Source: an uncultured Fidelibacterota bacterium (lineage in GTDB: Bacteria; Fidelibacterota; Marinisomatia; Marinisomatales; UBA1611). Taken from it: 64,000 nt of DNA. The stretch is taken from the NCBI GenBank assembly GCA_913040915.1, contig CAJWHW010000007.1:11239-75238 (forward strand). The letters are read 5' to 3'. Positions 1 to 64,000 of the stretch are shown one piece after another (within the stretch, counting starts at the first letter, position 1; each line of letters starts with the position of its first letter). The translations under genes and the position numbers were made by a program. Below the pieces are notes generated by a model. It worked only from the letters and a program-made list of their open reading frames with translations, did not search any database and was not told where the DNA came from.

Positions 1-816
1 TTCATCCCATTCTTCTTCAAAACTTGATGAAAATACAGGCGCACTATTGTCTCTTACATTGAGATTGAATTCCTTGGTAATGAATAATCCACCTTCATCT
101 GTAAGTTTTAAACTAAAGGATAGATTAGGGTTTGCAGAATCAGGAGTGCCTACAAGTTTATTTCCATTCACTGAAATCCAATCAGGATTATTGACCAATG
201 TCAATGTAGAATTATACGTTAAATCAGTATCTCCCCATTTTATTTCACCTGACTCATAGGGGATTCCTATGTCGGCTAAGCCAGAGTATACATTAGAATT
301 ATCCCAAGTTGGGTTTTCATTCACATTTGTTATCTCTACGCTAACTGTAAGTGAGCCCTTTTCTTCACTAGGGCTATCATCTGTAACCTCCATTAATACG
401 TCGCACTGAGTACTAGCTCCATTTTGCGAATGGAGTGCTTCATAATTAATATTCGCACTCTCCAAGAGTACAAGTTTCCAAGCTCCTGAAGAATCTTGTA
501 AAATAGTAAAAATGTTTCTGTCATTCCCATTAATTGTTTGGGATTTTATTACAACAGATTTTATTTCATCATCAGGATTGATGTCATCTACTTCAATAGT
601 ACCAATTGTAGTGCTCGTACCTTCCTGATCTTCTGGGAGCTGCCCTACATTATTATCATTAAAACTAATATCCCATTCAATACTGCCTTTGGGTTCACCA
701 GGCTCGAGGACCTGAGTATTGCCTGGTAAATCAAGTTCGACATCTTCACAACTAATTATAAAAAGATAAATGATTAATGATATAAGTTTTTTAAAATGGT
801 TTGATTTTAGTCTCAT
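1..816 (-). CDS. Cadherin/Ig-like domain surface lipoprotein (partial, runs off the left edge; not in the ORF track)
   Basis: Hand translation from ATG at 816 is open for 272 codons to base 1. MRLKSNHFKKLISLIIYLFIISC is a signal peptide with lipobox Cys23. Cadherin-type motifs follow (LPED, INYE, VTDD, EITNVNENP), then PDWISVNGNKLVGTP (Ig/He_PIG-like) and VRDNSAPVF. Confidence 0.8.
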   Translation of the reverse strand, partial: MRLKSNHFKKLISLIIYLFIISCEDVELDLPGNTQVLEPGEPKGSIEWDISFNDNNVGQLPEDQEGTSTTIGTIEVDDINPDDEIKSVVIKSQTINGNDRNIFTILQDSSGAWKLVLLESANINYEALHSQNGASTQCDVLMEVTDDSPSEEKGSLTVSVEITNVNENPTWDNSNVYSGLADIGIPYESGEIKWGDTDLTYNSTLTLVNNPDWISVNGNKLVGTPDSANPNLSFSLKLTDEGGLFITKEFNLNVRDNSAPVFSSSFEEEWDE

Positions 817-1092
817 AGATTATTTTAACTTTTAATTTTTTGGGAAATGATAGTATTCAAACCTTAGAAATAATCCAATAAACATACTGTATTGGAAAGT
901 TTTCGCCAATTTTACTTTCATTCGACGAAAGACTATTGAAAATTGTTTGAATTACCAATCCTTACCTCGATAACTAAATGAAATTTAATGTGCATCTATC
1001 ATAAATAGGGGAAAAAGTATTGTCCATAAATAAAAGAAATAATTCTTTAATTGCTATAAAATTCTAAAAACTGAAACTACTAGAAAGAAAAT

Positions 1093-1929
1093 TTAATCTC
1101 TGAATTTGGCACCTACAGGAGGTCGGTAAGCCTGAAAAGGAATTAATATTAAATTTTTTAAACTTGAATGCTCCCGTACTTCCAGATGGGTGTCAATACC
1201 GTACTCTAATTCATCTATTTTTCGATGAGAAGTAGTAGAAAAAAGATGATCCCAAATGGAAAATATATTACCATAGTTCGAATCTGTATCCGGCAATATG
1301 TAATGATGATGAATTTTGTGGAAATGGGGCGTAACAAAGATCCAGGATAAAGGTTTATCCAACCATCCAGGTACTTGAATATTAGCATGAGTCAGGGCAG
1401 CAAAAAAGGCTGAAATAGTCTGGTACAGCATAACAAGGCCAAAAGACGCACCTGTAATCAATACCGCTAGAGTTGTAAATAGGAGACGGAAAATATTTTC
1501 GCCGGGATGGTGACGGAGACCTGTGGTCACATCTACATTAGTATCAGTATGATGTATTAAATGGAATTTCCACATCCATTTTACCTTGTGTTCCAGCCAG
1601 TGAATGAGCCAGGCTCCAATTAAATCTAAAAGAACCAATCCAGCAATCACATAAGCCCATAAGGGAAATTGAATCCAGTTTAATATACCGGATTGATTAG
1701 ATTGGCCAAAATTAACTGCAGACACAATCAGGGATGCCCCGATGAGATTTATGAGGAGTGTAATGAGCGTAAAAGTTAGGTTAATTCTTGCATGTTTAAG
1801 TTTATTGTAATCCATCTGAAAAAGAGGGGCAATTGCTTCCAGAGATAGAAATAAGCCTAATCCGCTAATCAGAAAAATGGATCTTGTTGATGAAGGAACT
1901 GTTTCGAAAAAAGTCAGGAGTTCCTGCAT
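1093..1929 (-). CDS. Sterol desaturase / fatty acid hydroxylase superfamily membrane protein
   Basis: His boxes HWLEH, HLIHH and HKIHH, plus NYGNIFSIWDHLF and several TM segments. ATG at 1929 is preferred over GTG at 1938 because AGGTGA lies upstream of it. Confidence 0.85.
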   Translation of the reverse strand: MQELLTFFETVPSSTRSIFLISGLGLFLSLEAIAPLFQMDYNKLKHARINLTFTLITLLINLIGASLIVSAVNFGQSNQSGILNWIQFPLWAYVIAGLVLLDLIGAWLIHWLEHKVKWMWKFHLIHHTDTNVDVTTGLRHHPGENIFRLLFTTLAVLITGASFGLVMLYQTISAFFAALTHANIQVPGWLDKPLSWIFVTPHFHKIHHHYILPDTDSNYGNIFSIWDHLFSTTSHRKIDELEYGIDTHLEVREHSSLKNLILIPFQAYRPPVGAKFRD

Positions 1930-1969
1930 TTTTAACACTCACCTAAAAGCATATATGTTATCAACAATA

Positions 1970-2884
1970 TTATTTCCCAGCCAAGGTGACCATAATGGCA
2001 TTCTGAGCATGCATCCTGTTTTCAGCTTCATCAAATACTATAGAATATTCTGCTTCCATGACACCGTCCGTGACTTCCCGACCACGTTCAGCTGGCAGAC
2101 AGTGCATGAATAAGGTTTCCTTACCTGTTGCCTCCATTAATGCTTCATTGACCTGAAAATCAGCAAAGATGCGTTCTCGCTCTTCTGCTTCTTCCTTTTT
2201 GTCCATAGACGCCCACACATCCGTGTAAATCACATCAGCACTATTTACAGCAGACTTGGGATTATGAGATAATTCAAAAGTAGAAATACCTGAATCTTCA
2301 ACCATCTTAACTGTTTCTGAATCGGGCTCAAATCCTGTCGGGCCGCAACAGACAAAATGCATGGGTAATTTACTTGCAAGCTGTAACCAGGAATGAACAA
2401 TGTTATTCCCATCACCCATATAGGTTACCTTTAAATCATCAAGATTGCCACGATGTTCCCAGATAGTTAGTATGTCAGCCATAATCTGACAGGGGTGGTT
2501 GTAATCTGTGAGTCCATTAATAACGGTAGAATCTGAATATTTTGCCAATTCTAGCATATTCTCATGATCAAAGAGACGAGCCATAATAAGATTGTTATAG
2601 CGTGAAATAACACGGGCAATATCCTTGATTTCTTCGCGCTTACCGATCCCAATATCGCTTGGACCTAGAAATAGAGCATGACCGCCCATCCATGTAAAAC
2701 CGGTTTCAAAAGAAATCCGGGTTCTTGCAGAAGGTTTTGCAAAGATCATGGCCAATGATTGATCCTTGAATGGTTTATATTCCTCCCTTTTTTTATATTT
2801 TGTCTTGATTTCCTTAGCAAGTTGCAACAAAGCCAACAGTTCATCCTTTGAAAAATCTGCGATATGTAAAAAGTGATTTGGCAT
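1970..2884 (-). CDS. argF: Ornithine carbamoyltransferase
   Basis: KPSARTR (carbamoyl-phosphate site), HPCQ, GDGNN, HCLP and AENRMH motifs. Confidence 0.93.
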   Translation of the reverse strand: MPNHFLHIADFSKDELLALLQLAKEIKTKYKKREEYKPFKDQSLAMIFAKPSARTRISFETGFTWMGGHALFLGPSDIGIGKREEIKDIARVISRYNNLIMARLFDHENMLELAKYSDSTVINGLTDYNHPCQIMADILTIWEHRGNLDDLKVTYMGDGNNIVHSWLQLASKLPMHFVCCGPTGFEPDSETVKMVEDSGISTFELSHNPKSAVNSADVIYTDVWASMDKKEEAEERERIFADFQVNEALMEATGKETLFMHCLPAERGREVTDGVMEAEYSIVFDEAENRMHAQNAIMVTLAGK

Positions 2885-2894
2885 TTTTTTACCC

Positions 2895-4235
2895 TTATAG
2901 AATGTAGCGGCTCAGATCAGGGTCTGTCACAATACCATTTAAAGTTTCTTTCACAATTTTACCAGTAATCTTTATTTTTTTCGTACCCCTCTTTGGTTGA
3001 TCAAAAAGGTGATTCTCTAAAAGAGTGGTCATAATCGTATGTAGCCTTCTAGCTCCGATATTTTCCATTTTACTATTCACGGCCGAAGCCAATTCTGCAA
3101 TAGCATTTAATGCTGTATCGTTGAATTCAAGTTCAACATCTTCTGCGCCTAAAAGAGCCGTATATTGTTTAATCAAGGCAGAGCGAGGATGAGTTAAAAT
3201 TTTGATAAAATCACTTTTTGTGAGTTTATCCATTTCCACTCGAATTGGAAATCTACCCTGTAATTCTGGAATCATATCTGAAGGAGTACTCACATGAAAT
3301 GCGCCTGCAGCAATAAATAAAATGTGATCAGTAGAAATCGACCCGTATTTTGTATTTACATTGCTACCCTCCACAATCGGGAGCAAATCCCGCTGAACAC
3401 CTTCCCGGCTTACATCTGGGCCAACACTACCATTCGACCCTACAACTTTATCAATTTCATCTAAAAAAATGATCCCGTGATTTTCAGTGCGGTCCCGCGC
3501 AATTCTGATTACTTCATCCTGATCAATTAATTTAGCTGCTTCGTTTTCTGTCAAGACTTCTCTTGCTTCAGCTACAGTCATTTTTTTGGAACGTTTCTTT
3601 TTTGGAAATTGTCCTGCAAGCATATCTTTAATATTCATGCCGATATCTTCCATCCCCATGGGGCCAAAAACCTGCATCCCGATTGAAGGCTCATCTGAAA
3701 TTTCAATTTCAATCATTTTATCTTCAAAAGAACCGGTTTCCATTTTTTTGCGGATTCTATCACGGGTTCGAGCATGACGTTCTTTTAGGTCTTTAGAAAT
3801 TTTAGGGTCATCTTTATGCTCATCTGGAAATAAAATATCCAGAATTCTTTCATTTGCCAGAAGTTCTGCCAGTTCCAGTACTTCTTCCTCCTTGTCTCTT
3901 TGCGCCATCGTCACAGCTGTATCCATCAAATCTCTAACCATGGATTCTACATCACGGCCAACATAACCCACTTCCGTAAACTTACTGGCTTCAACTTTAA
4001 TGAAAGGTGCATTTGCCAGATTTGAAAGTCTGCGGGCGATCTCCGTTTTACCTACACCTGTAGAACCAATCATAATAATATTATTAGGCATGATTTCATC
4101 TCGGAGTTTTTCGTCTACCTGCTGTCTACGCCAACGGTTTCGCAGCGCGATAGCAACTGCTTTTTTTGCATTCTTTTGGCCAACAATATAACGGTCCAGT
4201 TCTTTCACGATTTGTTTTGGCGTCATTTCTTTCAT
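2895..4235 (-). CDS. hslU: ATP-dependent protease ATPase subunit HslU
   Basis: GSTGVGKTE, GYVGRDVESM, DEIDK, GVQRDLLP, ELQGRFP, NIGARRL and the C-terminal DLSRYIL. Confidence 0.98.
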   Translation of the reverse strand: MKEMTPKQIVKELDRYIVGQKNAKKAVAIALRNRWRRQQVDEKLRDEIMPNNIIMIGSTGVGKTEIARRLSNLANAPFIKVEASKFTEVGYVGRDVESMVRDLMDTAVTMAQRDKEEEVLELAELLANERILDILFPDEHKDDPKISKDLKERHARTRDRIRKKMETGSFEDKMIEIEISDEPSIGMQVFGPMGMEDIGMNIKDMLAGQFPKKKRSKKMTVAEAREVLTENEAAKLIDQDEVIRIARDRTENHGIIFLDEIDKVVGSNGSVGPDVSREGVQRDLLPIVEGSNVNTKYGSISTDHILFIAAGAFHVSTPSDMIPELQGRFPIRVEMDKLTKSDFIKILTHPRSALIKQYTALLGAEDVELEFNDTALNAIAELASAVNSKMENIGARRLHTIMTTLLENHLFDQPKRGTKKIKITGKIVKETLNGIVTDPDLSRYIL

Positions 4236-4777
4236 TAAATCTCCAATACGGTAATTGCATCATTCGTGTAAATACAAAGGTCAGCTGCGATTTTTAATGA
4301 TTTTTCAGCGATTTGCTTAGCTGAATAACTGGATGAACTAATCAATGCAGTTGCAGCAGCTTGGGCAAATCCTCCGCCTGATCCTATGGAAACAATGGGC
4401 CCATCTGGCTCAATTACATTTCCATCTCCAGAGATGATAAAGCTGTAATTTTTATTCATAACAACGAGCATTGCATCCAAATTTCTAAGGACTTTATCCG
4501 TTCGCCAATCTTTAGCCAGTTCAACTACAGTGCGGGTTAAGTCTCCATCATACTTGTCCAGTTTTTGTTCAAATTTTTCAAAAAGTGTTAAGGCATCCGC
4601 TGCTGCACCTGCAAAACCACCTAATACGTCTCCACTCTCACATTCAAATTTGCGAACTTTTACTGCTTTTTGCTTAAACGACATTTCGCCAAAAGTAACT
4701 TGACCATCTCCAGCCATAGCAACTTTACGTTTATGGCGTACCCCTAGTATCGTGGTTGATTTAATAGTTATTTTCAT
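4235..4777 (-). CDS. hslV: ATP-dependent protease peptidase subunit HslV
   Basis: Short propeptide then TTI, GDGQVT, GFAG, WRTD, SIGSGG and CIYTN; coupled to hslU. Confidence 0.97.
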   Translation of the reverse strand: MKITIKSTTILGVRHKRKVAMAGDGQVTFGEMSFKQKAVKVRKFECESGDVLGGFAGAAADALTLFEKFEQKLDKYDGDLTRTVVELAKDWRTDKVLRNLDAMLVVMNKNYSFIISGDGNVIEPDGPIVSIGSGGGFAQAAATALISSSSYSAKQIAEKSLKIAADLCIYTNDAITVLEI

Positions 4778-4818
4778 TTTTTATTCACACTTTATTATAA
4801 TCAAGTGCGGTTTTCAAT

Positions 4819-5664
4819 TTATTGTGTTAATTCCTTAAATAGTTTCGAATCGCCAGGTAGAACCAGCGTAGTTTTTTTATCAATCACTTTTTCATAAGTT
4901 TCTAAAGTACGTAAAAACTCATAAAAATCCGGATCTTTAGAAAAAGATGCAGCATAAATATCCAGGGCTCTGGCTTCACCCTCACCTCTTATTTCCTGAG
5001 CTTGCTTATAAGCATCTGCAAGGATAACTGTTTTATCGCGATCGGTTGCGGCACGAATCTTTTGTGCTTCTTCTTCTCCTTCTGAGCGGAATTTGTTTGC
5101 TTGTCGCTTCCGCTCAGCTTCCATCCGGGCATAGATTGATGCTTCGTTTTCACGGGGTAAATCCACACGGCGAATTCTTACATCTACAACCTCAATACCA
5201 AAGTCCCTCGTCTCTTCATTACTGGCTTTAGTAACTTTATCCATGATGAGCTCACGATTTTCTGTAATGATTTCTACCATATCATGAGTCCCCAGTTCCT
5301 GACGAAGTTCGGAATAGACAATATCATCCAATCGGGTTTTTGCTGTAGGTACCGCTTTCACTGTTTGTAAAAATAAAAGAGGGTCTACAATTCGCCAGCG
5401 AACATAGTTATCAATAATGAGTGATTTTTTATCCCGACTGAGGATTTCTTCAGGTGGCACATCATATTCTAAAAGCCTTTTTTCAAAAGAATTAGCAACT
5501 TGTAGAGGAGCTGGAAGTTTAAAATTCAGCCCCGGTTCTTTAATCGTCTTGACTGGCTTTCCAAACTGAAGAATGACAATTTGTTCCGTTTCATCGATAG
5601 TTATAATACTGGATAAAACAAATAAGAGGGCGAGTACAAAAATTACAATAGTAAAACGTTTCAT
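4819..5664 (-). CDS. hflC: FtsH protease modulator HflC
   Basis: N-terminal TM and SPFH domain; RMEAER, RSEGEE and FYEFLRTLETY motifs. Confidence 0.95.
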   Translation of the reverse strand: MKRFTIVIFVLALLFVLSSIITIDETEQIVILQFGKPVKTIKEPGLNFKLPAPLQVANSFEKRLLEYDVPPEEILSRDKKSLIIDNYVRWRIVDPLLFLQTVKAVPTAKTRLDDIVYSELRQELGTHDMVEIITENRELIMDKVTKASNEETRDFGIEVVDVRIRRVDLPRENEASIYARMEAERKRQANKFRSEGEEEAQKIRAATDRDKTVILADAYKQAQEIRGEGEARALDIYAASFSKDPDFYEFLRTLETYEKVIDKKTTLVLPGDSKLFKELTQ

Positions 5665-6632
5665 TATTTCTGCCCTCCTTTTCCTGCTGTAAGGTTCAAT
5701 AAGTTCAGCATATTTCCACTGTCCTTGTCCGGAATAACAACCTTGTCAATATCAGGTAAAACTTTTTCCATTGTTTCTAAAAACAGGCGTTTTTGGGTAA
5801 TGCTTTTAGCTTTTCTGTATTCTTTTAAAATGGTTGTGAATTTTGTAGCATCACCTTCTGCACGTTTTATACGTGATTCTTTAAATCCTTCCGCATCTCT
5901 AATCATAGCTTCTGCTTCCCCCCGAGCTTTCGGGATTATATCATTTCGATAGCCCTCTGCCTGGTTGACCATTCTATTTTTATCTTCCTTTGCAGAAGCC
6001 ACATCCTTAAATGCGCCAATAACTTCCTTTGGAGGAGATACATCCTGAAGCTGTACTGCAACTACGTGTATCCCTGATTCATATTTATCCAGGATCGCCT
6101 GAAGTTGTGTCTTTGTTTCTTCCTGAATTGTAAATTTTCCTGTAGTAAGTGTTTCATCAATTTTATTTCTACCCACTACGGTTCTGAGACTTGCTTCAGA
6201 AGCTTCCCTAACAGTGAGTTCCGGTCCAACAATATTGAATAGATATGAAACCGGATCCTTAATTTTGTATTGAACAATCATTTCAGCATCAACAATATTT
6301 TCATCTCCCGTAAGCATGAGGCTCTCTTTTTCAACCGTTCGATACTGCCCATTTCGCAATGTCCTAAATCCAATCTCAATACGTTTCACCTCTGTCACTT
6401 TAGGTGTGTTCACACTCTCAATCGGATAAGGGAAATGATAGTTCAATCCTGATTGTGCCACCCGGGTATATTCTCCAAAAGTACGCACAACCCCTACTTC
6501 ATCTGGGCCTACCATATACACACCCGTAAATAACCATAGGGCCAGAGCAATACCCAATAATGGAATCAGTTTGATGTTAAACTCGGGAATCTGAACTTCC
6601 TGATCTCCGACAAATACACGTCTTGTTGCCAT
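5664..6632 (-). CDS. hflK: FtsH protease modulator HflK
   Basis: SPFH domain with MLTGDENIV, AFKDV and PKARGEA; adjacent to hflC. Confidence 0.95.
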   Translation of the reverse strand: MATRRVFVGDQEVQIPEFNIKLIPLLGIALALWLFTGVYMVGPDEVGVVRTFGEYTRVAQSGLNYHFPYPIESVNTPKVTEVKRIEIGFRTLRNGQYRTVEKESLMLTGDENIVDAEMIVQYKIKDPVSYLFNIVGPELTVREASEASLRTVVGRNKIDETLTTGKFTIQEETKTQLQAILDKYESGIHVVAVQLQDVSPPKEVIGAFKDVASAKEDKNRMVNQAEGYRNDIIPKARGEAEAMIRDAEGFKESRIKRAEGDATKFTTILKEYRKAKSITQKRLFLETMEKVLPDIDKVVIPDKDSGNMLNLLNLTAGKGGQK

Positions 6633-6642
6633 AAATACTCCT

Positions 6643-7986
6643 TTAAATTTCTTTTCTTAATCTCGCTACAGGGTATCCCATCTGATCCCTATATTTTGCC
6701 ACGGTTCTTCGTGCAAGTGTATAGCCTTCTTTGGCTAATTCTTCTACAAGTGTATCATCACTTAATGGTTTATGCTTATCTTCAGCCTGAATGATCTTTT
6801 TCAAAGCTCTTTTGATGATAAATGTTCCCAGAATTCTGCCGTCATTTAATTCGATCGAATCTGTAAAAAAATGTTTCAGTTCAAAAATACCATAAGGAGT
6901 ATCAACAAATTTTCTGCGGGTTGAACGACTGATAGTGGAAATATCCATTTTAATTTTATCCGCAATATCCTGAAGTTTCAGAGGCCGAAGAAAATCCATG
7001 TTGCCGGCAAACCATTCTGGCTGAAATTCAATGATAGCACGCATCACATTCACCATGGTAATTCTTCTCTGGTGAACAGCCTCAATAAACCAGTTTGCAG
7101 ATTCCATTTTTTCTTTAATAAATTTTTTGGCATCATTGCTGTATGAACCGTTATCTAATTGTTCTACATAATTTTGGCTAATCCGAAGTTCCGGAATACC
7201 ACCGTCATTTGTCGTAATGACCCAATCATTACCATCTTCTCTGACGATTACATCAGGTATAACAGTTTGAAATTTATCACCATAACCTTCACCTGGACGT
7301 GGATTTAAATGGGTAATATGCTCTATTGCATTATGTAACTCTTTTTCAGTGCACCCAAGACGGCTTTGAATCTTCTCATAGCGTTTGTGCATAAAATCAT
7401 CAAAACAACTATGAACAATTTGGTGAGACAACGAACTTTCCTCACCCTCTAATTGAATCATAAGGCATTCTTCTAAACCTCTTGATGCAATACCTTTTGG
7501 TTCTAAACGCTGCACTTTATGTAGAATGGGTTCGATTTCTTCTTCAAGCATTTCATAACGGTCTGCTATAAGAATTAGATCCGTATCTAGATAGCCACGC
7601 TCATTCGTATTCCAGAGTATTTCTTCTGCAATTTCCCGCTTGTGATCGTCTAAATTAGAATCCTGGAGTTGTTGAATCAAATCCTCAATCAGAGTATGGC
7701 GATCCGGAAGTGGCATTTCCTTTTTTTCTTCGGAGAGGTAATAAGTAGATTCATCGCTGTACATATCTTCCAGTGAAACATCCATATCATCAATTGCTGT
7801 TTCTTCTTTGACTTCTTCCTGCTGGTCTTCAGGTTCTACCTGTTCTAAAAGTGGATTCTGTTCTAATTCCTCTAAAATAGCCTGCTCTAGATTTACGGTA
7901 TTTAACTGTAGAAGTTGAGCTTGAAGTACTTGCCGCGGCGCAAGCTTTTGCTTTTGTGTTTGAATTTGTTTTAAAGATGTCGCCAT
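6643..7986 (-). CDS. rpoN: RNA polymerase sigma-54 factor
   Basis: Gln/Leu-rich region I, ELEQNPLLE, ISTISR HTH and the RpoN box ARRTVAKYR. Confidence 0.97.
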   Translation of the reverse strand: MATSLKQIQTQKQKLAPRQVLQAQLLQLNTVNLEQAILEELEQNPLLEQVEPEDQQEEVKEETAIDDMDVSLEDMYSDESTYYLSEEKKEMPLPDRHTLIEDLIQQLQDSNLDDHKREIAEEILWNTNERGYLDTDLILIADRYEMLEEEIEPILHKVQRLEPKGIASRGLEECLMIQLEGEESSLSHQIVHSCFDDFMHKRYEKIQSRLGCTEKELHNAIEHITHLNPRPGEGYGDKFQTVIPDVIVREDGNDWVITTNDGGIPELRISQNYVEQLDNGSYSNDAKKFIKEKMESANWFIEAVHQRRITMVNVMRAIIEFQPEWFAGNMDFLRPLKLQDIADKIKMDISTISRSTRRKFVDTPYGIFELKHFFTDSIELNDGRILGTFIIKRALKKIIQAEDKHKPLSDDTLVEELAKEGYTLARRTVAKYRDQMGYPVARLRKEI

Positions 7987-8726
7987 TAGTCAAGTTTAAA
8001 TTTTTCACCTAAATAAAGCCTTCGCGCTTCTGCATCATTTGCTAAAAATTTTGATGTGCCGGATTTTAAGATTTGACCGTCAAATAATAAATAGGATCGA
8101 TCTGTAATAGAAAGTGTCTCCCTTACATTATGGTCAGTAATCAAAACACCAATTTCTTTTTCTTTAAGAGAATGAACGATACTTTGAATTTCTTCCACCG
8201 CAATGGGATCTACACCAGCAAAAGGTTCATCGAGTAATATAAAATCTGGATCCATACAAAGGCTCCTGGCTATTTCAACTCGCCGTCGTTCACCGCCTGA
8301 AAGCGTATTACCCTTTGACTTGGATAAATGAGATATGGATAAATCATCAAGAAGAGTTTCCATTTTCACTTTTTGACTATTTTTAGTCAGATCTCTTCGC
8401 ATTTCCAAAACTAGATTTAAATTGTCTTCAACAGAAAGTTTTCCAAAGATGGATGGCTCCTGGGCCAGATAACCGATACCTTTTCGAGCCCGTTTATACA
8501 TTGCATCTTGAGTGATTTCTGTATCATCAAGAAACACATCTCCTTTTGTAGGTTTAATCATTCCTGTTATCATATAAAATGAAGTCGTTTTCCCAGCTCC
8601 GTTAGGCCCTAAAAGCCCAACAATTTCCCCACGGTCAACAGTTAAATCTACATCCTGTACAACCATTCGTTTACCGTACTGTTTATATAAACCTTTTGCA
8701 TGGAGAGTATTATGACGATCTCTCAT
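7986..8726 (-). CDS. lptB: LPS export ABC transporter ATPase LptB
   Basis: GPNGAGKTT, YLAQEPSIF, LSGGERRRVEIAR, DEPFAGVDP, TDHNVRETL and YLGEKF. Confidence 0.97.
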   Translation of the reverse strand: MRDRHNTLHAKGLYKQYGKRMVVQDVDLTVDRGEIVGLLGPNGAGKTTSFYMITGMIKPTKGDVFLDDTEITQDAMYKRARKGIGYLAQEPSIFGKLSVEDNLNLVLEMRRDLTKNSQKVKMETLLDDLSISHLSKSKGNTLSGGERRRVEIARSLCMDPDFILLDEPFAGVDPIAVEEIQSIVHSLKEKEIGVLITDHNVRETLSITDRSYLLFDGQILKSGTSKFLANDAEARRLYLGEKFKLD

Positions 8727-9247
8727 TTAAATTCCCTTCCTGTAACACCGGATGGATTCAAAATTCGCCAATTCTTTAAATCGGAGTCTGATTCAAATCC
8801 TACCCCATAAAGGGAATCAGCTTTTTCCGTTGTAATCATAATATTATCTTTTGTGCGAAGTTTTTCTTCCCTTGAACTCCAAGTTAAAGTATTGGTATAT
8901 AGTGTGATACCGCTATCAGAAACCGCCACAACATTTCCAATTGCTTTCATATCATTAGAAGACTGATCCACTTCTGCTTTATCAGAAGTAAGAACAGATG
9001 TATGCTGTTCTTTATCATCATAAAAATCCACTATAACGCTGCTGTCAAGTAGAACAAATGCACGATCATTATATTTTTCTAAATGGCCAGATTGAACTTT
9101 TGCGCGCATCATTCCTTGATCCGTTAATATAATGGTTACCCCCCAGCTTTCTTGGTCAGGAAGACCAGCTCTAGACGGAAGATCTTCAACTCTCTCCCGC
9201 TGGCATGATATAAATATCAATAATATAAATAAAAAAAAAGAGCGCAT
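8723..9247 (-). CDS. lptC: LPS export periplasmic protein LptC (lipoprotein type)
   Basis: Lipobox FISC, beta-jellyroll-like sequence ending GVGFESD; sits between kdsC and lptB. Confidence 0.85.
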   Translation of the reverse strand: MRSFFLFILLIFISCQRERVEDLPSRAGLPDQESWGVTIILTDQGMMRAKVQSGHLEKYNDRAFVLLDSSVIVDFYDDKEQHTSVLTSDKAEVDQSSNDMKAIGNVVAVSDSGITLYTNTLTWSSREEKLRTKDNIMITTEKADSLYGVGFESDSDLKNWRILNPSGVTGREFK

Positions 9248-9251
9248 AGGA

Positions 9252-12207
<2,956 letters not shown>

Positions 12208-12942
12208 TTAATATTCCAGCTGAATTGGTTTTTGTAAATTGTTCATAATTTTAGAAACTTTTTCTAAATCTCCTTCTGTATCCACAGCCCATTGATCGCA
12301 ATTTGATATCATGGCCCGAATAGGTAGACCATTATCTAAGGCTCTCAATTGTTCCAAAGATCGTTCAACTTCTCTTTGACTTGGTTCCATCATAGTAAAC
12401 TGGTATAATGCATTTCTGCGGAATCCATATATTCCAATATGACGATAAACGCCACCGATTTCTAAATCAAAAATATTTCGTTTGAATTCAATACAATTAG
12501 ATTGATCATCCAATAATGCCTTTACAATATTGGGGTTTAATAAATTGCTGACAGTAAGCCTGCGACTAACAACAGTGGACATATGCACCTTTTGATCTTC
12601 AAAAGTTGTGACCAAAGCATCTATCAGATCGGGATCTATTAGAGGTTCATCTCCCTGAATGTTTATTATTATTTCAGCCTCATCTATTTTTTGGATGACT
12701 TCTGCAACTCTGTCTGTACCAGATTGATGTTGCCTAGAAGTCATCACCATTTCAAAATCAAATTCAGCCAATGCTTCCTGAGTCTCTTCCGAATCAATAG
12801 CCAAAATAACCCTATCAATAGAATTAGCTTCTTTTACCCGATCTACGACATGCGCAATCATCGGTTTGCCATGGAGGAGAGCCAAAATCTTTTTTGGAAA
12901 TCTTTTTGAATCAAGCCGTGCAGGTATTACACCGATATTCAT
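12208..12942 (-). CDS. kdsB: 3-deoxy-manno-octulosonate cytidylyltransferase
   Basis: IPARLDSKRFPKK, SGTDR, NIQGDEP, HIGIYGF and LEQLRAL. Confidence 0.95.
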   Translation of the reverse strand: MNIGVIPARLDSKRFPKKILALLHGKPMIAHVVDRVKEANSIDRVILAIDSEETQEALAEFDFEMVMTSRQHQSGTDRVAEVIQKIDEAEIIINIQGDEPLIDPDLIDALVTTFEDQKVHMSTVVSRRLTVSNLLNPNIVKALLDDQSNCIEFKRNIFDLEIGGVYRHIGIYGFRRNALYQFTMMEPSQREVERSLEQLRALDNGLPIRAMISNCDQWAVDTEGDLEKVSKIMNNLQKPIQLEY

Positions 12943-13047
12943 CTGATTTTTTATATATTTTTATTGGGGACACGTTTTGGACACCCATGTTCAAATGAAA
13001 GGAATTTTTATCATGGATAAAACTAAAAATAAATGAGTTATAAAAAA

Positions 13048-13064
13048 CAGGCATGATTTTTGCA
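13048..13064 (+). promoter_or_regulatory. Putative sigma-54 (-24/-12) promoter
   Basis: CAGGCATGATTTTTGCA has GG (13050-51), exactly 10 nt, then GC (13062-63), matching TGGCACG-N4-TTGC. It is intergenic, and rpoN is in the window. Confidence 0.6.
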
Positions 13065-13108
13065 TTGAAATTTACCCGCTTGAGATGGAAAGGGAAAATT
13101 TATTCTAA

Positions 13109-13356
13109 ACATATAATAACCTAGGCGATGGTAATTCGGATCCCCAACCATTAAATCTTGACGGAATGGCTATTAGTGGAGATAGTGGTGGCTCTTGTTT
13201 TGGAAAATTTGGAGAAGAGTAGAAAATAATTGATATTCTATATCGGACACCATTAACTATGGCGGTGTTGCCGAATACAAAAAAGTCTCAATGTAAAAAG
13301 ACTGGATTGAAGATGTAATTAATTCCAATGTACCAGAATTACTAGTATCACCATAA
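13109..13356 (+). pseudogene. Decayed C-terminal fragment of a trypsin-like (S1) serine protease gene
   Basis: Frame +2 reads TYNNLGDGNSDPQPLNLDGMAISGDSGGSCFGKFGEE*KIIDI (GDSGG at 13178-13192; TAG at 13220). After a frameshift, frame +1 reads NYGGVAEYKKVSM*KDWIEDVI (TAA at 13294), matching the S1 C-terminal pattern Y-x-x-V-S-x-Y-x-x-W-I. Confidence 0.7.
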
Positions 13357-13363
13357 ATTGAAC

Positions 13364-14617
13364 TTATTCAAATCTTAATGATTCAATAGGATCCATATTA
13401 GCAGCTTTCCATGCAGGGTAGATACCAAATCCAATACCAATTACAGAACAGACGGCTAACCCGATAAATGCCCAGTCCAATGGAATAACAGCAGGTATAT
13501 TAAAAATAGCAGCTACGGCATTTCCACCGGCTACGCCGAGCACAATTCCTGCTATACCGCCAAATTCACTTAAGAACACAGCTTCAGTTAGAAATTGAGT
13601 AAGAATATCTCTGCGTGTTGCTCCAATGGCTTTACGAATACCAATTTCTTTGATGCGTTCAGATACAGAAACCAACATGATATTCATGATTCCTATTCCA
13701 GCAACTACCAGAGCAATAACACTAACAGAAAATGCAAACACTTTAATTCCATTAGTAAAACCCGATATTTCTTCCAATATCTCTTCATTAGATGTCAATT
13801 CAAAATTATTATCTTCTCCAGGTGGTACTTTTCTTAGCGTTCTTAAAATGCCGATAATTTCGTCACGAGTTTGTTCGTATAACTCTGATGATGGTGCTTC
13901 TACTGAAATTTCAATGTTATGTCGCCATCCACCGTACATTTGTAAATGCGTAGTCAAGGGTATACCAATAATATTATCCTGACTCTCACCAAACATTGCC
14001 CCTATTTCCTCAATCACACCAATGATACGAAACTTAATTCCATCAATCGTAATTGTTTTATCCAATGGATCTTCATATGGGAATAGTTGGGTAATGGCAT
14101 CTTTTCCGATTAAGGCTGTCTTCCGATGATGAAGAACATCATCCTGACTGAAATTTCGTCCATCGCTGATATTTGTATTTAAGGTTCTAAGGCTCCACTC
14201 ATCACATCCATAAACTTCGATATTTTTTGTGGCCTGTTTATCCCTATACTTTACAGTAGATCCCATTTCAATATCTTGTGCACTTACATGGAGAGGCAGT
14301 TGTGCTCTAGCTTTTAAATCTTCATAAAGCTGGTATGTAATATTCGGTCGGTTTTTATATCTCCATCTTCTTCCTTTACCAAATTGAAATTCTGGCCTTT
14401 TAGTAATGTAGAAAGTATTTGTACCAAAAACATTCAAGCCTTTTTCCACAGATGACTCAAGAGTTCTTATTGCTGTCATGACTCCGATGACAGAAAAAAC
14501 ACCAATTGTTATACCCAACAGGGTTAAGATAGAACGTAGTTTATTATCCCGAATAGCTTCCAGAGCCATTCTAAAACTTTCTATTAGAGTGTTTTTTAAA
14601 TGAGATTTCTTTTCCAT
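13364..14617 (-). CDS. ABC transporter permease, MacB/FtsX family
   Basis: NKLRSILTLLGITIGV, large periplasmic domain, GIGIMNIMLVSVSERIKEIGIRKAIGA and DPIESLRFE. Confidence 0.93.
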   Translation of the reverse strand: MEKKSHLKNTLIESFRMALEAIRDNKLRSILTLLGITIGVFSVIGVMTAIRTLESSVEKGLNVFGTNTFYITKRPEFQFGKGRRWRYKNRPNITYQLYEDLKARAQLPLHVSAQDIEMGSTVKYRDKQATKNIEVYGCDEWSLRTLNTNISDGRNFSQDDVLHHRKTALIGKDAITQLFPYEDPLDKTITIDGIKFRIIGVIEEIGAMFGESQDNIIGIPLTTHLQMYGGWRHNIEISVEAPSSELYEQTRDEIIGILRTLRKVPPGEDNNFELTSNEEILEEISGFTNGIKVFAFSVSVIALVVAGIGIMNIMLVSVSERIKEIGIRKAIGATRRDILTQFLTEAVFLSEFGGIAGIVLGVAGGNAVAAIFNIPAVIPLDWAFIGLAVCSVIGIGFGIYPAWKAANMDPIESLRFE

Positions 14618-14636
14618 TTATACAAAATTATTTTCA

Positions 14637-15851
14637 TTACTCATAACGAAGTGCATCAATGGGATCTAATTTTGCTGCTTTATAGGATGGAGCGAGACCT
14701 GATATGATTCCAACAAACATGGAAAGTCCTAAAGCACTCAATGCTAAATCAAGCGGCATGTCCGAAGGAAAATATTGATTAATTATAAGACTTCCTCCCC
14801 ATGCCAAACCCATTCCAATAAGCCCACCAAAAAGGCAAATAGTAATAGCTTCCATTAAAAATTGTCCTAAAATCATTTTTGGCGTGGCTCCTAATGCCTT
14901 TCGTGTACCTATCTCTCTTGTTCGTTCTTTCACTGAAACAAACATAATATTGGCAATACCAATTCCACCAACCACCAAGGATAATACAGTAATAAAAAAA
15001 CCTGTTCCTCCTATGGCTAGTTTGATCATAGAATATTGTTTTTTAAAAGGGTCTTGTCGATTTATTGCAAAATTATTTTCACTGGTAGGTCGTATATGCC
15101 TTAGTTGACGCATCATGGCAGTAAGTTCTTCAGTGGCATTTTCTATTTGATTGTGGGCCACTTTCACATTAATCCCGGTCCAGCCTCTACGGGTAAATAA
15201 GCGCTGATGGGTACCAATAGGAATTATAATTTGTTTATCTAAACTAAACATCCCAAGAAACTTTCCTTGTTTCTCAAGCTCACCAATGACACGAAATGTA
15301 TAATTACCTATAGTTATCTTTTTACTAATGGAATTTTCATTTTCAAATAAATTATCTGCAATATCCTTTCCTATGATAGCTACTCTTGAGCCAGATCTGC
15401 TTTCTGAATTTGAAAAAAACCTTCCCCTATCAATTTCAGCAGTGGAAATAAGAGCATATTCATCTGTTGTCCCAGTCACTCTTACCCCGCCAATATCATT
15501 CTCACCCCTTTTTACAGTCGTCCACCACTCGGATATAGGCGCTACATATTGAGTGTATCTGGATCGTTCACGGATCACATCTGCATGGTTGATTTTTATA
15601 TTGGGCCTATTTTTCATTTCCCACCATTCTTTATCACCAAACCATTCAAACTTTCTTATATATAGCACATCTTTCCCAAGGAACTCCATACTTTTTTCAA
15701 AAGATTGATCCAGACCTGATATAAGAGTTCCCATTAATGTGACGGCAAGGATACCAATCACCACTCCCAGAGCTGTAAGTAAGGAGCGCATTTTATTTGC
15801 CATGACGGCAGTTAGAGAAATACGCAGATTTTCAAAGAATAAACTAAACAT
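14637..15851 (-). CDS. ABC transporter permease, MacB/FtsX family
   Basis: NKMRSLLTALGVVIG, GGIGIANIMFVSVKERTREIGTRKALGA and DPIDALRYE. Confidence 0.93.
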   Translation of the reverse strand: MFSLFFENLRISLTAVMANKMRSLLTALGVVIGILAVTLMGTLISGLDQSFEKSMEFLGKDVLYIRKFEWFGDKEWWEMKNRPNIKINHADVIRERSRYTQYVAPISEWWTTVKRGENDIGGVRVTGTTDEYALISTAEIDRGRFFSNSESRSGSRVAIIGKDIADNLFENENSISKKITIGNYTFRVIGELEKQGKFLGMFSLDKQIIIPIGTHQRLFTRRGWTGINVKVAHNQIENATEELTAMMRQLRHIRPTSENNFAINRQDPFKKQYSMIKLAIGGTGFFITVLSLVVGGIGIANIMFVSVKERTREIGTRKALGATPKMILGQFLMEAITICLFGGLIGMGLAWGGSLIINQYFPSDMPLDLALSALGLSMFVGIISGLAPSYKAAKLDPIDALRYE

Positions 15852-16537
15852 TAAACAGTTGAGTAAATATCCTCTTTAATTTTTCCATCAAATAACCTAA
15901 TAGTTCGATGAGCATGGGAAGCCACATCATCTTCATGAGTTACAAGTATAATTGTATTCCCGGCCTGATGGAGCGAATCGAATATCCCCATAATTTCTGT
16001 ACCGCTTTTTGAATCAAGGTTACCTGTTGGTTCGTCCGCTAAAATAATGGATGGATTATTCACCAATGCACGTGCGATGGCAACACGCTGTCGTTGCCCA
16101 CCAGATAATTCATTAGGCTTATGATGCATTCGATCTCCCAAACCGACACTTTCAAGAGCTTTAACAGCCATAGACTGCCGCTGATTTTGAATAATATTAC
16201 CATAGATAAGAGGAATCTCAACATTATGCTGTGCAGTAGCCTTTGGGAGGAGATTGAATGTCTGAAATACAAATCCAATTTTTCTGTTTCGAATAGATGC
16301 TAATTGATCATCATTCATCTCGTGAACTTTTTCACCTTCAAATTCATATAAACCGGAAGTAGGCGTGTCCAGGCAGCCAATCATATTCATTAATGTAGAC
16401 TTGCCGGATCCAGAAGGCCCCATGATGGCTAAATATTCATTTTCTTGAATCATGAGATCTACTCCATCCAAGGCTCGAACTTCTTCACCACCTACATTGT
16501 AAATCTTAAAAATCTCTTTTAGAGAAATTAGCGACAT
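15851..16537 (-). CDS. ABC transporter ATP-binding protein (MacB/LolD-like)
   Basis: [29 protein letters not shown] and ADEPTGNLD. Start moved to ATG 16537 (MSLISLK), just after the adaptor stop. Confidence 0.93.
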
Positions 16538-16541
16538 ATTA

Positions 16542-17822
16542 CTATTGCTTTTTCCATTCACTACCAAAGCCTTGGCCAACGGAAACAAGCATACCATGCT
16601 CAAGCTCCCTACTGATTGCCTTATAACTCCCTGTAACAATAGAAGCACCTTCATCAATTCCAGATTTCACAGCATAATGACTTTCACTATCTACATCCAC
16701 ATCTACAGGTGTAATAATAGCATATTTTTTCCCTTCAGGTGCAATCTCACTTTCAAATTCATCCTTTAAAACAAAGACTACTTCAATCATTTTTTCTTTT
16801 TTCCATCCTTCATTTTCTGAGCTTCTTTCAACGCCACGTCCCTCTTTCTTTTTTCCTGCCTTTCGTTTTGCCATTTTTTCATATTTCTCTGAGCGAGCAG
16901 TTAGAGATTGAATTGGGACAGAAATTGCATTTTTTCTTATTTCTGTAATGATATTAACTGTGCTACTCATCCCCGGACGAATTGTTCCTGGAGGGTCGAT
17001 CATTTTCACCTTTACTTTAAAATTAGTGACTTGCTCTTGGCTTCCTAAATTCATTGATTGAGCCGTATGGGCAATTTCACTTACAACCCCATAAAATATT
17101 GTATCAGGGAGTGCATCCACTTCAACTTCTGCAGTATCTCCTACAGATACAGTCACAACATCATTTTCATTTACATCTACTAGCACTTCCATTCTACTTA
17201 AATCAGCGATAGTCATTACAACACCGGGGTTGAACATCCCGCCAACAGCCATTTCCCCAACTTCTTTAGTCAAACTTGTAACAATACCATAGGCAGGAGC
17301 TAATAATTTGGTTTTGGAGAGTTCATCTTCTCTGGAAAGCAAGGATGAACGTGCCTGCTCCACTTGACTTGAAGCTAACTCAAAGGATGCTTCAATTTGT
17401 TCTAATTCCTGCTTGGATATCAGATTTTGTTCAAATAAAGATTCAGTTCGTATTTTTTGAGCTTTGACTTGCTTTAGATTTGCTTCGGCAGATTTCACAC
17501 TGGATAATGTTTGGTTATAAGCCGCTCTATATTGTTTTTCATCCAGAGCAATGAGCATTTGCCCAGGTCTTACTGTATCCCCTTCAGCCACAGTGATATC
17601 AGTGATCCATGCTGTAATAGTAGATGAAATTTGTACTTCTTCCTCAGGCTGGATTCTACCGTTTGCATTCACCTTATGGATAATATCTCTGCGGAGAACT
17701 TTCTCAGCTTGAACAGAAATTTCTTCATCATTGGAAAAGCCGATTACGCCATAAGATATCCATGCAAAGATGATAATTAATATAGGAATCCAGATTTTTT
17801 TCTTTTTAAAATGTTTTATCAT
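16542..17822 (-). CDS. Efflux periplasmic adaptor (MacA-like membrane fusion protein)
   Basis: N-terminal TM, lipoyl half-motif [11 protein letters not shown], coiled-coil hairpin, IADLSRM and IRPGMS. Confidence 0.92.
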
Positions 17823-17828
17823 ATTTAG

Positions 17829-19154
17829 TTAGTCTTCTTTGGTTTGAAACTCTAAATCCAAGGTCCCCAGTAAAGCTTTCAAACTTGCTTCTTGCATCCT
17901 GGCATCATGGATTGTGTTAATGAGTGTTGAATTTGAACGAATAAGAGATACTTGTGCATCAAGAACTTCTAAAATAGTTGCAGACCCTAAACTGTATCTT
18001 TCTCGAACTAATTTTAAATCTTCCTCTGCAGAAGCCACTACAGCCCGGTTAATAGGTATTATCTCAGTATAATTCTCCAAAGTTTTGCGAATCAATTCTG
18101 CTTGAACCCGCAGATCATTCAATAAGGTCACATAATTATATTCCGATTGCTGTTTAGATAATTTGGCCTGATGTTGCTGAACTGAAAGTGAATTCCCAGT
18201 ATAAATTGGGACACTGACAGAGAAATTCATCCCTAGAGACCAATTGTCTTTTATAGCATCCCTTAATTCTTCACTATTTTCTCCATTTGCTGAATAACTG
18301 ACAGAAGAATTGAGGGATGGCATCCGCATTCCTTTTACCATTTTATAGGAAATTTCCCCTAAATAAATCTGTTCCTGTGAAATGAGTAAATTAGGATTAC
18401 TTGTTTTTAAAACTTGAAGTATTTCGCTACTGGGTGGTATAACAGGGGCGGTCCAAGTATCCTCTCTAGCAGTAATCGGTTGTCCAAAGTCCTGTAGGCC
18501 CATGTCATTGAATAACACCCGGCGGGCATTATCAAGATTCGTTTGTCTACTTAGCACTTCTACTCTGGCCTGACCTTGTGCAACTTTAGCTTTTAATAGG
18601 TCAGTTCGCTTAACTACACCCAAATCAAATTGTTTTTGCACAAGGGAAACCTGTTGTTCAGACATCTCTAAATTTTTAAGTGCTACCTCATAAAATTCCT
18701 GTGCTTTTAAGAGCCCGTAGTAAGATTGAATAACATTTTGGATAACTTGAATTTTAGTGGAACGATGATTCAACCTTGCAATATTAAGCTGAGACTTAGC
18801 CTGCTTTACTTGGTTTAAAGAACGGCCACCATTAAAAATATTCTGATTTAAAGAAATACCGGCAGATATATTATCATAAGAACTTGAGAGTGTAGTATCA
18901 ACAGAAAATGTCTCAAAATTTGGTGTAATTGTTTCAACTTGAGGGAAATGTGTACGACCGGTGCTTGTAGAAGCACTTAATGAAGGTAGAAAGCCGCTGT
19001 ATGATCCCTTTACACCTTCTTCCGCAGAAAAAACACCCAACTCTGATGACTGCAGTGTTTTTTTCGAACCAAGTGCAATCTCAATACAATCAGCTAATTC
19101 ATATCCCTGAGCGAATAAGCCAGAAAAGAAAAATATGATAAATGATTTTTTCAT
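17829..19154 (-). CDS. TolC-family outer membrane efflux protein
   Basis: Signal peptide, two OEP repeats (QFDLGVVKRTDLL; RYSLGSATILEVLDAQ); first gene of the efflux operon. Confidence 0.9.
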   Translation of the reverse strand: MKKSFIIFFFSGLFAQGYELADCIEIALGSKKTLQSSELGVFSAEEGVKGSYSGFLPSLSASTSTGRTHFPQVETITPNFETFSVDTTLSSSYDNISAGISLNQNIFNGGRSLNQVKQAKSQLNIARLNHRSTKIQVIQNVIQSYYGLLKAQEFYEVALKNLEMSEQQVSLVQKQFDLGVVKRTDLLKAKVAQGQARVEVLSRQTNLDNARRVLFNDMGLQDFGQPITAREDTWTAPVIPPSSEILQVLKTSNPNLLISQEQIYLGEISYKMVKGMRMPSLNSSVSYSANGENSEELRDAIKDNWSLGMNFSVSVPIYTGNSLSVQQHQAKLSKQQSEYNYVTLLNDLRVQAELIRKTLENYTEIIPINRAVVASAEEDLKLVRERYSLGSATILEVLDAQVSLIRSNSTLINTIHDARMQEASLKALLGTLDLEFQTKED

Positions 19155-19194
19155 TTTTTTGAACTTTTATATTTGAAAAGTTTAATATTAAAAA

Positions 19195-20613
19195 CTAAGA
19201 ATTGTTTCGAATTTTAATTAAATAATTTATTGCTTCTTCATAAGAATTTTCAATTTTTCCATCTAATATAGCTTCCTCTATAGCATTTTTAATTTCCCCA
19301 ACTTTACGGCCTTCTGTCAATCCACAAATAGTCATTATTTCATCACCGCGAACTGGAGATTGAAATGCTTTCATCGCATCCCGCTCCGCTACATTATTCA
19401 TCTTGGATTCGACTTTTTCAAAATTTTTTAAATATTGTTTTACACGCTTGGAGTTTTTTGTTGTGATATCAGCTCTGCATAAGGTCATTAGATCATCTAT
19501 ATCTTCTCCTGCAGCAACCATTAGCCTCCTGACAGCCGAATCTGTAACAATATCTTTTACTAAAGCTATAGGACGGAGATGTAAAAGTGTTAACTTTTTT
19601 AAATATTCCTTTAAATCGTTGGGAAGTTTCATTCTATGGGCTACTTTGTTCAGCATACGCTCACCAATCGCATCATGGCCGTGGAAAGTGTACCCCTTCT
19701 TATTATCAATCCTTCTGGTGCTTGGTTTCGCAATATCATGGACCAAGGCAGCAAACCTTAATTCCATTTTTTCAGAAAGTTCTGCGGCATTATCCACCAC
19801 TTGAAGAGTGTGTGCAAAAATATCCTTATGATGCCACTCCGATGTTTGTTCCATGCCATACATAATATGTATTTCTGGGAATACTTTTTCCATGATTCCT
19901 GTTTTTTGCAAAATTACTAAACCTATGGAAGGTTTTTTTGTTTTTAAAATTTTGATGAATTCATCGCGTATCCGTTCCCAAGAAACAATTTCAATTCTAC
20001 TAGAATTTTTCTTCATTGAGTTTCTACATTCATGTTCAATTTTGAATCTCAATTTTGATGCAAAATAAGCAGCACGCATTATTCTAAGCGGATCTTCAGA
20101 AAATGTCTCATCTGGATTTGATGGTGTACGTAAAATTTTTTGATTAATATCCGTAATCCCTCCATAGGGGTCATAAAAATCTCCAAATGTCTTAGGTCGT
20201 ATATCCATAGCCATAGCATTAATTGTAAAATCTCGCCGGAATAAATCACCCTTTAAATCAGTATAAATTATCTTTGATGGTTTACGAGATTCTTCTTTGT
20301 ATTCTTCGTATCTCGCAGTTGCCACTTCAATTTGGATTTTCTTAAATGGAATTAAGGCTGTGCCAAATTTTTTAAATGGAATAATATTTTTAACATCCAA
20401 ACTCTCAGCTAACTTTTTAGCAAATGAGATACCCTCTCCCACCGTCATAATATCAATATCATTTAATGGTTTTCCCATGATTAGATCACGTACAAATCCA
20501 CCTACGACATAGACTTCTGTTCCATTCTTATCACCAAGTCGGCCCGCTAATTCCAAAACAAAGCGGACTTGGTTATATTTTTCATGATTTAATAAATCCT
20601 TTAGATTAGCCAT
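19195..20613 (-). CDS. CCA tRNA nucleotidyltransferase / poly(A) polymerase family with HD domain
   Basis: VGGFVRD..DID, RRDFTINAMA, EDPLRIMRA, ERIRDE and HD motif LVHDIAK. Confidence 0.92.
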   Translation of the reverse strand: MANLKDLLNHEKYNQVRFVLELAGRLGDKNGTEVYVVGGFVRDLIMGKPLNDIDIMTVGEGISFAKKLAESLDVKNIIPFKKFGTALIPFKKIQIEVATARYEEYKEESRKPSKIIYTDLKGDLFRRDFTINAMAMDIRPKTFGDFYDPYGGITDINQKILRTPSNPDETFSEDPLRIMRAAYFASKLRFKIEHECRNSMKKNSSRIEIVSWERIRDEFIKILKTKKPSIGLVILQKTGIMEKVFPEIHIMYGMEQTSEWHHKDIFAHTLQVVDNAAELSEKMELRFAALVHDIAKPSTRRIDNKKGYTFHGHDAIGERMLNKVAHRMKLPNDLKEYLKKLTLLHLRPIALVKDIVTDSAVRRLMVAAGEDIDDLMTLCRADITTKNSKRVKQYLKNFEKVESKMNNVAERDAMKAFQSPVRGDEIMTICGLTEGRKVGEIKNAIEEAILDGKIENSYEEAINYLIKIRNNS

Positions 20614-20687
20614 ATGGCGAAATTACCAAGATTAATTTTTGAAATAAACATCTTGAATACAAAGATCACTCTCATCAATTTTGCCCC

Positions 20688-21530
20688 ATGGTAAAAAGAG
20701 TCACAATCATTTTTCTTTTTCTTACTGCTAATTTGGCTGCCCAATTTGGTTCCGTTGATATCAATTTTGACACACGTCTACTCCGTAGTAATGAGAAGCA
20801 GGAGATTGTTAATCTCCAAAGTGATATACAGCGTTTTTTCTTAACCACAAGTTGGGACGAATCATACAGTGATTTGGAAATTCATCTCCATATCCAATTG
20901 GTCTTTGAAGGTATTACAGCAAAAGGGAATGAAAAAATATTCAGTTGCCAAGCTTTATTTTCCAATGGTAGCGACATTCGTTTTTTTGATAAAAGTGTGC
21001 AATTCATTTATAATTCAGGGTCCAGTCTTTACTTTGACCCAGTACTTTTTGAACCTTTATCTGGATTTCTCGCTTATTATGCACATTTAGTATTAGGGGG
21101 AGAAATTGATACCTACGAATTCAATGGAGGAAATATTGCATATGAAGCAGCCCGGGATATTGCCCTTCGCGGATCAGCTTCATTATATAAGAAAGGGTGG
21201 GGCAATCGAATAACTTTAGTGGACGATATAAATCGAAACATAGGATTGCGTAAAGCTCGTCTTGCTTGGTACATTGCCATGGATTTATTTAAAGATGGTG
21301 AATTAGAAGGAACTATTACAGAAATAAATAATATGCTGGATGGCATTGAACAATCATATAGGGATTTAGGTAGAGATCACCATACCCAGTATTTTTTAAA
21401 AGTTCAATCAGGCCCCATAGCCAGAATTTTGGCTATGATGGGACGGAGAGAATTATTAATGGATATGAAAGAATTAGACCCTGATCGACGGGATTTTTAT
21501 CAGGAAGCCTTAGACTCGATTTCAAAATAA
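20688..21530 (+). CDS. DUF4835-family (PorD-like) exported protein
   Basis: Signal peptide; LAYYAHLVLG..DTYEFNGG..Y..A..I...GWGNR..LV resembles DUF4835 (recalled pattern). Confidence 0.7.
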   Translation: MVKRVTIIFLFLTANLAAQFGSVDINFDTRLLRSNEKQEIVNLQSDIQRFFLTTSWDESYSDLEIHLHIQLVFEGITAKGNEKIFSCQALFSNGSDIRFFDKSVQFIYNSGSSLYFDPVLFEPLSGFLAYYAHLVLGGEIDTYEFNGGNIAYEAARDIALRGSASLYKKGWGNRITLVDDINRNIGLRKARLAWYIAMDLFKDGELEGTITEINNMLDGIEQSYRDLGRDHHTQYFLKVQSGPIARILAMMGRRELLMDMKELDPDRRDFYQEALDSISK

Positions 21531-22549
21531 GTCTTTTTACCGCCTAAGTAATGGACTAACACAATTGCAGTCTTTGCCATATTGGCCATAATTATTTTAC
21601 TGCTGACTTTTCTTAATTTTCTATACCGAGCCCTTTTCTTTAAAATCGTAATCGGATGTAAAAATATCCAGAGTAATGACCTAAGTATACCTGTCAGATG
21701 GTTCCAATCCATCTTCACAAGGGCATACCCCAAGGCTACAAACTCAAGCATAAAACGAATGAATCCTATGTAAAATATGATTGGAAAAGAATAATTCCCA
21801 AATAACATGAGTAGGGAATTGCGATGATTTAGATAATATTTCCGGTGAGTATGCATTGGAAGAGAAACAGCATTTTTATGATATACAACGGATTGTGGTT
21901 CAACCCAGACTTCATAGCCCATAGCCTGAAACCGCCAACATAAATCAATTTCTTCCATATGGGAAAAAAAAGTTTCATCAAATTTTCCTGCTTCAAAAAA
22001 TATATCTTTTCGGACCATCATAGCTGTTCCAGATGTCCAAAAACAGGATTCTGCAGTGTTATATTGACCTTGATCTTTTTCTTGTTCCAAAAAAATACGC
22101 CCTCGGGCAAATGGATAACAAAATATATCCATATGGCCACCTGCTCCTCCGGCATAATCAAAAATATTTTTTTGATAATAATTTAGGATTTTAGGTTGAA
22201 TAGAAGCGATGAAGTCGTTCTTGTCCAGTTTATCTACCAAAGGAGGTAGCCAGTCAGAGTCTTGAGTAGTATCATTATTTAAAAATAATAGGTATTTTCC
22301 ATTGGCTTTTTCAGCACCACGATTACATCCACCGGCATATCCATAATTTTGATCATTTTCAATAAGGATGATATCAGGATGGTTGGTCTTAATCCATTCC
22401 TGACTTCCATCAATAGATGCATTATCAATTATAATGATTTCAAATGATTCATAATTGGATTGCTTTAAAGTCGATATACATTCAGACAGGACTTCAATTC
22501 CATTCCAGTGGGGAATAATAATGGAAACTGTTGGCTGTGATTTGGTCAT
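21500..22549 (-). CDS. Glycosyltransferase family 2
   Basis: SIIIPHWN, IDNASIDGS, NYGYAGGCN, FLNND and EEIDLCWR. Confidence 0.93.
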   Translation of the reverse strand: MTKSQPTVSIIIPHWNGIEVLSECISTLKQSNYESFEIIIIDNASIDGSQEWIKTNHPDIILIENDQNYGYAGGCNRGAEKANGKYLLFLNNDTTQDSDWLPPLVDKLDKNDFIASIQPKILNYYQKNIFDYAGGAGGHMDIFCYPFARGRIFLEQEKDQGQYNTAESCFWTSGTAMMVRKDIFFEAGKFDETFFSHMEEIDLCWRFQAMGYEVWVEPQSVVYHKNAVSLPMHTHRKYYLNHRNSLLMLFGNYSFPIIFYIGFIRFMLEFVALGYALVKMDWNHLTGILRSLLWIFLHPITILKKRARYRKLRKVSSKIIMANMAKTAIVLVHYLGGKKTYFEIESKAS

Positions 22550-22564
22550 GATGACCTATTTAGA

Positions 22565-25513
22565 TTATTCAGCTGAACGTATTTCTTCCAGAATCTTTTT
22601 GGCATTTTTATCAGATGGGTTCCTATCCACCCAATCAGATAAAATTAACTCTGCATCCATCAAACGATCATTATTTCTATAAATATAAACCAAGGATGAA
22701 ACTAACTCCGGAAAACTGCTCTGCCATTGGGCCCATTTATTTTTTGTTACAGATTTTTTTCCAAATCCTCTTGTTTTCACCATACCTTCCAACTGGAAAA
22801 ATTCCAGACGCATTTCTTCCAAAATATCTAAGGCTCTTTCAGTATCATTCAATTCTCTAAAATATATATTCGCATATTCCACCCGGTTGGACGGTTTACC
22901 TTTTTTACGATCTACCAATTGATCCATGATATCTCTCATAGATTTCTTCTCATCCAAATCACCATAGAGTCTTGCCACCTGATAATGCAGGTCTTCTGAC
23001 TGAATTGGAATGGTCTCAACTGGAATGTTTTGTTCCATTTTATCTAAAGTTTGAATGATTTTATTTCTCAATTCAGCCAATTTTAATTCATCTTTATTTT
23101 TGTCACGACGATCTTCCCGCTGATAATCCATATAATAATCCACTGCTAACTGCATATACGCACTACGATAATTTTGAAGCAAACGTTGAGTTTGTTTATT
23201 AAAATAAACTTTATCATTACCAAGGTTTCTAAACATGTAACCCGGCTGATAATCTCGAGACCAATTTAAATAATCAGAACTTTTAGGCTGATAAAAATTA
23301 GCTGGTTCAAATTCTGTTGACCAGATTTTGGTTCCCACATCTGTCAATAGATTATCATACATACGTTCTGAGTCTATCGGGTCTGTCTTATGGCTTTTCA
23401 ATTGAAAAGTCAGGCCCTGCATATCAAGGTAATTATCTAGTCCGATCCTATTTTTCTGAGAGACAGTTACCGCAAAATAAATAGGTACTCGCCAACCGGC
23501 ATCACTGATGATACGCATGATCATCATGTCCTGAACACGAAGAGCTTGATTACCATAGGTCGGTTTCATTTCCCATTCGATAAATCCATTATCATTTTCA
23601 GGGTCATTATATACAGGTACTTTCACATTTTGCTTTTCCCATCGTGTCAGACTGGATGTTAATTGATCAATTTGTCTATCAGATAAATTAATAAATCTGG
23701 TTTCTTTAGGACGCCAGTCTCTCTGCTGTTTGATATACCAAGGTGTATTTAAAAGACTCAAATTCACCACGGCTACATCCGTTCTAACTTTTTCCACTTC
23801 CTGCAAATACCAAAGGGGAAAAGTATCATTGTCTCCATTTGTAAAAATTACCGCATTAGGTTTACAAGATTGTAGAATATTGTAACTATAATCCCATGCT
23901 ACATAATTACCGGAGCGATCGTGCGTATGATAATTTGCTTTTGCCATAACTACTGGTATGAAAATAATTTGAAGTATGAGAGCCATTACTACCAACCTCC
24001 GACTTACTTCCTTATCATTGAACCATTGAATAATTTTTTCACTGATGGCAGATGCACCGATTCCTACCCAGATAGCAAAGGCAAAAAAGCTCCCTACATA
24101 TGAATAATCCCGTTCTCTTGGCTGGGGATCATCTTGATTTAAATACAATATAATGGCATAGCCAGTCATAATAAAAAGAGCCAAAATAGAAAAAGCCATC
24201 CGATCGTCCCGATAGGCATGATAGAACATGCCTATAAGCCCAAGAAAAAATGCCAATGGTAAGCCAAACTGAGTCCAATCAACACCATCTTCCCTATTAT
24301 TAGCACCCATAGCAGTTACATATAGATCTTTCGACGAACCTCTTCCAGCAAACTGCCATAAAAAGTAACGGTTATACATTTTTCTAATTTGATAATCCCA
24401 AAAGAAGTCCCATTGCTTACCAGTTTGGTATTTTTTATATTTATTTTGCTGAGCAGATGTAAAAGTTCGCCCCGGACCTTCAGGATATCCTGAAACCTCA
24501 TGCAATGGCGGGATACCATTAAATCGTCTTGGGAACATACCGACATCACCATATTGTTCACGTTCAAGATAAGAGATAAATGCTTCTACAGTTTCGGGAT
24601 CATTTTCATCAATTCCTGGATCTTGATTAGAGCGAATAAAAATCATAGCATAAGTAGAATATCCAATAAGAACTAATACCGCAGAAGTCATTGCAACAGA
24701 AGTTAAACGTTTTTGATTTACAATCGCCCAAATCATCCCACTAAAAACCACTATAATAAGCCCAGCAGTTGCGCCAACACCAATAGAGGCGGCAATCTTT
24801 GGCAAACCTTTGATAATGATATTATGAATGATATAGAAAACAATACCTGTAATAAAAATAGTGATACCAAACGACTTTATTTCAAATTTATATTTTCTGA
24901 AATAAATAATAAGAGCTACGAATGGTAACGTAAGAAGATTCAATAAGTGAAGCCCTGTTGCTAAACCAATCATATAGGCAATAATTAATATGTACCGTTC
25001 GTGGCCAGGATCATCAGCTTTTTCGCTCCAATGTAAAATTAGCCAAACTACAATTGCTGTAAAAAAGGTACTGAATGCATAAACTTCTGCTTCCACTGCA
25101 TTAAACCAATGGCTATCAGTAAAAGCAAAAACCAAAGACCCTAAAATAGCACCACCAAATGCAACCAGTACATCATCAGCTGTTTCTAACTTGCCTCGCC
25201 AATGCGCAACAACCTGAACAATGATTAAATATAAAAACATTACAGCAAATGCACTAGCCAGGGGAGATAATAGATTTACTCTGAAAGCTATGTCCTCATT
25301 AAGAGGAATCATGGATGCTATTCGACCAAGTAATAGGAAAAATGGGCTCCCCGGTGGATGAGGTACGCCAAGAGTATGGGAAACTGCGATAAATTCGCCA
25401 CAATCCCAATATGAGACTGTAGGAGCCATGGTATCAAAATACACAAAAAAAGAAATAAGAAATATGGTAACTGCCAGTATTCTGTTGAGCCTGATATAAT
25501 TTGTGCCTATCAC
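22565..25513 (-). CDS. DUF2723 / TMEM260-like multi-pass GT-C-type membrane protein with C-terminal helical region
   Basis: APTVSYWDCGEFI...GVPHPPG, NAVEAEVY, QPRERDYSYVGS and FTNGDNDTFPLWY; many TM helices. Confidence 0.88.
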   Translation of the reverse strand: MIGTNYIRLNRILAVTIFLISFFVYFDTMAPTVSYWDCGEFIAVSHTLGVPHPPGSPFFLLLGRIASMIPLNEDIAFRVNLLSPLASAFAVMFLYLIIVQVVAHWRGKLETADDVLVAFGGAILGSLVFAFTDSHWFNAVEAEVYAFSTFFTAIVVWLILHWSEKADDPGHERYILIIAYMIGLATGLHLLNLLTLPFVALIIYFRKYKFEIKSFGITIFITGIVFYIIHNIIIKGLPKIAASIGVGATAGLIIVVFSGMIWAIVNQKRLTSVAMTSAVLVLIGYSTYAMIFIRSNQDPGIDENDPETVEAFISYLEREQYGDVGMFPRRFNGIPPLHEVSGYPEGPGRTFTSAQQNKYKKYQTGKQWDFFWDYQIRKMYNRYFLWQFAGRGSSKDLYVTAMGANNREDGVDWTQFGLPLAFFLGLIGMFYHAYRDDRMAFSILALFIMTGYAIILYLNQDDPQPRERDYSYVGSFFAFAIWVGIGASAISEKIIQWFNDKEVSRRLVVMALILQIIFIPVVMAKANYHTHDRSGNYVAWDYSYNILQSCKPNAVIFTNGDNDTFPLWYLQEVEKVRTDVAVVNLSLLNTPWYIKQQRDWRPKETRFINLSDRQIDQLTSSLTRWEKQNVKVPVYNDPENDNGFIEWEMKPTYGNQALRVQDMMIMRIISDAGWRVPIYFAVTVSQKNRIGLDNYLDMQGLTFQLKSHKTDPIDSERMYDNLLTDVGTKIWSTEFEPANFYQPKSSDYLNWSRDYQPGYMFRNLGNDKVYFNKQTQRLLQNYRSAYMQLAVDYYMDYQREDRRDKNKDELKLAELRNKIIQTLDKMEQNIPVETIPIQSEDLHYQVARLYGDLDEKKSMRDIMDQLVDRKKGKPSNRVEYANIYFRELNDTERALDILEEMRLEFFQLEGMVKTRGFGKKSVTKNKWAQWQSSFPELVSSLVYIYRNNDRLMDAELILSDWVDRNPSDKNAKKILEEIRSAE

Positions 25514-25516
25514 GGG

Positions 25517-25882
25517 TTATTCTTCTCCAGTTTTATCATAGGATAAATTCTCATTTGTTTGCAAAGTTGGATCATTATTATCATCATTTTTTTGAATAAT
25601 ATTATTTCCCATCTTATCCTTTTCATCCATAAAAGACATTTTGAGTTCACTAACCGTGTTAATGAGTAGTTGTTCCTCATATTCAGATAGATTACCTTTC
25701 ATCTTTACCTCTATCATATCTAATAAATCAATATAAAAAGATGCTTGGTTGATATTCTTTTCAACTTTTTTTGTCATAGGATTCTTCATTTTACCTAAAG
25801 CAATCCAAGCACTAGACTGAAAAGTCCCCACCAGGTACATAAATAATTTTTGATTTTTATTTTCTGTTGTTTGAGACATCAT
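25517..25882 (-). CDS. DUF1844-family protein
   Basis: AWIALGKMKNP...A...IDLLDMIEVKMKGNLSEYE..LL...VSELK pattern. Confidence 0.75.
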   Translation of the reverse strand: MMSQTTENKNQKLFMYLVGTFQSSAWIALGKMKNPMTKKVEKNINQASFYIDLLDMIEVKMKGNLSEYEEQLLINTVSELKMSFMDEKDKMGNNIIQKNDDNNDPTLQTNENLSYDKTGEE

Positions 25883-25962
25883 ACTTACTAAAAAATTTAA
25901 TAATGCTACTTGTAAAGCCGGGGAATTTAATTCCTAGAATATATAGACCAAATGAGGAATAG

Positions 25963-28035
25963 TTAAGATAATTTTATATCGTTAATGCGGTCAGCATAGA
26001 CATGTAAAAATATTTTACGTAGCTCTTGATGATTATCATCATTCAATTTTGGATCATTATGAACGATCTCAAATGCTGCTTCTCTGGCATCCTTGATAAT
26101 ATCAAAATCCAATACCATATTTGCAATTTTATACTTTAAAAACCCTGATTGTTTTAATCCAAAAAATTCTCCCGGGCCCCGCAATTTTAGGTCTTTATCA
26201 GCTATCACAAACCCATCATTCGTTTCTTCCATTATATTTAATCGAACTCGAGATGTATCTGTCAAACTGTGCTTTACGAGGATGCAATAACTATTTTCTG
26301 CACCACGGCCAACTCTACCTCTAAGTTGGTGTAATTGTGTCAATCCAAATCGTTCAGCATGTTCTACCAACATAATGGTTGCATTGGGTATGTTTACACC
26401 AACTTCAACTACTGTAGTTGATACAAGAATATTTAAATGATTCTTGGCAAATTTGCTCATTATATTTTCTTTGTCTTCTGCTTTCATTTTTCCATGTATT
26501 AATCCCACATTAAGATTGGGAAAGATAATCTCATTTAGTTTTTGGTGAGCTTCAACTGCTGCTGCTAAATCTGATTTTTCAGATTCTTCAACCAATGGAT
26601 AAATAATCATACACTGTTTTCCGGACTTTACTTCATCTCGTATAAATTGATATACTTTTGGAATTCTAGCTGGTTCTATAACTTTCGTGACTATTGGAAT
26701 TCGATTTGCTGGCATTTCATCTATTATTGACAAATCCATATCACCATGATAGGTTATGGATAGTGTTCTGGGTATTGGCGTTGCGGTCATTGCTAGGAAA
26801 TGGGGACTGAGTCCCTTCTTAATAAGGTTAGCTCTTTGATTCACACCAAAACGGTGCTGTTCATCAACAATAACTAAACCAAGGTTTTTAAAATTTACAT
26901 CATCTTGAATCAATGCATGGGTTCCAATTAACACAGAAATCTTTCCAGATGCTAATGCTTCTATGATAGGTCCCCTTTCAGATTTTTTCATATTACCCAC
27001 TAAGAGTGCGCAGGAAATTTTCGCCTTATTCAATTCTTTATTGAATGAATTGAAATGCTGATTCGCTAATATTTCTGTGGGCACCATTACAGCAACCTGA
27101 ACACCATTACCAACAGCCAATGCTGAAACCAATATTGAAACAATTGTTTTTCCTGAACCCACATCACCTTGTAATAAACGATTCATTGAGACTGCCTTTT
27201 TCAGGTCAAAATGAATTTCTTTGATTACTTTTTTCTGAGAGTTTGTCAATTCAAAATTCAATGATTCTGAAATTATTTTAAAATATGGACCAATGTCATT
27301 TAATGGAATCGTACCAGCGTATTGTAAATTCTTTTTCCGGAGCGCCATGAGAAGTTGTAAAAAAAAGTGCTCGTCAAATTTTAACCTTCTAATTGCATGA
27401 TCCAAATTGCTAATTCTATCCGAGAAATGAATATCATTAAGTGCTTTACGAAGATCAATTAAATTGTATTTTTCTAAAATAGATGAAGGAAAAATTTCTG
27501 GGATGGAAATGTTGGTTGATAAGACATCTTGCACTAAACCCCTTAAAATACGTTGGTCTAAACCAACTTCTTTTAATTCTTTTGTTAGAGGATAAAGTGG
27601 TATCACCTTACCAGTACTTGCAGGGTCATCATCTTTATCTAATTTATCGAATTCTGGATGTGTGATTGTAAATCCATTGTAAAAGTCCACCTTCCCATGA
27701 ATTGCTATTTTATCTCCAATTTGAAATAGATTTTTTATATATCGAATTCCATTAAACCATGTCAAAGTCAATAAACCAGTTCCATCATTAACAATAGCTT
27801 GAAAAATTTTACCTCTGCGAGTTGATTTTTCTCCAAATGTCTCCACCTTGCCAATTAAGGTTACTATATCTCCCTTGGTGAAATTTCGAATAGGAGATAT
27901 TGTAGTACGATCTAGATAGCGTCTAGGAAAATAATAAAGTAATTCGTGAACATTGGATACGCCATGATCAATTAATGCTTTCTCTCGCCTTGGTCCAATG
28001 CCTTTGATTTGCGAGATTGGCGTTGAAAGTTTCAA
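25963..28035 (-). CDS. recG: ATP-dependent DNA helicase RecG
   Basis: QGDVGSGKT, DEQHRFG, MTATPIPRTL, QLHQLRGRVGRG and RGPGEFFG. Start moved to TTG 28035 (after GGGGAA), which removes the overlap with the upstream gene. Confidence 0.96.
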   Translation of the reverse strand: MKLSTPISQIKGIGPRREKALIDHGVSNVHELLYYFPRRYLDRTTISPIRNFTKGDIVTLIGKVETFGEKSTRRGKIFQAIVNDGTGLLTLTWFNGIRYIKNLFQIGDKIAIHGKVDFYNGFTITHPEFDKLDKDDDPASTGKVIPLYPLTKELKEVGLDQRILRGLVQDVLSTNISIPEIFPSSILEKYNLIDLRKALNDIHFSDRISNLDHAIRRLKFDEHFFLQLLMALRKKNLQYAGTIPLNDIGPYFKIISESLNFELTNSQKKVIKEIHFDLKKAVSMNRLLQGDVGSGKTIVSILVSALAVGNGVQVAVMVPTEILANQHFNSFNKELNKAKISCALLVGNMKKSERGPIIEALASGKISVLIGTHALIQDDVNFKNLGLVIVDEQHRFGVNQRANLIKKGLSPHFLAMTATPIPRTLSITYHGDMDLSIIDEMPANRIPIVTKVIEPARIPKVYQFIRDEVKSGKQCMIIYPLVEESEKSDLAAAVEAHQKLNEIIFPNLNVGLIHGKMKAEDKENIMSKFAKNHLNILVSTTVVEVGVNIPNATIMLVEHAERFGLTQLHQLRGRVGRGAENSYCILVKHSLTDTSRVRLNIMEETNDGFVIADKDLKLRGPGEFFGLKQSGFLKYKIANMVLDFDIIKDAREAAFEIVHNDPKLNDDNHQELRKIFLHVYADRINDIKLS

Positions 28036-28054
28036 ATTAGTTCCCCGATTGGGG

Positions 28055-29392
28055 TTATTTCCATTCTTTCCTGTAAGTATAATAGACAATTTTTGTTTCA
28101 CCGGCACTCAGAGATAACGGAAAGTGGATAGTTGAAGCATCCTTTTTTAGGTAGTTCAATGACTCATCCTTTATAACCCAGTCACCATTAATATGTTCAA
28201 CTAACAAAGCATTTATATTTTCATTTCTAGCATTAGTCACTTGAACTTCAATAACGGCTTCCTCACTTTTTCTTTGACGATCATAATTCAAAACACGGCG
28301 TTTTCCAATTACATCAAAAGCCCTGCCAGAAACCAATTTAGTGGACTGCCCTTTTGGTACTTGACCCATATCATCTGCGCCAATGTATTCTAACCCACCC
28401 GCTTCAGTGAAAGAATACATTTCAACTTTACCACCAGGTAGCGATATACCCAAACCATTGGATTCTGTATTCTCCATCGTTATGCGAACTTCCATTGGTT
28501 CCTCCTTTTGCCGCCTTTCACTATTCTCAAAAACATATGTTTTTATATATCCTACATCCAGAGGGCCATACATACGAACTGTTAAATTTTCCTTTGCTTC
28601 AAGATCATGGATGTCATTTAATGCATAAATATGATAGTCACCCAATTCGCCTTTCTCCATCATAGGTTTAATACTTTCTGACGCCATAGCCGAATGAGCA
28701 ATACGACTTGGCCTTGGCTTTTTTTTCCCGGCTTGGTTTAAATGACCCTCTACCAATTGAAGTTTTGCACCCTCAAATTCCATATCGGAACTGTTTGCAA
28801 TTACCGCTTCTGCGATAAGTTCTCCTTTTTCCTCATCTAACATTTTCAAACGGTAAACTGTCGACCAAGAAAAATTCTTTGATTTATAAACCAATTCTCC
28901 CTTAACAATTTTTTCTTCTTTGGATTGCAGATCCCAAGATAAAAATGGATTAAAGGTAGGGGCATCTATATCACCATTCCCACTTCCTAAAAATTCTAGT
29001 TCGTTACGATTAAATGATAAAATACCTTTATTATGAGAAATAGTCACAGATCCACTGCTAATTTCCAATAAAGTTCCTTTTACAACTTTACTACCTTTAG
29101 GTTTTACTTGAATTTCTTCACCTCGCAGTTTTTTGAAATAATCAGTACCTGTGAAAATATTATCATTAAATCTTTGAGAAATGATAACAGCACCATCCAA
29201 ATTCAAAAATGGGGTGTCTCGATGGATGCCATTTGGTAAACTGCTCCAAGTGACATAACTAAGCCCTGATGGTATAGACCAACCAACAGGTTGTTTTATA
29301 AGGGCTGTTCCGTCTTTATAGATAGTCAGAGTGGCATCTTCAGACTGCGCTATTATAAATCCTGTTAGCAATAAAGAACTCAATAATCTCAT
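28055..29392 (-). CDS. DUF4139/DUF4140-type exported protein
   Basis: Signal peptide, LTIYKDGTALI, FSWSTVYRL..L.A.A.I.N.S, LQLVEG and GDYHIYAL; beta-rich C-terminus. Confidence 0.72.
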   Translation of the reverse strand: MRLLSSLLLTGFIIAQSEDATLTIYKDGTALIKQPVGWSIPSGLSYVTWSSLPNGIHRDTPFLNLDGAVIISQRFNDNIFTGTDYFKKLRGEEIQVKPKGSKVVKGTLLEISSGSVTISHNKGILSFNRNELEFLGSGNGDIDAPTFNPFLSWDLQSKEEKIVKGELVYKSKNFSWSTVYRLKMLDEEKGELIAEAVIANSSDMEFEGAKLQLVEGHLNQAGKKKPRPSRIAHSAMASESIKPMMEKGELGDYHIYALNDIHDLEAKENLTVRMYGPLDVGYIKTYVFENSERRQKEEPMEVRITMENTESNGLGISLPGGKVEMYSFTEAGGLEYIGADDMGQVPKGQSTKLVSGRAFDVIGKRRVLNYDRQRKSEEAVIEVQVTNARNENINALLVEHINGDWVIKDESLNYLKKDASTIHFPLSLSAGETKIVYYTYRKEWK

Positions 29393-32019
29393 TGAAGCAT
29401 CTCCATGTTAGCTGTTACTTTATCTAATTCTTCGGATAATTTAGATAAGTTTAATCTTTCTTTTTCTACTATATGCTCCGGTGCACGGGTAATAAATTTT
29501 TCATTGGACAATTTACTATTAATCCCAATAATGAGCTTGTTTATTTCTGAAATTCTTTTTTCCATTCGATGTTTTTCTTGACCTAAATCAACTAAACCGC
29601 CTAAAGGGATATACAACTCCATACCATCAACTACCATTGTCGCAGACTGACCAGGCTTTTCTATGCTTTCTCCAATTGAAATTTGATCCAATCGAGCTAA
29701 GGCTCTTAAAAGAATCTGGTTATTGGACAGAAAGCTTTCTTGTTTGTTTGAACACCGGATATAAATATTTGAGAATTTAGAAGGAGGTACATTCATTCTG
29801 CTTCGGATAGATCTAATCGCAGTAACTATGTTTTTCAATAGGTTCATATCACTTTCAGCTGATTCCGAATTGTAAGACCAGGATTTAGGCCACGTTGTTA
29901 GAATTAAATCTACAGCTTCTTTAGGTTTGAAATTATTCCACAATTCTTCAGTAATAAATGGTGAATATGGATGGAGCAATGCCAAAACAGTTCGGATAAT
30001 TTTTAATGCAACAGACCTTGTCAGATTTGCTGCCGACTCGCTATCACCGTAGAACCTAGTTTTTGCAATTTCAACATACCAATCACAGAAATCACTCCAT
30101 ATGAATTCATATAATACTTTTGCAGCTTCATTAAAATGAAAACGATCCAGTTGACGATTATAATCTGTAATTGTTTTTGATAAACGGCTTAATATCCATC
30201 GCTCTGGTAAATCTAATTCACCTTCCAATCCACCTTCCTCATCCCAATTTTCAGGAATATTCATTTGAACAAAACGACAGGCATTCCATAGTTTATTCAT
30301 AAAATTACGACCAATTTCTAAACGGTCTTTTGAAAATAAAACATCTAATCCTTGTGGAGCCATAAGCATGATGCTAAACCGTACTGCATCTGTCCCATAT
30401 TCTTCAAATAAATCAAGTGGATCTGGAGAATTACCTAAGGATTTACTTAGTTTTCTTCCTTGGGTATCTCTTAGGATGGAAGTGAAGTATACATCTTTAA
30501 ATGGAAGATCACCTAAAAATTCATACCCAGTTATAATCATTCTAGCAACCCAGAAAAAGATGATATCCGGTCCAGTAACCAGTGCTTGAGTTGGATAAAA
30601 TTTAGATAGACTAGCATCTTTATCTGGCCAAGTATGGACTCCCATTGGCCATAACCACGAACTAGCCCAAGTATCTAAAACGTCTGGGTCCTGTGTCCAA
30701 TTTTCAGGGTCATCCGGCCCTTCTACAGAGACATGAACCTTTTCAGAATCATTATTATGGTACCAAACAGGGATTTGATGTCCCCACCACAATTGACGAC
30801 TTATACACCAATCTTTTATATTTTCCATCCAATGATTATATGTCTTTGTCCAGTGTTCTGGATGGAATTTGATATTACGGTTATTTACTGCTGCTATTGC
30901 CGGTTCCACCAATCTGTCCATTTTCATAAACCACTGTTCGGACATATAAAATTCAATTGGTACATGTCCCCTCTCAGAAAACCCTATTTTACTAACATAA
31001 TCCTCTGTCTTCTCTAATAATCCTAGAGTATCCAAATCAGCTAAAACCGCTTTTCTAGTTTCTTCACGTGATAAGCCAATATATTCATTCGGTACATTTT
31101 GGTTCATGGACGCATCATCATTCATAATATTGATGAATTCTAATTTATGATTTTCACCCATAGCAAAATCATTTGGATCATGGGCTGGTGTTACTTTAAT
31201 ACATCCAGTCCCAAATTCAGGATCCACATAAGCATCCTTTATTATTGGAATTTCCCTCCCAACCAAGGGTAACTTCACCGTTTTTCCTACTAAATGTTGA
31301 TATCTTTCATCATCAGGATGTACAGCAACAGCCGTATCCCCCAGCATAGTTTCTGGTCGTGTGGTAGCTACTACTAAAAATTCATCAGAATTAGTAATTG
31401 GATATCTAAAGTGCCATAAGTACCCATTTTTTTCCTTGTGTATGACTTCTTCATCACTAATCGCAGATTTTGAAGCTGGGCACCAATTCACTAGACGATA
31501 TCCTTTATAAATAAGCCCTTTTTCATACAACTTGACAAATGCGGATAGGACTGCTTTTGTATACCCATCATCCATAGTAAACCGCTCACGGTCCCAATCA
31601 CAGGAACAGCCAAGTTTTTTTAACTGATGAATAATAATTCCACCATATTTATCTTTCCATTCCCAAGCATATTTTAAAAACTCATCTCGTTTTAATTCGT
31701 TTTTATCTATACCTTTTTCCTCAAGCATGGCAACCACTTTTGCTTCTGTTGCGATAGATGCATGGTCTGTCCCTGGGATCCAGCAAGCTTCTTTACCTTC
31801 CATTCTGGCTTTGCGAATTAAGATATCCTGAATAGTATTGTTTAAAACATGGCCTACTGTTAGCATACCCGTCACATTAGGCGGTGGGATGACGATAGTA
31901 TAAGGCTCCTTTTTAGAATGCTCATCAGCATGAAAATATTTTTTTTCTAACCAGTGCGAGTACCACTTATCCTCTATAGCTGCAGGATTATATGCTTTTT
32001 CTAAAGTAGGTGATGACAT
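29389..32019 (-). CDS. valS: Valine--tRNA ligase
   Basis: PPPNVTGMLTVGH, GTDHASIATE, ATTRPET, DWCISRQLWWGH, KLSKS and C-terminal coiled coil. Confidence 0.98.
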   Translation of the reverse strand: MSSPTLEKAYNPAAIEDKWYSHWLEKKYFHADEHSKKEPYTIVIPPPNVTGMLTVGHVLNNTIQDILIRKARMEGKEACWIPGTDHASIATEAKVVAMLEEKGIDKNELKRDEFLKYAWEWKDKYGGIIIHQLKKLGCSCDWDRERFTMDDGYTKAVLSAFVKLYEKGLIYKGYRLVNWCPASKSAISDEEVIHKEKNGYLWHFRYPITNSDEFLVVATTRPETMLGDTAVAVHPDDERYQHLVGKTVKLPLVGREIPIIKDAYVDPEFGTGCIKVTPAHDPNDFAMGENHKLEFINIMNDDASMNQNVPNEYIGLSREETRKAVLADLDTLGLLEKTEDYVSKIGFSERGHVPIEFYMSEQWFMKMDRLVEPAIAAVNNRNIKFHPEHWTKTYNHWMENIKDWCISRQLWWGHQIPVWYHNNDSEKVHVSVEGPDDPENWTQDPDVLDTWASSWLWPMGVHTWPDKDASLSKFYPTQALVTGPDIIFFWVARMIITGYEFLGDLPFKDVYFTSILRDTQGRKLSKSLGNSPDPLDLFEEYGTDAVRFSIMLMAPQGLDVLFSKDRLEIGRNFMNKLWNACRFVQMNIPENWDEEGGLEGELDLPERWILSRLSKTITDYNRQLDRFHFNEAAKVLYEFIWSDFCDWYVEIAKTRFYGDSESAANLTRSVALKIIRTVLALLHPYSPFITEELWNNFKPKEAVDLILTTWPKSWSYNSESAESDMNLLKNIVTAIRSIRSRMNVPPSKFSNIYIRCSNKQESFLSNNQILLRALARLDQISIGESIEKPGQSATMVVDGMELYIPLGGLVDLGQEKHRMEKRISEINKLIIGINSKLSNEKFITRAPEHIVEKERLNLSKLSEELDKVTANMEMLQ

Positions 32020-32367
32020 AAAAGTTTATTAAATAATGATTAAATTTTGGTGAAAATAGGGTCAGTGATTTTACGACAATTCAATGCCCCTTTCATTGGA
32101 AACCTGACTTAATATCAAGTTGAAATCAACCATTCATTTTTTTAGGTACATGATAAATTCAAAGCCCATAATTCTTGATAACAATTATGTTTGATCCTTA
32201 TGGATTTCTAACCACATTTGAATTTAGAATGATAGGTCCATTTTTACTTTTCAGCGTACCAAGATTTTTGCTTTTAACCAGGGGACAATTAGAGTGGAAA
32301 CACAATAAAAAATTAAAAGCAGACGAAAAAGTTGTTCAAAATAAGTCATCATAAATAATATTTATCA

Positions 32368-32919
32368 ATGATTCTTCTAATCGATAATTATGATTCATTT
32401 ACCTACAACCTTGCTCAGTTAATTGAATCTTTTGGCGAAACTGTTCAAGTTATACAAAATGATACAAATATTAATCTGGATGAGTTTTTACCGGAAAAAA
32501 TAATCATATCCCCCGGACCAGGAACACCATCTGAATCAGGTATTTCAAAACAAATTATTCAAGAATACATGAACAAACAGCCCATTCTCGGTGTATGCTT
32601 AGGGCACCAGTGTATTGGAGAAGTATTTGGGTCAACTGTAAAATCATCACAACGAATTCTTCACGGAAAAGCATCATTGATTCATCACATGAATTCAGGG
32701 ATTTTTAAAGGAATTCCTTCTCCCTTTCAAGCAGCCCGATACCATTCCCTATCACTGGATTCTGTACCAGAAAACTTTTTTAAAACTGCCTGGGCAAATG
32801 ATCATGAAATTATGGGAATCCAACATGAAGCTTTACCGTTATTTGGTGTTCAATTCCACCCTGAATCATTTTTAACACCTATGGGTCCGAAAATATTGGA
32901 GAATTTTCTTAATGTTTAA
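32368..32919 (+). CDS. pabA: Aminodeoxychorismate synthase glutamine amidotransferase component
   Basis: IDNYDSFTYNL, SPGPG, GVCLGHQ, RYHSL and QFHPES; clustered with pabB/pabC-like genes. Confidence 0.85.
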   Translation: MILLIDNYDSFTYNLAQLIESFGETVQVIQNDTNINLDEFLPEKIIISPGPGTPSESGISKQIIQEYMNKQPILGVCLGHQCIGEVFGSTVKSSQRILHGKASLIHHMNSGIFKGIPSPFQAARYHSLSLDSVPENFFKTAWANDHEIMGIQHEALPLFGVQFHPESFLTPMGPKILENFLNV

Positions 32920-34012
32920 AAAAGCAGTTTTCCTAGGCAATGATCAATCAGATTGGGTGAATATTTCAGTTACTAACCCAATTGATACGCTTTCCCTTGA
33001 GATTGATGATTCGCCAGAAAAATTGGTTAATTTCATTCATAAACATACTGGAAGGTTTTTAGCTGGATTTATAACCTATGAATATGGTGTAAAACAAATG
33101 GGTGTTCCTGTAGATAATTATAAAGACATACCTGCTGTTTATTTTTGCGCTTTTGATAGTAGTGAAAAACCAAATCCTATTGCAAAAATTTCCATGCCGA
33201 GATGGGAAATCTTTGAACCCACTATATCTAAAAAAACTTATGAAACTAATTTTAAACATATAAAAGATCATATTTTTAGAGGCAATTTTTACCAAATCAA
33301 TTATACTTATCATCTCAAATCATTAGCTAATGTCCCAGCAGAAAATTTATTCTATAGTTTCAGAAAAAATAATAAGGTTGGATACTGTGCATTTTTTGAA
33401 ACAAATAATTGGGCAATCCATTCCTTATCGCCGGAACAATTTATAAAAATTAAAAATGGTATTATCACCACAAAACCTATCAAAGGAACTATAGTAAGAG
33501 GGGACACAAAAGAAGAAGATAAGTACAATTTGAGTATGCTACTTAGGAGCGAAAAAGAACAGGCAGAACTTTATATGATTATTGATCTCTTGAGGAATGA
33601 TCTAGGTAAAGTCTGTGAAACAGACTCAGTAAAAGTTTTTGAATCAAAATCTGTAAAAAAATTAGAAAAAGTATTCCATACCTATGGAAAAATACAGGGC
33701 ACTTTAAAATCAACTTTGAGTCCTATAGAAGCTTTAATCTCCATGCTACCCGGCGGTTCTATTTCCGGATGTCCGAAAAAACGAGCTTGTGAAATCATAC
33801 ATGAATTGGAATTAAACCCAAGAGGTGTTTATACCGGCACAATAGGATACATCCTACCTGATGGCACCCTTAATTTTAATATTGCTATTCGGACCGCTGT
33901 ACAGCAAAAAGATAAATTAACACTGGGTGTTGGAGGTGGTATTACCGTGGATTCAAATTGTTTCGATGAATATGATGAAACATTAGCAAAAGCTATGTCT
34001 TTTCAACCATGA
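32912..34012 (+). CDS. pabB: Aminodeoxychorismate synthase component I (short N-terminal domain)
   Basis: SPEQF, PIKGT (PabB-type; TrpE has PIAGT), AELYMIIDLLRNDLG, PGGSISGCPK and NIAIRT. Confidence 0.85.
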   Translation: MFKKAVFLGNDQSDWVNISVTNPIDTLSLEIDDSPEKLVNFIHKHTGRFLAGFITYEYGVKQMGVPVDNYKDIPAVYFCAFDSSEKPNPIAKISMPRWEIFEPTISKKTYETNFKHIKDHIFRGNFYQINYTYHLKSLANVPAENLFYSFRKNNKVGYCAFFETNNWAIHSLSPEQFIKIKNGIITTKPIKGTIVRGDTKEEDKYNLSMLLRSEKEQAELYMIIDLLRNDLGKVCETDSVKVFESKSVKKLEKVFHTYGKIQGTLKSTLSPIEALISMLPGGSISGCPKKRACEIIHELELNPRGVYTGTIGYILPDGTLNFNIAIRTAVQQKDKLTLGVGGGITVDSNCFDEYDETLAKAMSFQP

Positions 34013-34797
34013 TAACAGCACTTGTTAATAATGAATGGGAAAGGATTCCCCCTGAGTCTCTCAAGCTGGGAGAAAATACTTTTGCATTTAAACAAGGGCT
34101 GTATGAGACATTTCGTACTTTGGATTATAGGCCTGTATTTTTAGCTCCACATTTAGATCGAATTTTTAATTCAGCAAAATTGACTGGACTTGACATCCAT
34201 TATCAAAAAGAAGAATTGTTAAATATGGTAAATCGGGTTGTTAGATCTTTCCACGATCCAAATCAGCGGGCACGAATTTTGGTCGTCCCTAACAAATTAA
34301 TTATCTATACTTCATCATTAAATTTGGATCCAATTATTTATAAAGGGGTTTCTGCCATTACAGTATTGGGCACACGGGAAACTCCAGATTTAAAAACGAC
34401 CAATTATAAAGTTTGTTATGATGCATGGAAATTGGCGGAAAAACAAAATTGTTTTGAAGCGATATTGATTGATAATGATGGCTCAGTTTTGGAGGGCAGT
34501 CGAAGTAATATCTTTTGGATAAAGGATGGAAAACTATTTACACGCGAGGGTAATGTTCTACCAGGTATCACGCGACAAACAATCATTAAATATTCACCCT
34601 ACCCAATTACTTTTGAATCATTGAATCAGAATGAAATTTGCTCTTTAGATGAGTTATTCTTAACAAACAGCGGCTCCGGAATTGTTCCTATCATACAAGT
34701 AGATAAGCATTCAATTAATGGTTGTTTAATTGGCAAAATGACACATCAATTATTAAAACTTTATAATGATTGGATGTACAATGATATAAAAGAGTAA
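34009..34797 (+). CDS. pabC: Class IV aminotransferase, probable 4-amino-4-deoxychorismate lyase
   Basis: GLYETFR, HLDRI, LKTTNY, EGSRSNIF and LPGITR; coupled to pabB. Confidence 0.72.
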   Translation: MITALVNNEWERIPPESLKLGENTFAFKQGLYETFRTLDYRPVFLAPHLDRIFNSAKLTGLDIHYQKEELLNMVNRVVRSFHDPNQRARILVVPNKLIIYTSSLNLDPIIYKGVSAITVLGTRETPDLKTTNYKVCYDAWKLAEKQNCFEAILIDNDGSVLEGSRSNIFWIKDGKLFTREGNVLPGITRQTIIKYSPYPITFESLNQNEICSLDELFLTNSGSGIVPIIQVDKHSINGCLIGKMTHQLLKLYNDWMYNDIKE

Positions 34798-34812
34798 TTT
34801 TTGATTTGAGTT

Positions 34813-35295
34813 ATGAAAATAATTAATCAAATAAATATAAAACCCAGCGTGCGTGGTGAACATGGTTTACCCAAAAACTCTGTTCATCGTGTTCATATTT
34901 CTAAAATGGGCTTGGAAGGTGATTATAATCATTGGCGGAAAAACAAAAAACATAATGACCCTGATATGGCCGTTTTACTTTATCCTGTTGAAACCATAGA
35001 TGAATTGAATAATGAAGGTTGGCCTGTAAGGCCTGGTGATCTAGGTGAAAATTTGACAATTTCTGGTTTTAAACATTGCCACTTTAAACCAAATCAACAA
35101 TATCAAATTGGGGATTGTATCTTGGAAATTTCTTTGGAGTGTGATCCATGTACTAACCTTTCCGTACTTCCTTATGTGGGCAAACGAAAGATAAATGAAT
35201 TTATTAAAACCACCATGAAAAGACGAGGTTGGTATGCCCGTGTAATAAATGAAGGTTGGGTGGAAAAGGGCAATGAATTAAAACAGATTACATGA
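34813..35295 (+). CDS. MOSC domain protein (YiiM-like)
   Basis: GLEGD, AVLLY, PGDLGENL, CDPC and RRGWYARV..G.V..G. Confidence 0.85.
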   Translation: MKIINQINIKPSVRGEHGLPKNSVHRVHISKMGLEGDYNHWRKNKKHNDPDMAVLLYPVETIDELNNEGWPVRPGDLGENLTISGFKHCHFKPNQQYQIGDCILEISLECDPCTNLSVLPYVGKRKINEFIKTTMKRRGWYARVINEGWVEKGNELKQIT

Positions 35296-36011
35296 GTCAA
35301 ACAAAAAAATATAATATTTCAGGTATGACTTGCAGTGAATGTGTGGTTTTAATTAAAGATAAACTTCAAATTATCCAACAGGTTGAGAATGCTGAAGTTT
35401 CTTTGGAATCAAATTCCGTTCATTTGACCACTTCAACACCCGTTTCCATAAATATCTTACAGACAGCACTGCCAGAAAAATATACATTAAATGAACTGGA
35501 AACATCACCAAATAAAAAACCCATAATTGAAAATAAATCTGACTTAGGACAGTTATACCCACTTTTTCTTATCTTTTTTTATATCACAGCTTCAACTCTT
35601 ATCATAAATAGGGCTGATCTTAACGTAAGAAATTTCATGTATGATTTTATGGGGATTTTTTATATTGTTTTCAGTTTTTTTAAATTTCTAGATTATAAAA
35701 ATTTCCCAGATTCATTTGCTAAATATGATCCACTCGCAAAAATTATGCCTTTTTATGGATGGTCCTACCCATTCATTGAGACAATTTTAGGGATGTTATT
35801 TTTATTCAGATTAAAGCTCCAATTTGCATTGATTACAACTCTGGTAATTCTTGGCCTAACAACCGTTGGGGTTACGAAAGTATTGCTAAATAAAAACCCG
35901 ATCCAGTGTGCGTGTCTAGGTACATCCATCAAACTGCCTATGACTAGAGCAACCATCATTGAAAACAGCGTAATGCTAATGATGGCAATTTGGATGCTGC
36001 AATATAATTAG
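35292..36011 (+). CDS. Heavy-metal-associated (HMA) domain fused to a MauE/DoxX-like membrane domain
   Basis: GMTCSEC metal-binding motif; TM region with FAKYDPLA, YPFIE and IQCACLG. Confidence 0.82.
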   Translation: MSQTKKYNISGMTCSECVVLIKDKLQIIQQVENAEVSLESNSVHLTTSTPVSINILQTALPEKYTLNELETSPNKKPIIENKSDLGQLYPLFLIFFYITASTLIINRADLNVRNFMYDFMGIFYIVFSFFKFLDYKNFPDSFAKYDPLAKIMPFYGWSYPFIETILGMLFLFRLKLQFALITTLVILGLTTVGVTKVLLNKNPIQCACLGTSIKLPMTRATIIENSVMLMMAIWMLQYN

Positions 36012-36113
36012 AAAATATTTCATAAATTAATTTGTAAGCTCATTACAGTTTTTTCGACTGAATTTTTACTTTTATAAAATGATATTTTTGAATATTAATT
36101 TTTATTTGACAGT

Positions 36114-38363
36114 ATGTTAAATAGTTTTTCTAAGTTTATAATTAATCATCCTAGGATAATACTATCCAGTGTTTTTATCATTTCGCTTTTTCTTTCTTTT
36201 TTTATTCCGAATCTGAAAATTGATTTTTCCATTGAGCATTTATTTTCACAAAAGGATCCTGGAGTTGAAAAATATTTTTCATTTCGAGATACTTTTGGGC
36301 GGGAAGATAATGTTTTAACAATCATATATAAGCCAATAAATGTCTACGAGAAACAACTTTATATTGAGCTCGAGGAGTTGGTTTATGGCATAGAAGAATT
36401 AGATGGTGTAAAGAATGTAATATCTATTTTCACTTTAAGTGACATAGACCTTAACGCTTGGTTAGGAAATTTACATGATGATTATTTTCCATGGGATAAG
36501 GATACAATTTTTAAAAAATTGAGTTATATACAACAAGACCCATCAATAGGATGTAGAGTAATCTCTAAAAATTTACAATATGGTTCAATAATTATATCTC
36601 TAAAAGATAATGCCAATAATCATGGTAGGCGCACTGAACTTCTTGAAGAAATAAAAATTCTTACATCAAAGACTTCTGCAGAATGGACGTATTCAGGAGT
36701 ATCTGTCTTGAGAACAGAATATGTTCGCTATATGCTTCGAGACAATTTTGTTTTTTTACCTCCAATAGCGGTTATTTTTATTTCCATTCTTAGTTTTATT
36801 TTTCGTAACTGGGCCTATGTTTTATTACCTACACTAACAGTGATAATAACTGTAATCTGGTTATTAGGCTTTATGGGAATATTTGGATTAGAAATAAATA
36901 TTATGACCTATATAGTGCCTACGCTTCTAATTATTATTGGTATAAGTGATGCAATCCATATCCAAGCAAGGTTCAGAGAAAATTTCATAAAATATCCTTC
37001 AGATCCACTGGAAGCAATGCTTACGACCATGAACCAGATGACAAAAGTAATTTTTCTAACTAGTGTTACAACAGCAATTGGATTTCTGGCGCTCATGACC
37101 ACATCTATTCAAATTGTTAGAGAATTTGGTATGGAAATCTCTATTGGGGTAATGTTTGCCTGGCTGGTATCTATATTAATAGTACCATCCGGAATTATTT
37201 TTTCACAACAATTCAAAGTTAGAAAAAAAGATACATTTCAACCTTTTCTTATTTGGTTATCAGGAATTATCCCCAATAACCCATGGGCATTTATTATTGT
37301 TCCGAGTCTCATATCTGCAATATGTATTTACAAGATTAAAGATATTTCTACTGATGCATCACTCATGGATGATTTAAGACCTAAAAATAAATTGTATCAG
37401 GATCTCAAATTAACAGAGAAAAATTTTGGTGGTGTATTACCGTTTGAAATTTTAGTAAAAACCAAATCAAAAGAAATGAAGCAGGATGAAGTTTCTATTG
37501 ATAGTGAAGTTTTGCAGTTATCTAAAATGATTCAACAGCTACTTGAAACTGAGTTGAAAAATAGTCGGTTTTTTTCAGTAAATAATTTACTGGAATCTGC
37601 AAAACGGATTCAGGCAGGAAACAAAGCTAGTGTCAGTGATGAAATATTATTAAACCAAATACTTGAAAACCAATCAAGTGGTCAAATCAATCTAATAAAT
37701 GAAGGAAGAGATGTCCTTAGAATAACAGGTCTCATAGAAGATAAAACATCTAATGAGATGAAACAGATCTATACCAAACTTGATTCACTTTCAGATACTT
37801 TTTCTGAAAAGGTTTCTATTGATTATACTGGCACGACTGTAGTAGCATTAAACACGAATGATTATCTAGTACAATCCCTGGTTAATAGTCTTGGACTAGC
37901 TTTGATATTCATCAGTGTAATTATGGCAATTATGTTCCGTACTAACTCCATCCTTTTCGCTAGCCTTGTAACAAATCTGATCCCCATCTTTTCTGTTTTA
38001 GGTATTTTGGCTTGGCTTGGTATCTCAATACGTCCGCCTACGGCAATGACATTTGCGGTGGCTCTGGGAATAGCAGTTGACGACAGTTTGCATTTTTTAC
38101 TACGATACAGACGAGAATTAAGAAACGGTTTAAACCGAGTAAATGCAATTAAAGCAACCATAATCCATACAGGCTCTGCACTTTTGATTACTACATCTAT
38201 ATTGGTTGCAGGGTTCTCTGTATTATTACTCTCTGCATTTCTTCCTACATATCAATTTGGACTATTATCGGCAGTTATGGTTGGGACTGCTCTTCTTTGT
38301 GACCTTACACTATTGCCGGCACTTTGCTTAATATTGCCGAATCCAAGAAAAAATGAGAACTAG
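36114..38363 (+). CDS. MMPL-family (RND superfamily) transporter
   Basis: Two-repeat topology with two large periplasmic loops; TM4/TM10-type motifs GISDAIH and GIAVDDSLH; TSVTTAIGF. Confidence 0.9.
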   Translation: MLNSFSKFIINHPRIILSSVFIISLFLSFFIPNLKIDFSIEHLFSQKDPGVEKYFSFRDTFGREDNVLTIIYKPINVYEKQLYIELEELVYGIEELDGVKNVISIFTLSDIDLNAWLGNLHDDYFPWDKDTIFKKLSYIQQDPSIGCRVISKNLQYGSIIISLKDNANNHGRRTELLEEIKILTSKTSAEWTYSGVSVLRTEYVRYMLRDNFVFLPPIAVIFISILSFIFRNWAYVLLPTLTVIITVIWLLGFMGIFGLEINIMTYIVPTLLIIIGISDAIHIQARFRENFIKYPSDPLEAMLTTMNQMTKVIFLTSVTTAIGFLALMTTSIQIVREFGMEISIGVMFAWLVSILIVPSGIIFSQQFKVRKKDTFQPFLIWLSGIIPNNPWAFIIVPSLISAICIYKIKDISTDASLMDDLRPKNKLYQDLKLTEKNFGGVLPFEILVKTKSKEMKQDEVSIDSEVLQLSKMIQQLLETELKNSRFFSVNNLLESAKRIQAGNKASVSDEILLNQILENQSSGQINLINEGRDVLRITGLIEDKTSNEMKQIYTKLDSLSDTFSEKVSIDYTGTTVVALNTNDYLVQSLVNSLGLALIFISVIMAIMFRTNSILFASLVTNLIPIFSVLGILAWLGISIRPPTAMTFAVALGIAVDDSLHFLLRYRRELRNGLNRVNAIKATIIHTGSALLITTSILVAGFSVLLLSAFLPTYQFGLLSAVMVGTALLCDLTLLPALCLILPNPRKNEN

Positions 38364-39444
38364 AAAAAACATATATCAGATCAGAATTATTGTTTTGGGT
38401 AATATTCTATATTGTTATCTCATTGGTCAAAATCTTTCACTTAAGGGAATGCTTACGCTAAGCGGCTTAATAGGTGATGATGCTCCAAGAAATCTGCCAA
38501 CTTATGAATCAAGTATAGACTATATCCCTACTTTATCTATAGTAAAGGAATTATCTAGTAATACTTTTCTAGATGCAGAATGGAGTTATAGGTTAAAAAA
38601 AGACTACTCAGGAGATTCGCTCTATAATAAGATATATAAGAAAAATCGTTTATGGGCAAGATATTCAAGTGAGAAAATTGAAGCTAGGCTTGGTCTTCAA
38701 AAAATTATTTTTGGACCCACACAAATTCTCCGATCGCTTTCATGGTTTGATACATTTGATATAAAGGATCCTACCGGTCAGACAGATGGCGTAGAATCTT
38801 TTCGACTCAGATGGTTTCCATCCAATTCAATAGGTATTTGGACATGGGCAGTCCAAAATGATCACAAAATTGTTTCTTATGGAGGACGGGGAGAGGTTTC
38901 GACTCTTTTGGGCGAATGGGGGATAACATTCCATCATGACCCCACAAACTCGTTACAAATGATCGGTCAAACCAAAGTCTTGATTGATCAAGCTCACAAC
39001 AGAATGGCCCTGGATTTTAGATACGACGGATTTATTGGCTTTTGGAATGAAAGTGCTTTTTTATTTTCTAAAGAAAATAATATTGCACTGGTTACCATAG
39101 GAGCTGATTACACCTTGCCAATTGCCACCGGGATCATGCTTATGACTGAATCTATGTTGGTAAAAGATTATCAAATTGATTCGAACTCTACACAAACAGC
39201 TTTAATGGCCAGTGTACCCCTGGGCATGGTTTATCAGCTCATGTTTATTTCTCAATTTAATTGGGAAGAAAAAAAGAATTATAACTTTTTACGCCTGACT
39301 GCAACTTATGATCAATATGCTTTAAATTTTATCATTTCAATTAATCCAAAACGATCTGATTATAATGAAGCTGCTTATTTCCTGCCTAATACAGTGGCTG
39401 GTTTTGGCACGAACCTAAAATTCGTCTTCATGTATAATCATTAG
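38353..39444 (+). CDS. Hypothetical protein, probable outer-membrane beta-barrel
   Basis: Signal-like N-terminus, many amphipathic strands (ARLGLQKIIFG, YGGRGEV, VTIGADYTL) and C-terminal LKFVFMYNH; overlaps the MMPL stop. Confidence 0.6.
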   Translation: MRTRKNIYQIRIIVLGNILYCYLIGQNLSLKGMLTLSGLIGDDAPRNLPTYESSIDYIPTLSIVKELSSNTFLDAEWSYRLKKDYSGDSLYNKIYKKNRLWARYSSEKIEARLGLQKIIFGPTQILRSLSWFDTFDIKDPTGQTDGVESFRLRWFPSNSIGIWTWAVQNDHKIVSYGGRGEVSTLLGEWGITFHHDPTNSLQMIGQTKVLIDQAHNRMALDFRYDGFIGFWNESAFLFSKENNIALVTIGADYTLPIATGIMLMTESMLVKDYQIDSNSTQTALMASVPLGMVYQLMFISQFNWEEKKNYNFLRLTATYDQYALNFIISINPKRSDYNEAAYFLPNTVAGFGTNLKFVFMYNH

Positions 39445-39453
39445 GATATAATA

Positions 39454-40170
39454 ATGCAAAATAATTCTGTAGTAACTATTGAAAACCTTACAAAGCAGTT
39501 TCCAGTAGGTGGCAGTTTTTTCACAGCACTTAAAGATGTGGATCTGACCATTAACAAAGGTGAATTCACCGGCTTAGTTGGGCCATCTGGATCAGGAAAA
39601 ACAACACTGTTAAATATTATCGGCGGACTGGATTCTCCCACTGAAGGGCAGGTCAACGTATTAGACAATGCTCTAAATGATACGTCCCATAACGCTCGAG
39701 CGCGCCTGCGCCGAAAACATATGGGTTTTATTTTCCAAAGCTATAACCTGTTGCCAGTCTACACTGTATTTGAGAATGTAGAACTACCACTGATCTTGAA
39801 TAAGGTTGAGCAGGAAGAGCGGAAAGATATGGTAAAAAAAGCGGTTAAATCCGTCGGGCTAACCGATAAGCTAAATTCTCGGCCAAATATGTTGAGCGGA
39901 GGTGAATGTCAACGAACGGCTATTGCCAGAGCAATTGTCCATCAACCGGAACTTGTGTTGGCAGATGAACCAACCGCTAATCTGGATGCAGAAAATTCTC
40001 ATCAAATTATGAAAATCCTCACAGATTTAAATGAAAAGTTAGATACTTCCTTTGTTTTTGCTACACACGATGAAAAAATCATGGCCTACTTAAGACGTAT
40101 AATTCGCCTAGGAGATGGCCAAATAACTGAAGATAAAAAGATTGAGAACCCCAATGGAAAGAAATACTAA
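39454..40170 (+). CDS. ABC transporter ATP-binding protein (LolD-like)
   Basis: GPSGSGKTT, GFIFQSYNL, LSGGECQRTAIARA, ADEPTANLD and FATHD. Confidence 0.92.
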   Translation: MQNNSVVTIENLTKQFPVGGSFFTALKDVDLTINKGEFTGLVGPSGSGKTTLLNIIGGLDSPTEGQVNVLDNALNDTSHNARARLRRKHMGFIFQSYNLLPVYTVFENVELPLILNKVEQEERKDMVKKAVKSVGLTDKLNSRPNMLSGGECQRTAIARAIVHQPELVLADEPTANLDAENSHQIMKILTDLNEKLDTSFVFATHDEKIMAYLRRIIRLGDGQITEDKKIENPNGKKY

Positions 40171-41345
40171 TGCTGTTTAAGGTTGCTATCAAGAATCTGT
40201 TGGGCGCTAGGTTACGTACTATTCTGAATGTTCTTGTAACCGCTTTTTCATTTTTCTTAATCCTGTTCATGTCAGCAATGTATAATGGCATGCTGCAACA
40301 CGCCAAACAAGTCACCATGGATACAGAAATTGCCGGTGGCGCTTATTGGCACCCGGATTACGACCCACTGGATCCCATGACATTTGAAGATGCTCATTCA
40401 TCCCTACCAGAAGAAATACAATCATTGGTAAATCAAAATAATGCTTTCCCAGTATTGGTAAGCCAGGCATCCATCTATCCCGCAGGTCGCATCATGCCTG
40501 CCATTATGAAGGGTATTCCACCTGATCAAAGTATTGTAAATATGCCAACTAATGCACTTTCAAAAAACAATGATATATCAATTCCCGTCTTGATCGGTAA
40601 AGGAATGGCCAGCAATACAAAGCTGAAAGTGGGTGATACCTTTATCATCCGCTGGCTGGATGCTGATCGAACTTATGATGCAGATGAAGGTACGGTCGTA
40701 CACATTATGGATACGGAAAATTTCAAACTTGACATTGGCCATATCTGGATACCACTGGATAAAGCCCGATCTATGCTAGCCATGGAAAATGAAGCCACTT
40801 ACGTGACCTTTGAAAAAGGAGTGCCTTTAGTTCATAACCTTGGTGGTTGGATTCCCCGCGATATTAATTATCTAGTCCAGGATATGGAAGCTATTATTGA
40901 AGCAGACAAGCCTCAGGCCCAAGTCATGTATATGATCCTATTAGCCTTGGCTGCCATGGGAATTTTTAACGCTCAAGTATTATCTATCTTTCGCCGAGGA
41001 AGAGAGATCGGGACACTCATGGCAATAGGCATGACACGTCCAAGAGTGGTAGGACTTTTCACCTTAGAAGGAGGTCTCAATGCAATATTGGCAGCAGTAG
41101 CAACACTCATCTTTTTTGGTCCTGCACTCTGGTATTTTGGTGTATATGGAATACCGTTGCCAATTGATTACACCGAGATGGGTTTGATCATCGCAAAACG
41201 ACTGATACCGGTTTATACCATAGGCCTAGTTTTATCAACTACTATTCTTGTTTCACTGGTTGTATTGATTGTGAGCTATATACCGGCCAGGCGCATCACA
41301 CGAATGCAACCAACAGATGCTCTGAGAGGTAAGGCGATAGCATGA
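40170..41345 (+). CDS. ABC permease, FtsX/LolC-E family
   Basis: 1+3 TM topology with periplasmic domain; RGREIGTLMAIG and PARRITRMQPTDALR. Confidence 0.88.
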   Translation: MLFKVAIKNLLGARLRTILNVLVTAFSFFLILFMSAMYNGMLQHAKQVTMDTEIAGGAYWHPDYDPLDPMTFEDAHSSLPEEIQSLVNQNNAFPVLVSQASIYPAGRIMPAIMKGIPPDQSIVNMPTNALSKNNDISIPVLIGKGMASNTKLKVGDTFIIRWLDADRTYDADEGTVVHIMDTENFKLDIGHIWIPLDKARSMLAMENEATYVTFEKGVPLVHNLGGWIPRDINYLVQDMEAIIEADKPQAQVMYMILLALAAMGIFNAQVLSIFRRGREIGTLMAIGMTRPRVVGLFTLEGGLNAILAAVATLIFFGPALWYFGVYGIPLPIDYTEMGLIIAKRLIPVYTIGLVLSTTILVSLVVLIVSYIPARRITRMQPTDALRGKAIA

Positions 41346-42625
41346 TCAAATTTTTAACTAAAGGATTACTCCGAGACCGTTCCCGCAGTCTGTTCCCGTT
41401 TTTGGTAATAACGCTTACAGTTGCACTCGTTATATTCTCGCTCGGCTTTATGAAAGGTACTATGAACAGTATGCTACTTGACACCGCCGTGATCATGACC
41501 GGGCATGAAAAAGTAGTTACACGCGCCTACAATGAAGAAAGCCAACTCATGCCCAATGACCTGGCCTTATTGGAAGTAGATGAGCTTGTTGATGAGCTAA
41601 GTCAGAATTATCCGGAGTTGTTCTGGTTACCGCGAATTACCTTTGCAGGGTTATTAGATGTTCCAGATGAAGTGGGTGAAACAAAAGCACAGGGTCCCGT
41701 GCTTGCTTTTGGTATTGATTTCTTTAATTCTGGATCTCGTGAAGTTGAAATTTGGGAATTGGAAAAATTGATATTGAGTGGAACACTGCCTAAGAATAAA
41801 GATGATGCTCTTATTAGTTCAAAATTGGCGAATCAATTGAACGTAAAAGCTGGAGAGAGAGTCACATTTATAGGTTCCACCATGAATAATGCTTTTACAA
41901 CCTACAATTTCAATATTGCAGGCACGTTTAACTTGCGTAAGGGACAGACAGACAGGCAAATGATGCTTGTTGACCTCTCCGGTGCCCGCAATGCGTTGAA
42001 TATGGATAATGCTGCTTCAGCCATTTTCGGATTTAGCCACTCGTTATATTATGATGACGAAGCAGCCGTTATACGTCGTACAACATATAATGAAACCTAT
42101 AGTGACAGTATGGATATTTTTAGTCCTTTTATGCTTGCCCTACGGGATGGAAATCAGATGGGATCAATAGTAGATATAAGCGATGCAATGATGTCTATTA
42201 TGGGAGGAGTATTTTTAGTCGTGGTGATGGTTGTTCTCTGGAACATGGGACTCATGAGCGGTCTGCGCCGCTATGGTGAAGTCGGATTACGACTAGCTCT
42301 TGGGGAGTCCAAGGGACAGGTTTACCGATCTATGATCTCTGAAGCGTTAATCATCGGATTAACCGGAACGATAATGGGAACGGGCATTGGGCTTGCTATT
42401 ACCTATTTTGTCCAGGAGTATGGCATAGATTACACACAAGGAATAGAGGCATTATCAAATTCGTCTATGGTGATGCCCAATGTATTTTATGCTCAAGTTA
42501 CACCAGATCTATTTTTTATTGGATTTATTCCTGGCGTTTTGGCCACTTTACTAGGTACCATGCTAGCTGGCCTGGGCATATACAAACGGGAAATGGCGCA
42601 ATTATTCAAGGAACTGGAAACATGA
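41342..42625 (+). CDS. ABC permease, FtsX/LolC-E family
   Basis: Same topology; RRYGEVGLRLALGE; 4-nt overlap with the previous permease. Confidence 0.88.
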   Translation: MIKFLTKGLLRDRSRSLFPFLVITLTVALVIFSLGFMKGTMNSMLLDTAVIMTGHEKVVTRAYNEESQLMPNDLALLEVDELVDELSQNYPELFWLPRITFAGLLDVPDEVGETKAQGPVLAFGIDFFNSGSREVEIWELEKLILSGTLPKNKDDALISSKLANQLNVKAGERVTFIGSTMNNAFTTYNFNIAGTFNLRKGQTDRQMMLVDLSGARNALNMDNAASAIFGFSHSLYYDDEAAVIRRTTYNETYSDSMDIFSPFMLALRDGNQMGSIVDISDAMMSIMGGVFLVVVMVVLWNMGLMSGLRRYGEVGLRLALGESKGQVYRSMISEALIIGLTGTIMGTGIGLAITYFVQEYGIDYTQGIEALSNSSMVMPNVFYAQVTPDLFFIGFIPGVLATLLGTMLAGLGIYKREMAQLFKELET

Positions 42626-43362
42626 TTAAATTTGTTATTCTTTTAATTTCTTTCACATTTATTACGGGACAATCCAAAGAAATGACTGTGGATGATATTA
42701 TTCAGGCTATGGATAAAAATATGAATGCGAAATCCCGGATACTGACAAGCAAAATGGTTGTACACAGTAGGCGGGCAAGTCGTACCATTGAATCTCGTAA
42801 TTGGGTTGTGGGAACAGATAAAGCATTCACCGAATATTTATCTCCACCCAGAGAAGCGGGTACAAAAATGCTCAAATTAGGCGATAAGCTTTGGACCTAT
42901 TCGCCACAAACAGATCGAGTGATCCAGATCTCTGGCCACATGCTACGTCAATCTGTTATGGGGTCAGATATGTCCTACAGTGATATGATGGAAGACCGTC
43001 CATTGATGGATCTCTACGATGCTAAAATAGAAGGTTCTGTTGAAATTGATGGAAGGGATCATTGGATAATGATGTTAACAGCCAAAGTGAAAGGATTATC
43101 TTACCCTATGCGCAGAGCATGGATTGACAAAGAATATCTGGTCCCCATGAAAGAAGAATTATATGCCAAAAGCGGTAAACTACTAAAAACATCTACTATG
43201 CACGGCATCAAAAATGTACAGAATAGGTGGTTTCCTTCTCGTTTTATATTTAAGGATGAATTAAAACGAAATAGCAAAGGAACAGAATGGGTAATTGATG
43301 AAATTGAGTTTGATAGTGAGATTTCAGAATCTCGATTCTCAAAGGCACTACTTAGAAAATAA
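42622..43362 (+). CDS. LolA-like outer-membrane lipoprotein-sorting protein
   Basis: Signal peptide; YLSPPREAGTKML, LWTYSP, MGSDMSYSD and ELYAKSGKLLK typical of the LolA_like family. Confidence 0.82.
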   Translation: MIKFVILLISFTFITGQSKEMTVDDIIQAMDKNMNAKSRILTSKMVVHSRRASRTIESRNWVVGTDKAFTEYLSPPREAGTKMLKLGDKLWTYSPQTDRVIQISGHMLRQSVMGSDMSYSDMMEDRPLMDLYDAKIEGSVEIDGRDHWIMMLTAKVKGLSYPMRRAWIDKEYLVPMKEELYAKSGKLLKTSTMHGIKNVQNRWFPSRFIFKDELKRNSKGTEWVIDEIEFDSEISESRFSKALLRK

Positions 43363-44760
43363 CAAAACTGTTTCAATATGTTGTGTATGAGGAAACATAT
43401 CCACCATGACTGCAACATTTATATTGTACCCTTTTTCTACCAATACTTTTGCATCCCGAGCTTGAGTGGTTGGGTTACAGGACACATAAATAATTTTCTT
43501 AGCTTTTAGCTTTGGCAGGTATTGTAACATATCCGGATGTATGCCAGCACGTGGAGGGTCAACAATAATCACATCCGGCTTTGGGATTCGTTTTGGCAGT
43601 TGGCCCGATTTAAAAAATGTATCCAAATTCGCTTTTAAAAATTTTACATTTTCAATTCCATTTTTTAAAGCATTTCTTTCCGCATCTTCTAACGCCGAAC
43701 GAATCACTTCAAATCCATAGATATTTTTAGCTTCATTGGCCAGGTACAACCCAATCGTTCCCGTACCACAATATAAATCATATACAATTTCTTCGCCTGA
43801 AAGCTTGGCGACTTTCGCTACTTCATCATATAATCTTTGACCCTGTATGGTATTTGTTTGGAAGAATGAATTGGCTGAAATTTCAAATGTCAATTCGCCA
43901 ATTTTCTCTTCTATGGTTGATGAACCATATATAATTGTTTCATACTCACCAAAGGCCACATCTGCTTTTCGAGTGTTTACATTATTTATCATAGATGTGA
44001 TTTCCGGTACTTGGTCCAACAATGCATCCGTTAATGGGGACAATTTATTTAAATCATCATAAGCGGTGACAATATTCACCATGAGCTGATTGGTATTTAT
44101 TCCATAGCGAAGCATTAAAAACCTTAAGAATCCTATGTGAGTTTTAGGATCATATGGCCGTAATTCCGGATTTTTGCGGCAAACGTCTCTGGAAATTTTA
44201 AGTATTTGGTTACCTATTTCAGGCTGGATATGGCAATCATAGATATCCAATATTTTATCATAACGTCCCGGAATATGAAGTCCAACAGCAAAGGATTTAT
44301 CTACATGTTGCGGCTCTGACCCAAGAACCCATCGGTGTGGAGAAAAGGTGAATTCCATTTTATTCCGATAATTGAAAATTGGATTAGCTCCAATGGTTTT
44401 ATCTAACCTAAATCTTTTAAAACCGCCTAATCGGCGAAACGCATCTTCACTCTGAAGTGATTTTTCTTTAAGCTGTACTTCATAGGATAGGTTTTGAATT
44501 TTACACCCTCCGCAAACACTGAAATGTTCACAAGGCACATTTACAGCATCGGGGGAGTCTTGAAGCACTTCTAAAACACGAGCTTCTGCAAAACCTTTTT
44601 TCTTTTTATAGATAAGAGCTTGGACAGTTTGCCCTGGGATGGCACCGTTTACAAAAATGACAAAGTCATCTTTCCTTGCTAGACCCATGCCTCCATAGGC
44701 AAGAGACTCAATCTTTAGTTCTAATTCTAGACCGCGTTTTATTTTTATAAAGTCAGCCAT
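43348..44760 (-). CDS. rlmD: 23S rRNA (uracil-C5) methyltransferase RlmD/RlmCD
   Basis: TRAM domain, CxxxxxCGGC Fe-S motif, SFFQTN, DLYCGTG, VDPPRAG, YVSCNP and DMFPHT. Confidence 0.92.
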   Translation of the reverse strand: MADFIKIKRGLELELKIESLAYGGMGLARKDDFVIFVNGAIPGQTVQALIYKKKKGFAEARVLEVLQDSPDAVNVPCEHFSVCGGCKIQNLSYEVQLKEKSLQSEDAFRRLGGFKRFRLDKTIGANPIFNYRNKMEFTFSPHRWVLGSEPQHVDKSFAVGLHIPGRYDKILDIYDCHIQPEIGNQILKISRDVCRKNPELRPYDPKTHIGFLRFLMLRYGINTNQLMVNIVTAYDDLNKLSPLTDALLDQVPEITSMINNVNTRKADVAFGEYETIIYGSSTIEEKIGELTFEISANSFFQTNTIQGQRLYDEVAKVAKLSGEEIVYDLYCGTGTIGLYLANEAKNIYGFEVIRSALEDAERNALKNGIENVKFLKANLDTFFKSGQLPKRIPKPDVIIVDPPRAGIHPDMLQYLPKLKAKKIIYVSCNPTTQARDAKVLVEKGYNINVAVMVDMFPHTQHIETVLLFSK

Positions 44761-44769
44761 TATAAGGAA

Positions 44770-46071
44770 TTAAATCAATTGTTGGATAACTATTGGGAGC
44801 GGATCCACTTTTGAATCATTTATGCTATATGCTTGCTGTATTAATTCAATGGCATGATTTGCTTGAGTTTCGTTTTTAGCATGGACCATGGCTAAGGGTT
44901 GACCTACTTCAATATAATTACCTAAACCTGATATCTCTGTTAATCCAACAGAGTGATCAATAGTATCACTAGCTTTTTTCCTGCCTCCACCTAAAGAAAC
45001 AACCGCCAGACCAACATCCCGTGTTTGAATATTAGAAATGAACCCTGTTTGAGTTGCTGGGATAGGTTTTATTATATCTGATTGTTTAAATTTTTCTTTA
45101 AGTATATTACCAGAACCGCCTAAAGTCATGACCATTTCTTCAAATTTTTCAGCTGCTTTACCTGAATCTAAAACTCTGGTTATTTCTTTAATGGCTTCTT
45201 TTTTAGATCCGGATAAGCCTGCTATTATTACCATCTCGGCTGACAAAGATAAAACAACTTCATGAAGACGTTTGTCACGTTCTGATCCAGTTAAATAATC
45301 AATCACTTCCTGCACTTCCAATGAATTTCCTACATTAGTTCCCAATGGTTGATTCATATCTGTGATGAGTGCAGTTGTTTTCATTCCAAATTCTTTTCCA
45401 ACATGAATAATATTTTTACCCAGCTCTAAAGCAAAATCTTTTTGATCTGCAAATGCACCATTTCCCATTTTAATATCCATTACAAGTCCATCCAATCCTG
45501 CAGCTATTTTCTTAGATAAAATAGATGCAGTAATTAGGGGTATTGATTCAACAGTGGCTGTTACATCACGTACGCCATATATTATTTTATCTGCAGGTGC
45601 CAGATTGTCTGTTTGTCCAATGATGGCACAACCCACTTTTTTTACAACTTGACGAAAATGATCATTATCAGGTGTAGTATTATATCCAGGTATCGATTCC
45701 AGCTTATCCAATGTACCTCCGGTATGGCCTAAACCCCTTCCAGAAATCATAGGATTATAGATTCCGCATGCAGCAACAATTGGTGCAAGCAACAGGCTTA
45801 TTTTATCACCGACACCACCGGTAGAATGCTTATCAATCACAGGGCCATCTAAGTTATCCCAATTCAGAGTATCACCTGATTTCATCATTTGATCAGTAAG
45901 ATAGAAAGTTTCATCCACTGTCATTCCATTAAATATAACAGCCATGGAAAAAGCAGCAATATGACTTTCATTTACAAGCCCTTCAGCAATTCCTTCAATA
46001 TAATATTGGATTTCTTCCCCACTGAGAGAATGGCCATCTCTTTTTTTTCTGATGATTTCTTGAGGAAGCAT
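44770..46071 (-). CDS. deoA: Thymidine / pyrimidine-nucleoside phosphorylase
   Basis: DKHSTGGVGDK, SGRGLGHTGGTLDKLESIPG, RDVTATV and SILSKK. Confidence 0.92.
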   Translation of the reverse strand: MLPQEIIRKKRDGHSLSGEEIQYYIEGIAEGLVNESHIAAFSMAVIFNGMTVDETFYLTDQMMKSGDTLNWDNLDGPVIDKHSTGGVGDKISLLLAPIVAACGIYNPMISGRGLGHTGGTLDKLESIPGYNTTPDNDHFRQVVKKVGCAIIGQTDNLAPADKIIYGVRDVTATVESIPLITASILSKKIAAGLDGLVMDIKMGNGAFADQKDFALELGKNIIHVGKEFGMKTTALITDMNQPLGTNVGNSLEVQEVIDYLTGSERDKRLHEVVLSLSAEMVIIAGLSGSKKEAIKEITRVLDSGKAAEKFEEMVMTLGGSGNILKEKFKQSDIIKPIPATQTGFISNIQTRDVGLAVVSLGGGRKKASDTIDHSVGLTEISGLGNYIEVGQPLAMVHAKNETQANHAIELIQQAYSINDSKVDPLPIVIQQLI

Positions 46072-46116
46072 TGTTGAACCGGAATTATTTAAAAAAGAAT
46101 ATGTGAAAAATTGGTT

Positions 46117-46926
46117 TTATGAATTTTCATAATTCGAAAGAAATTCCCCCAATAACGATTGGAGATCATGGGCAGCATAGTTTGCATTTCCCATGGTTTG
46201 TTCATGACTTAAAGCAACTTTGCTCATTCCTGCAGCCATGTTTGTTATAATGGAAAGAGCTGCAACCTTTAAACCAAAAAACCTAGCAAGGATCACTTCT
46301 GGGACGGTGGACATGCCTACTACTTGTGCACCTAAATTTTTGGCAACTTTGATTTCTGCAGATGTTTCAAAACTGGGACCGCAAAACCAAATGTAAACAC
46401 CCTCATGCAAAGTAATTCCTTTTGATAGAGCTGCATCACGAAACTGATTACATAACATTGGATCATAAGCATCTACCATATCGACAAATCGCGATGATTC
46501 TGTTTCCTTAAATAATGGTGATACACCAGTAAAATTGATATGGTCGGTTAGTAACATTATGCTTCCTGGTTTGGCTTTATGAACTAAACTTCCTGCTGCA
46601 TTGGTCAAAATAAGTAAATCACAACCTAATTCTTTTAATGTATGGATTGGTGTCCGCATTGCATCTGCATGACCTTTTTCATAATAATGGGCTCGGCCTT
46701 GTAAAATAGCGACCTCTGCTCTATAAACTTTTCCCAGTACTAATTGTCCTACGTGCCCCTGGACTCCAGCATTGGGAAAATCCGGTAAATCATCATATGA
46801 AATAATAGTTTGATCTTCAACAAGATCTACAAAAGAGCCTAATCCTGATCCAAGTACGATTCCAACTCTTGGTTCCTTCCCCGGTGCTCTAGACCGAATG
46901 ATGTCTAAAACAGATTTTACTGACAT
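46117..46926 (-). CDS. Purine-nucleoside phosphorylase (trimeric, PunA/XapA type)
   Basis: GIVLGSGLG, QGRAHYYE, TNAAG, GPSFET and VGMSTVPE. Confidence 0.92.
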   Translation of the reverse strand: MSVKSVLDIIRSRAPGKEPRVGIVLGSGLGSFVDLVEDQTIISYDDLPDFPNAGVQGHVGQLVLGKVYRAEVAILQGRAHYYEKGHADAMRTPIHTLKELGCDLLILTNAAGSLVHKAKPGSIMLLTDHINFTGVSPLFKETESSRFVDMVDAYDPMLCNQFRDAALSKGITLHEGVYIWFCGPSFETSAEIKVAKNLGAQVVGMSTVPEVILARFFGLKVAALSIITNMAAGMSKVALSHEQTMGNANYAAHDLQSLLGEFLSNYENS

Positions 46927-46929
46927 AAA

Positions 46930-47784
46930 TTAAACTCCAATAGGGTGCCAGGTAGTTTTTATTTCCTGTGTTTTCAAAATTTGATACGGATCTTCTTTTT
47001 GCCAATCTTCATTGGAATAAATAATCGCATGCTTCACATTCAATGCTGCATTGGATTCAACCATTTGGATATGAGCTTTATTATCGCCACAGTAAATCAT
47101 TGCATTCACATCCATATGAGAAGAAAAATGTTCTAAGAGTTCATCTCTTTGGCCAGTGAAAATATTTACCACACCACTAGGGAGATCCGAAGTGTGCAGA
47201 ACTTCCGCAAATGAGACTGATGATATTGGCTTGGATTCAGATGCTAGAACCACCATTGTATTTCCCCCAGTGATGATAGGTGCTAAGATAGAAACAAGCC
47301 CCAGTAATGATGTATCATTTGGTGCAAAAGCAGCAACTACACCTGTTGGTTCCGGTATGGTGAAATTAAAATAAGGAAGCGATACAGGATTTACACGACT
47401 AAAAATTTGCTGGTATTTATCCGCCCAACCAGCATAATAAATAAGCCGATCAATAGATTGATCTAATTCTGTTTCAGCCTGTTTTTTGGTACTGCCTTGG
47501 AACATAAGCTCCTCTGTAAATTGATCCCGTCTGCCTTCCAACATTTCAGCTATACGATATAAAATTTGGGAACGGTTAAAGGCTGTTTTTCCTGACCATC
47601 CACCAACAGCCTTCCTTGCAGCTACCATAGCATTCCGAAAATCTTTTCTAGAACCACGGCAAATATTTACCACTGTTCCATCCTTTGGACTTTCCCATTT
47701 TATATATCGACCCGATTCCGTCCTAGGAAATTTTCCATCAATATATAATTTATATGTTTTTTGAATTTTAACTCGTTTACCCAT
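46930..47784 (-). CDS. Short aldehyde-dehydrogenase-fold protein lacking the catalytic domain
   Basis: ALDH NAD-domain motifs (RSQILYRIAEMLE, YYAGWADK, EPTGVV, GGNT, LPSGVVNI) but no ELGGK or catalytic Cys region; intact 284-aa ORF. Confidence 0.85.
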   Translation of the reverse strand: MGKRVKIQKTYKLYIDGKFPRTESGRYIKWESPKDGTVVNICRGSRKDFRNAMVAARKAVGGWSGKTAFNRSQILYRIAEMLEGRRDQFTEELMFQGSTKKQAETELDQSIDRLIYYAGWADKYQQIFSRVNPVSLPYFNFTIPEPTGVVAAFAPNDTSLLGLVSILAPIITGGNTMVVLASESKPISSVSFAEVLHTSDLPSGVVNIFTGQRDELLEHFSSHMDVNAMIYCGDNKAHIQMVESNAALNVKHAIIYSNEDWQKEDPYQILKTQEIKTTWHPIGV

Positions 47785-47793
47785 TCATATGTC

Positions 47794-49242
47794 CTAATTC
47801 AAATCCACATAACCGCGGAGACCTTCTACCCCGCCTTCACTACCAACACCACTTTCCTTATACCCGCCAAATGGCGCACTAGGATCAAATTTATTAAATG
47901 TATTCGCCCAAATAACACCTGCACGAATTTCTTTGGACACTTTGAAAATTTTAGCCCCCTTATCTGTCCAAACACCACCAGAAAGGCCGTAGGGAGTATT
48001 ATTCGCTTTTGCAATCACTTCATCAATAGTTCTGAATGTTTGGATCGCAAGTACAGGACCAAAGATTTCTTCCTGCACAACCCGATTTGATTGACTTACA
48101 TCAGTGAAAATTATCGGAGCGCACCAATAGCCTTTATCTGGCATTTCAGATTTAGACTGATAAATGGTCCCTCCTTCATCTTTTCCCAATTGTACATATT
48201 CATTGATTTTCTCAAGTTGTATTTTTGAATTGATGGCACCGATGTCTGTATTTTTATCTAGGGGATCCCCCACAATAAGCGAATCCATTCGATTTTTCAG
48301 TTTAGAGATAACTTGTTCAGCAATGCCTTCCTGTAAGTAGAGCCGGGACCCGGCGCAACATACATGACCCTGATTAAAAAATATTGAATTAATAATCCCT
48401 TCCACAGCTTGGTCAATGGGAGCATCTTCAAAAATGATATTTGCTGCCTTACCACCCAACTCCAAAGTATATTTTTTTCCAGAGCCAGCCAAAGCTTTCA
48501 TAATATATTTTCCAACTTCTGTACTGCCAGTGAATGCAATTTTATCAATATCGGGGTGATTCACCAATGCCTGTCCTGTCTCAACACCACCGGTAACTAT
48601 ATTAATAACTCCAGGTGGCAGGTTGGCTTCTTGGATGATTTCTGCCAATTTCATAGCGGTAAGGGAAGTTGTTTCAGCTGGTTTTAAAACCAGCGTGTTC
48701 CCAGTTACCAATGCAGGTGCTAATTTCCAGGCCGCCATAAGTAATGGAAAATTCCATGGAATAATTTGACCTACCACACCTAATGGTGTAGGAGAAACAC
48801 CAGGGAAAGCATATTTTAATTTATCTGCCCATCCAGCATAATAAAAAAAGTGCGCAGCAGCAAGGGGTATATCTACATCACGAGACTCCCGAATAGGTTT
48901 CCCTCCATCCATGCATTCAATTACAGAAAACTCCCTAGCTCTTTCTTGAAGTAATCGTGCAATACGGTAAACATATTTTCCTCGTTCCCTTGGTCCCATT
49001 TTTGACCAAGTTTTTTTATAAGCATTTCTCGCTGCAACTACGGCTTTATTTACATCAGAGTCATCGGCTTCAGCAATTTTGGCAATTACTTTTTCGTTAG
49101 CTGGATTAATGGAATCAAAATATTTCTTTTGATAAGCAGGGACAAACTCGCCATTTATAAAAAGGTTGTATTGATTTTTTAATTGAATGTGATCGATGCT
49201 TTCAGGCGCCGGACTGTATTCCCAATTTACTGATTTATTCAT
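47794..49242 (-). CDS. NAD-dependent aldehyde dehydrogenase
   Basis: IPWNFPL, KPAE, FTGSTEVG, catalytic ELGGK and QGHVCCAG, EEIFGP and PFGGYKESG. Confidence 0.95.
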   Translation of the reverse strand: MNKSVNWEYSPAPESIDHIQLKNQYNLFINGEFVPAYQKKYFDSINPANEKVIAKIAEADDSDVNKAVVAARNAYKKTWSKMGPRERGKYVYRIARLLQERAREFSVIECMDGGKPIRESRDVDIPLAAAHFFYYAGWADKLKYAFPGVSPTPLGVVGQIIPWNFPLLMAAWKLAPALVTGNTLVLKPAETTSLTAMKLAEIIQEANLPPGVINIVTGGVETGQALVNHPDIDKIAFTGSTEVGKYIMKALAGSGKKYTLELGGKAANIIFEDAPIDQAVEGIINSIFFNQGHVCCAGSRLYLQEGIAEQVISKLKNRMDSLIVGDPLDKNTDIGAINSKIQLEKINEYVQLGKDEGGTIYQSKSEMPDKGYWCAPIIFTDVSQSNRVVQEEIFGPVLAIQTFRTIDEVIAKANNTPYGLSGGVWTDKGAKIFKVSKEIRAGVIWANTFNKFDPSAPFGGYKESGVGSEGGVEGLRGYVDLN

Positions 49243-49251
49243 AATATTTTT

Positions 49252-50151
49252 TTAATCCAATGAAAAATAATCTTTTGATTGGTAGTACCCTGTATCTTGT
49301 TTTATTATTTGCATAATTACATCATTTGCCAAAGAACTTGCACCAAATCGAAACAAATCTGGCGAAAGCCAATCAGGACCTAAAGTTTCCTTAACCATTA
49401 CCAAATATTGAATGGCTTGTTTTGCAGTGCCAATGCCACCAGCAGGTTTCATGCCAATTCGCTTCCCTGTTTTTATTTGAAAATCTCTAATGGCTTCCAA
49501 CATAGTTAGGACAACAGGCGGTGTGGCTGCAGGCGCAATCTTACCTGTTGATGTTTTAATAAAATCTGCACCTGCTTCCATAGCAATGTCGCTTGCCAAA
49601 CGTACATTATCTAATGTAACCAGTTCTCCAGTTTCTAGTATCACTTTCAGATGCGCACTTCCGCAAGCTTCCTTCACTTTTGTGATTTCTTCAGACACAT
49701 AATTATAATCACCACGGAGAAATCGTCCTCTAGATATTACCATATCAATTTCATTCGCACCTGCATCAACGACAGATCTTACTTCATCCAATTTTGATTC
49801 CAAATCTGCCATCCCGCTTGGAAAAGATGTGGCCACAGAAGCTATATGAATACTAGTCCCTGATAAAGCTTCTTTCGCTATTGGAACCATAGTAGGATAA
49901 ACACAAATAGCTGCAACGCTTGGTAATCCGGGAAACTGATCATAAAGATGAGCTGCTTTGTAGCAAAGTTGTTTTACTTTACCGAGAGAATCTTTCCCTT
50001 CTAAAGTAGTAAGATCAATCATGCTCAAGGTTAATTCCAAAGCTTGAATCTTTGATTCCTTTTTTATGCTTCTTGAAAATAGCCTGACTACCCGTTCCTT
50101 TGTATTCACTTCATCAATTGGATGGGTATATAAATGGTGTTGTGTATTCAT
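49252..50151 (-). CDS. deoC: Deoxyribose-phosphate aldolase
   Basis: IDLTTL, AAICVYP, EIDMVI, KVILETGEL, FIKTSTGK, KPAGGI and RFGASSL. Confidence 0.96.
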   Translation of the reverse strand: MNTQHHLYTHPIDEVNTKERVVRLFSRSIKKESKIQALELTLSMIDLTTLEGKDSLGKVKQLCYKAAHLYDQFPGLPSVAAICVYPTMVPIAKEALSGTSIHIASVATSFPSGMADLESKLDEVRSVVDAGANEIDMVISRGRFLRGDYNYVSEEITKVKEACGSAHLKVILETGELVTLDNVRLASDIAMEAGADFIKTSTGKIAPAATPPVVLTMLEAIRDFQIKTGKRIGMKPAGGIGTAKQAIQYLVMVKETLGPDWLSPDLFRFGASSLANDVIMQIIKQDTGYYQSKDYFSLD

Positions 50152-50209
50152 AAGATTTTGTTATTATAAGGAAATTTAGAGCAAAAATGCCACTTTGAAT
50201 ACATCTTCT

Positions 50210-51547
50210 TTAAATACAAGATCGAATTTGGTTTACGAGCTTGTTTGCTTCTAATTTATTTACCGCTTCTGCATAGATGCGCATGATTGGCTCTGTATTT
50301 GAATTCCGTAAATGAACCCACCGATCTGCCCATGTGAACTTTACACCGTCTAATGTATTTGTATCTGCATCATGAAAAAGAGATTGGACCTTTTGGATTA
50401 AGGTATCCGAATCAATACCATCTAAATCCACTTTATCTTTTACAATTTCAAATTGTGGTAATAACTGATGAATCTTACCGAGCGAATTTTCTGTTTGGGA
50501 CATCCGATTCAAAACCATTGTTGCCCCTACTAACGAATCTCGTCCTAAATGGCATTCTCTAAGGATTACACCACCATTTCCTTCTCCCCCGAGCTCTGAA
50601 CCAATTTCATTCATTTTATTTACTACATTAATTTCTCCTACAGCCGTCCGAGCAACTGAAATATTATTTACTTCAGCCAATTTTTCTAAAGCCAAAGACG
50701 TGGATAAATTCACCACAAATGGGTCTGTTTTATTGGTCTCCTTCATATATCCATCTGCTGCCAATACCAGCGTATATTCTTCCCCCAATGGGTTTCCATT
50801 TTCATCTACCGTGGCCAAGCGATCTGCATCAGGGTCAACAGCAAATCCACACGCTGCACCATATTTAATAACAGCTTGAGATAAATCAGTTAAATTTTCT
50901 GGGAGCGGTTCCGTCCCTCGGGTAAAATTCCCATTAGGCTCACAATTGATTTCTATTACATCGCACCCTAAAGATTCTAACATGGCAGGGAGAGCCTGAG
51001 CTCCAGCACCATTTACCGCATCAATCACAACTTTAAAATGGCGGCGTTGAATTCTGGTTAGCTCAATGCAGGATAAACTGGCACATGCGATCACATGTTT
51101 TTGAATGGCATTTTTTTCAGGCCAGACTATTCCCGGATCATCCGCATTTGGGAGTTCAGTATTCTTATCTACTAATTCAAATAATTTTTCACAATCTTCT
51201 GGGTGGAAAAATGTACTGTCATCTCGAACAAACTTTAACCCATTCCATTCAATTGGGTTATGGCTGGCAGTAACAATAAATCCACCAATAGCTTCCGTAT
51301 TGTGAACCATATATTGAATTGTTGGTGTGGGAACAATATCACAAAAAATAACCGTTCTTCCAAGTCGAGTGAGCTCACTCATCATAGTATGAAGAATATC
51401 ATCTCCTGATGGACGGCTATCACGTCCAGCTATAATAACGCCTGCCGGTAAAAATTGATGGAGCGCTTTTGCATACACAATTGCAGATTCTGGTGTTAAA
51501 TGTGTTTTTGTAAGCCCGCGAACACCAGAGATACTTCTAATTAACAT
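50210..51547 (-). CDS. Alpha-D-phosphohexomutase (GlmM/PMM-like)
   Basis: SISGVRG, TASHNP (phospho-Ser), DPDADR, GEGNGG and SNTEP; substrate not resolvable from motifs. Confidence 0.88.
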   Translation of the reverse strand: MLIRSISGVRGLTKTHLTPESAIVYAKALHQFLPAGVIIAGRDSRPSGDDILHTMMSELTRLGRTVIFCDIVPTPTIQYMVHNTEAIGGFIVTASHNPIEWNGLKFVRDDSTFFHPEDCEKLFELVDKNTELPNADDPGIVWPEKNAIQKHVIACASLSCIELTRIQRRHFKVVIDAVNGAGAQALPAMLESLGCDVIEINCEPNGNFTRGTEPLPENLTDLSQAVIKYGAACGFAVDPDADRLATVDENGNPLGEEYTLVLAADGYMKETNKTDPFVVNLSTSLALEKLAEVNNISVARTAVGEINVVNKMNEIGSELGGEGNGGVILRECHLGRDSLVGATMVLNRMSQTENSLGKIHQLLPQFEIVKDKVDLDGIDSDTLIQKVQSLFHDADTNTLDGVKFTWADRWVHLRNSNTEPIMRIYAEAVNKLEANKLVNQIRSCI

Positions 51548-51726
51548 TTTAATTGATGGTTAAAGTAAGGAGTTGAGAACAAAAAGCTATGGAAGTTATA
51601 GAAATGAATTTAGCAAATAGAAATGATAAATTGATTTTATTTAGATATAAGATTCCATTTTAGAGTTTAAATTAAAATTGGTGAAAAATTTTCCATATTA
51701 TATTGACCTAAGTTCAAGGTATTCAT

Positions 51727-51760
51727 AAAAAGAAAAAAGCCCCGGAAAAACCGAGGCTTT
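51727..51760 (-). terminator. Intrinsic terminator downstream of rpsU
   Basis: Minus-strand RNA AAAGCCUCGG-UUUUU-CCGGGGCUUU (10-bp stem, one G-U pair) followed by UUUCUUUUU. Confidence 0.82.
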
Positions 51761-51781
51761 CATCAATTCCCAAACGGGTGC

Positions 51782-52027
51782 CTACTTGCGTCGCCTGCGA
51801 CGTCGCTGACGGCTGGCACGCGGATCGTTCCGCAATGCTTCTATCCTGGCAAGCCTTTTAATACGACGGGCTGTTTTCTTTCGAGCTTCCCGCTTTGCAT
51901 CACTTGGCTTTTCATAGAAGGATCGAGTCCTAACTTCCCGAAGAATACCTGCTCGCTCCCACATCTTTTTAAATCGACGCAGGGCTCGTTCAAATGATTC
52001 CTTTTCTCTTACCTGGACTTCAACCAC
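51782..52027 (-). CDS. rpsU: 30S ribosomal protein bS21
   Basis: [12 protein letters not shown]...GILREVR.R.FYEKPS; GTG start with a strong SD. Confidence 0.95.
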
Positions 52028-52031
52028 TTAA

Positions 52032-52040
52032 ATCACCTCC
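52032..52040 (-). promoter_or_regulatory. Extended Shine-Dalgarno sequence of rpsU
   Basis: GGAGGTGAT, complementary to the canonical 16S tail AUCACCUCC, ending 4 nt before the GTG. Confidence 0.8.
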
Positions 52041-52127
52041 AAAGTGTAGTTTGTGGTTATTTATTACAAAATTTCTCGCTTCAGAAAAGCCGGCGATTTT
52101 ACCGGTATACTGACCATTTTCCAAGAG

Positions 52128-52898
52128 TTAAACCATGGATGCAAATTCTTCAACCGTCAGCGTTTCCGGCCGTCGGGTGAAATCAATTTTATTCTGAATC
52201 TCTTTTGGAATATTCCAACTTTTTAATGTATTTCTTAGCATTTTCCGCCTTTGAGAGAAAGCCGTAGTGACTAATTTATTAAACTTTTTGTATTTTTCAT
52301 CTGGAACTATTGGAGCTTCTTTTTTTGTAAAACGTACAATAGCGGACTCTACTTTTGGTTTGGGAATAAATACATCTGGCGAAATGGAAAAACAATATTT
52401 GACATTTAAGTATGCACCAACCACAACCGAAAGCCTTCCATAAGCTTTTGTCCCGACTTCTGCGGACAAGCGCTCGGCCATTTCTTTTTGCATCATAATA
52501 TGAGCATCAGTCCAAAAATCTAATTGTTCAATAAGCCAAAAAAGAATAGGCGATGTAATATTATATGGTATATTGCCTACCACGCGAACAGGCTCAGAAA
52601 TAGGTAATTCATTGATTTCTTGCAAAAGTACATCACCATGGAGAATATGAAGCCCTTCTAGAACAGATCTGTTTTTTAAATGATCTATTAGCATTGGATC
52701 AATTTCAATAGCAGCTATTTCTTTTACATCAGGTAAAACCCTTTCAGTAAGTGCACCCTCTCCAGGACCAATCTCGAAAATAGAGTCTGTATTTTTTGGG
52801 TTAATTGTTCTGGCAATACGGTCAAGAAGATTATTATCAGTAAGAAAATTCTGACCCCACTTTTTTCTGAAAATATGGCCTGCTTTTTTGATTTTCAT
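52128..52898 (-). CDS. rsmA: 16S rRNA adenine dimethyltransferase RsmA/KsgA
   Basis: WGQNFL, EIGPGEGALT, GNIPYNITS, PKPKVES and FSQRRKMLRN. Confidence 0.96.
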   Translation of the reverse strand: MKIKKAGHIFRKKWGQNFLTDNNLLDRIARTINPKNTDSIFEIGPGEGALTERVLPDVKEIAAIEIDPMLIDHLKNRSVLEGLHILHGDVLLQEINELPISEPVRVVGNIPYNITSPILFWLIEQLDFWTDAHIMMQKEMAERLSAEVGTKAYGRLSVVVGAYLNVKYCFSISPDVFIPKPKVESAIVRFTKKEAPIVPDEKYKKFNKLVTTAFSQRRKMLRNTLKSWNIPKEIQNKIDFTRRPETLTVEEFASMV

Positions 52899-52951
52899 TA
52901 TCTAATTCGAAATATTCAAAATGGAAATAAAAGTACACGTTTTTAGATCAA

Positions 52952-53713
52952 TCAAATCGGTAATTTGAAAAGCTCTGTAGCATTAACAGATGTTTGTTCA
53001 GCCACCAATTCAATAGAAGTACCATGAAGTTCTGCTAATTTTTCTGCAACAAACTTCGTATGTCCCGGTTCATTTAGCTTACCACGGTGAGGTACGGGAC
53101 TTAAATAAGGCGAATCAGTCTCAACCATGATTCGATTTAAGGGAATCTCTTTCGCCACTTCAGGTAGGTGGCTATTTTTAAAAGTCAGATTTCCAGAAAA
53201 AGAAATGAAATACCCTAAGTCTATAAAAGCTTGTGCCGTTTCAAGTTTACTGGAAAAACAATGAGCCACACCTCGTACGCTTGGAAATTCTTTTAGGATA
53301 CTAAGCACATCTTCATCAGCATCTCTATTATGAAAGACCACTGGTTTGTCTAAATCCTGTGCAATGCTCATTTGATTTCGAAATACTTTTTGTTGTATAT
53401 CCGGATCGGAAATATTACGAAAATAGTCTAAGCCCATTTCTCCTACAGCCACCATGGAATCAATCTTCATTAGATCATAGATTTGATTAACAAAATCTTC
53501 TGGAGCATCTTTTGCATCATGGGGGTGAATCCCAGCGGTGGCAAATATTGAATCATTAGTTTCTGCCAACTGGAGACACTCTCTGGAATCAACCATATTT
53601 GTAGCGACACAAATAAAGCGAGTTACTCCTAGCTTCTCAGCGCGGCTTAATACATTTGAAAGGTTATTTTTTAAATCATCATAAAATAGATGACAGTGAG
53701 TATCAGTTAGCAT
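52952..53713 (-). CDS. tatD: TatD-family DNase
   Basis: DTHCH, GIHPH, GEMGLDY, HCFS and ETDSPYL. Confidence 0.93.
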   Translation of the reverse strand: MLTDTHCHLFYDDLKNNLSNVLSRAEKLGVTRFICVATNMVDSRECLQLAETNDSIFATAGIHPHDAKDAPEDFVNQIYDLMKIDSMVAVGEMGLDYFRNISDPDIQQKVFRNQMSIAQDLDKPVVFHNRDADEDVLSILKEFPSVRGVAHCFSSKLETAQAFIDLGYFISFSGNLTFKNSHLPEVAKEIPLNRIMVETDSPYLSPVPHRGKLNEPGHTKFVAEKLAELHGTSIELVAEQTSVNATELFKLPI

Positions 53714-53775
53714 TTAATTAAATCTTCTTGTAAAATGATGGGCAAACCTAAAATCATTTTTTCATTATCACGACC

Positions 53776-55446
53776 ATGAAATTTCAAAACATTTTCCTTT
53801 TCCTATTTTCATTTATAATGATTTATTCTAAATCATTACAAGAAGGAGATACATTAGAAATTCATCCCATTACTTGGGATACACCAAGCCCGGAAGGTTG
53901 GGGAGCACAATATGAACAAATTATTGCATTTCCTGATTCCAGTAATTCCTGGGCAAAAATAATTATGGTGCAAACTCTGAAATGTGATTCCGCCACAAAA
54001 GGAGATAAATACCCATGTGGGGAATGGGATTATATTTGGAATGCATTTGTTCATGTTCCCCGTTTGGATTCAATAGAAGTATTTTCCATCGGCAGTTTTG
54101 TTACACCCTATGGAAAACGCTTGGTTATGGGGGGTGAATCAGGTTGGGAGTGGACATACGACATGACAGATTATTCTCCTATTCTTCATGGAGATCTTTT
54201 TTTAAAAGTAGGTAATAATCAGGAATTGTTGGATTTAAAATTTCTTTTTATCAAGGGTAAACCAACGAGAAATATTCTAAGTGTTAAAAATATTTATCCT
54301 TATGGCCATTATAAATATGGGCCCTTATCAGATGATGAAATGTTAAAAAAAACGACGCTCCATTTAAACCCTGATGCAGATGGTTATAGACTGAAGGCTG
54401 TGATTTCAGGTCATGGCCATGCCGGGCCAAGAAATTGTTGCGAGTGGGATAGCAAAACACATACATATTATATGAATGATTGGGAATTGTTCCGATGGAA
54501 TGTCTGGAAAGATTGTGGGAATAATCCAATTTATCCCCAAGGCGGAACCTGGCCTTTTGATCGAGCTGGTTGGTGTCCCGGAACAAAAGTAGATGAATAT
54601 GAATTTGAATTAACACCATTTGTCAAAACTGGGGATTCTATTGTTATCGACTATGGAATTGAACCATATTCTGATAATGGTGAAAAAGATGGTGAATTCC
54701 GAATGGCACATCAACTTTTTTCTTATGGACCGCCCAATTTTAAAAATGATATAGAATTGGCGGATATCATTTCACCCAGCTCAAAAGGAACCCACGCAAG
54801 GTTCAATCCTAGCTTAGGCCCACCAGTGATTATCATTAAAAATACAGGGTCTAATAATATATACTCCGCTACTATTGAATATGGATTAAAACATCGTAAA
54901 AAGACTGAATTTCATTGGCAGGGATTATTAAAATTTCTGAATACTGAAATAGTTACATTACCAGTCCCAAATTGGCATGGACTGAAAAATAATCCTCAAT
55001 TTGAAGTAACTTTGAAAAATCCAAATGGAATGGAAGATGAGAATCAATTTAATAATATAGCTACATCTATTATTTTATTACCAAAAGTTTTTCCCAAATC
55101 CTTCAAGCTACACATATTAACAAATGATGTTGCCCGCGCCCGTGAAAGTTCATTTACTATCACTAATTTGGATGGGACTCTATTTTACGAAGGAGATGAT
55201 TTTTCAGATTCAACGGATTACATAATCGAAATGAATCTAAAAAATGGTGATTATCGTTTTTTATTCAAAGATGAGATGGAAGATGGCATTTCACGACATT
55301 GGTGGCATCGAAATAGTGCCCCAGAAAAGATTGGTATCAATGGCAGCGTTAAATTTTTGACCATTGAGGGTGATACGCTTCATGAGTTTAATCCTGATTT
55401 TGGGCAAGAATTATTATTTAACTTTCGAGTAGGTAGGACACCATAA
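53776..55446 (+). CDS. Secreted peptide-N-glycosidase F-related protein
   Basis: Signal peptide; CGEWDY, FVTPYG, WTYDMTDY, SGHG, CCEW and CGNNPIYPQGGTWPFDRAGWCPG; additional beta-rich C-terminal domains. Confidence 0.8.
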   Translation: MKFQNIFLFLFSFIMIYSKSLQEGDTLEIHPITWDTPSPEGWGAQYEQIIAFPDSSNSWAKIIMVQTLKCDSATKGDKYPCGEWDYIWNAFVHVPRLDSIEVFSIGSFVTPYGKRLVMGGESGWEWTYDMTDYSPILHGDLFLKVGNNQELLDLKFLFIKGKPTRNILSVKNIYPYGHYKYGPLSDDEMLKKTTLHLNPDADGYRLKAVISGHGHAGPRNCCEWDSKTHTYYMNDWELFRWNVWKDCGNNPIYPQGGTWPFDRAGWCPGTKVDEYEFELTPFVKTGDSIVIDYGIEPYSDNGEKDGEFRMAHQLFSYGPPNFKNDIELADIISPSSKGTHARFNPSLGPPVIIIKNTGSNNIYSATIEYGLKHRKKTEFHWQGLLKFLNTEIVTLPVPNWHGLKNNPQFEVTLKNPNGMEDENQFNNIATSIILLPKVFPKSFKLHILTNDVARARESSFTITNLDGTLFYEGDDFSDSTDYIIEMNLKNGDYRFLFKDEMEDGISRHWWHRNSAPEKIGINGSVKFLTIEGDTLHEFNPDFGQELLFNFRVGRTP

Positions 55447-55461
55447 TTTCCAAGAATAAAA

Positions 55462-56703
55462 ATGAGCTTCTTTATCCAATCCTTATTTATTGCTATCCCG
55501 ATTTTCATTTTATTCATTGGTGTTGAGATGATTACAGCCAAACGTATGGGCATATCTATTAACCACCCCGCTGATATGATTTCGAGTCTAAGCTCCGGTG
55601 TAACTAATATTGCTAAAGATGGCTTAAAGTTTGGAGTAATATTGGTAAGTTACCCTTGGCTACTAGAAAATTTGATGATCTATACACTAGAGCCAATTGG
55701 GGCAGCGGTATTAGTGGCATTTTTAGTGCAAGATTTTACAGGTTATTGGATGCACCGGTTAAATCACCGTGTGAATATTTTTTGGAATCGGCATATTATT
55801 CATCACAGCAGTGAAGAATTCAATCTTTCCTGTGCATTGAGACAATCTATATCTGACACATTTCATTTTAGTGCTATTCTAATGATCCCAGCCGCTATGC
55901 TGGGTATATCTCATAAGTTTTTTATTATTCTTGGACCCATTCACTTGTTCATGCAATTTTGGTATCATACGAGACTCATCGGGAAAATGGGGTGGTTGGA
56001 AAAAATTATTGTTACCCCATCACATCACCGGGTTCATCACGCTATAAATCCGGAATATCTTGATAAGAATTATGGACAAATCCTCATCATTTGGGATAAG
56101 CTCTTTGGCTCCTTCCAGCCGGAGTTAAAATCGGTTAAACCGGTGTATGGCATCCTTCGACCGGCCAATACGTGGAATCCTATTATCATTAATTATAAAC
56201 ACCTGTGGCAATTGATGAAGGACGCATTTTATGCAAAGTACTTTTGGGATAAAATCCGGATTTGGTTTATGCCCACAGGTTGGCGACCGAAAGATGTGGC
56301 GGAACGGTTCCCCATCCAAACTACAGAAAATCCATTTGATCAAATCAAATATAAAACAGAAAATTCCAGACTGTTGATCGCATGGAGCGCCCTGCAAATG
56401 AGTGTGTCTTTAGCCATGATGTTTGTCATGTTTTTCCTATCGAAAGCCGTTGGTGCAACCATCACTACCTTATTGGCACTTTTTTTATGGGCAAATGTGT
56501 TTTCCTACACATTCCTTATGGATGGCAACAAAATTGCTGTTGGTGCAGATATAGTAAAAATGGTTCTTATCGGTTCAGTTATCTTTTTAATGAGAGATGA
56601 AATGATACCCATGAGCATTACTGCTTTTTTTCTGTATGGAATTTTATCCACTTTTGGAACACTGTACTTTATGAAAAAAGAACGAAAACTTTCAGCTATC
56701 TAA
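55462..56703 (+). CDS. Fatty acid hydroxylase superfamily, alkylglycerol monooxygenase (AGMO)-like
   Basis: YWMHRLNH, HIIHHSSEEFNLSCALRQS, TPSHHRVHH, DKNYG..LIIWD and WFMPTGW, with a C-terminal TM extension. Confidence 0.82.
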   Translation: MSFFIQSLFIAIPIFILFIGVEMITAKRMGISINHPADMISSLSSGVTNIAKDGLKFGVILVSYPWLLENLMIYTLEPIGAAVLVAFLVQDFTGYWMHRLNHRVNIFWNRHIIHHSSEEFNLSCALRQSISDTFHFSAILMIPAAMLGISHKFFIILGPIHLFMQFWYHTRLIGKMGWLEKIIVTPSHHRVHHAINPEYLDKNYGQILIIWDKLFGSFQPELKSVKPVYGILRPANTWNPIIINYKHLWQLMKDAFYAKYFWDKIRIWFMPTGWRPKDVAERFPIQTTENPFDQIKYKTENSRLLIAWSALQMSVSLAMMFVMFFLSKAVGATITTLLALFLWANVFSYTFLMDGNKIAVGADIVKMVLIGSVIFLMRDEMIPMSITAFFLYGILSTFGTLYFMKKERKLSAI

Positions 56704-56723
56704 AGAATAAGATTGAAATTAAT

Positions 56724-56748
56724 AATCTACAAATTCATGTTGTAGATT
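56724..56748. terminator. Hairpin between convergent genes (possible bidirectional terminator)
   Basis: AATCTACAA-ATTCATG-TTGTAGATT, a 9-bp stem in the gap between convergent stop codons; AT-rich and weak. Confidence 0.35.
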
Positions 56749-56796
56749 TATTTATCAAATCTCATTTTATACCTATAAAATAATTTAAAAAGAAAC

Positions 56797-58263
56797 TTAC
56801 TTCTTTAATTCTACAATGATTTCTATTGCTGGTAATGTGTCCACAAACCTAGGTTTCCCAGGTCGATAAACATCTTCTACAATCAATGTAACCAATTCCA
56901 TGGTACCGGATTCCAAAGCATAATTACAAACATCTTCCGCACTGAGATTCAATGTACCGGCACGTTTGGATAATTTAAAATGAATGCCGCCTTTTTCATT
57001 AAATCCGCGGTAAATCACTTCGGTACATACTTGTGATTCAGCATCATTAAAATCAAAAGTGAAATCATAATTATTTCCCAAATAGGAATGAACCGTTTGC
57101 ATCACATGTATTTTTTCTCTGTCTGATAGGCTAGGACGAAATACAACGAGGCGGTTTATTTTTGTGACTAATATGTCTTCCAATGAACCAGACACAACAC
57201 CCTCGGCAATGGCTTCTATGAGATCATGATTGGGTTGAATCAGGGAATGCTGTTCATCAGATAGTTGAATTTGTTCCCATACTTTTTCATCCCAATCTTG
57301 TCTTTTTCCAGTGTAAACAATGCCATGTTTAAAAATTCCCGGAAGAAAAATATTACTCATGTAACCTTCTGAATAAGTTAGAATAATATCTCCGGGATAA
57401 AGCATGTTATCGAGTTTTTCTTTATCTGAATCTTGAAAAATAAGCGGCTTTGTTCCCGGCGCTTTTAAGTGGCCAACTTGTGTAAATACAATGGCTCGTA
57501 ATGCTTCGAATCGTCCGCCGGTCTTCTTAATTAATTCAGCTACTTTTTTCTTGATTGAGCTGTGGCGCAGGAGATTGGTGAGCTCCGGGGTAATAAGTAC
57601 AAAATGGTTTAAGATTTCTTCTCGAAGTTTTACATGGATGGCATGGAGTTGACCTAATCCCAAGATTAATGGACCATAAGTTGGATCTTGTTTTAAATCA
57701 TGTAATAATGAATTTTGGTCATCTATTTCTTCGGAAATCAATTCATGGGCGATATCCAATTCATCCAAATTTTCCAGATTGGTGAGACTGTGATAGACTT
57801 CCTGAAATGATCCACGAGGAATTTCACTTCGAAAGTAAGCTTCATTCAATTTATCCACGACCATTTCATCTTCCATATTTCGCGTAACCAAAATCCCGCT
57901 ATATTTATATAAGGTAAGTGCAGAAGAATAACCAACCAATAACGCCTTCATATTTTCCAATGGATCATCGGAATATGTATTGTAATCCCGATATTTATTT
58001 ATGATTTCCCAAACAGACGTTCGGAACATCAAATACCGAAAGAGAAGATTTTCAATTTTATCACTTTCTACATTTGAGAAATGTCCCGTTTCATGGCGAG
58101 TTGCACTCTGCTGGAGTTCGCCCATTTCAGCATACATTTGATCAAATGCATTTTGGAAGATGGCAAGTTTTCTAATATCTTCCTCAAAGGAATTCTGAGT
58201 TGCTATTAGAGGCACCACGAATAGAAAATTTAGAATTATTCGTCTTATGGAATCAAAAACCAT
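56797..58263 (-). CDS. Permuted papain-like (YiiX/YebB, NlpC/P60) hydrolase with large N-terminal helical region
   Basis: His before Cys: PGDIILT...FKHGIVY, LIEAI, YDFTFDF...VCTEVIY; signal-like N-terminus. Confidence 0.78.
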   Translation of the reverse strand: MVFDSIRRIILNFLFVVPLIATQNSFEEDIRKLAIFQNAFDQMYAEMGELQQSATRHETGHFSNVESDKIENLLFRYLMFRTSVWEIINKYRDYNTYSDDPLENMKALLVGYSSALTLYKYSGILVTRNMEDEMVVDKLNEAYFRSEIPRGSFQEVYHSLTNLENLDELDIAHELISEEIDDQNSLLHDLKQDPTYGPLILGLGQLHAIHVKLREEILNHFVLITPELTNLLRHSSIKKKVAELIKKTGGRFEALRAIVFTQVGHLKAPGTKPLIFQDSDKEKLDNMLYPGDIILTYSEGYMSNIFLPGIFKHGIVYTGKRQDWDEKVWEQIQLSDEQHSLIQPNHDLIEAIAEGVVSGSLEDILVTKINRLVVFRPSLSDREKIHVMQTVHSYLGNNYDFTFDFNDAESQVCTEVIYRGFNEKGGIHFKLSKRAGTLNLSAEDVCNYALESGTMELVTLIVEDVYRPGKPRFVDTLPAIEIIVELKK

Positions 58264-58328
58264 AAAACTAATTTAGGAGGAAAGAGGAAAATATATAAAA
58301 CGTAATTAGGTAATAAATAAATTACGTT

Positions 58329-59825
58329 TTACATATTTACGCGAGGGAAAAGAGGTGCATGATCTTTTAATTCATTTCCTGGAGTCAGTCCACCCCATTT
58401 AAGGTCGGTCCCTTCAGCATTCAGGGCATCCAACAAAATGGCTGTTCTGTTAGGCATTACCGGCGACAATAAAACAGCTCCAATCCGCAATGCTTCTCCA
58501 GCGGTGTACAGAACGCGGCCAGCAGCCATCTTATTATCTTTCACCAATTTCCATGGCGCATTTTCTTCCATGTACCGATTCACACTTCGGACATATTGCA
58601 TGGTTTCTTCGATGGCTTCATTCAAGCGCATGGCTTCAATCTTCTCCTGGACAATATTAACAAGAGTTTCTCCATTAGCTTTTATGGATAATTCAGCATC
58701 TGTTAATTCTCCTGGTAGCGGAATAGTCCCATCATAATTTTTCTTTATTAGAGTAGAGACTCGACTCAAAAGATTCCCGAAATCATTTGCTAAATCACTA
58801 TTGTACCTTTGAATAAATGATTCCATTGTGAAACTAGAATCCTGACCCAATACCATTTCCCGCATGAGGTAATATCGCACTGGATCCACGCCATAATCAT
58901 CAATCAGATCCATAGGATTTACCACATTACCCAATGATTTACTCATTTTAGAATCACCCATAAGCCACCACCCATGCGCGAATATTGATATTGGTAATTG
59001 GATGCCAGCAGACATAAGCATGGTTGGCCAATACACCGTATGAGTAGTTAAAATATCTTTTCCAATTAAATGATAGGAAGCAGGCCACCATTTTTTAAAA
59101 GATATTTCATCAAATCCATAGCCTGGCGCTGTTATATAATTAATGAGTGCATCAAACCAAACATAAGTGACATAATCAGGATCAAAAGGCAATTCGATTC
59201 CCCAATTTAATCTAGATTTTGGCCGTGAAATGCAAAGGTCATCCAATGGTTGTCTGAGAAAACCAAGAATTTCATTTTTTCTTTGGTTTGGTTGAATGAA
59301 TTTTGGGTTCTCCTCTATATGATCAATAAGTTGTTGTTGATATTTACTCATTTTGAAAAAATAATTTTTTTCTTTCAGATTTTTAATATCACGAAAATCA
59401 CCGGTTTCTGCTTCTTTTTCAGTAATGAATCGTTCTTCTGAGACAGAATATAGTCCTTCGTATTCTGCTTCGTAGATGTCACCTCTGTCCATCACAACCT
59501 GTAAAATATCTCTTACAACTTTTTTATGGCGCTCTTCTGTGGTCCGAATAAAGTCATCATTAGAAATATGAAGCTGCTTCCATAGTTCCATGAAACGTGG
59601 TGCCATTTCATCACAATGTTGTTGAGATTCCACCCCTCGCTCTTTAGCAGCTTGTTGCACCTTTTGTCCATGCTCATCCAGTCCGGTAAGAAAGAATGTC
59701 TCCTGCCCTGCGTTACGATGATATCTTGATAAAACATCTGCCAGAATTGTCGTATATGCATGACCAATATGTGGTTTGTCATTCACATAATAAATGGGCG
59801 TAGTGATATAGAACTGTTTGTTCAT
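58329..59825 (-). CDS. metG: Methionine--tRNA ligase (short form, no C-terminal tRNA-binding domain)
   Basis: YYVNDKPHIGH, GLDEHGQK, YVWFDALINY, GKDI and KMSKS. Confidence 0.97.
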   Translation of the reverse strand: MNKQFYITTPIYYVNDKPHIGHAYTTILADVLSRYHRNAGQETFFLTGLDEHGQKVQQAAKERGVESQQHCDEMAPRFMELWKQLHISNDDFIRTTEERHKKVVRDILQVVMDRGDIYEAEYEGLYSVSEERFITEKEAETGDFRDIKNLKEKNYFFKMSKYQQQLIDHIEENPKFIQPNQRKNEILGFLRQPLDDLCISRPKSRLNWGIELPFDPDYVTYVWFDALINYITAPGYGFDEISFKKWWPASYHLIGKDILTTHTVYWPTMLMSAGIQLPISIFAHGWWLMGDSKMSKSLGNVVNPMDLIDDYGVDPVRYYLMREMVLGQDSSFTMESFIQRYNSDLANDFGNLLSRVSTLIKKNYDGTIPLPGELTDAELSIKANGETLVNIVQEKIEAMRLNEAIEETMQYVRSVNRYMEENAPWKLVKDNKMAAGRVLYTAGEALRIGAVLLSPVMPNRTAILLDALNAEGTDLKWGGLTPGNELKDHAPLFPRVNM

Positions 59826-60967
59826 GGACCTAAATATTTCTGTATTCTTAATAATAGGTTGGTTAAAATTAGAGGCATATAGAGATTTTGCTGTACCGAT
59901 AAAATTGTTTCTTCTAGCTGGAATGCAATGGCTGAAAAATTAGCATTTGGGTGTGATTGTACCATTTGATCCATCCCTAATTTCAAAGGAGTTTCATGTA
60001 ATACGTCATGGATATTTTTGTTTAATCTATTTACCGAACGAAACCAGATTTTTAATAGCATAAAATGGAAAGAGAATACGGCAAAATCCTGACTGGATAA
60101 TCTGGAGTAGGTTTGTGTGAATTTTCGCCAATGATCTGGGTTCTCATTTATAATGGTTTTGATTAATCCATTTATCAACTTCATCAATTGATCTATAGGC
60201 TGAGATATTAAATATTGTGCCTGATGAATATTTCCTTGACTTAATCCTGATAGTAATTGTAAATCTTTATCTTTTGTGATTTTACCAGTGAGCCATTTAT
60301 AAACAAATTCATTTTCAAATGGAGGGAACCCAATACGCTGACATCGGGATAAAATTGTAGGTAATATAAGTTCTACATGATCTGTCACTAAGATTAATGT
60401 TGTATTTTCAGGAGGTTCTTCTAAAATCTTTAATAAGGCATTCGCTGCCTCACCCTGGCCTACCGATAAAAGATGGGCGTCAAAAACAAGGACAATTTTT
60501 CGCCCATAATCATCTGTTTTCAAATAAAGTGATTTCCTCAGACCTTTTACTGATTGAATTAAAATACGCTTTGCCTTAGGAATTTGAATTTTAAAAAAAG
60601 GTGTTTTTGCCTTTTGTGCTATAGATTCTGTAACAATGTCCAAGTTTTTCTTATCTAATGCTACTGAATCATCATCATCTCTAGATTTATTTGGGGTTGG
60701 AAGCGGAAAAATAAGAGAAAGTTTTTCATGTTGCAGTTGCTTAAATCTTTGGCAAGATGGACAAGACTCACATGGGAACCTCTCTGTTTTCTCACAGTTT
60801 ATCAGTTGTCCAAATTTAATTGCAATGTATTCTTTCCCGCTTCCTGCCGGGCCAGAAAAAAGATATGCACTGCCGATCTTTTTCGAATTATTTATTAGGC
60901 ACAAATGGCTCCATACTTGGGTTTGTGCATCTATTAAATCAATGTTTTCTATTTTTTGGTTAACCAT
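59822..60967 (-). CDS. holB: DNA polymerase III delta-prime subunit
   Basis: AYLFSGPAGSGK, Zn motif C..CESCPSC, ANALLKILEEP and LPTILSRC. Confidence 0.88.
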   Translation of the reverse strand: MVNQKIENIDLIDAQTQVWSHLCLINNSKKIGSAYLFSGPAGSGKEYIAIKFGQLINCEKTERFPCESCPSCQRFKQLQHEKLSLIFPLPTPNKSRDDDDSVALDKKNLDIVTESIAQKAKTPFFKIQIPKAKRILIQSVKGLRKSLYLKTDDYGRKIVLVFDAHLLSVGQGEAANALLKILEEPPENTTLILVTDHVELILPTILSRCQRIGFPPFENEFVYKWLTGKITKDKDLQLLSGLSQGNIHQAQYLISQPIDQLMKLINGLIKTIINENPDHWRKFTQTYSRLSSQDFAVFSFHFMLLKIWFRSVNRLNKNIHDVLHETPLKLGMDQMVQSHPNANFSAIAFQLEETILSVQQNLYMPLILTNLLLRIQKYLGP

Positions 60968-62145
60968 GATTCCGGATCTAGTTTTTGCCCCTTACCCCAA
61001 ATTTCAAAATGCAGTTTTGACCCATTTATGGAACCGGAATCACCCATATAAGCAATAACATCACCTGATCTGACTTCGCTATCCACATTGGTTTGAATAT
61101 TGGTTACATGACTGTAAACTGAGTAAAATCCTCCGCCATGGTCAATAATAATCGTCGTCCCATAACCTCGAATGTAGGTTATGGTGGTTACTACACCACC
61201 CATAATCGTCCGAATTACTGATCCGGGTTGTCCTTTAATATCAATACCAGGGTTTTCGGTTGTTGTTTTTAGTTTTGGATTCCATTGTCGTCCAAATTTG
61301 GTAATTATACGTCCGGATGCAGGCCATGGTAACTGTCCTTTTAATGAACTAAACGATTTGGTTTTGAGTGCTTCTTGCTGTTGACGAATTCTTTCTTCTC
61401 TCTCAAATCGGGCTTTATTTTCTAATACTCTTTTTATAATATTCTCTAATTCCTTAATACCAGCTTCTTTTTCATTCACATAATTCGCTAACGCTTTTTT
61501 ATCAGTTCGTATCCTATTTAATTCACGTTCTCGTTTTATTCGCATATTACGATAGGAACTCATTTGTTTTTCTTTATCCCGTTTCAGGATAAGATTTTCT
61601 CTTAAAGCAGCTTCCATTTCCAGTTTTTGCTGACTGATTTCAATCAACAATTTTTCAATTTGTTTTGTCATTTTCGTTTCAATATCAGAAATAATTTTTA
61701 AATAATGAGTTCTATACATTGCTTGCCGCCAGGTGGTGGAAGAAAATACTTTTTCTAAATCAGTGAGGCGACCTTTTAAATATGAATTAACTACCCTTTG
61801 TTCATATCGAATTCTAAGTATTTCCAATTCATCTTCATTTTTTTCAAGATTATCTTTCAATTGAGTTATACGAGCTCGGGTTTTTTCCTCCTCTCTTCTT
61901 AATGACTGAATTAAACGTGATGTAAGTGTAATTTCCTCATCAAGGGAAGATATCCTAGTGACGGTAGATCGTTCCCGTGATTCAGCTTTATTAATTTTGG
62001 ACCGTAACTGCTCAATTTCATCCTTGAGAGCATTAATTGCCTCATTTTGAGTGCGCAATTCCCTATCGTAGTTCCTCTGATCTGTTTGAGCAGAAAGCCG
62101 GGTAACAAAAATGACACATAATAAAAAGTTATATAAATAATTCAC
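60949..62145 (-). CDS. envC: Murein hydrolase activator EnvC-like (coiled coil + degenerate M23)
   Basis: Signal peptide, long coiled coil and LPWP. The M23 zinc ligands are degenerate (NPGID in place of HxxxD); ends LHFEIW. Confidence 0.8.
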   Translation of the reverse strand: MNYLYNFLLCVIFVTRLSAQTDQRNYDRELRTQNEAINALKDEIEQLRSKINKAESRERSTVTRISSLDEEITLTSRLIQSLRREEEKTRARITQLKDNLEKNEDELEILRIRYEQRVVNSYLKGRLTDLEKVFSSTTWRQAMYRTHYLKIISDIETKMTKQIEKLLIEISQQKLEMEAALRENLILKRDKEKQMSSYRNMRIKRERELNRIRTDKKALANYVNEKEAGIKELENIIKRVLENKARFEREERIRQQQEALKTKSFSSLKGQLPWPASGRIITKFGRQWNPKLKTTTENPGIDIKGQPGSVIRTIMGGVVTTITYIRGYGTTIIIDHGGGFYSVYSHVTNIQTNVDSEVRSGDVIAYMGDSGSINGSKLHFEIWGKGQKLDPESWLTKK

Positions 62146-62202
62146 AGTACTGAAATTACTGGGATTTTTTTTCTTTAGATAGAGATCAATTCAGTAAAGA
62201 CT

Positions 62203-64000
62203 TTATAATTCTTCAATTTTAAATAATTCATAATAATGAAAAGATAAATGAATTGATTTTTGATTGAAAAAATATATCCATAATTGTCTGTTCGGATCAC
62301 CACCATTATTTCCAAGAATTTTTTCATGAGGCTCACCTAATAATTCTTGAACTTGAGGAATTGTTTGTCCTATACTTAATTTGTCTGCTCGAGCTCTAAA
62401 CTGCTCAAGTCTGGCTCGGTCCATTTTGTAATCCATCAAAATACGAGTTTTATAATCAGATAATGTTTCCAATTTTTTTCTTAAATCAATAAGCAATTGT
62501 TCATTTCGCCTACCAATACCACCTGAAAGTTCACGTGCAAATTCCAAAGAATAAATAGCCAGTTGAATTTCTTCAAATTCATCTGCTTCATTTGCCAATC
62601 TTGCCATTTGGATACCAGCTTTGTACTGTAATGCCTTCACTTCATGAATTAAGTCTGGGTTCATTTTTAATGCTTCTGCATATTTTTTCATTGCTTTACC
62701 AACAAATCCCGCTGTCTGGTACTTTTTCCCTTCACCTAATATTACCCACGATTTAAATCGACGTAATTCTTTTTTACCTTGAATGGAAATTTCAGCAACA
62801 TATTTTACCAAGGAGTATGCTTCGATGTATTTTGAATCTTTTAATGTTTTTTCCGCTTCAACCATCCATAATTGAGCAATCTGTTCAATACGGCGGTTTA
62901 ATGTTTCCAGAATTAATGTATCATTTTTTACTAACGATTTAGCATATAAATATTTATTTAATGCATTTTCAGTTTTACCTTTTTTATCTAAAACAACACC
63001 CTCATCCATAATGGTATAAGGAATTTTATATTCACATTCTGCTATAAAATCTTCAGCACGGTGCCTATTAGCATGAGTGGGATATTTTAAAAGAAATTCA
63101 TTGAAACCATCTTTTGCTTTAACATAGTCTTTTCTGTAGTAATTTCTTTTTGCTTTATCTCCTATGGTTTTTTGTCCACCATAAAATGCAGATAGTGTTA
63201 AATAAAGCCCATAATTTGAAAGGTCAAAACGATTGACAGGTGTCACGTCATTGGGGTCCAATATGGTATGAATCTTGGTATATGAATATCGAAAATCTAA
63301 GCCCACTGTAAACCGATTTTCTTTTCCAGGATCAAGAATAAAGCGGATTCCACTGCCTAAAGCCATGGATGTTCCGGAACCACTTACAGTTTTATCCCAT
63401 TCACCTCTCTCTGTGGTATAAAAAAATGCTTTAGCTAGACCATATCCATAGCGAAAGTTAACAAACCAGTTATTAAATGGTTGATACTGAAAATGATTGG
63501 TAAACATATATTCTGTTATTTTAGGTGAAAAATAAGCTGTATCCCCCCAAGTTGAATTAACCTGTGCCCAATCTTCGTATGGTACTTCTGCTGGATAAAA
63601 TAAGTCACTTGAACGGTATGAAAGGCCTGACATTACATTCATCCAACTTGTTCCTAAAAGGTAATGTGGAATATTTATCAGTCCAAAATCAATTTCCATG
63701 GATGGCCCCCAAATATTTGTATATCCCTGACTTATAGGTTCAATATTTTCATCATCATATTTTATTTTTTCTTTATCATCCACTGCAGAATCTTCAGACA
63801 AACTGCTCCAACTACCTGATGTTTTTCCCGTAAATCCAATTCCGTAACGAATTTCAATTGGAACGAAATTGACAGGATTTGCAAATTCCCTCGCACGAAA
63901 CCATTTATCAAAAAATGCTCCGTCTTCATAAGGTGAATCTGTATCGAATTTGATTAGACCGAAGAGGAAAGTTCTGGCAGGTTTTTCCTCTTCTATTTGT
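62203..64000 (-). CDS. Hypothetical outer-membrane protein: beta-barrel + TPR + BamE/SmpA-like domain (partial, start beyond the right edge)
   Basis: The frame stays open from 63801 to 63999 (QIEEEKPARTFLFG...), so the TTG in the ORF track is not the true start. Amphipathic strands come first, then TPR-like helices, then LSIGQTIPQVQELLGEP...WIY. Confidence 0.65.
   Translation of the reverse strand, partial: QIEEEKPARTFLFGLIKFDTDSPYEDGAFFDKWFRAREFANPVNFVPIEIRYGIGFTGKTSGSWSSLSEDSAVDDKEKIKYDDENIEPISQGYTNIWGPSMEIDFGLINIPHYLLGTSWMNVMSGLSYRSSDLFYPAEVPYEDWAQVNSTWGDTAYFSPKITEYMFTNHFQYQPFNNWFVNFRYGYGLAKAFFYTTERGEWDKTVSGSGTSMALGSGIRFILDPGKENRFTVGLDFRYSYTKIHTILDPNDVTPVNRFDLSNYGLYLTLSAFYGGQKTIGDKAKRNYYRKDYVKAKDGFNEFLLKYPTHANRHRAEDFIAECEYKIPYTIMDEGVVLDKKGKTENALNKYLYAKSLVKNDTLILETLNRRIEQIAQLWMVEAEKTLKDSKYIEAYSLVKYVAEISIQGKKELRRFKSWVILGEGKKYQTAGFVGKAMKKYAEALKMNPDLIHEVKALQYKAGIQMARLANEADEFEEIQLAIYSLEFARELSGGIGRRNEQLLIDLRKKLETLSDYKTRILMDYKMDRARLEQFRARADKLSIGQTIPQVQELLGEPHEKILGNNGGDPNRQLWIYFFNQKSIHLSFHYYELFKIEEL

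Follow-up and report, generated by a model that had tools for sequence, protein, structure and literature searches.

A conserved five-gene set of outer-membrane barrel, type VII ABC transporter and LolA-like carrier in a marine Marinimicrobia genome

Five genes (positions 38353-43362) of the window analysed here, a 64,000-nucleotide stretch of DNA from a marine Marinimicrobia genome, form a conserved unit that encodes an outer-membrane barrel, an ABC ATPase, two permeases and a LolA-like carrier. This set is accessory, not housekeeping, and is distinct from the canonical housekeeping Lol transporter, while the RND transporter gene that precedes it is a lineage-specific, optional neighbour and no core component. 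In the interpretation that we prefer, and to which we assign about even probability, 38353-43362 is an accessory envelope-transport operon that works by ABC extraction, carrier shuttling and delivery to the barrel, with the RND protein outside the core.

Together with the RND gene, the five genes make up a cluster of six co-oriented plus-strand ORFs at 36114-43362, each overlapping or lying within 9 nt of the next (junctions, in order, of -11, +9, -1, -4 and -4 nt), with coordinates exactly as in the ORF list. The family assignments made in the preliminary description were right for all six: an HAE3/MMPL transporter, a barrel, a LolD-type ATPase, two FtsX permeases and a PF17131 carrier. An AT-rich intergenic gap of 102 nt upstream of the RND gene (36012-36113, plus strand) is the likeliest site for a candidate operon promoter, as no other non-coding stretch of appreciable length precedes the cluster; a scan of 35200-44000 for sigma-70-type sites returned 31, against 35.8 ± 6.4 in shuffled sequences, and so gave no excess over chance. 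At its other end, the last gene of the cluster (42622-43362) runs 15 nt into the convergent rlmD. A Pfam search of the cluster found neither a TolC/OEP protein nor an HlyD adaptor, as the preliminary description had stated, and a separate set of OEP, HlyD and two MacB_PCD/FtsX genes lies on the minus strand of the same window, at 13364-19154.

The limits of the conserved unit were established by a synteny survey anchored on the barrel. Forty-three of the 44 evaluable loci, defined as those in which the sequence continues for 4600 nt or more past the barrel gene, keep the ATPase, both FtsX permeases and the LolA-like gene downstream of the barrel in the same order and on the same strand; the sole exception (L030) has 798 masked N at the expected ATPase position. 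Thus, the division into an MMPL-plus-barrel half and an ABC-plus-carrier half, on which the preliminary description would have judged the cluster, proved to be an unnatural one, since the barrel travels with the ABC genes and the carrier. The ATPase gene follows the barrel gene in 66/67 loci, and the five-gene order, found within Marinimicrobia, is also kept at 25-33% barrel identity in records labelled Calditrichota (Calditrichaceae), SAR324, Fidelibacterota and Krumholzibacteria. As a reverse check we used genome-level tallies: out of 301 phylum genomes, 176 have the barrel family and 169 the LolA-like orthologue, and the two tallies agree to within ±1 in 29 of the 30 families listed. Among 180 phylum genomes of high quality, 65 lack the module. 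We class it as accessory because a lolCE pair of the type found on contig C13 of this genome is present in 61/61 genomes of the order, and the barrel in 0/30 genomes of one streamlined family of ~1 Mb.

The RND gene (36114-38363, plus strand) encodes a 749-aa protein with 12 predicted transmembrane (hydrophobic) segments and two ~180-aa periplasmic loops, which matches PF03176 MMPL (115 bits, 3.5e-33) and, below the cut-off of 352, TIGR00921 HAE3 (236 bits). In this genome it is co-oriented with the barrel gene and overlaps it by 11 nt, which is in keeping with a single pathway of all six genes, as first proposed, in which a PMF-driven RND protein and an ATP-driven ABC machine load the same shuttle for delivery to one barrel. 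We regard this as unlikely. It is favoured by the company that such transporters keep: all four MMPL-type RND genes of this genome are clustered with a LolA_like gene (on C8a, C8b, C55, where the cluster is broken off at the contig end, and in the window), and the window RND is the only one of the four that has no 'private' carrier immediately beside it. The C8a cluster, in which an RND, a LolA_like protein (DUF1329 match 3e-11) and a 402-aa OMP-like protein form an Ame-like trio, points the same way, as do another MMPL of 934 aa located 1.2 kb upstream of the module at a distant locus (L081) and published operons of MMPL, LolA-like and ABC genes in P. gingivalis and P. intermedia (PMC10434189, PMC10470040). 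The distribution of the gene, however, argues against a core role. An RND lies directly upstream of the barrel in just 18 of the 67 loci with enough upstream sequence, and in none of the 10 distant loci (<35% barrel identity). A search of 121 genomes of the order recovered orthologues (63-76% identity) from only 5 others. On a quick barrel tree the RND-upstream state requires five changes, at least three of them forced by well-supported branches, and the nearest kin of the window (L015 and L016, 98% support) have no upstream RND. Conversely, one genome (G263, locus L100) retains the RND orthologue between valS and rlmD and has lost the five-gene module, with no barrel match at 84% completeness. 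Among the nearest other RND relatives (32-40% identity), 0/42 flanking ORFs within 1.5 kb match PF17131 (20/23 loci scanned). The RND and the module, then, each occur without the other; of the pathway proposed at the outset, the five-gene unit is supported as a conserved set and the RND as a core part is not supported, although in this lineage it may share the carrier of the module.

The barrel gene (38353-39444, plus strand) encodes a 363-aa protein that bears a signal peptide; searches of Pfam and NCBIfam gave no match. An AlphaFold 2 model built on a 114-sequence alignment (pLDDT 96.0, pTM 0.87) has 18 long antiparallel strands after the signal helix, and Foldseek matched it to AlgE (E 8.4e-10, TMq 0.61). 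Using VIA-align, the model was paired at Z 20.0-22.7 (rmsd 3.0-4.2, 277-304 residues aligned) with OccD3, OccAB4, OccD2, OccAB1, AlgE, OpdQ, MOMP, maltoporin, ScrY and Wzi, all of which we take to be 18-stranded, whereas Omp85-type chains reached just 12.4-13.8. As modelled, the protein is an 18-stranded outer-membrane barrel of an unnamed family, which bears out the barrel initially suggested for this gene. The family comprises 639 representative clusters at E<=1e-3; signal peptides occur across it, the C-terminal end (...F/Y-N-H/Y) is conserved, and conservation peaks between strands 5 and 6, at residues ~112-147 (GLQKIxFGP...LRSLSWFD...DP).

The nearest structural matches of the barrel are mostly uptake channels (Occ/OprD, maltoporin and ScrY), and a barrel of this type would fit either import or export. 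An inward system, in which the barrel takes up a hydrophobic nutrient or a mislocalised outer-membrane lipid and the carrier ferries it to the ABC machine, as in Mla-like retrograde transport or uptake, is in our estimate quite improbable. Besides these matches, it draws on the inward-loop-like character of the conserved barrel segment and on the combination of channel, periplasmic carrier and ABC, which is the classical uptake layout; Mla, for its part, combines a porin complex, a soluble carrier and an ABC machine. Since the MlaD/MCE domain was found in 0/61 order genomes by a search that detects MCE in a Bacteroides control, the lineage lacks the Mla route. Against inward transport, core lipid homeostasis would hardly be expected to depend on a non-universal module, no conserved catabolic genes were found beside it at 12 distant loci examined, and we know of no importer with an FtsX-fold (type VII) ABC. 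The characterised systems named for this fold, LolCDE, MacB, FtsEX and YbbAP, are outward or mechanotransducing in the published accounts (PMC5985334, PMC12646458).

The ABC machine of the module is of this type. The ATPase (39454-40170, plus strand, 238 aa; PF00005 9.5e-38) belongs to the LolD/MacB/FtsE type, and its top NCBIfam match is LolD (TIGR02211, 240 bits, under the cut-off of 308), with FtsE, DevA and MacB as further leading matches. Permease 1 (40170-41345, plus strand, 391 aa; PF02687 FtsX 43 bits) has a first transmembrane segment, a ~213-aa periplasmic domain and three C-terminal transmembrane segments, and permease 2 (41342-42625, plus strand, 427 aa; PF02687 FtsX 62.9 bits) a first transmembrane segment, a ~246-aa periplasmic domain and then three transmembrane helices. 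Their nearest solved chains are YtrF (E 0.0023) and MacB (E 0.0024), respectively, both over the transmembrane region only. A Pfam search found no MacB_PCD in either, and the periplasmic domains gave no sequence match to any Pfam family or solved structure; a resemblance of these domains to LolC/E or MacB is assumed, on topology only. For both permeases the best NCBIfam match is lolCE (TIGR02212), at 37 and 38.7 bits against a cut-off of 362. As had been surmised, the module is not the canonical Lol system of this genome: contig C13 carries a better lolC/lolE/lolD-like operon, with TIGR02212 scores of 206 and 196 bits.

The last gene (42622-43362, plus strand) encodes a soluble periplasmic LolA-like carrier of 'LolA3' type (246 aa; PF17131 LolA_like 181 bits, 2.4e-53), which bears a signal peptide but lacks a lipobox cysteine. 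Its PDB relatives are 3BUU (3.4e-13), 3BK5 (2.4e-12), 4Z48 (9.6e-11) and 9TP6, P. gingivalis LolA3 (3.9e-10). The crystal structure of the latter has a hydrophobic groove (PMC13103446). Deletion of lolA3 in F. johnsoniae is reported to give no phenotype, and on that account this carrier class has no demonstrated role anywhere (PMC11885536).

The LolD and lolCE matches, together with a carrier from the LolA superfamily, raise the question of whether the module is an alternative Lol route for a lipoprotein subclass, with the barrel replacing LolB as acceptor or serving as a surface-export gate; we consider this distinctly unlikely. Lipoproteins are one cargo proposed for the comparable Borrelia BBJ23-29 set (PMC13078400), and PF03548 LolA was found in 0/61 order genomes, a blank that is uninformative because the Bacteroides control was equally silent. 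The Lol scores, however, fall far under their cut-offs, the barrel is porin/AlgE-like and not Omp85-like, and the module is missing from the 65 high-quality phylum genomes noted above and from all 30 of the streamlined family, whereas C13-type lolCE is universal in the order. The available account of P. gingivalis LolA3 describes loss of the conserved LolA arginine and very weak LolB binding (PMC13103446), and F. johnsoniae lacking any LolA/LolB homologue is reported still to place a surface lipoprotein reporter correctly (PMC11885536).

Docking of the carrier on the barrel was examined by complex prediction, which gave a score of 0.49 (runs of 0.44, 0.49 and 0.50) against 0.01 for the best control, with at least 80% of contacts agreeing between runs and partner pLDDT of at least 78. 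In calibration, 116 of 157 solved complexes passed the mark used, as did 2 of 215 mismatched pairs. Scores of 0.60 or less account for only 18 of these solved complexes and for both passing mismatches; the method rates a score in this zone as wrong more often than right, barring a pairing that was already probable. The model lends weak support to docking.

Other envelope systems share parts of this design. LptB2FGC-LptA-LptDE and MlaFEDB-MlaC-MlaA/OmpC combine an ABC engine, a periplasmic lipid-binding part and a barrel complex for inter-membrane lipid transfer; the ABC fold, carrier fold and barrel types differ from those of the module, and the MCE domain of Mla is missing from the order, as noted above. 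As proposed for the module, LolCDE-LolA-LolB uses a type VII ABC heterodimer and a LolD-type ATPase to supply lipidic cargo to a soluble LolA-fold carrier and from there to an outer-membrane acceptor, but the module carrier is PF17131 and not PF03548, its putative acceptor is an integral barrel and not the LolB lipoprotein, its equivalog scores all lie far under cut-off, and it is accessory beside a lolCED-like operon that is universal in the order. MacAB-TolC likewise has an FtsX-fold permease and a MacB-type ATPase, but the cluster lacks HlyD, OEP/TolC and MacB_PCD, for which the set at 13364-19154 is the genuine counterpart.

Similar combinations have already been published, in Borrelia (in silico), as AmeABCD and as iron-regulated Porphyromonas/Prevotella operons, with no known cargo for any of them; it still holds that no characterised system has the full composition. 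The Borrelia burgdorferi BBJ23-BBJ29 cluster, an in-silico proposal, also lacks TolC and an adaptor, but, by its published description, its barrel is Omp85/BamA-TamA-like where that of the window is an 18-strand porin/AlgE-like one, it has one permease (a proposed homodimer) instead of two paralogues, and it adds two TPR proteins and BBJ29, none of which has a counterpart in the window cluster (PMC13078400). In the proteobacterial AmeABCD or DUF1302-DUF1329-BNR-HAE3 clusters, which the C8a cluster resembles, an HAE3 RND, a barrel and a LolA-superfamily protein are described as replacing TolC and the adaptor, and mutants show cofitness and hydrophobic-substrate phenotypes (PMC6394551; 10.1101/072470; 10.1101/2020.07.04.188060). 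In the window, by contrast, the engine conserved with barrel and carrier is the ABC machine and not the RND, there is no BNR/COG4447 propeller gene, the barrel family has no DUF1302 match (0/16 members, even at E<=10), and the carrier scores 18 bits against DUF1329, under the cut-off of 23. The Porphyromonas/Prevotella operons are, like the cluster, FCB-group assemblies of MMPL, PF17131-type LolA-like, ABC and unnamed proteins, and limitation of iron or heme raises expression of their genes 13- to 136-fold, among the strongest responses reported; unlike in the window module, MMPL is a constant member, and the ABC genes, compared by description, are annotated just as 'ATP-binding proteins', with no FtsX permeases named in the accessible part of these reports (PMC10434189, PMC10470040).

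In the accessory five-gene operon that we favour, the ATPase and the two FtsX-fold permeases would form an inner-membrane type VII (MacB/LolCDE-fold) ABC machine, in which ATP-driven motion of the large periplasmic permease domains would pull a hydrophobic cargo off the periplasmic face of the inner membrane and load it onto the soluble PF17131 carrier. The loaded carrier would then traverse the periplasm and dock on the dedicated 18-stranded barrel, whose highly conserved strand-5/6 loop may manage the insertion of the cargo into the outer membrane or its passage across it, the whole operating without a TolC duct, membrane-fusion adaptor or LolB lipoprotein. The upstream HAE3/MMPL, as a lineage-specific extra, might pass a cargo of its own to the same carrier. 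Of 12 distant loci examined, three (L084, L089 and L092) have a TetR regulator adjoining the module, and a TetR gene is included in the P. gingivalis and P. intermedia operons (PMC10434189), which by analogy gives the cargo a small-molecule flavour. The absence of conserved cargo-synthesis genes beside the module at the distant loci counts against this reading. In our view a lipid or small amphiphile is more likely than a lipoprotein, and the five-gene set probably carries such a hydrophobic molecule outward, from inner to outer membrane.

The gene set that is conserved around this locus consists of five genes, not six, and the MMPL gene upstream of them is dispensable to it. In the window itself, the six co-oriented ORFs of the preliminary description were all recovered in the ORF listing on the forward strand. 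They encode an RND transporter (36114-38363), a barrel protein of 363 amino acids (38353-39444), an ATPase (39454-40170), two FtsX permeases (FtsX1, 40170-41345; FtsX2, 41342-42625) and a LolA-like carrier (42622-43362), with junctions of -11, +9, -1, -4 and -4 nt in that order. The assignments made earlier to MMPL/HAE3 RND, LolD-type ATPase, FtsX-fold permease and LolA_like families hold in Pfam and NCBIfam matches, and, as previously noted, Pfam finds neither TolC nor an adaptor among the six genes or in their immediate flanks.

An AT-rich gap of 102 nt separates the cluster from forward-strand neighbours upstream, namely pabA/pabB/pabC-like genes, a MOSC protein gene and an HMA-MauE fusion gene (35292-36011), and the carrier gene, last of the six, overlaps the convergent rlmD by 15 nt. 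The source genome is a 1.86-Mb draft, 85% complete, and among named database entries the nearest relatives come from Candidatus Marinimicrobia MAGs and are annotated ‘hypothetical protein’. Scans of 35200-44000 gave promoter sites (31 versus 35.8 ± 6.4 expected by chance) and terminators (5 versus 5.7 ± 2.7) without excess, and so are uninformative on operon structure. Third-position GC (GC3) is 0.36-0.39 in the ATPase and both permease genes (39454-42625), as against 0.22-0.30 across the RND, the barrel and the flanking housekeeping genes (0.25 in the RND, like its neighbours). The ATPase and permeases are also the best conserved of the set (82-87% identity to the best loci); a separate origin was considered for them, while the raised GC3 may simply reflect stronger constraint.

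We surveyed synteny around the barrel gene, taking one genome per species and up to 10 kb on each side, and mapped the window proteins onto the resulting 80 loci by tblastn. ATPase, permease 1, permease 2 and the LolA_like gene were kept, in the same order and on the same strand, in 43 of the 44 loci with at least 4600 nt downstream; the single exception (L030) carries a masked run of 798 N at the expected ATPase position. The order persisted in the ten most distant loci, where the barrel is 25-33% identical and the other four proteins 37-61%, and the record titles of the distant loci include Calditrichaceae, SAR324, Fidelibacterota and Krumholzibacteria. Counted by genome, 176 of 301 sampled across the phylum (115 of 180 high-quality ones) have a member of the barrel family, and 169 of the same 301 (112 of 180) an orthologue of the carrier. 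The two tallies agree within ±1 in 29 of the 30 families listed, and both are 0/30 in a family of streamlined, approximately 1-Mb genomes.

By comparison, the RND gene lies directly upstream of the barrel in only 18 of the 67 loci with at least 2500 nt upstream, falling from 15/49 at barrel identities of at least 45% and 3/8 at 35-45% to 0/10 below 35%. Otherwise, this place is taken by an HMA-MauE gene (9 loci), pabC (1 locus) or genes unmatched by our query set. On a quick maximum-likelihood tree of the barrel (62 rows; of the 80 loci, 9 whose matched stretch held a stop or X and 10 with under 300 aligned residues were left out), 5 changes are needed to explain the RND-upstream state, well-supported branches forcing at least 3, and the nearest kin of the window (L015 and L016, 98% support) have no RND gene. 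Of the 121 genomes of the order that were searched, only 5 other than the source genome yielded an orthologue of the RND (63-76% identity), and each belongs to the same family as the window. Four of the five keep RND and barrel side by side; the remaining one (L100) has the RND gene flanked by valS and rlmD and lacks the five-gene module, with no barrel match in a genome of 84% completeness. Thus the single six-gene pathway of the preliminary description survives in part: its five downstream genes hold together, and the MMPL gene drops out of the conserved core.

The RND protein passes PF03176 (MMPL, 115 bits), has TIGR00921 (HAE3) as its best NCBIfam match at 236 bits, below the cut-off of 352, and shows 12 hydrophobic segments with two loops of about 180 amino acids, at residues ~28-207 and ~409-588. 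It might still share the carrier and the barrel of the module. The best argument for its using the module's carrier is that the genome holds four MMPL-type RND genes and every one is clustered with a LolA_like gene. Besides the window, RND and PF17131 genes cluster on contig C8 in L012 (25000-44000; cluster at 8945-13838, reverse strand) and L013 (44001-60000; 1714-7175, reverse strand), and on contig C55. One C8 cluster (C8a) runs RND, LolA_like gene (also matching DUF1329, 3e-11) and an OMP-like protein of 402 amino acids that bears a signal peptide, ends in ...KYHF and matches DUF1302 below threshold (E 0.054). The other (C8b) runs RND, a 102-aa gene, LolA_like gene and an arylsulfotransferase-like protein whose C-terminal domain is of the type IX secretion kind; C55 repeats this layout, with the 102-aa gene between RND and carrier, until the contig ends before the arylsulfotransferase position. 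The paralogues of these RND clusters are only 22-28% identical to one another. Against such sharing, RND relatives in other genomes (32-40% identity) had PF17131 in none of 42 flanking ORFs within 1.5 kb at the 20 loci scanned out of 23, a check made by Pfam, tblastn being too insensitive for diverged LolA-like genes. The pairing of RND with LolA_like genes therefore does not generalise, and we consider it unlikely that the RND shares the module's carrier and barrel.

Turning to the ABC machine, the two permeases with their adjacent MacB/LolD-type ATPase are classed by sequence as a predicted type VII (MacB/FtsX-fold) ABC transporter. Both permeases pass PF02687 (FtsX) at 43.0 and 62.9 bits (cut-off 25.5), and a hydrophobic-segment scan gives each a first transmembrane helix, a periplasmic domain (213 and 246 amino acids, at residues ~37-249 and ~36-281) and C-terminal helices, this simple scan splitting one C-terminal segment of FtsX1 in two. 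Their matches to solved chains run solely through the transmembrane FtsX region (E ~0.002). They differ from canonical LolCDE in falling far short of the lolCE equivalog TIGR02212 (37.0 and 38.7 bits, cut-off 362), as does the ATPase of the LolD equivalog TIGR02211 (240.4 bits, cut-off 307.75); LolD is the best NCBIfam match of the ATPase, with FtsE, DevA and MacB models scoring almost as high.

The genome contains two further FtsX-type systems. On contig C13, a lysS-lolC-lolE-lolD-clpB arrangement encodes permeases with MacB_PCD that score 206 and 196 bits on TIGR02212, also below cut-off and yet about five times the window pair. Genes of this C13 type occur in 61 of 61 genomes of the order, the streamlined family included, a near-universal distribution that is a hallmark of Lol and that the module lacks. 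We read the C13 operon as the housekeeping Lol-type transporter; the module, as had been supposed, is not the canonical Lol system of the genome. The third system lies in the window on the reverse strand (13364-19154) and comprises an OEP/TolC gene (17829-19154), an HlyD adaptor (16542-17822), a 268-aa ORF, possibly an ATPase (15851-16657), between adaptor and permeases, and two MacB_PCD+FtsX permeases (14637-15851 and 13364-14617). This is a predicted classical MacAB-TolC-type pump, an internal contrast to the adaptor-free module, which has neither of the components encoded beside the other permease pair at 16542-19154. MacB_PCD (PF12704) was likewise detected in this pair and in the C13 pair, and gave no match at E ≤ 0.01 in the module's permeases.

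The carrier matches PF17131 (LolA_like) over profile positions 1-183 of 184 with 180.9 bits (gathering cut-off 30), has a signal peptide and lacks a lipobox. Its relatives among PDB sequences are 3BUU, 3BK5, 4Z48 and 9TP6, the last being P. gingivalis LolA3 (E 3.9e-10). In Pfam it does not match PF03548 (LolA), which was also silent in its own genome (0/1) and across the order (0/61). The Bacteroides control was equally silent, and we therefore rejected this absence as evidence.

Neither Pfam nor NCBIfam matches the fifth component, the 363-aa protein. It belongs to a large family, with 639 representative clusters at E ≤ 0.001 and 478 at 1e-10, and among 114 diverse members Pfam matches are limited to Porin_4 (3), OMP_b-brl (1) and HMA (1); judged on these profiles, it appears essentially unnamed and outside Alginate_exp, OprD, LamB and similar families. 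The barrel profile had no match to PDB sequences at E ≤ 10. Structure prediction with AlphaFold 2 gave a first model of pLDDT 65 from 27 close homologues, and a model of pLDDT 96.0 and pTM 0.87 from 114 diverse sequences, in which an N-terminal signal helix is followed by 18 long antiparallel strands. A Foldseek search with the barrel model placed AlgE first (E 8.4e-10, TMq 0.61) and general porins next. Against 48,161 representative chains, VIA-align returned OccD3, OccAB4, OccD2, OccAB1, AlgE, OpdQ, MOMP, maltoporin, ScrY and Wzi as its top group (Z 20.0-22.7, rmsd 3.0-4.2, 277-304 residues aligned), with classical porins behind at Z ~16. VIA-align does not state strand numbers; we take the top-group entries to be 18-stranded barrels. 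For comparison with the Omp85-family barrel of the Borrelia BBJ23-29 type, Omp85/TPS-type chains (CdiB, FhaC, TamA) reached only Z 12.4-13.8, well under the 18-strand channels, and POTRA and Omp85 Pfam domains gave no match in the protein. Taken together, the model and its matches bear out the suspicion that 38353-39444 encodes an outer-membrane barrel, with the predicted fold of the 18-stranded channels of the AlgE, Occ/OprD and maltoporin class.

Members of the family carry signal peptides and a conserved C-terminal end, ...F/Y-N-H/Y. Other gene callers and another resource start the protein at Met33, which excludes 38353-38448 and loses the signal peptide. We favour the upstream start, overlapping the RND stop by 11 nt, because it fits the homologue alignment and the signal peptides of homologues. 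The protein has no lipobox, so that the outer-membrane gene co-conserved with this LolA-like carrier specifies a predicted 18-strand barrel rather than a LolB-fold lipoprotein. In the model, the long non-strand segments (42-50, 117-146, 197-214 and 331-352) each follow an odd strand and precede an even one, and the remaining connections span 2-5 residues. By the porin convention that long loops are external and short turns periplasmic, this pattern implies long external loops and short periplasmic turns. The best-conserved stretch of the whole family (residues ~112-147) lies between strands 5 and 6, where porins place the inward-folding L3 loop, and by analogy we read it as a possible L3-like inward loop. 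As for DUF1302, none of 16 family members matches PF06980 even at E ≤ 10, BLASTP against the 402-aa C8 protein gave nothing significant and hhalign against this DUF1302-like paralogue gave a probability of 22%; the nearest named cluster in the Atlas has DUF1302 in 41% of its members (score 0.94), which serves only as a lead.

In type VII ABC transporters, ATP moves large periplasmic domains, and the hydrophobic groove of LolA-fold proteins shields acyl chains. From these families we propose a route of export in which the ABC machine would load a hydrophobic cargo onto the carrier, the loaded carrier would dock on the periplasmic turns of the barrel, and the barrel, via its conserved loop, would admit the cargo into or through the outer membrane. 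We give this five-gene export reading an even chance. The characterised type VII transporters (LolCDE, MacB, FtsEX and YbbAP) are described as extracting or expelling substrate periplasmically or as transmitting force (PMC5985334, PMC12646458), and a hydrophobic groove is reported for the crystal structure of P. gingivalis LolA3 (PMC13103446). Complex prediction for carrier and barrel, with mature chains and family alignments, gave a score of 0.49 (runs 0.44, 0.49 and 0.50; best control 0.01), with at least 80% of contacts agreeing between runs and partner pLDDT of at least 78. Of 157 solved complexes, 116 pass the mark used for such scores, as do 2 of 215 mismatched pairs; only 18 of the 157 pass it with scores of 0.60 or below, a range that also holds both passing mismatches. 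These predictions hint that the carrier may dock on the barrel. Counted against the export reading are that most of the closest structural matches to the barrel are channels for uptake and that the flanks of 12 distant loci (41 ORFs) contain no conserved cargo-synthesis gene beside the module. Inward or retrograde transport through the same proteins is, on our estimate, the least probable of the readings considered here.

As cargo, a lipid or small amphiphile seems likelier than a lipoprotein, because a TetR gene adjoins the module in 3 of 12 distant loci and belongs to comparable Bacteroidota operons, because P. gingivalis LolA3 is described as lacking the conserved LolA arginine and binding LolB very weakly (PMC13103446), because deletion of lolA3 in F. 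johnsoniae is reported to leave gliding and secretion without a phenotype (PMC11885536), and because the barrel is channel-like, not Omp85-like. A lipoprotein cargo is accordingly rated very improbable. A broader reading, which we consider quite improbable, is that PF17131 LolA-like carriers, each with a barrel dedicated to it, form a modular class of TolC-free and adaptor-free intermembrane lipid conveyors, driven by an ABC or an RND engine, in lineages without Mla. It draws on the absence of any MlaD/MCE domain match in the order (0/61 genomes, with the Bacteroides control detected). Were it true, the 363-aa family would represent a novel barrel that translocates lipid at the outer membrane, functionally equivalent to LolB or LptD, and in the window both engines would serve a single carrier and a single barrel.

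The module is a putative LolA-fold-carrier envelope transport system without TolC or adaptor, and such systems have precedents. AmeABCD and the cofit DUF1302/DUF1329/BNR/RND clusters combine an HAE3 RND, a barrel and a LolA-superfamily protein (PMC6394551; 10.1101/072470; 10.1101/2020.07.04.188060). The window cluster differs from this type in lacking the BNR/COG4447 propeller gene by Pfam and in a carrier score below cut-off for DUF1329 (PF07044; 18.1 bits against 23.1), whereas the C8a cluster of the same genome, with RND, LolA_like gene and 402-aa OMP-like protein, is Ame-like. P. gingivalis PG1175-81 and three P. intermedia operons are described as combining MMPL and two ABC ATP-binding proteins with TetR, hypothetical proteins and an ‘outer membrane lipoprotein-sorting protein’; limiting iron or heme induces them 13- to 136-fold (PMC10434189, PMC10470040). 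The combination of MMPL, LolA-like and ABC proteins has thus already been seen in the FCB group. No description of the five-gene set or the barrel family was found in Creative Commons PMC papers and bioRxiv. What appears to be new is the delimitation of the five-gene core, its outer-membrane partner from a large unnamed family of predicted 18-strand barrels, its spread over several phyla and the dispensability of the MMPL gene to it.

Several observations on neighbouring genes may be recorded here. HMA-MauE fusion genes lie directly upstream of the barrel in L017, L022, L040, L041, L044, L046, L047, L049 and L052, upstream of the RND in the window and, in L060, L061 and L066, some 2 kb beyond the module on its downstream side; an HMA P-type ATPase gene lies downstream in the distant locus L081. 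With the iron and heme regulation of the comparable Porphyromonas operons, these neighbours hint at a metal link, or may be mere inherited synteny. Around the nearest non-orthologous relatives of the RND (L101, L102 and L115, 37-40% identity; L104, L111, L117, L118 and L120-L122), tocopherol-cyclase-like and SOUL heme-binding genes follow or a PAS-UbiA prenyltransferase adjoins, hinting at a prenyl-lipid or heme-related cargo for that RND subfamily. Elsewhere in the window, a reverse-strand ORF of 284 amino acids (46930-47784) covers the first half of an aldehyde dehydrogenase profile (7-231 of 461), adjoins a full-length 482-aa aldehyde dehydrogenase (47794-49242, reverse strand) and may be a truncated paralogue. 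A 982-aa homologue of the TMEM260-like protein O-mannosyltransferases (22565-25513, reverse strand) and a protein with a PNGase F C-terminal domain (53776-55446, forward strand) are glycosylation-related and unusual for a bacterium.

Good understanding of how hydrophobic molecules cross the periplasm without a continuous duct is confined to a few routes (Lol, Lpt and Mla). Here, a predicted type VII ABC engine is combined, in a compact and widely conserved gene set, with a LolA3-type carrier and a dedicated barrel whose family is unnamed. LolA3-type proteins thereby gain a concrete setting open to testing and a candidate partner in the outer membrane. Since the core module can be told apart from its optional MMPL neighbour, experiments can target the right genes. 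For the present, the finding amounts to a well-delimited hypothesis. Marinimicrobia abound in the ocean, with no cultured representative among the records met in this analysis, and should the cargo prove to be a lipid of the membrane or a lipophilic molecule related to metals, the module would bear on envelope biogenesis in this phylum.
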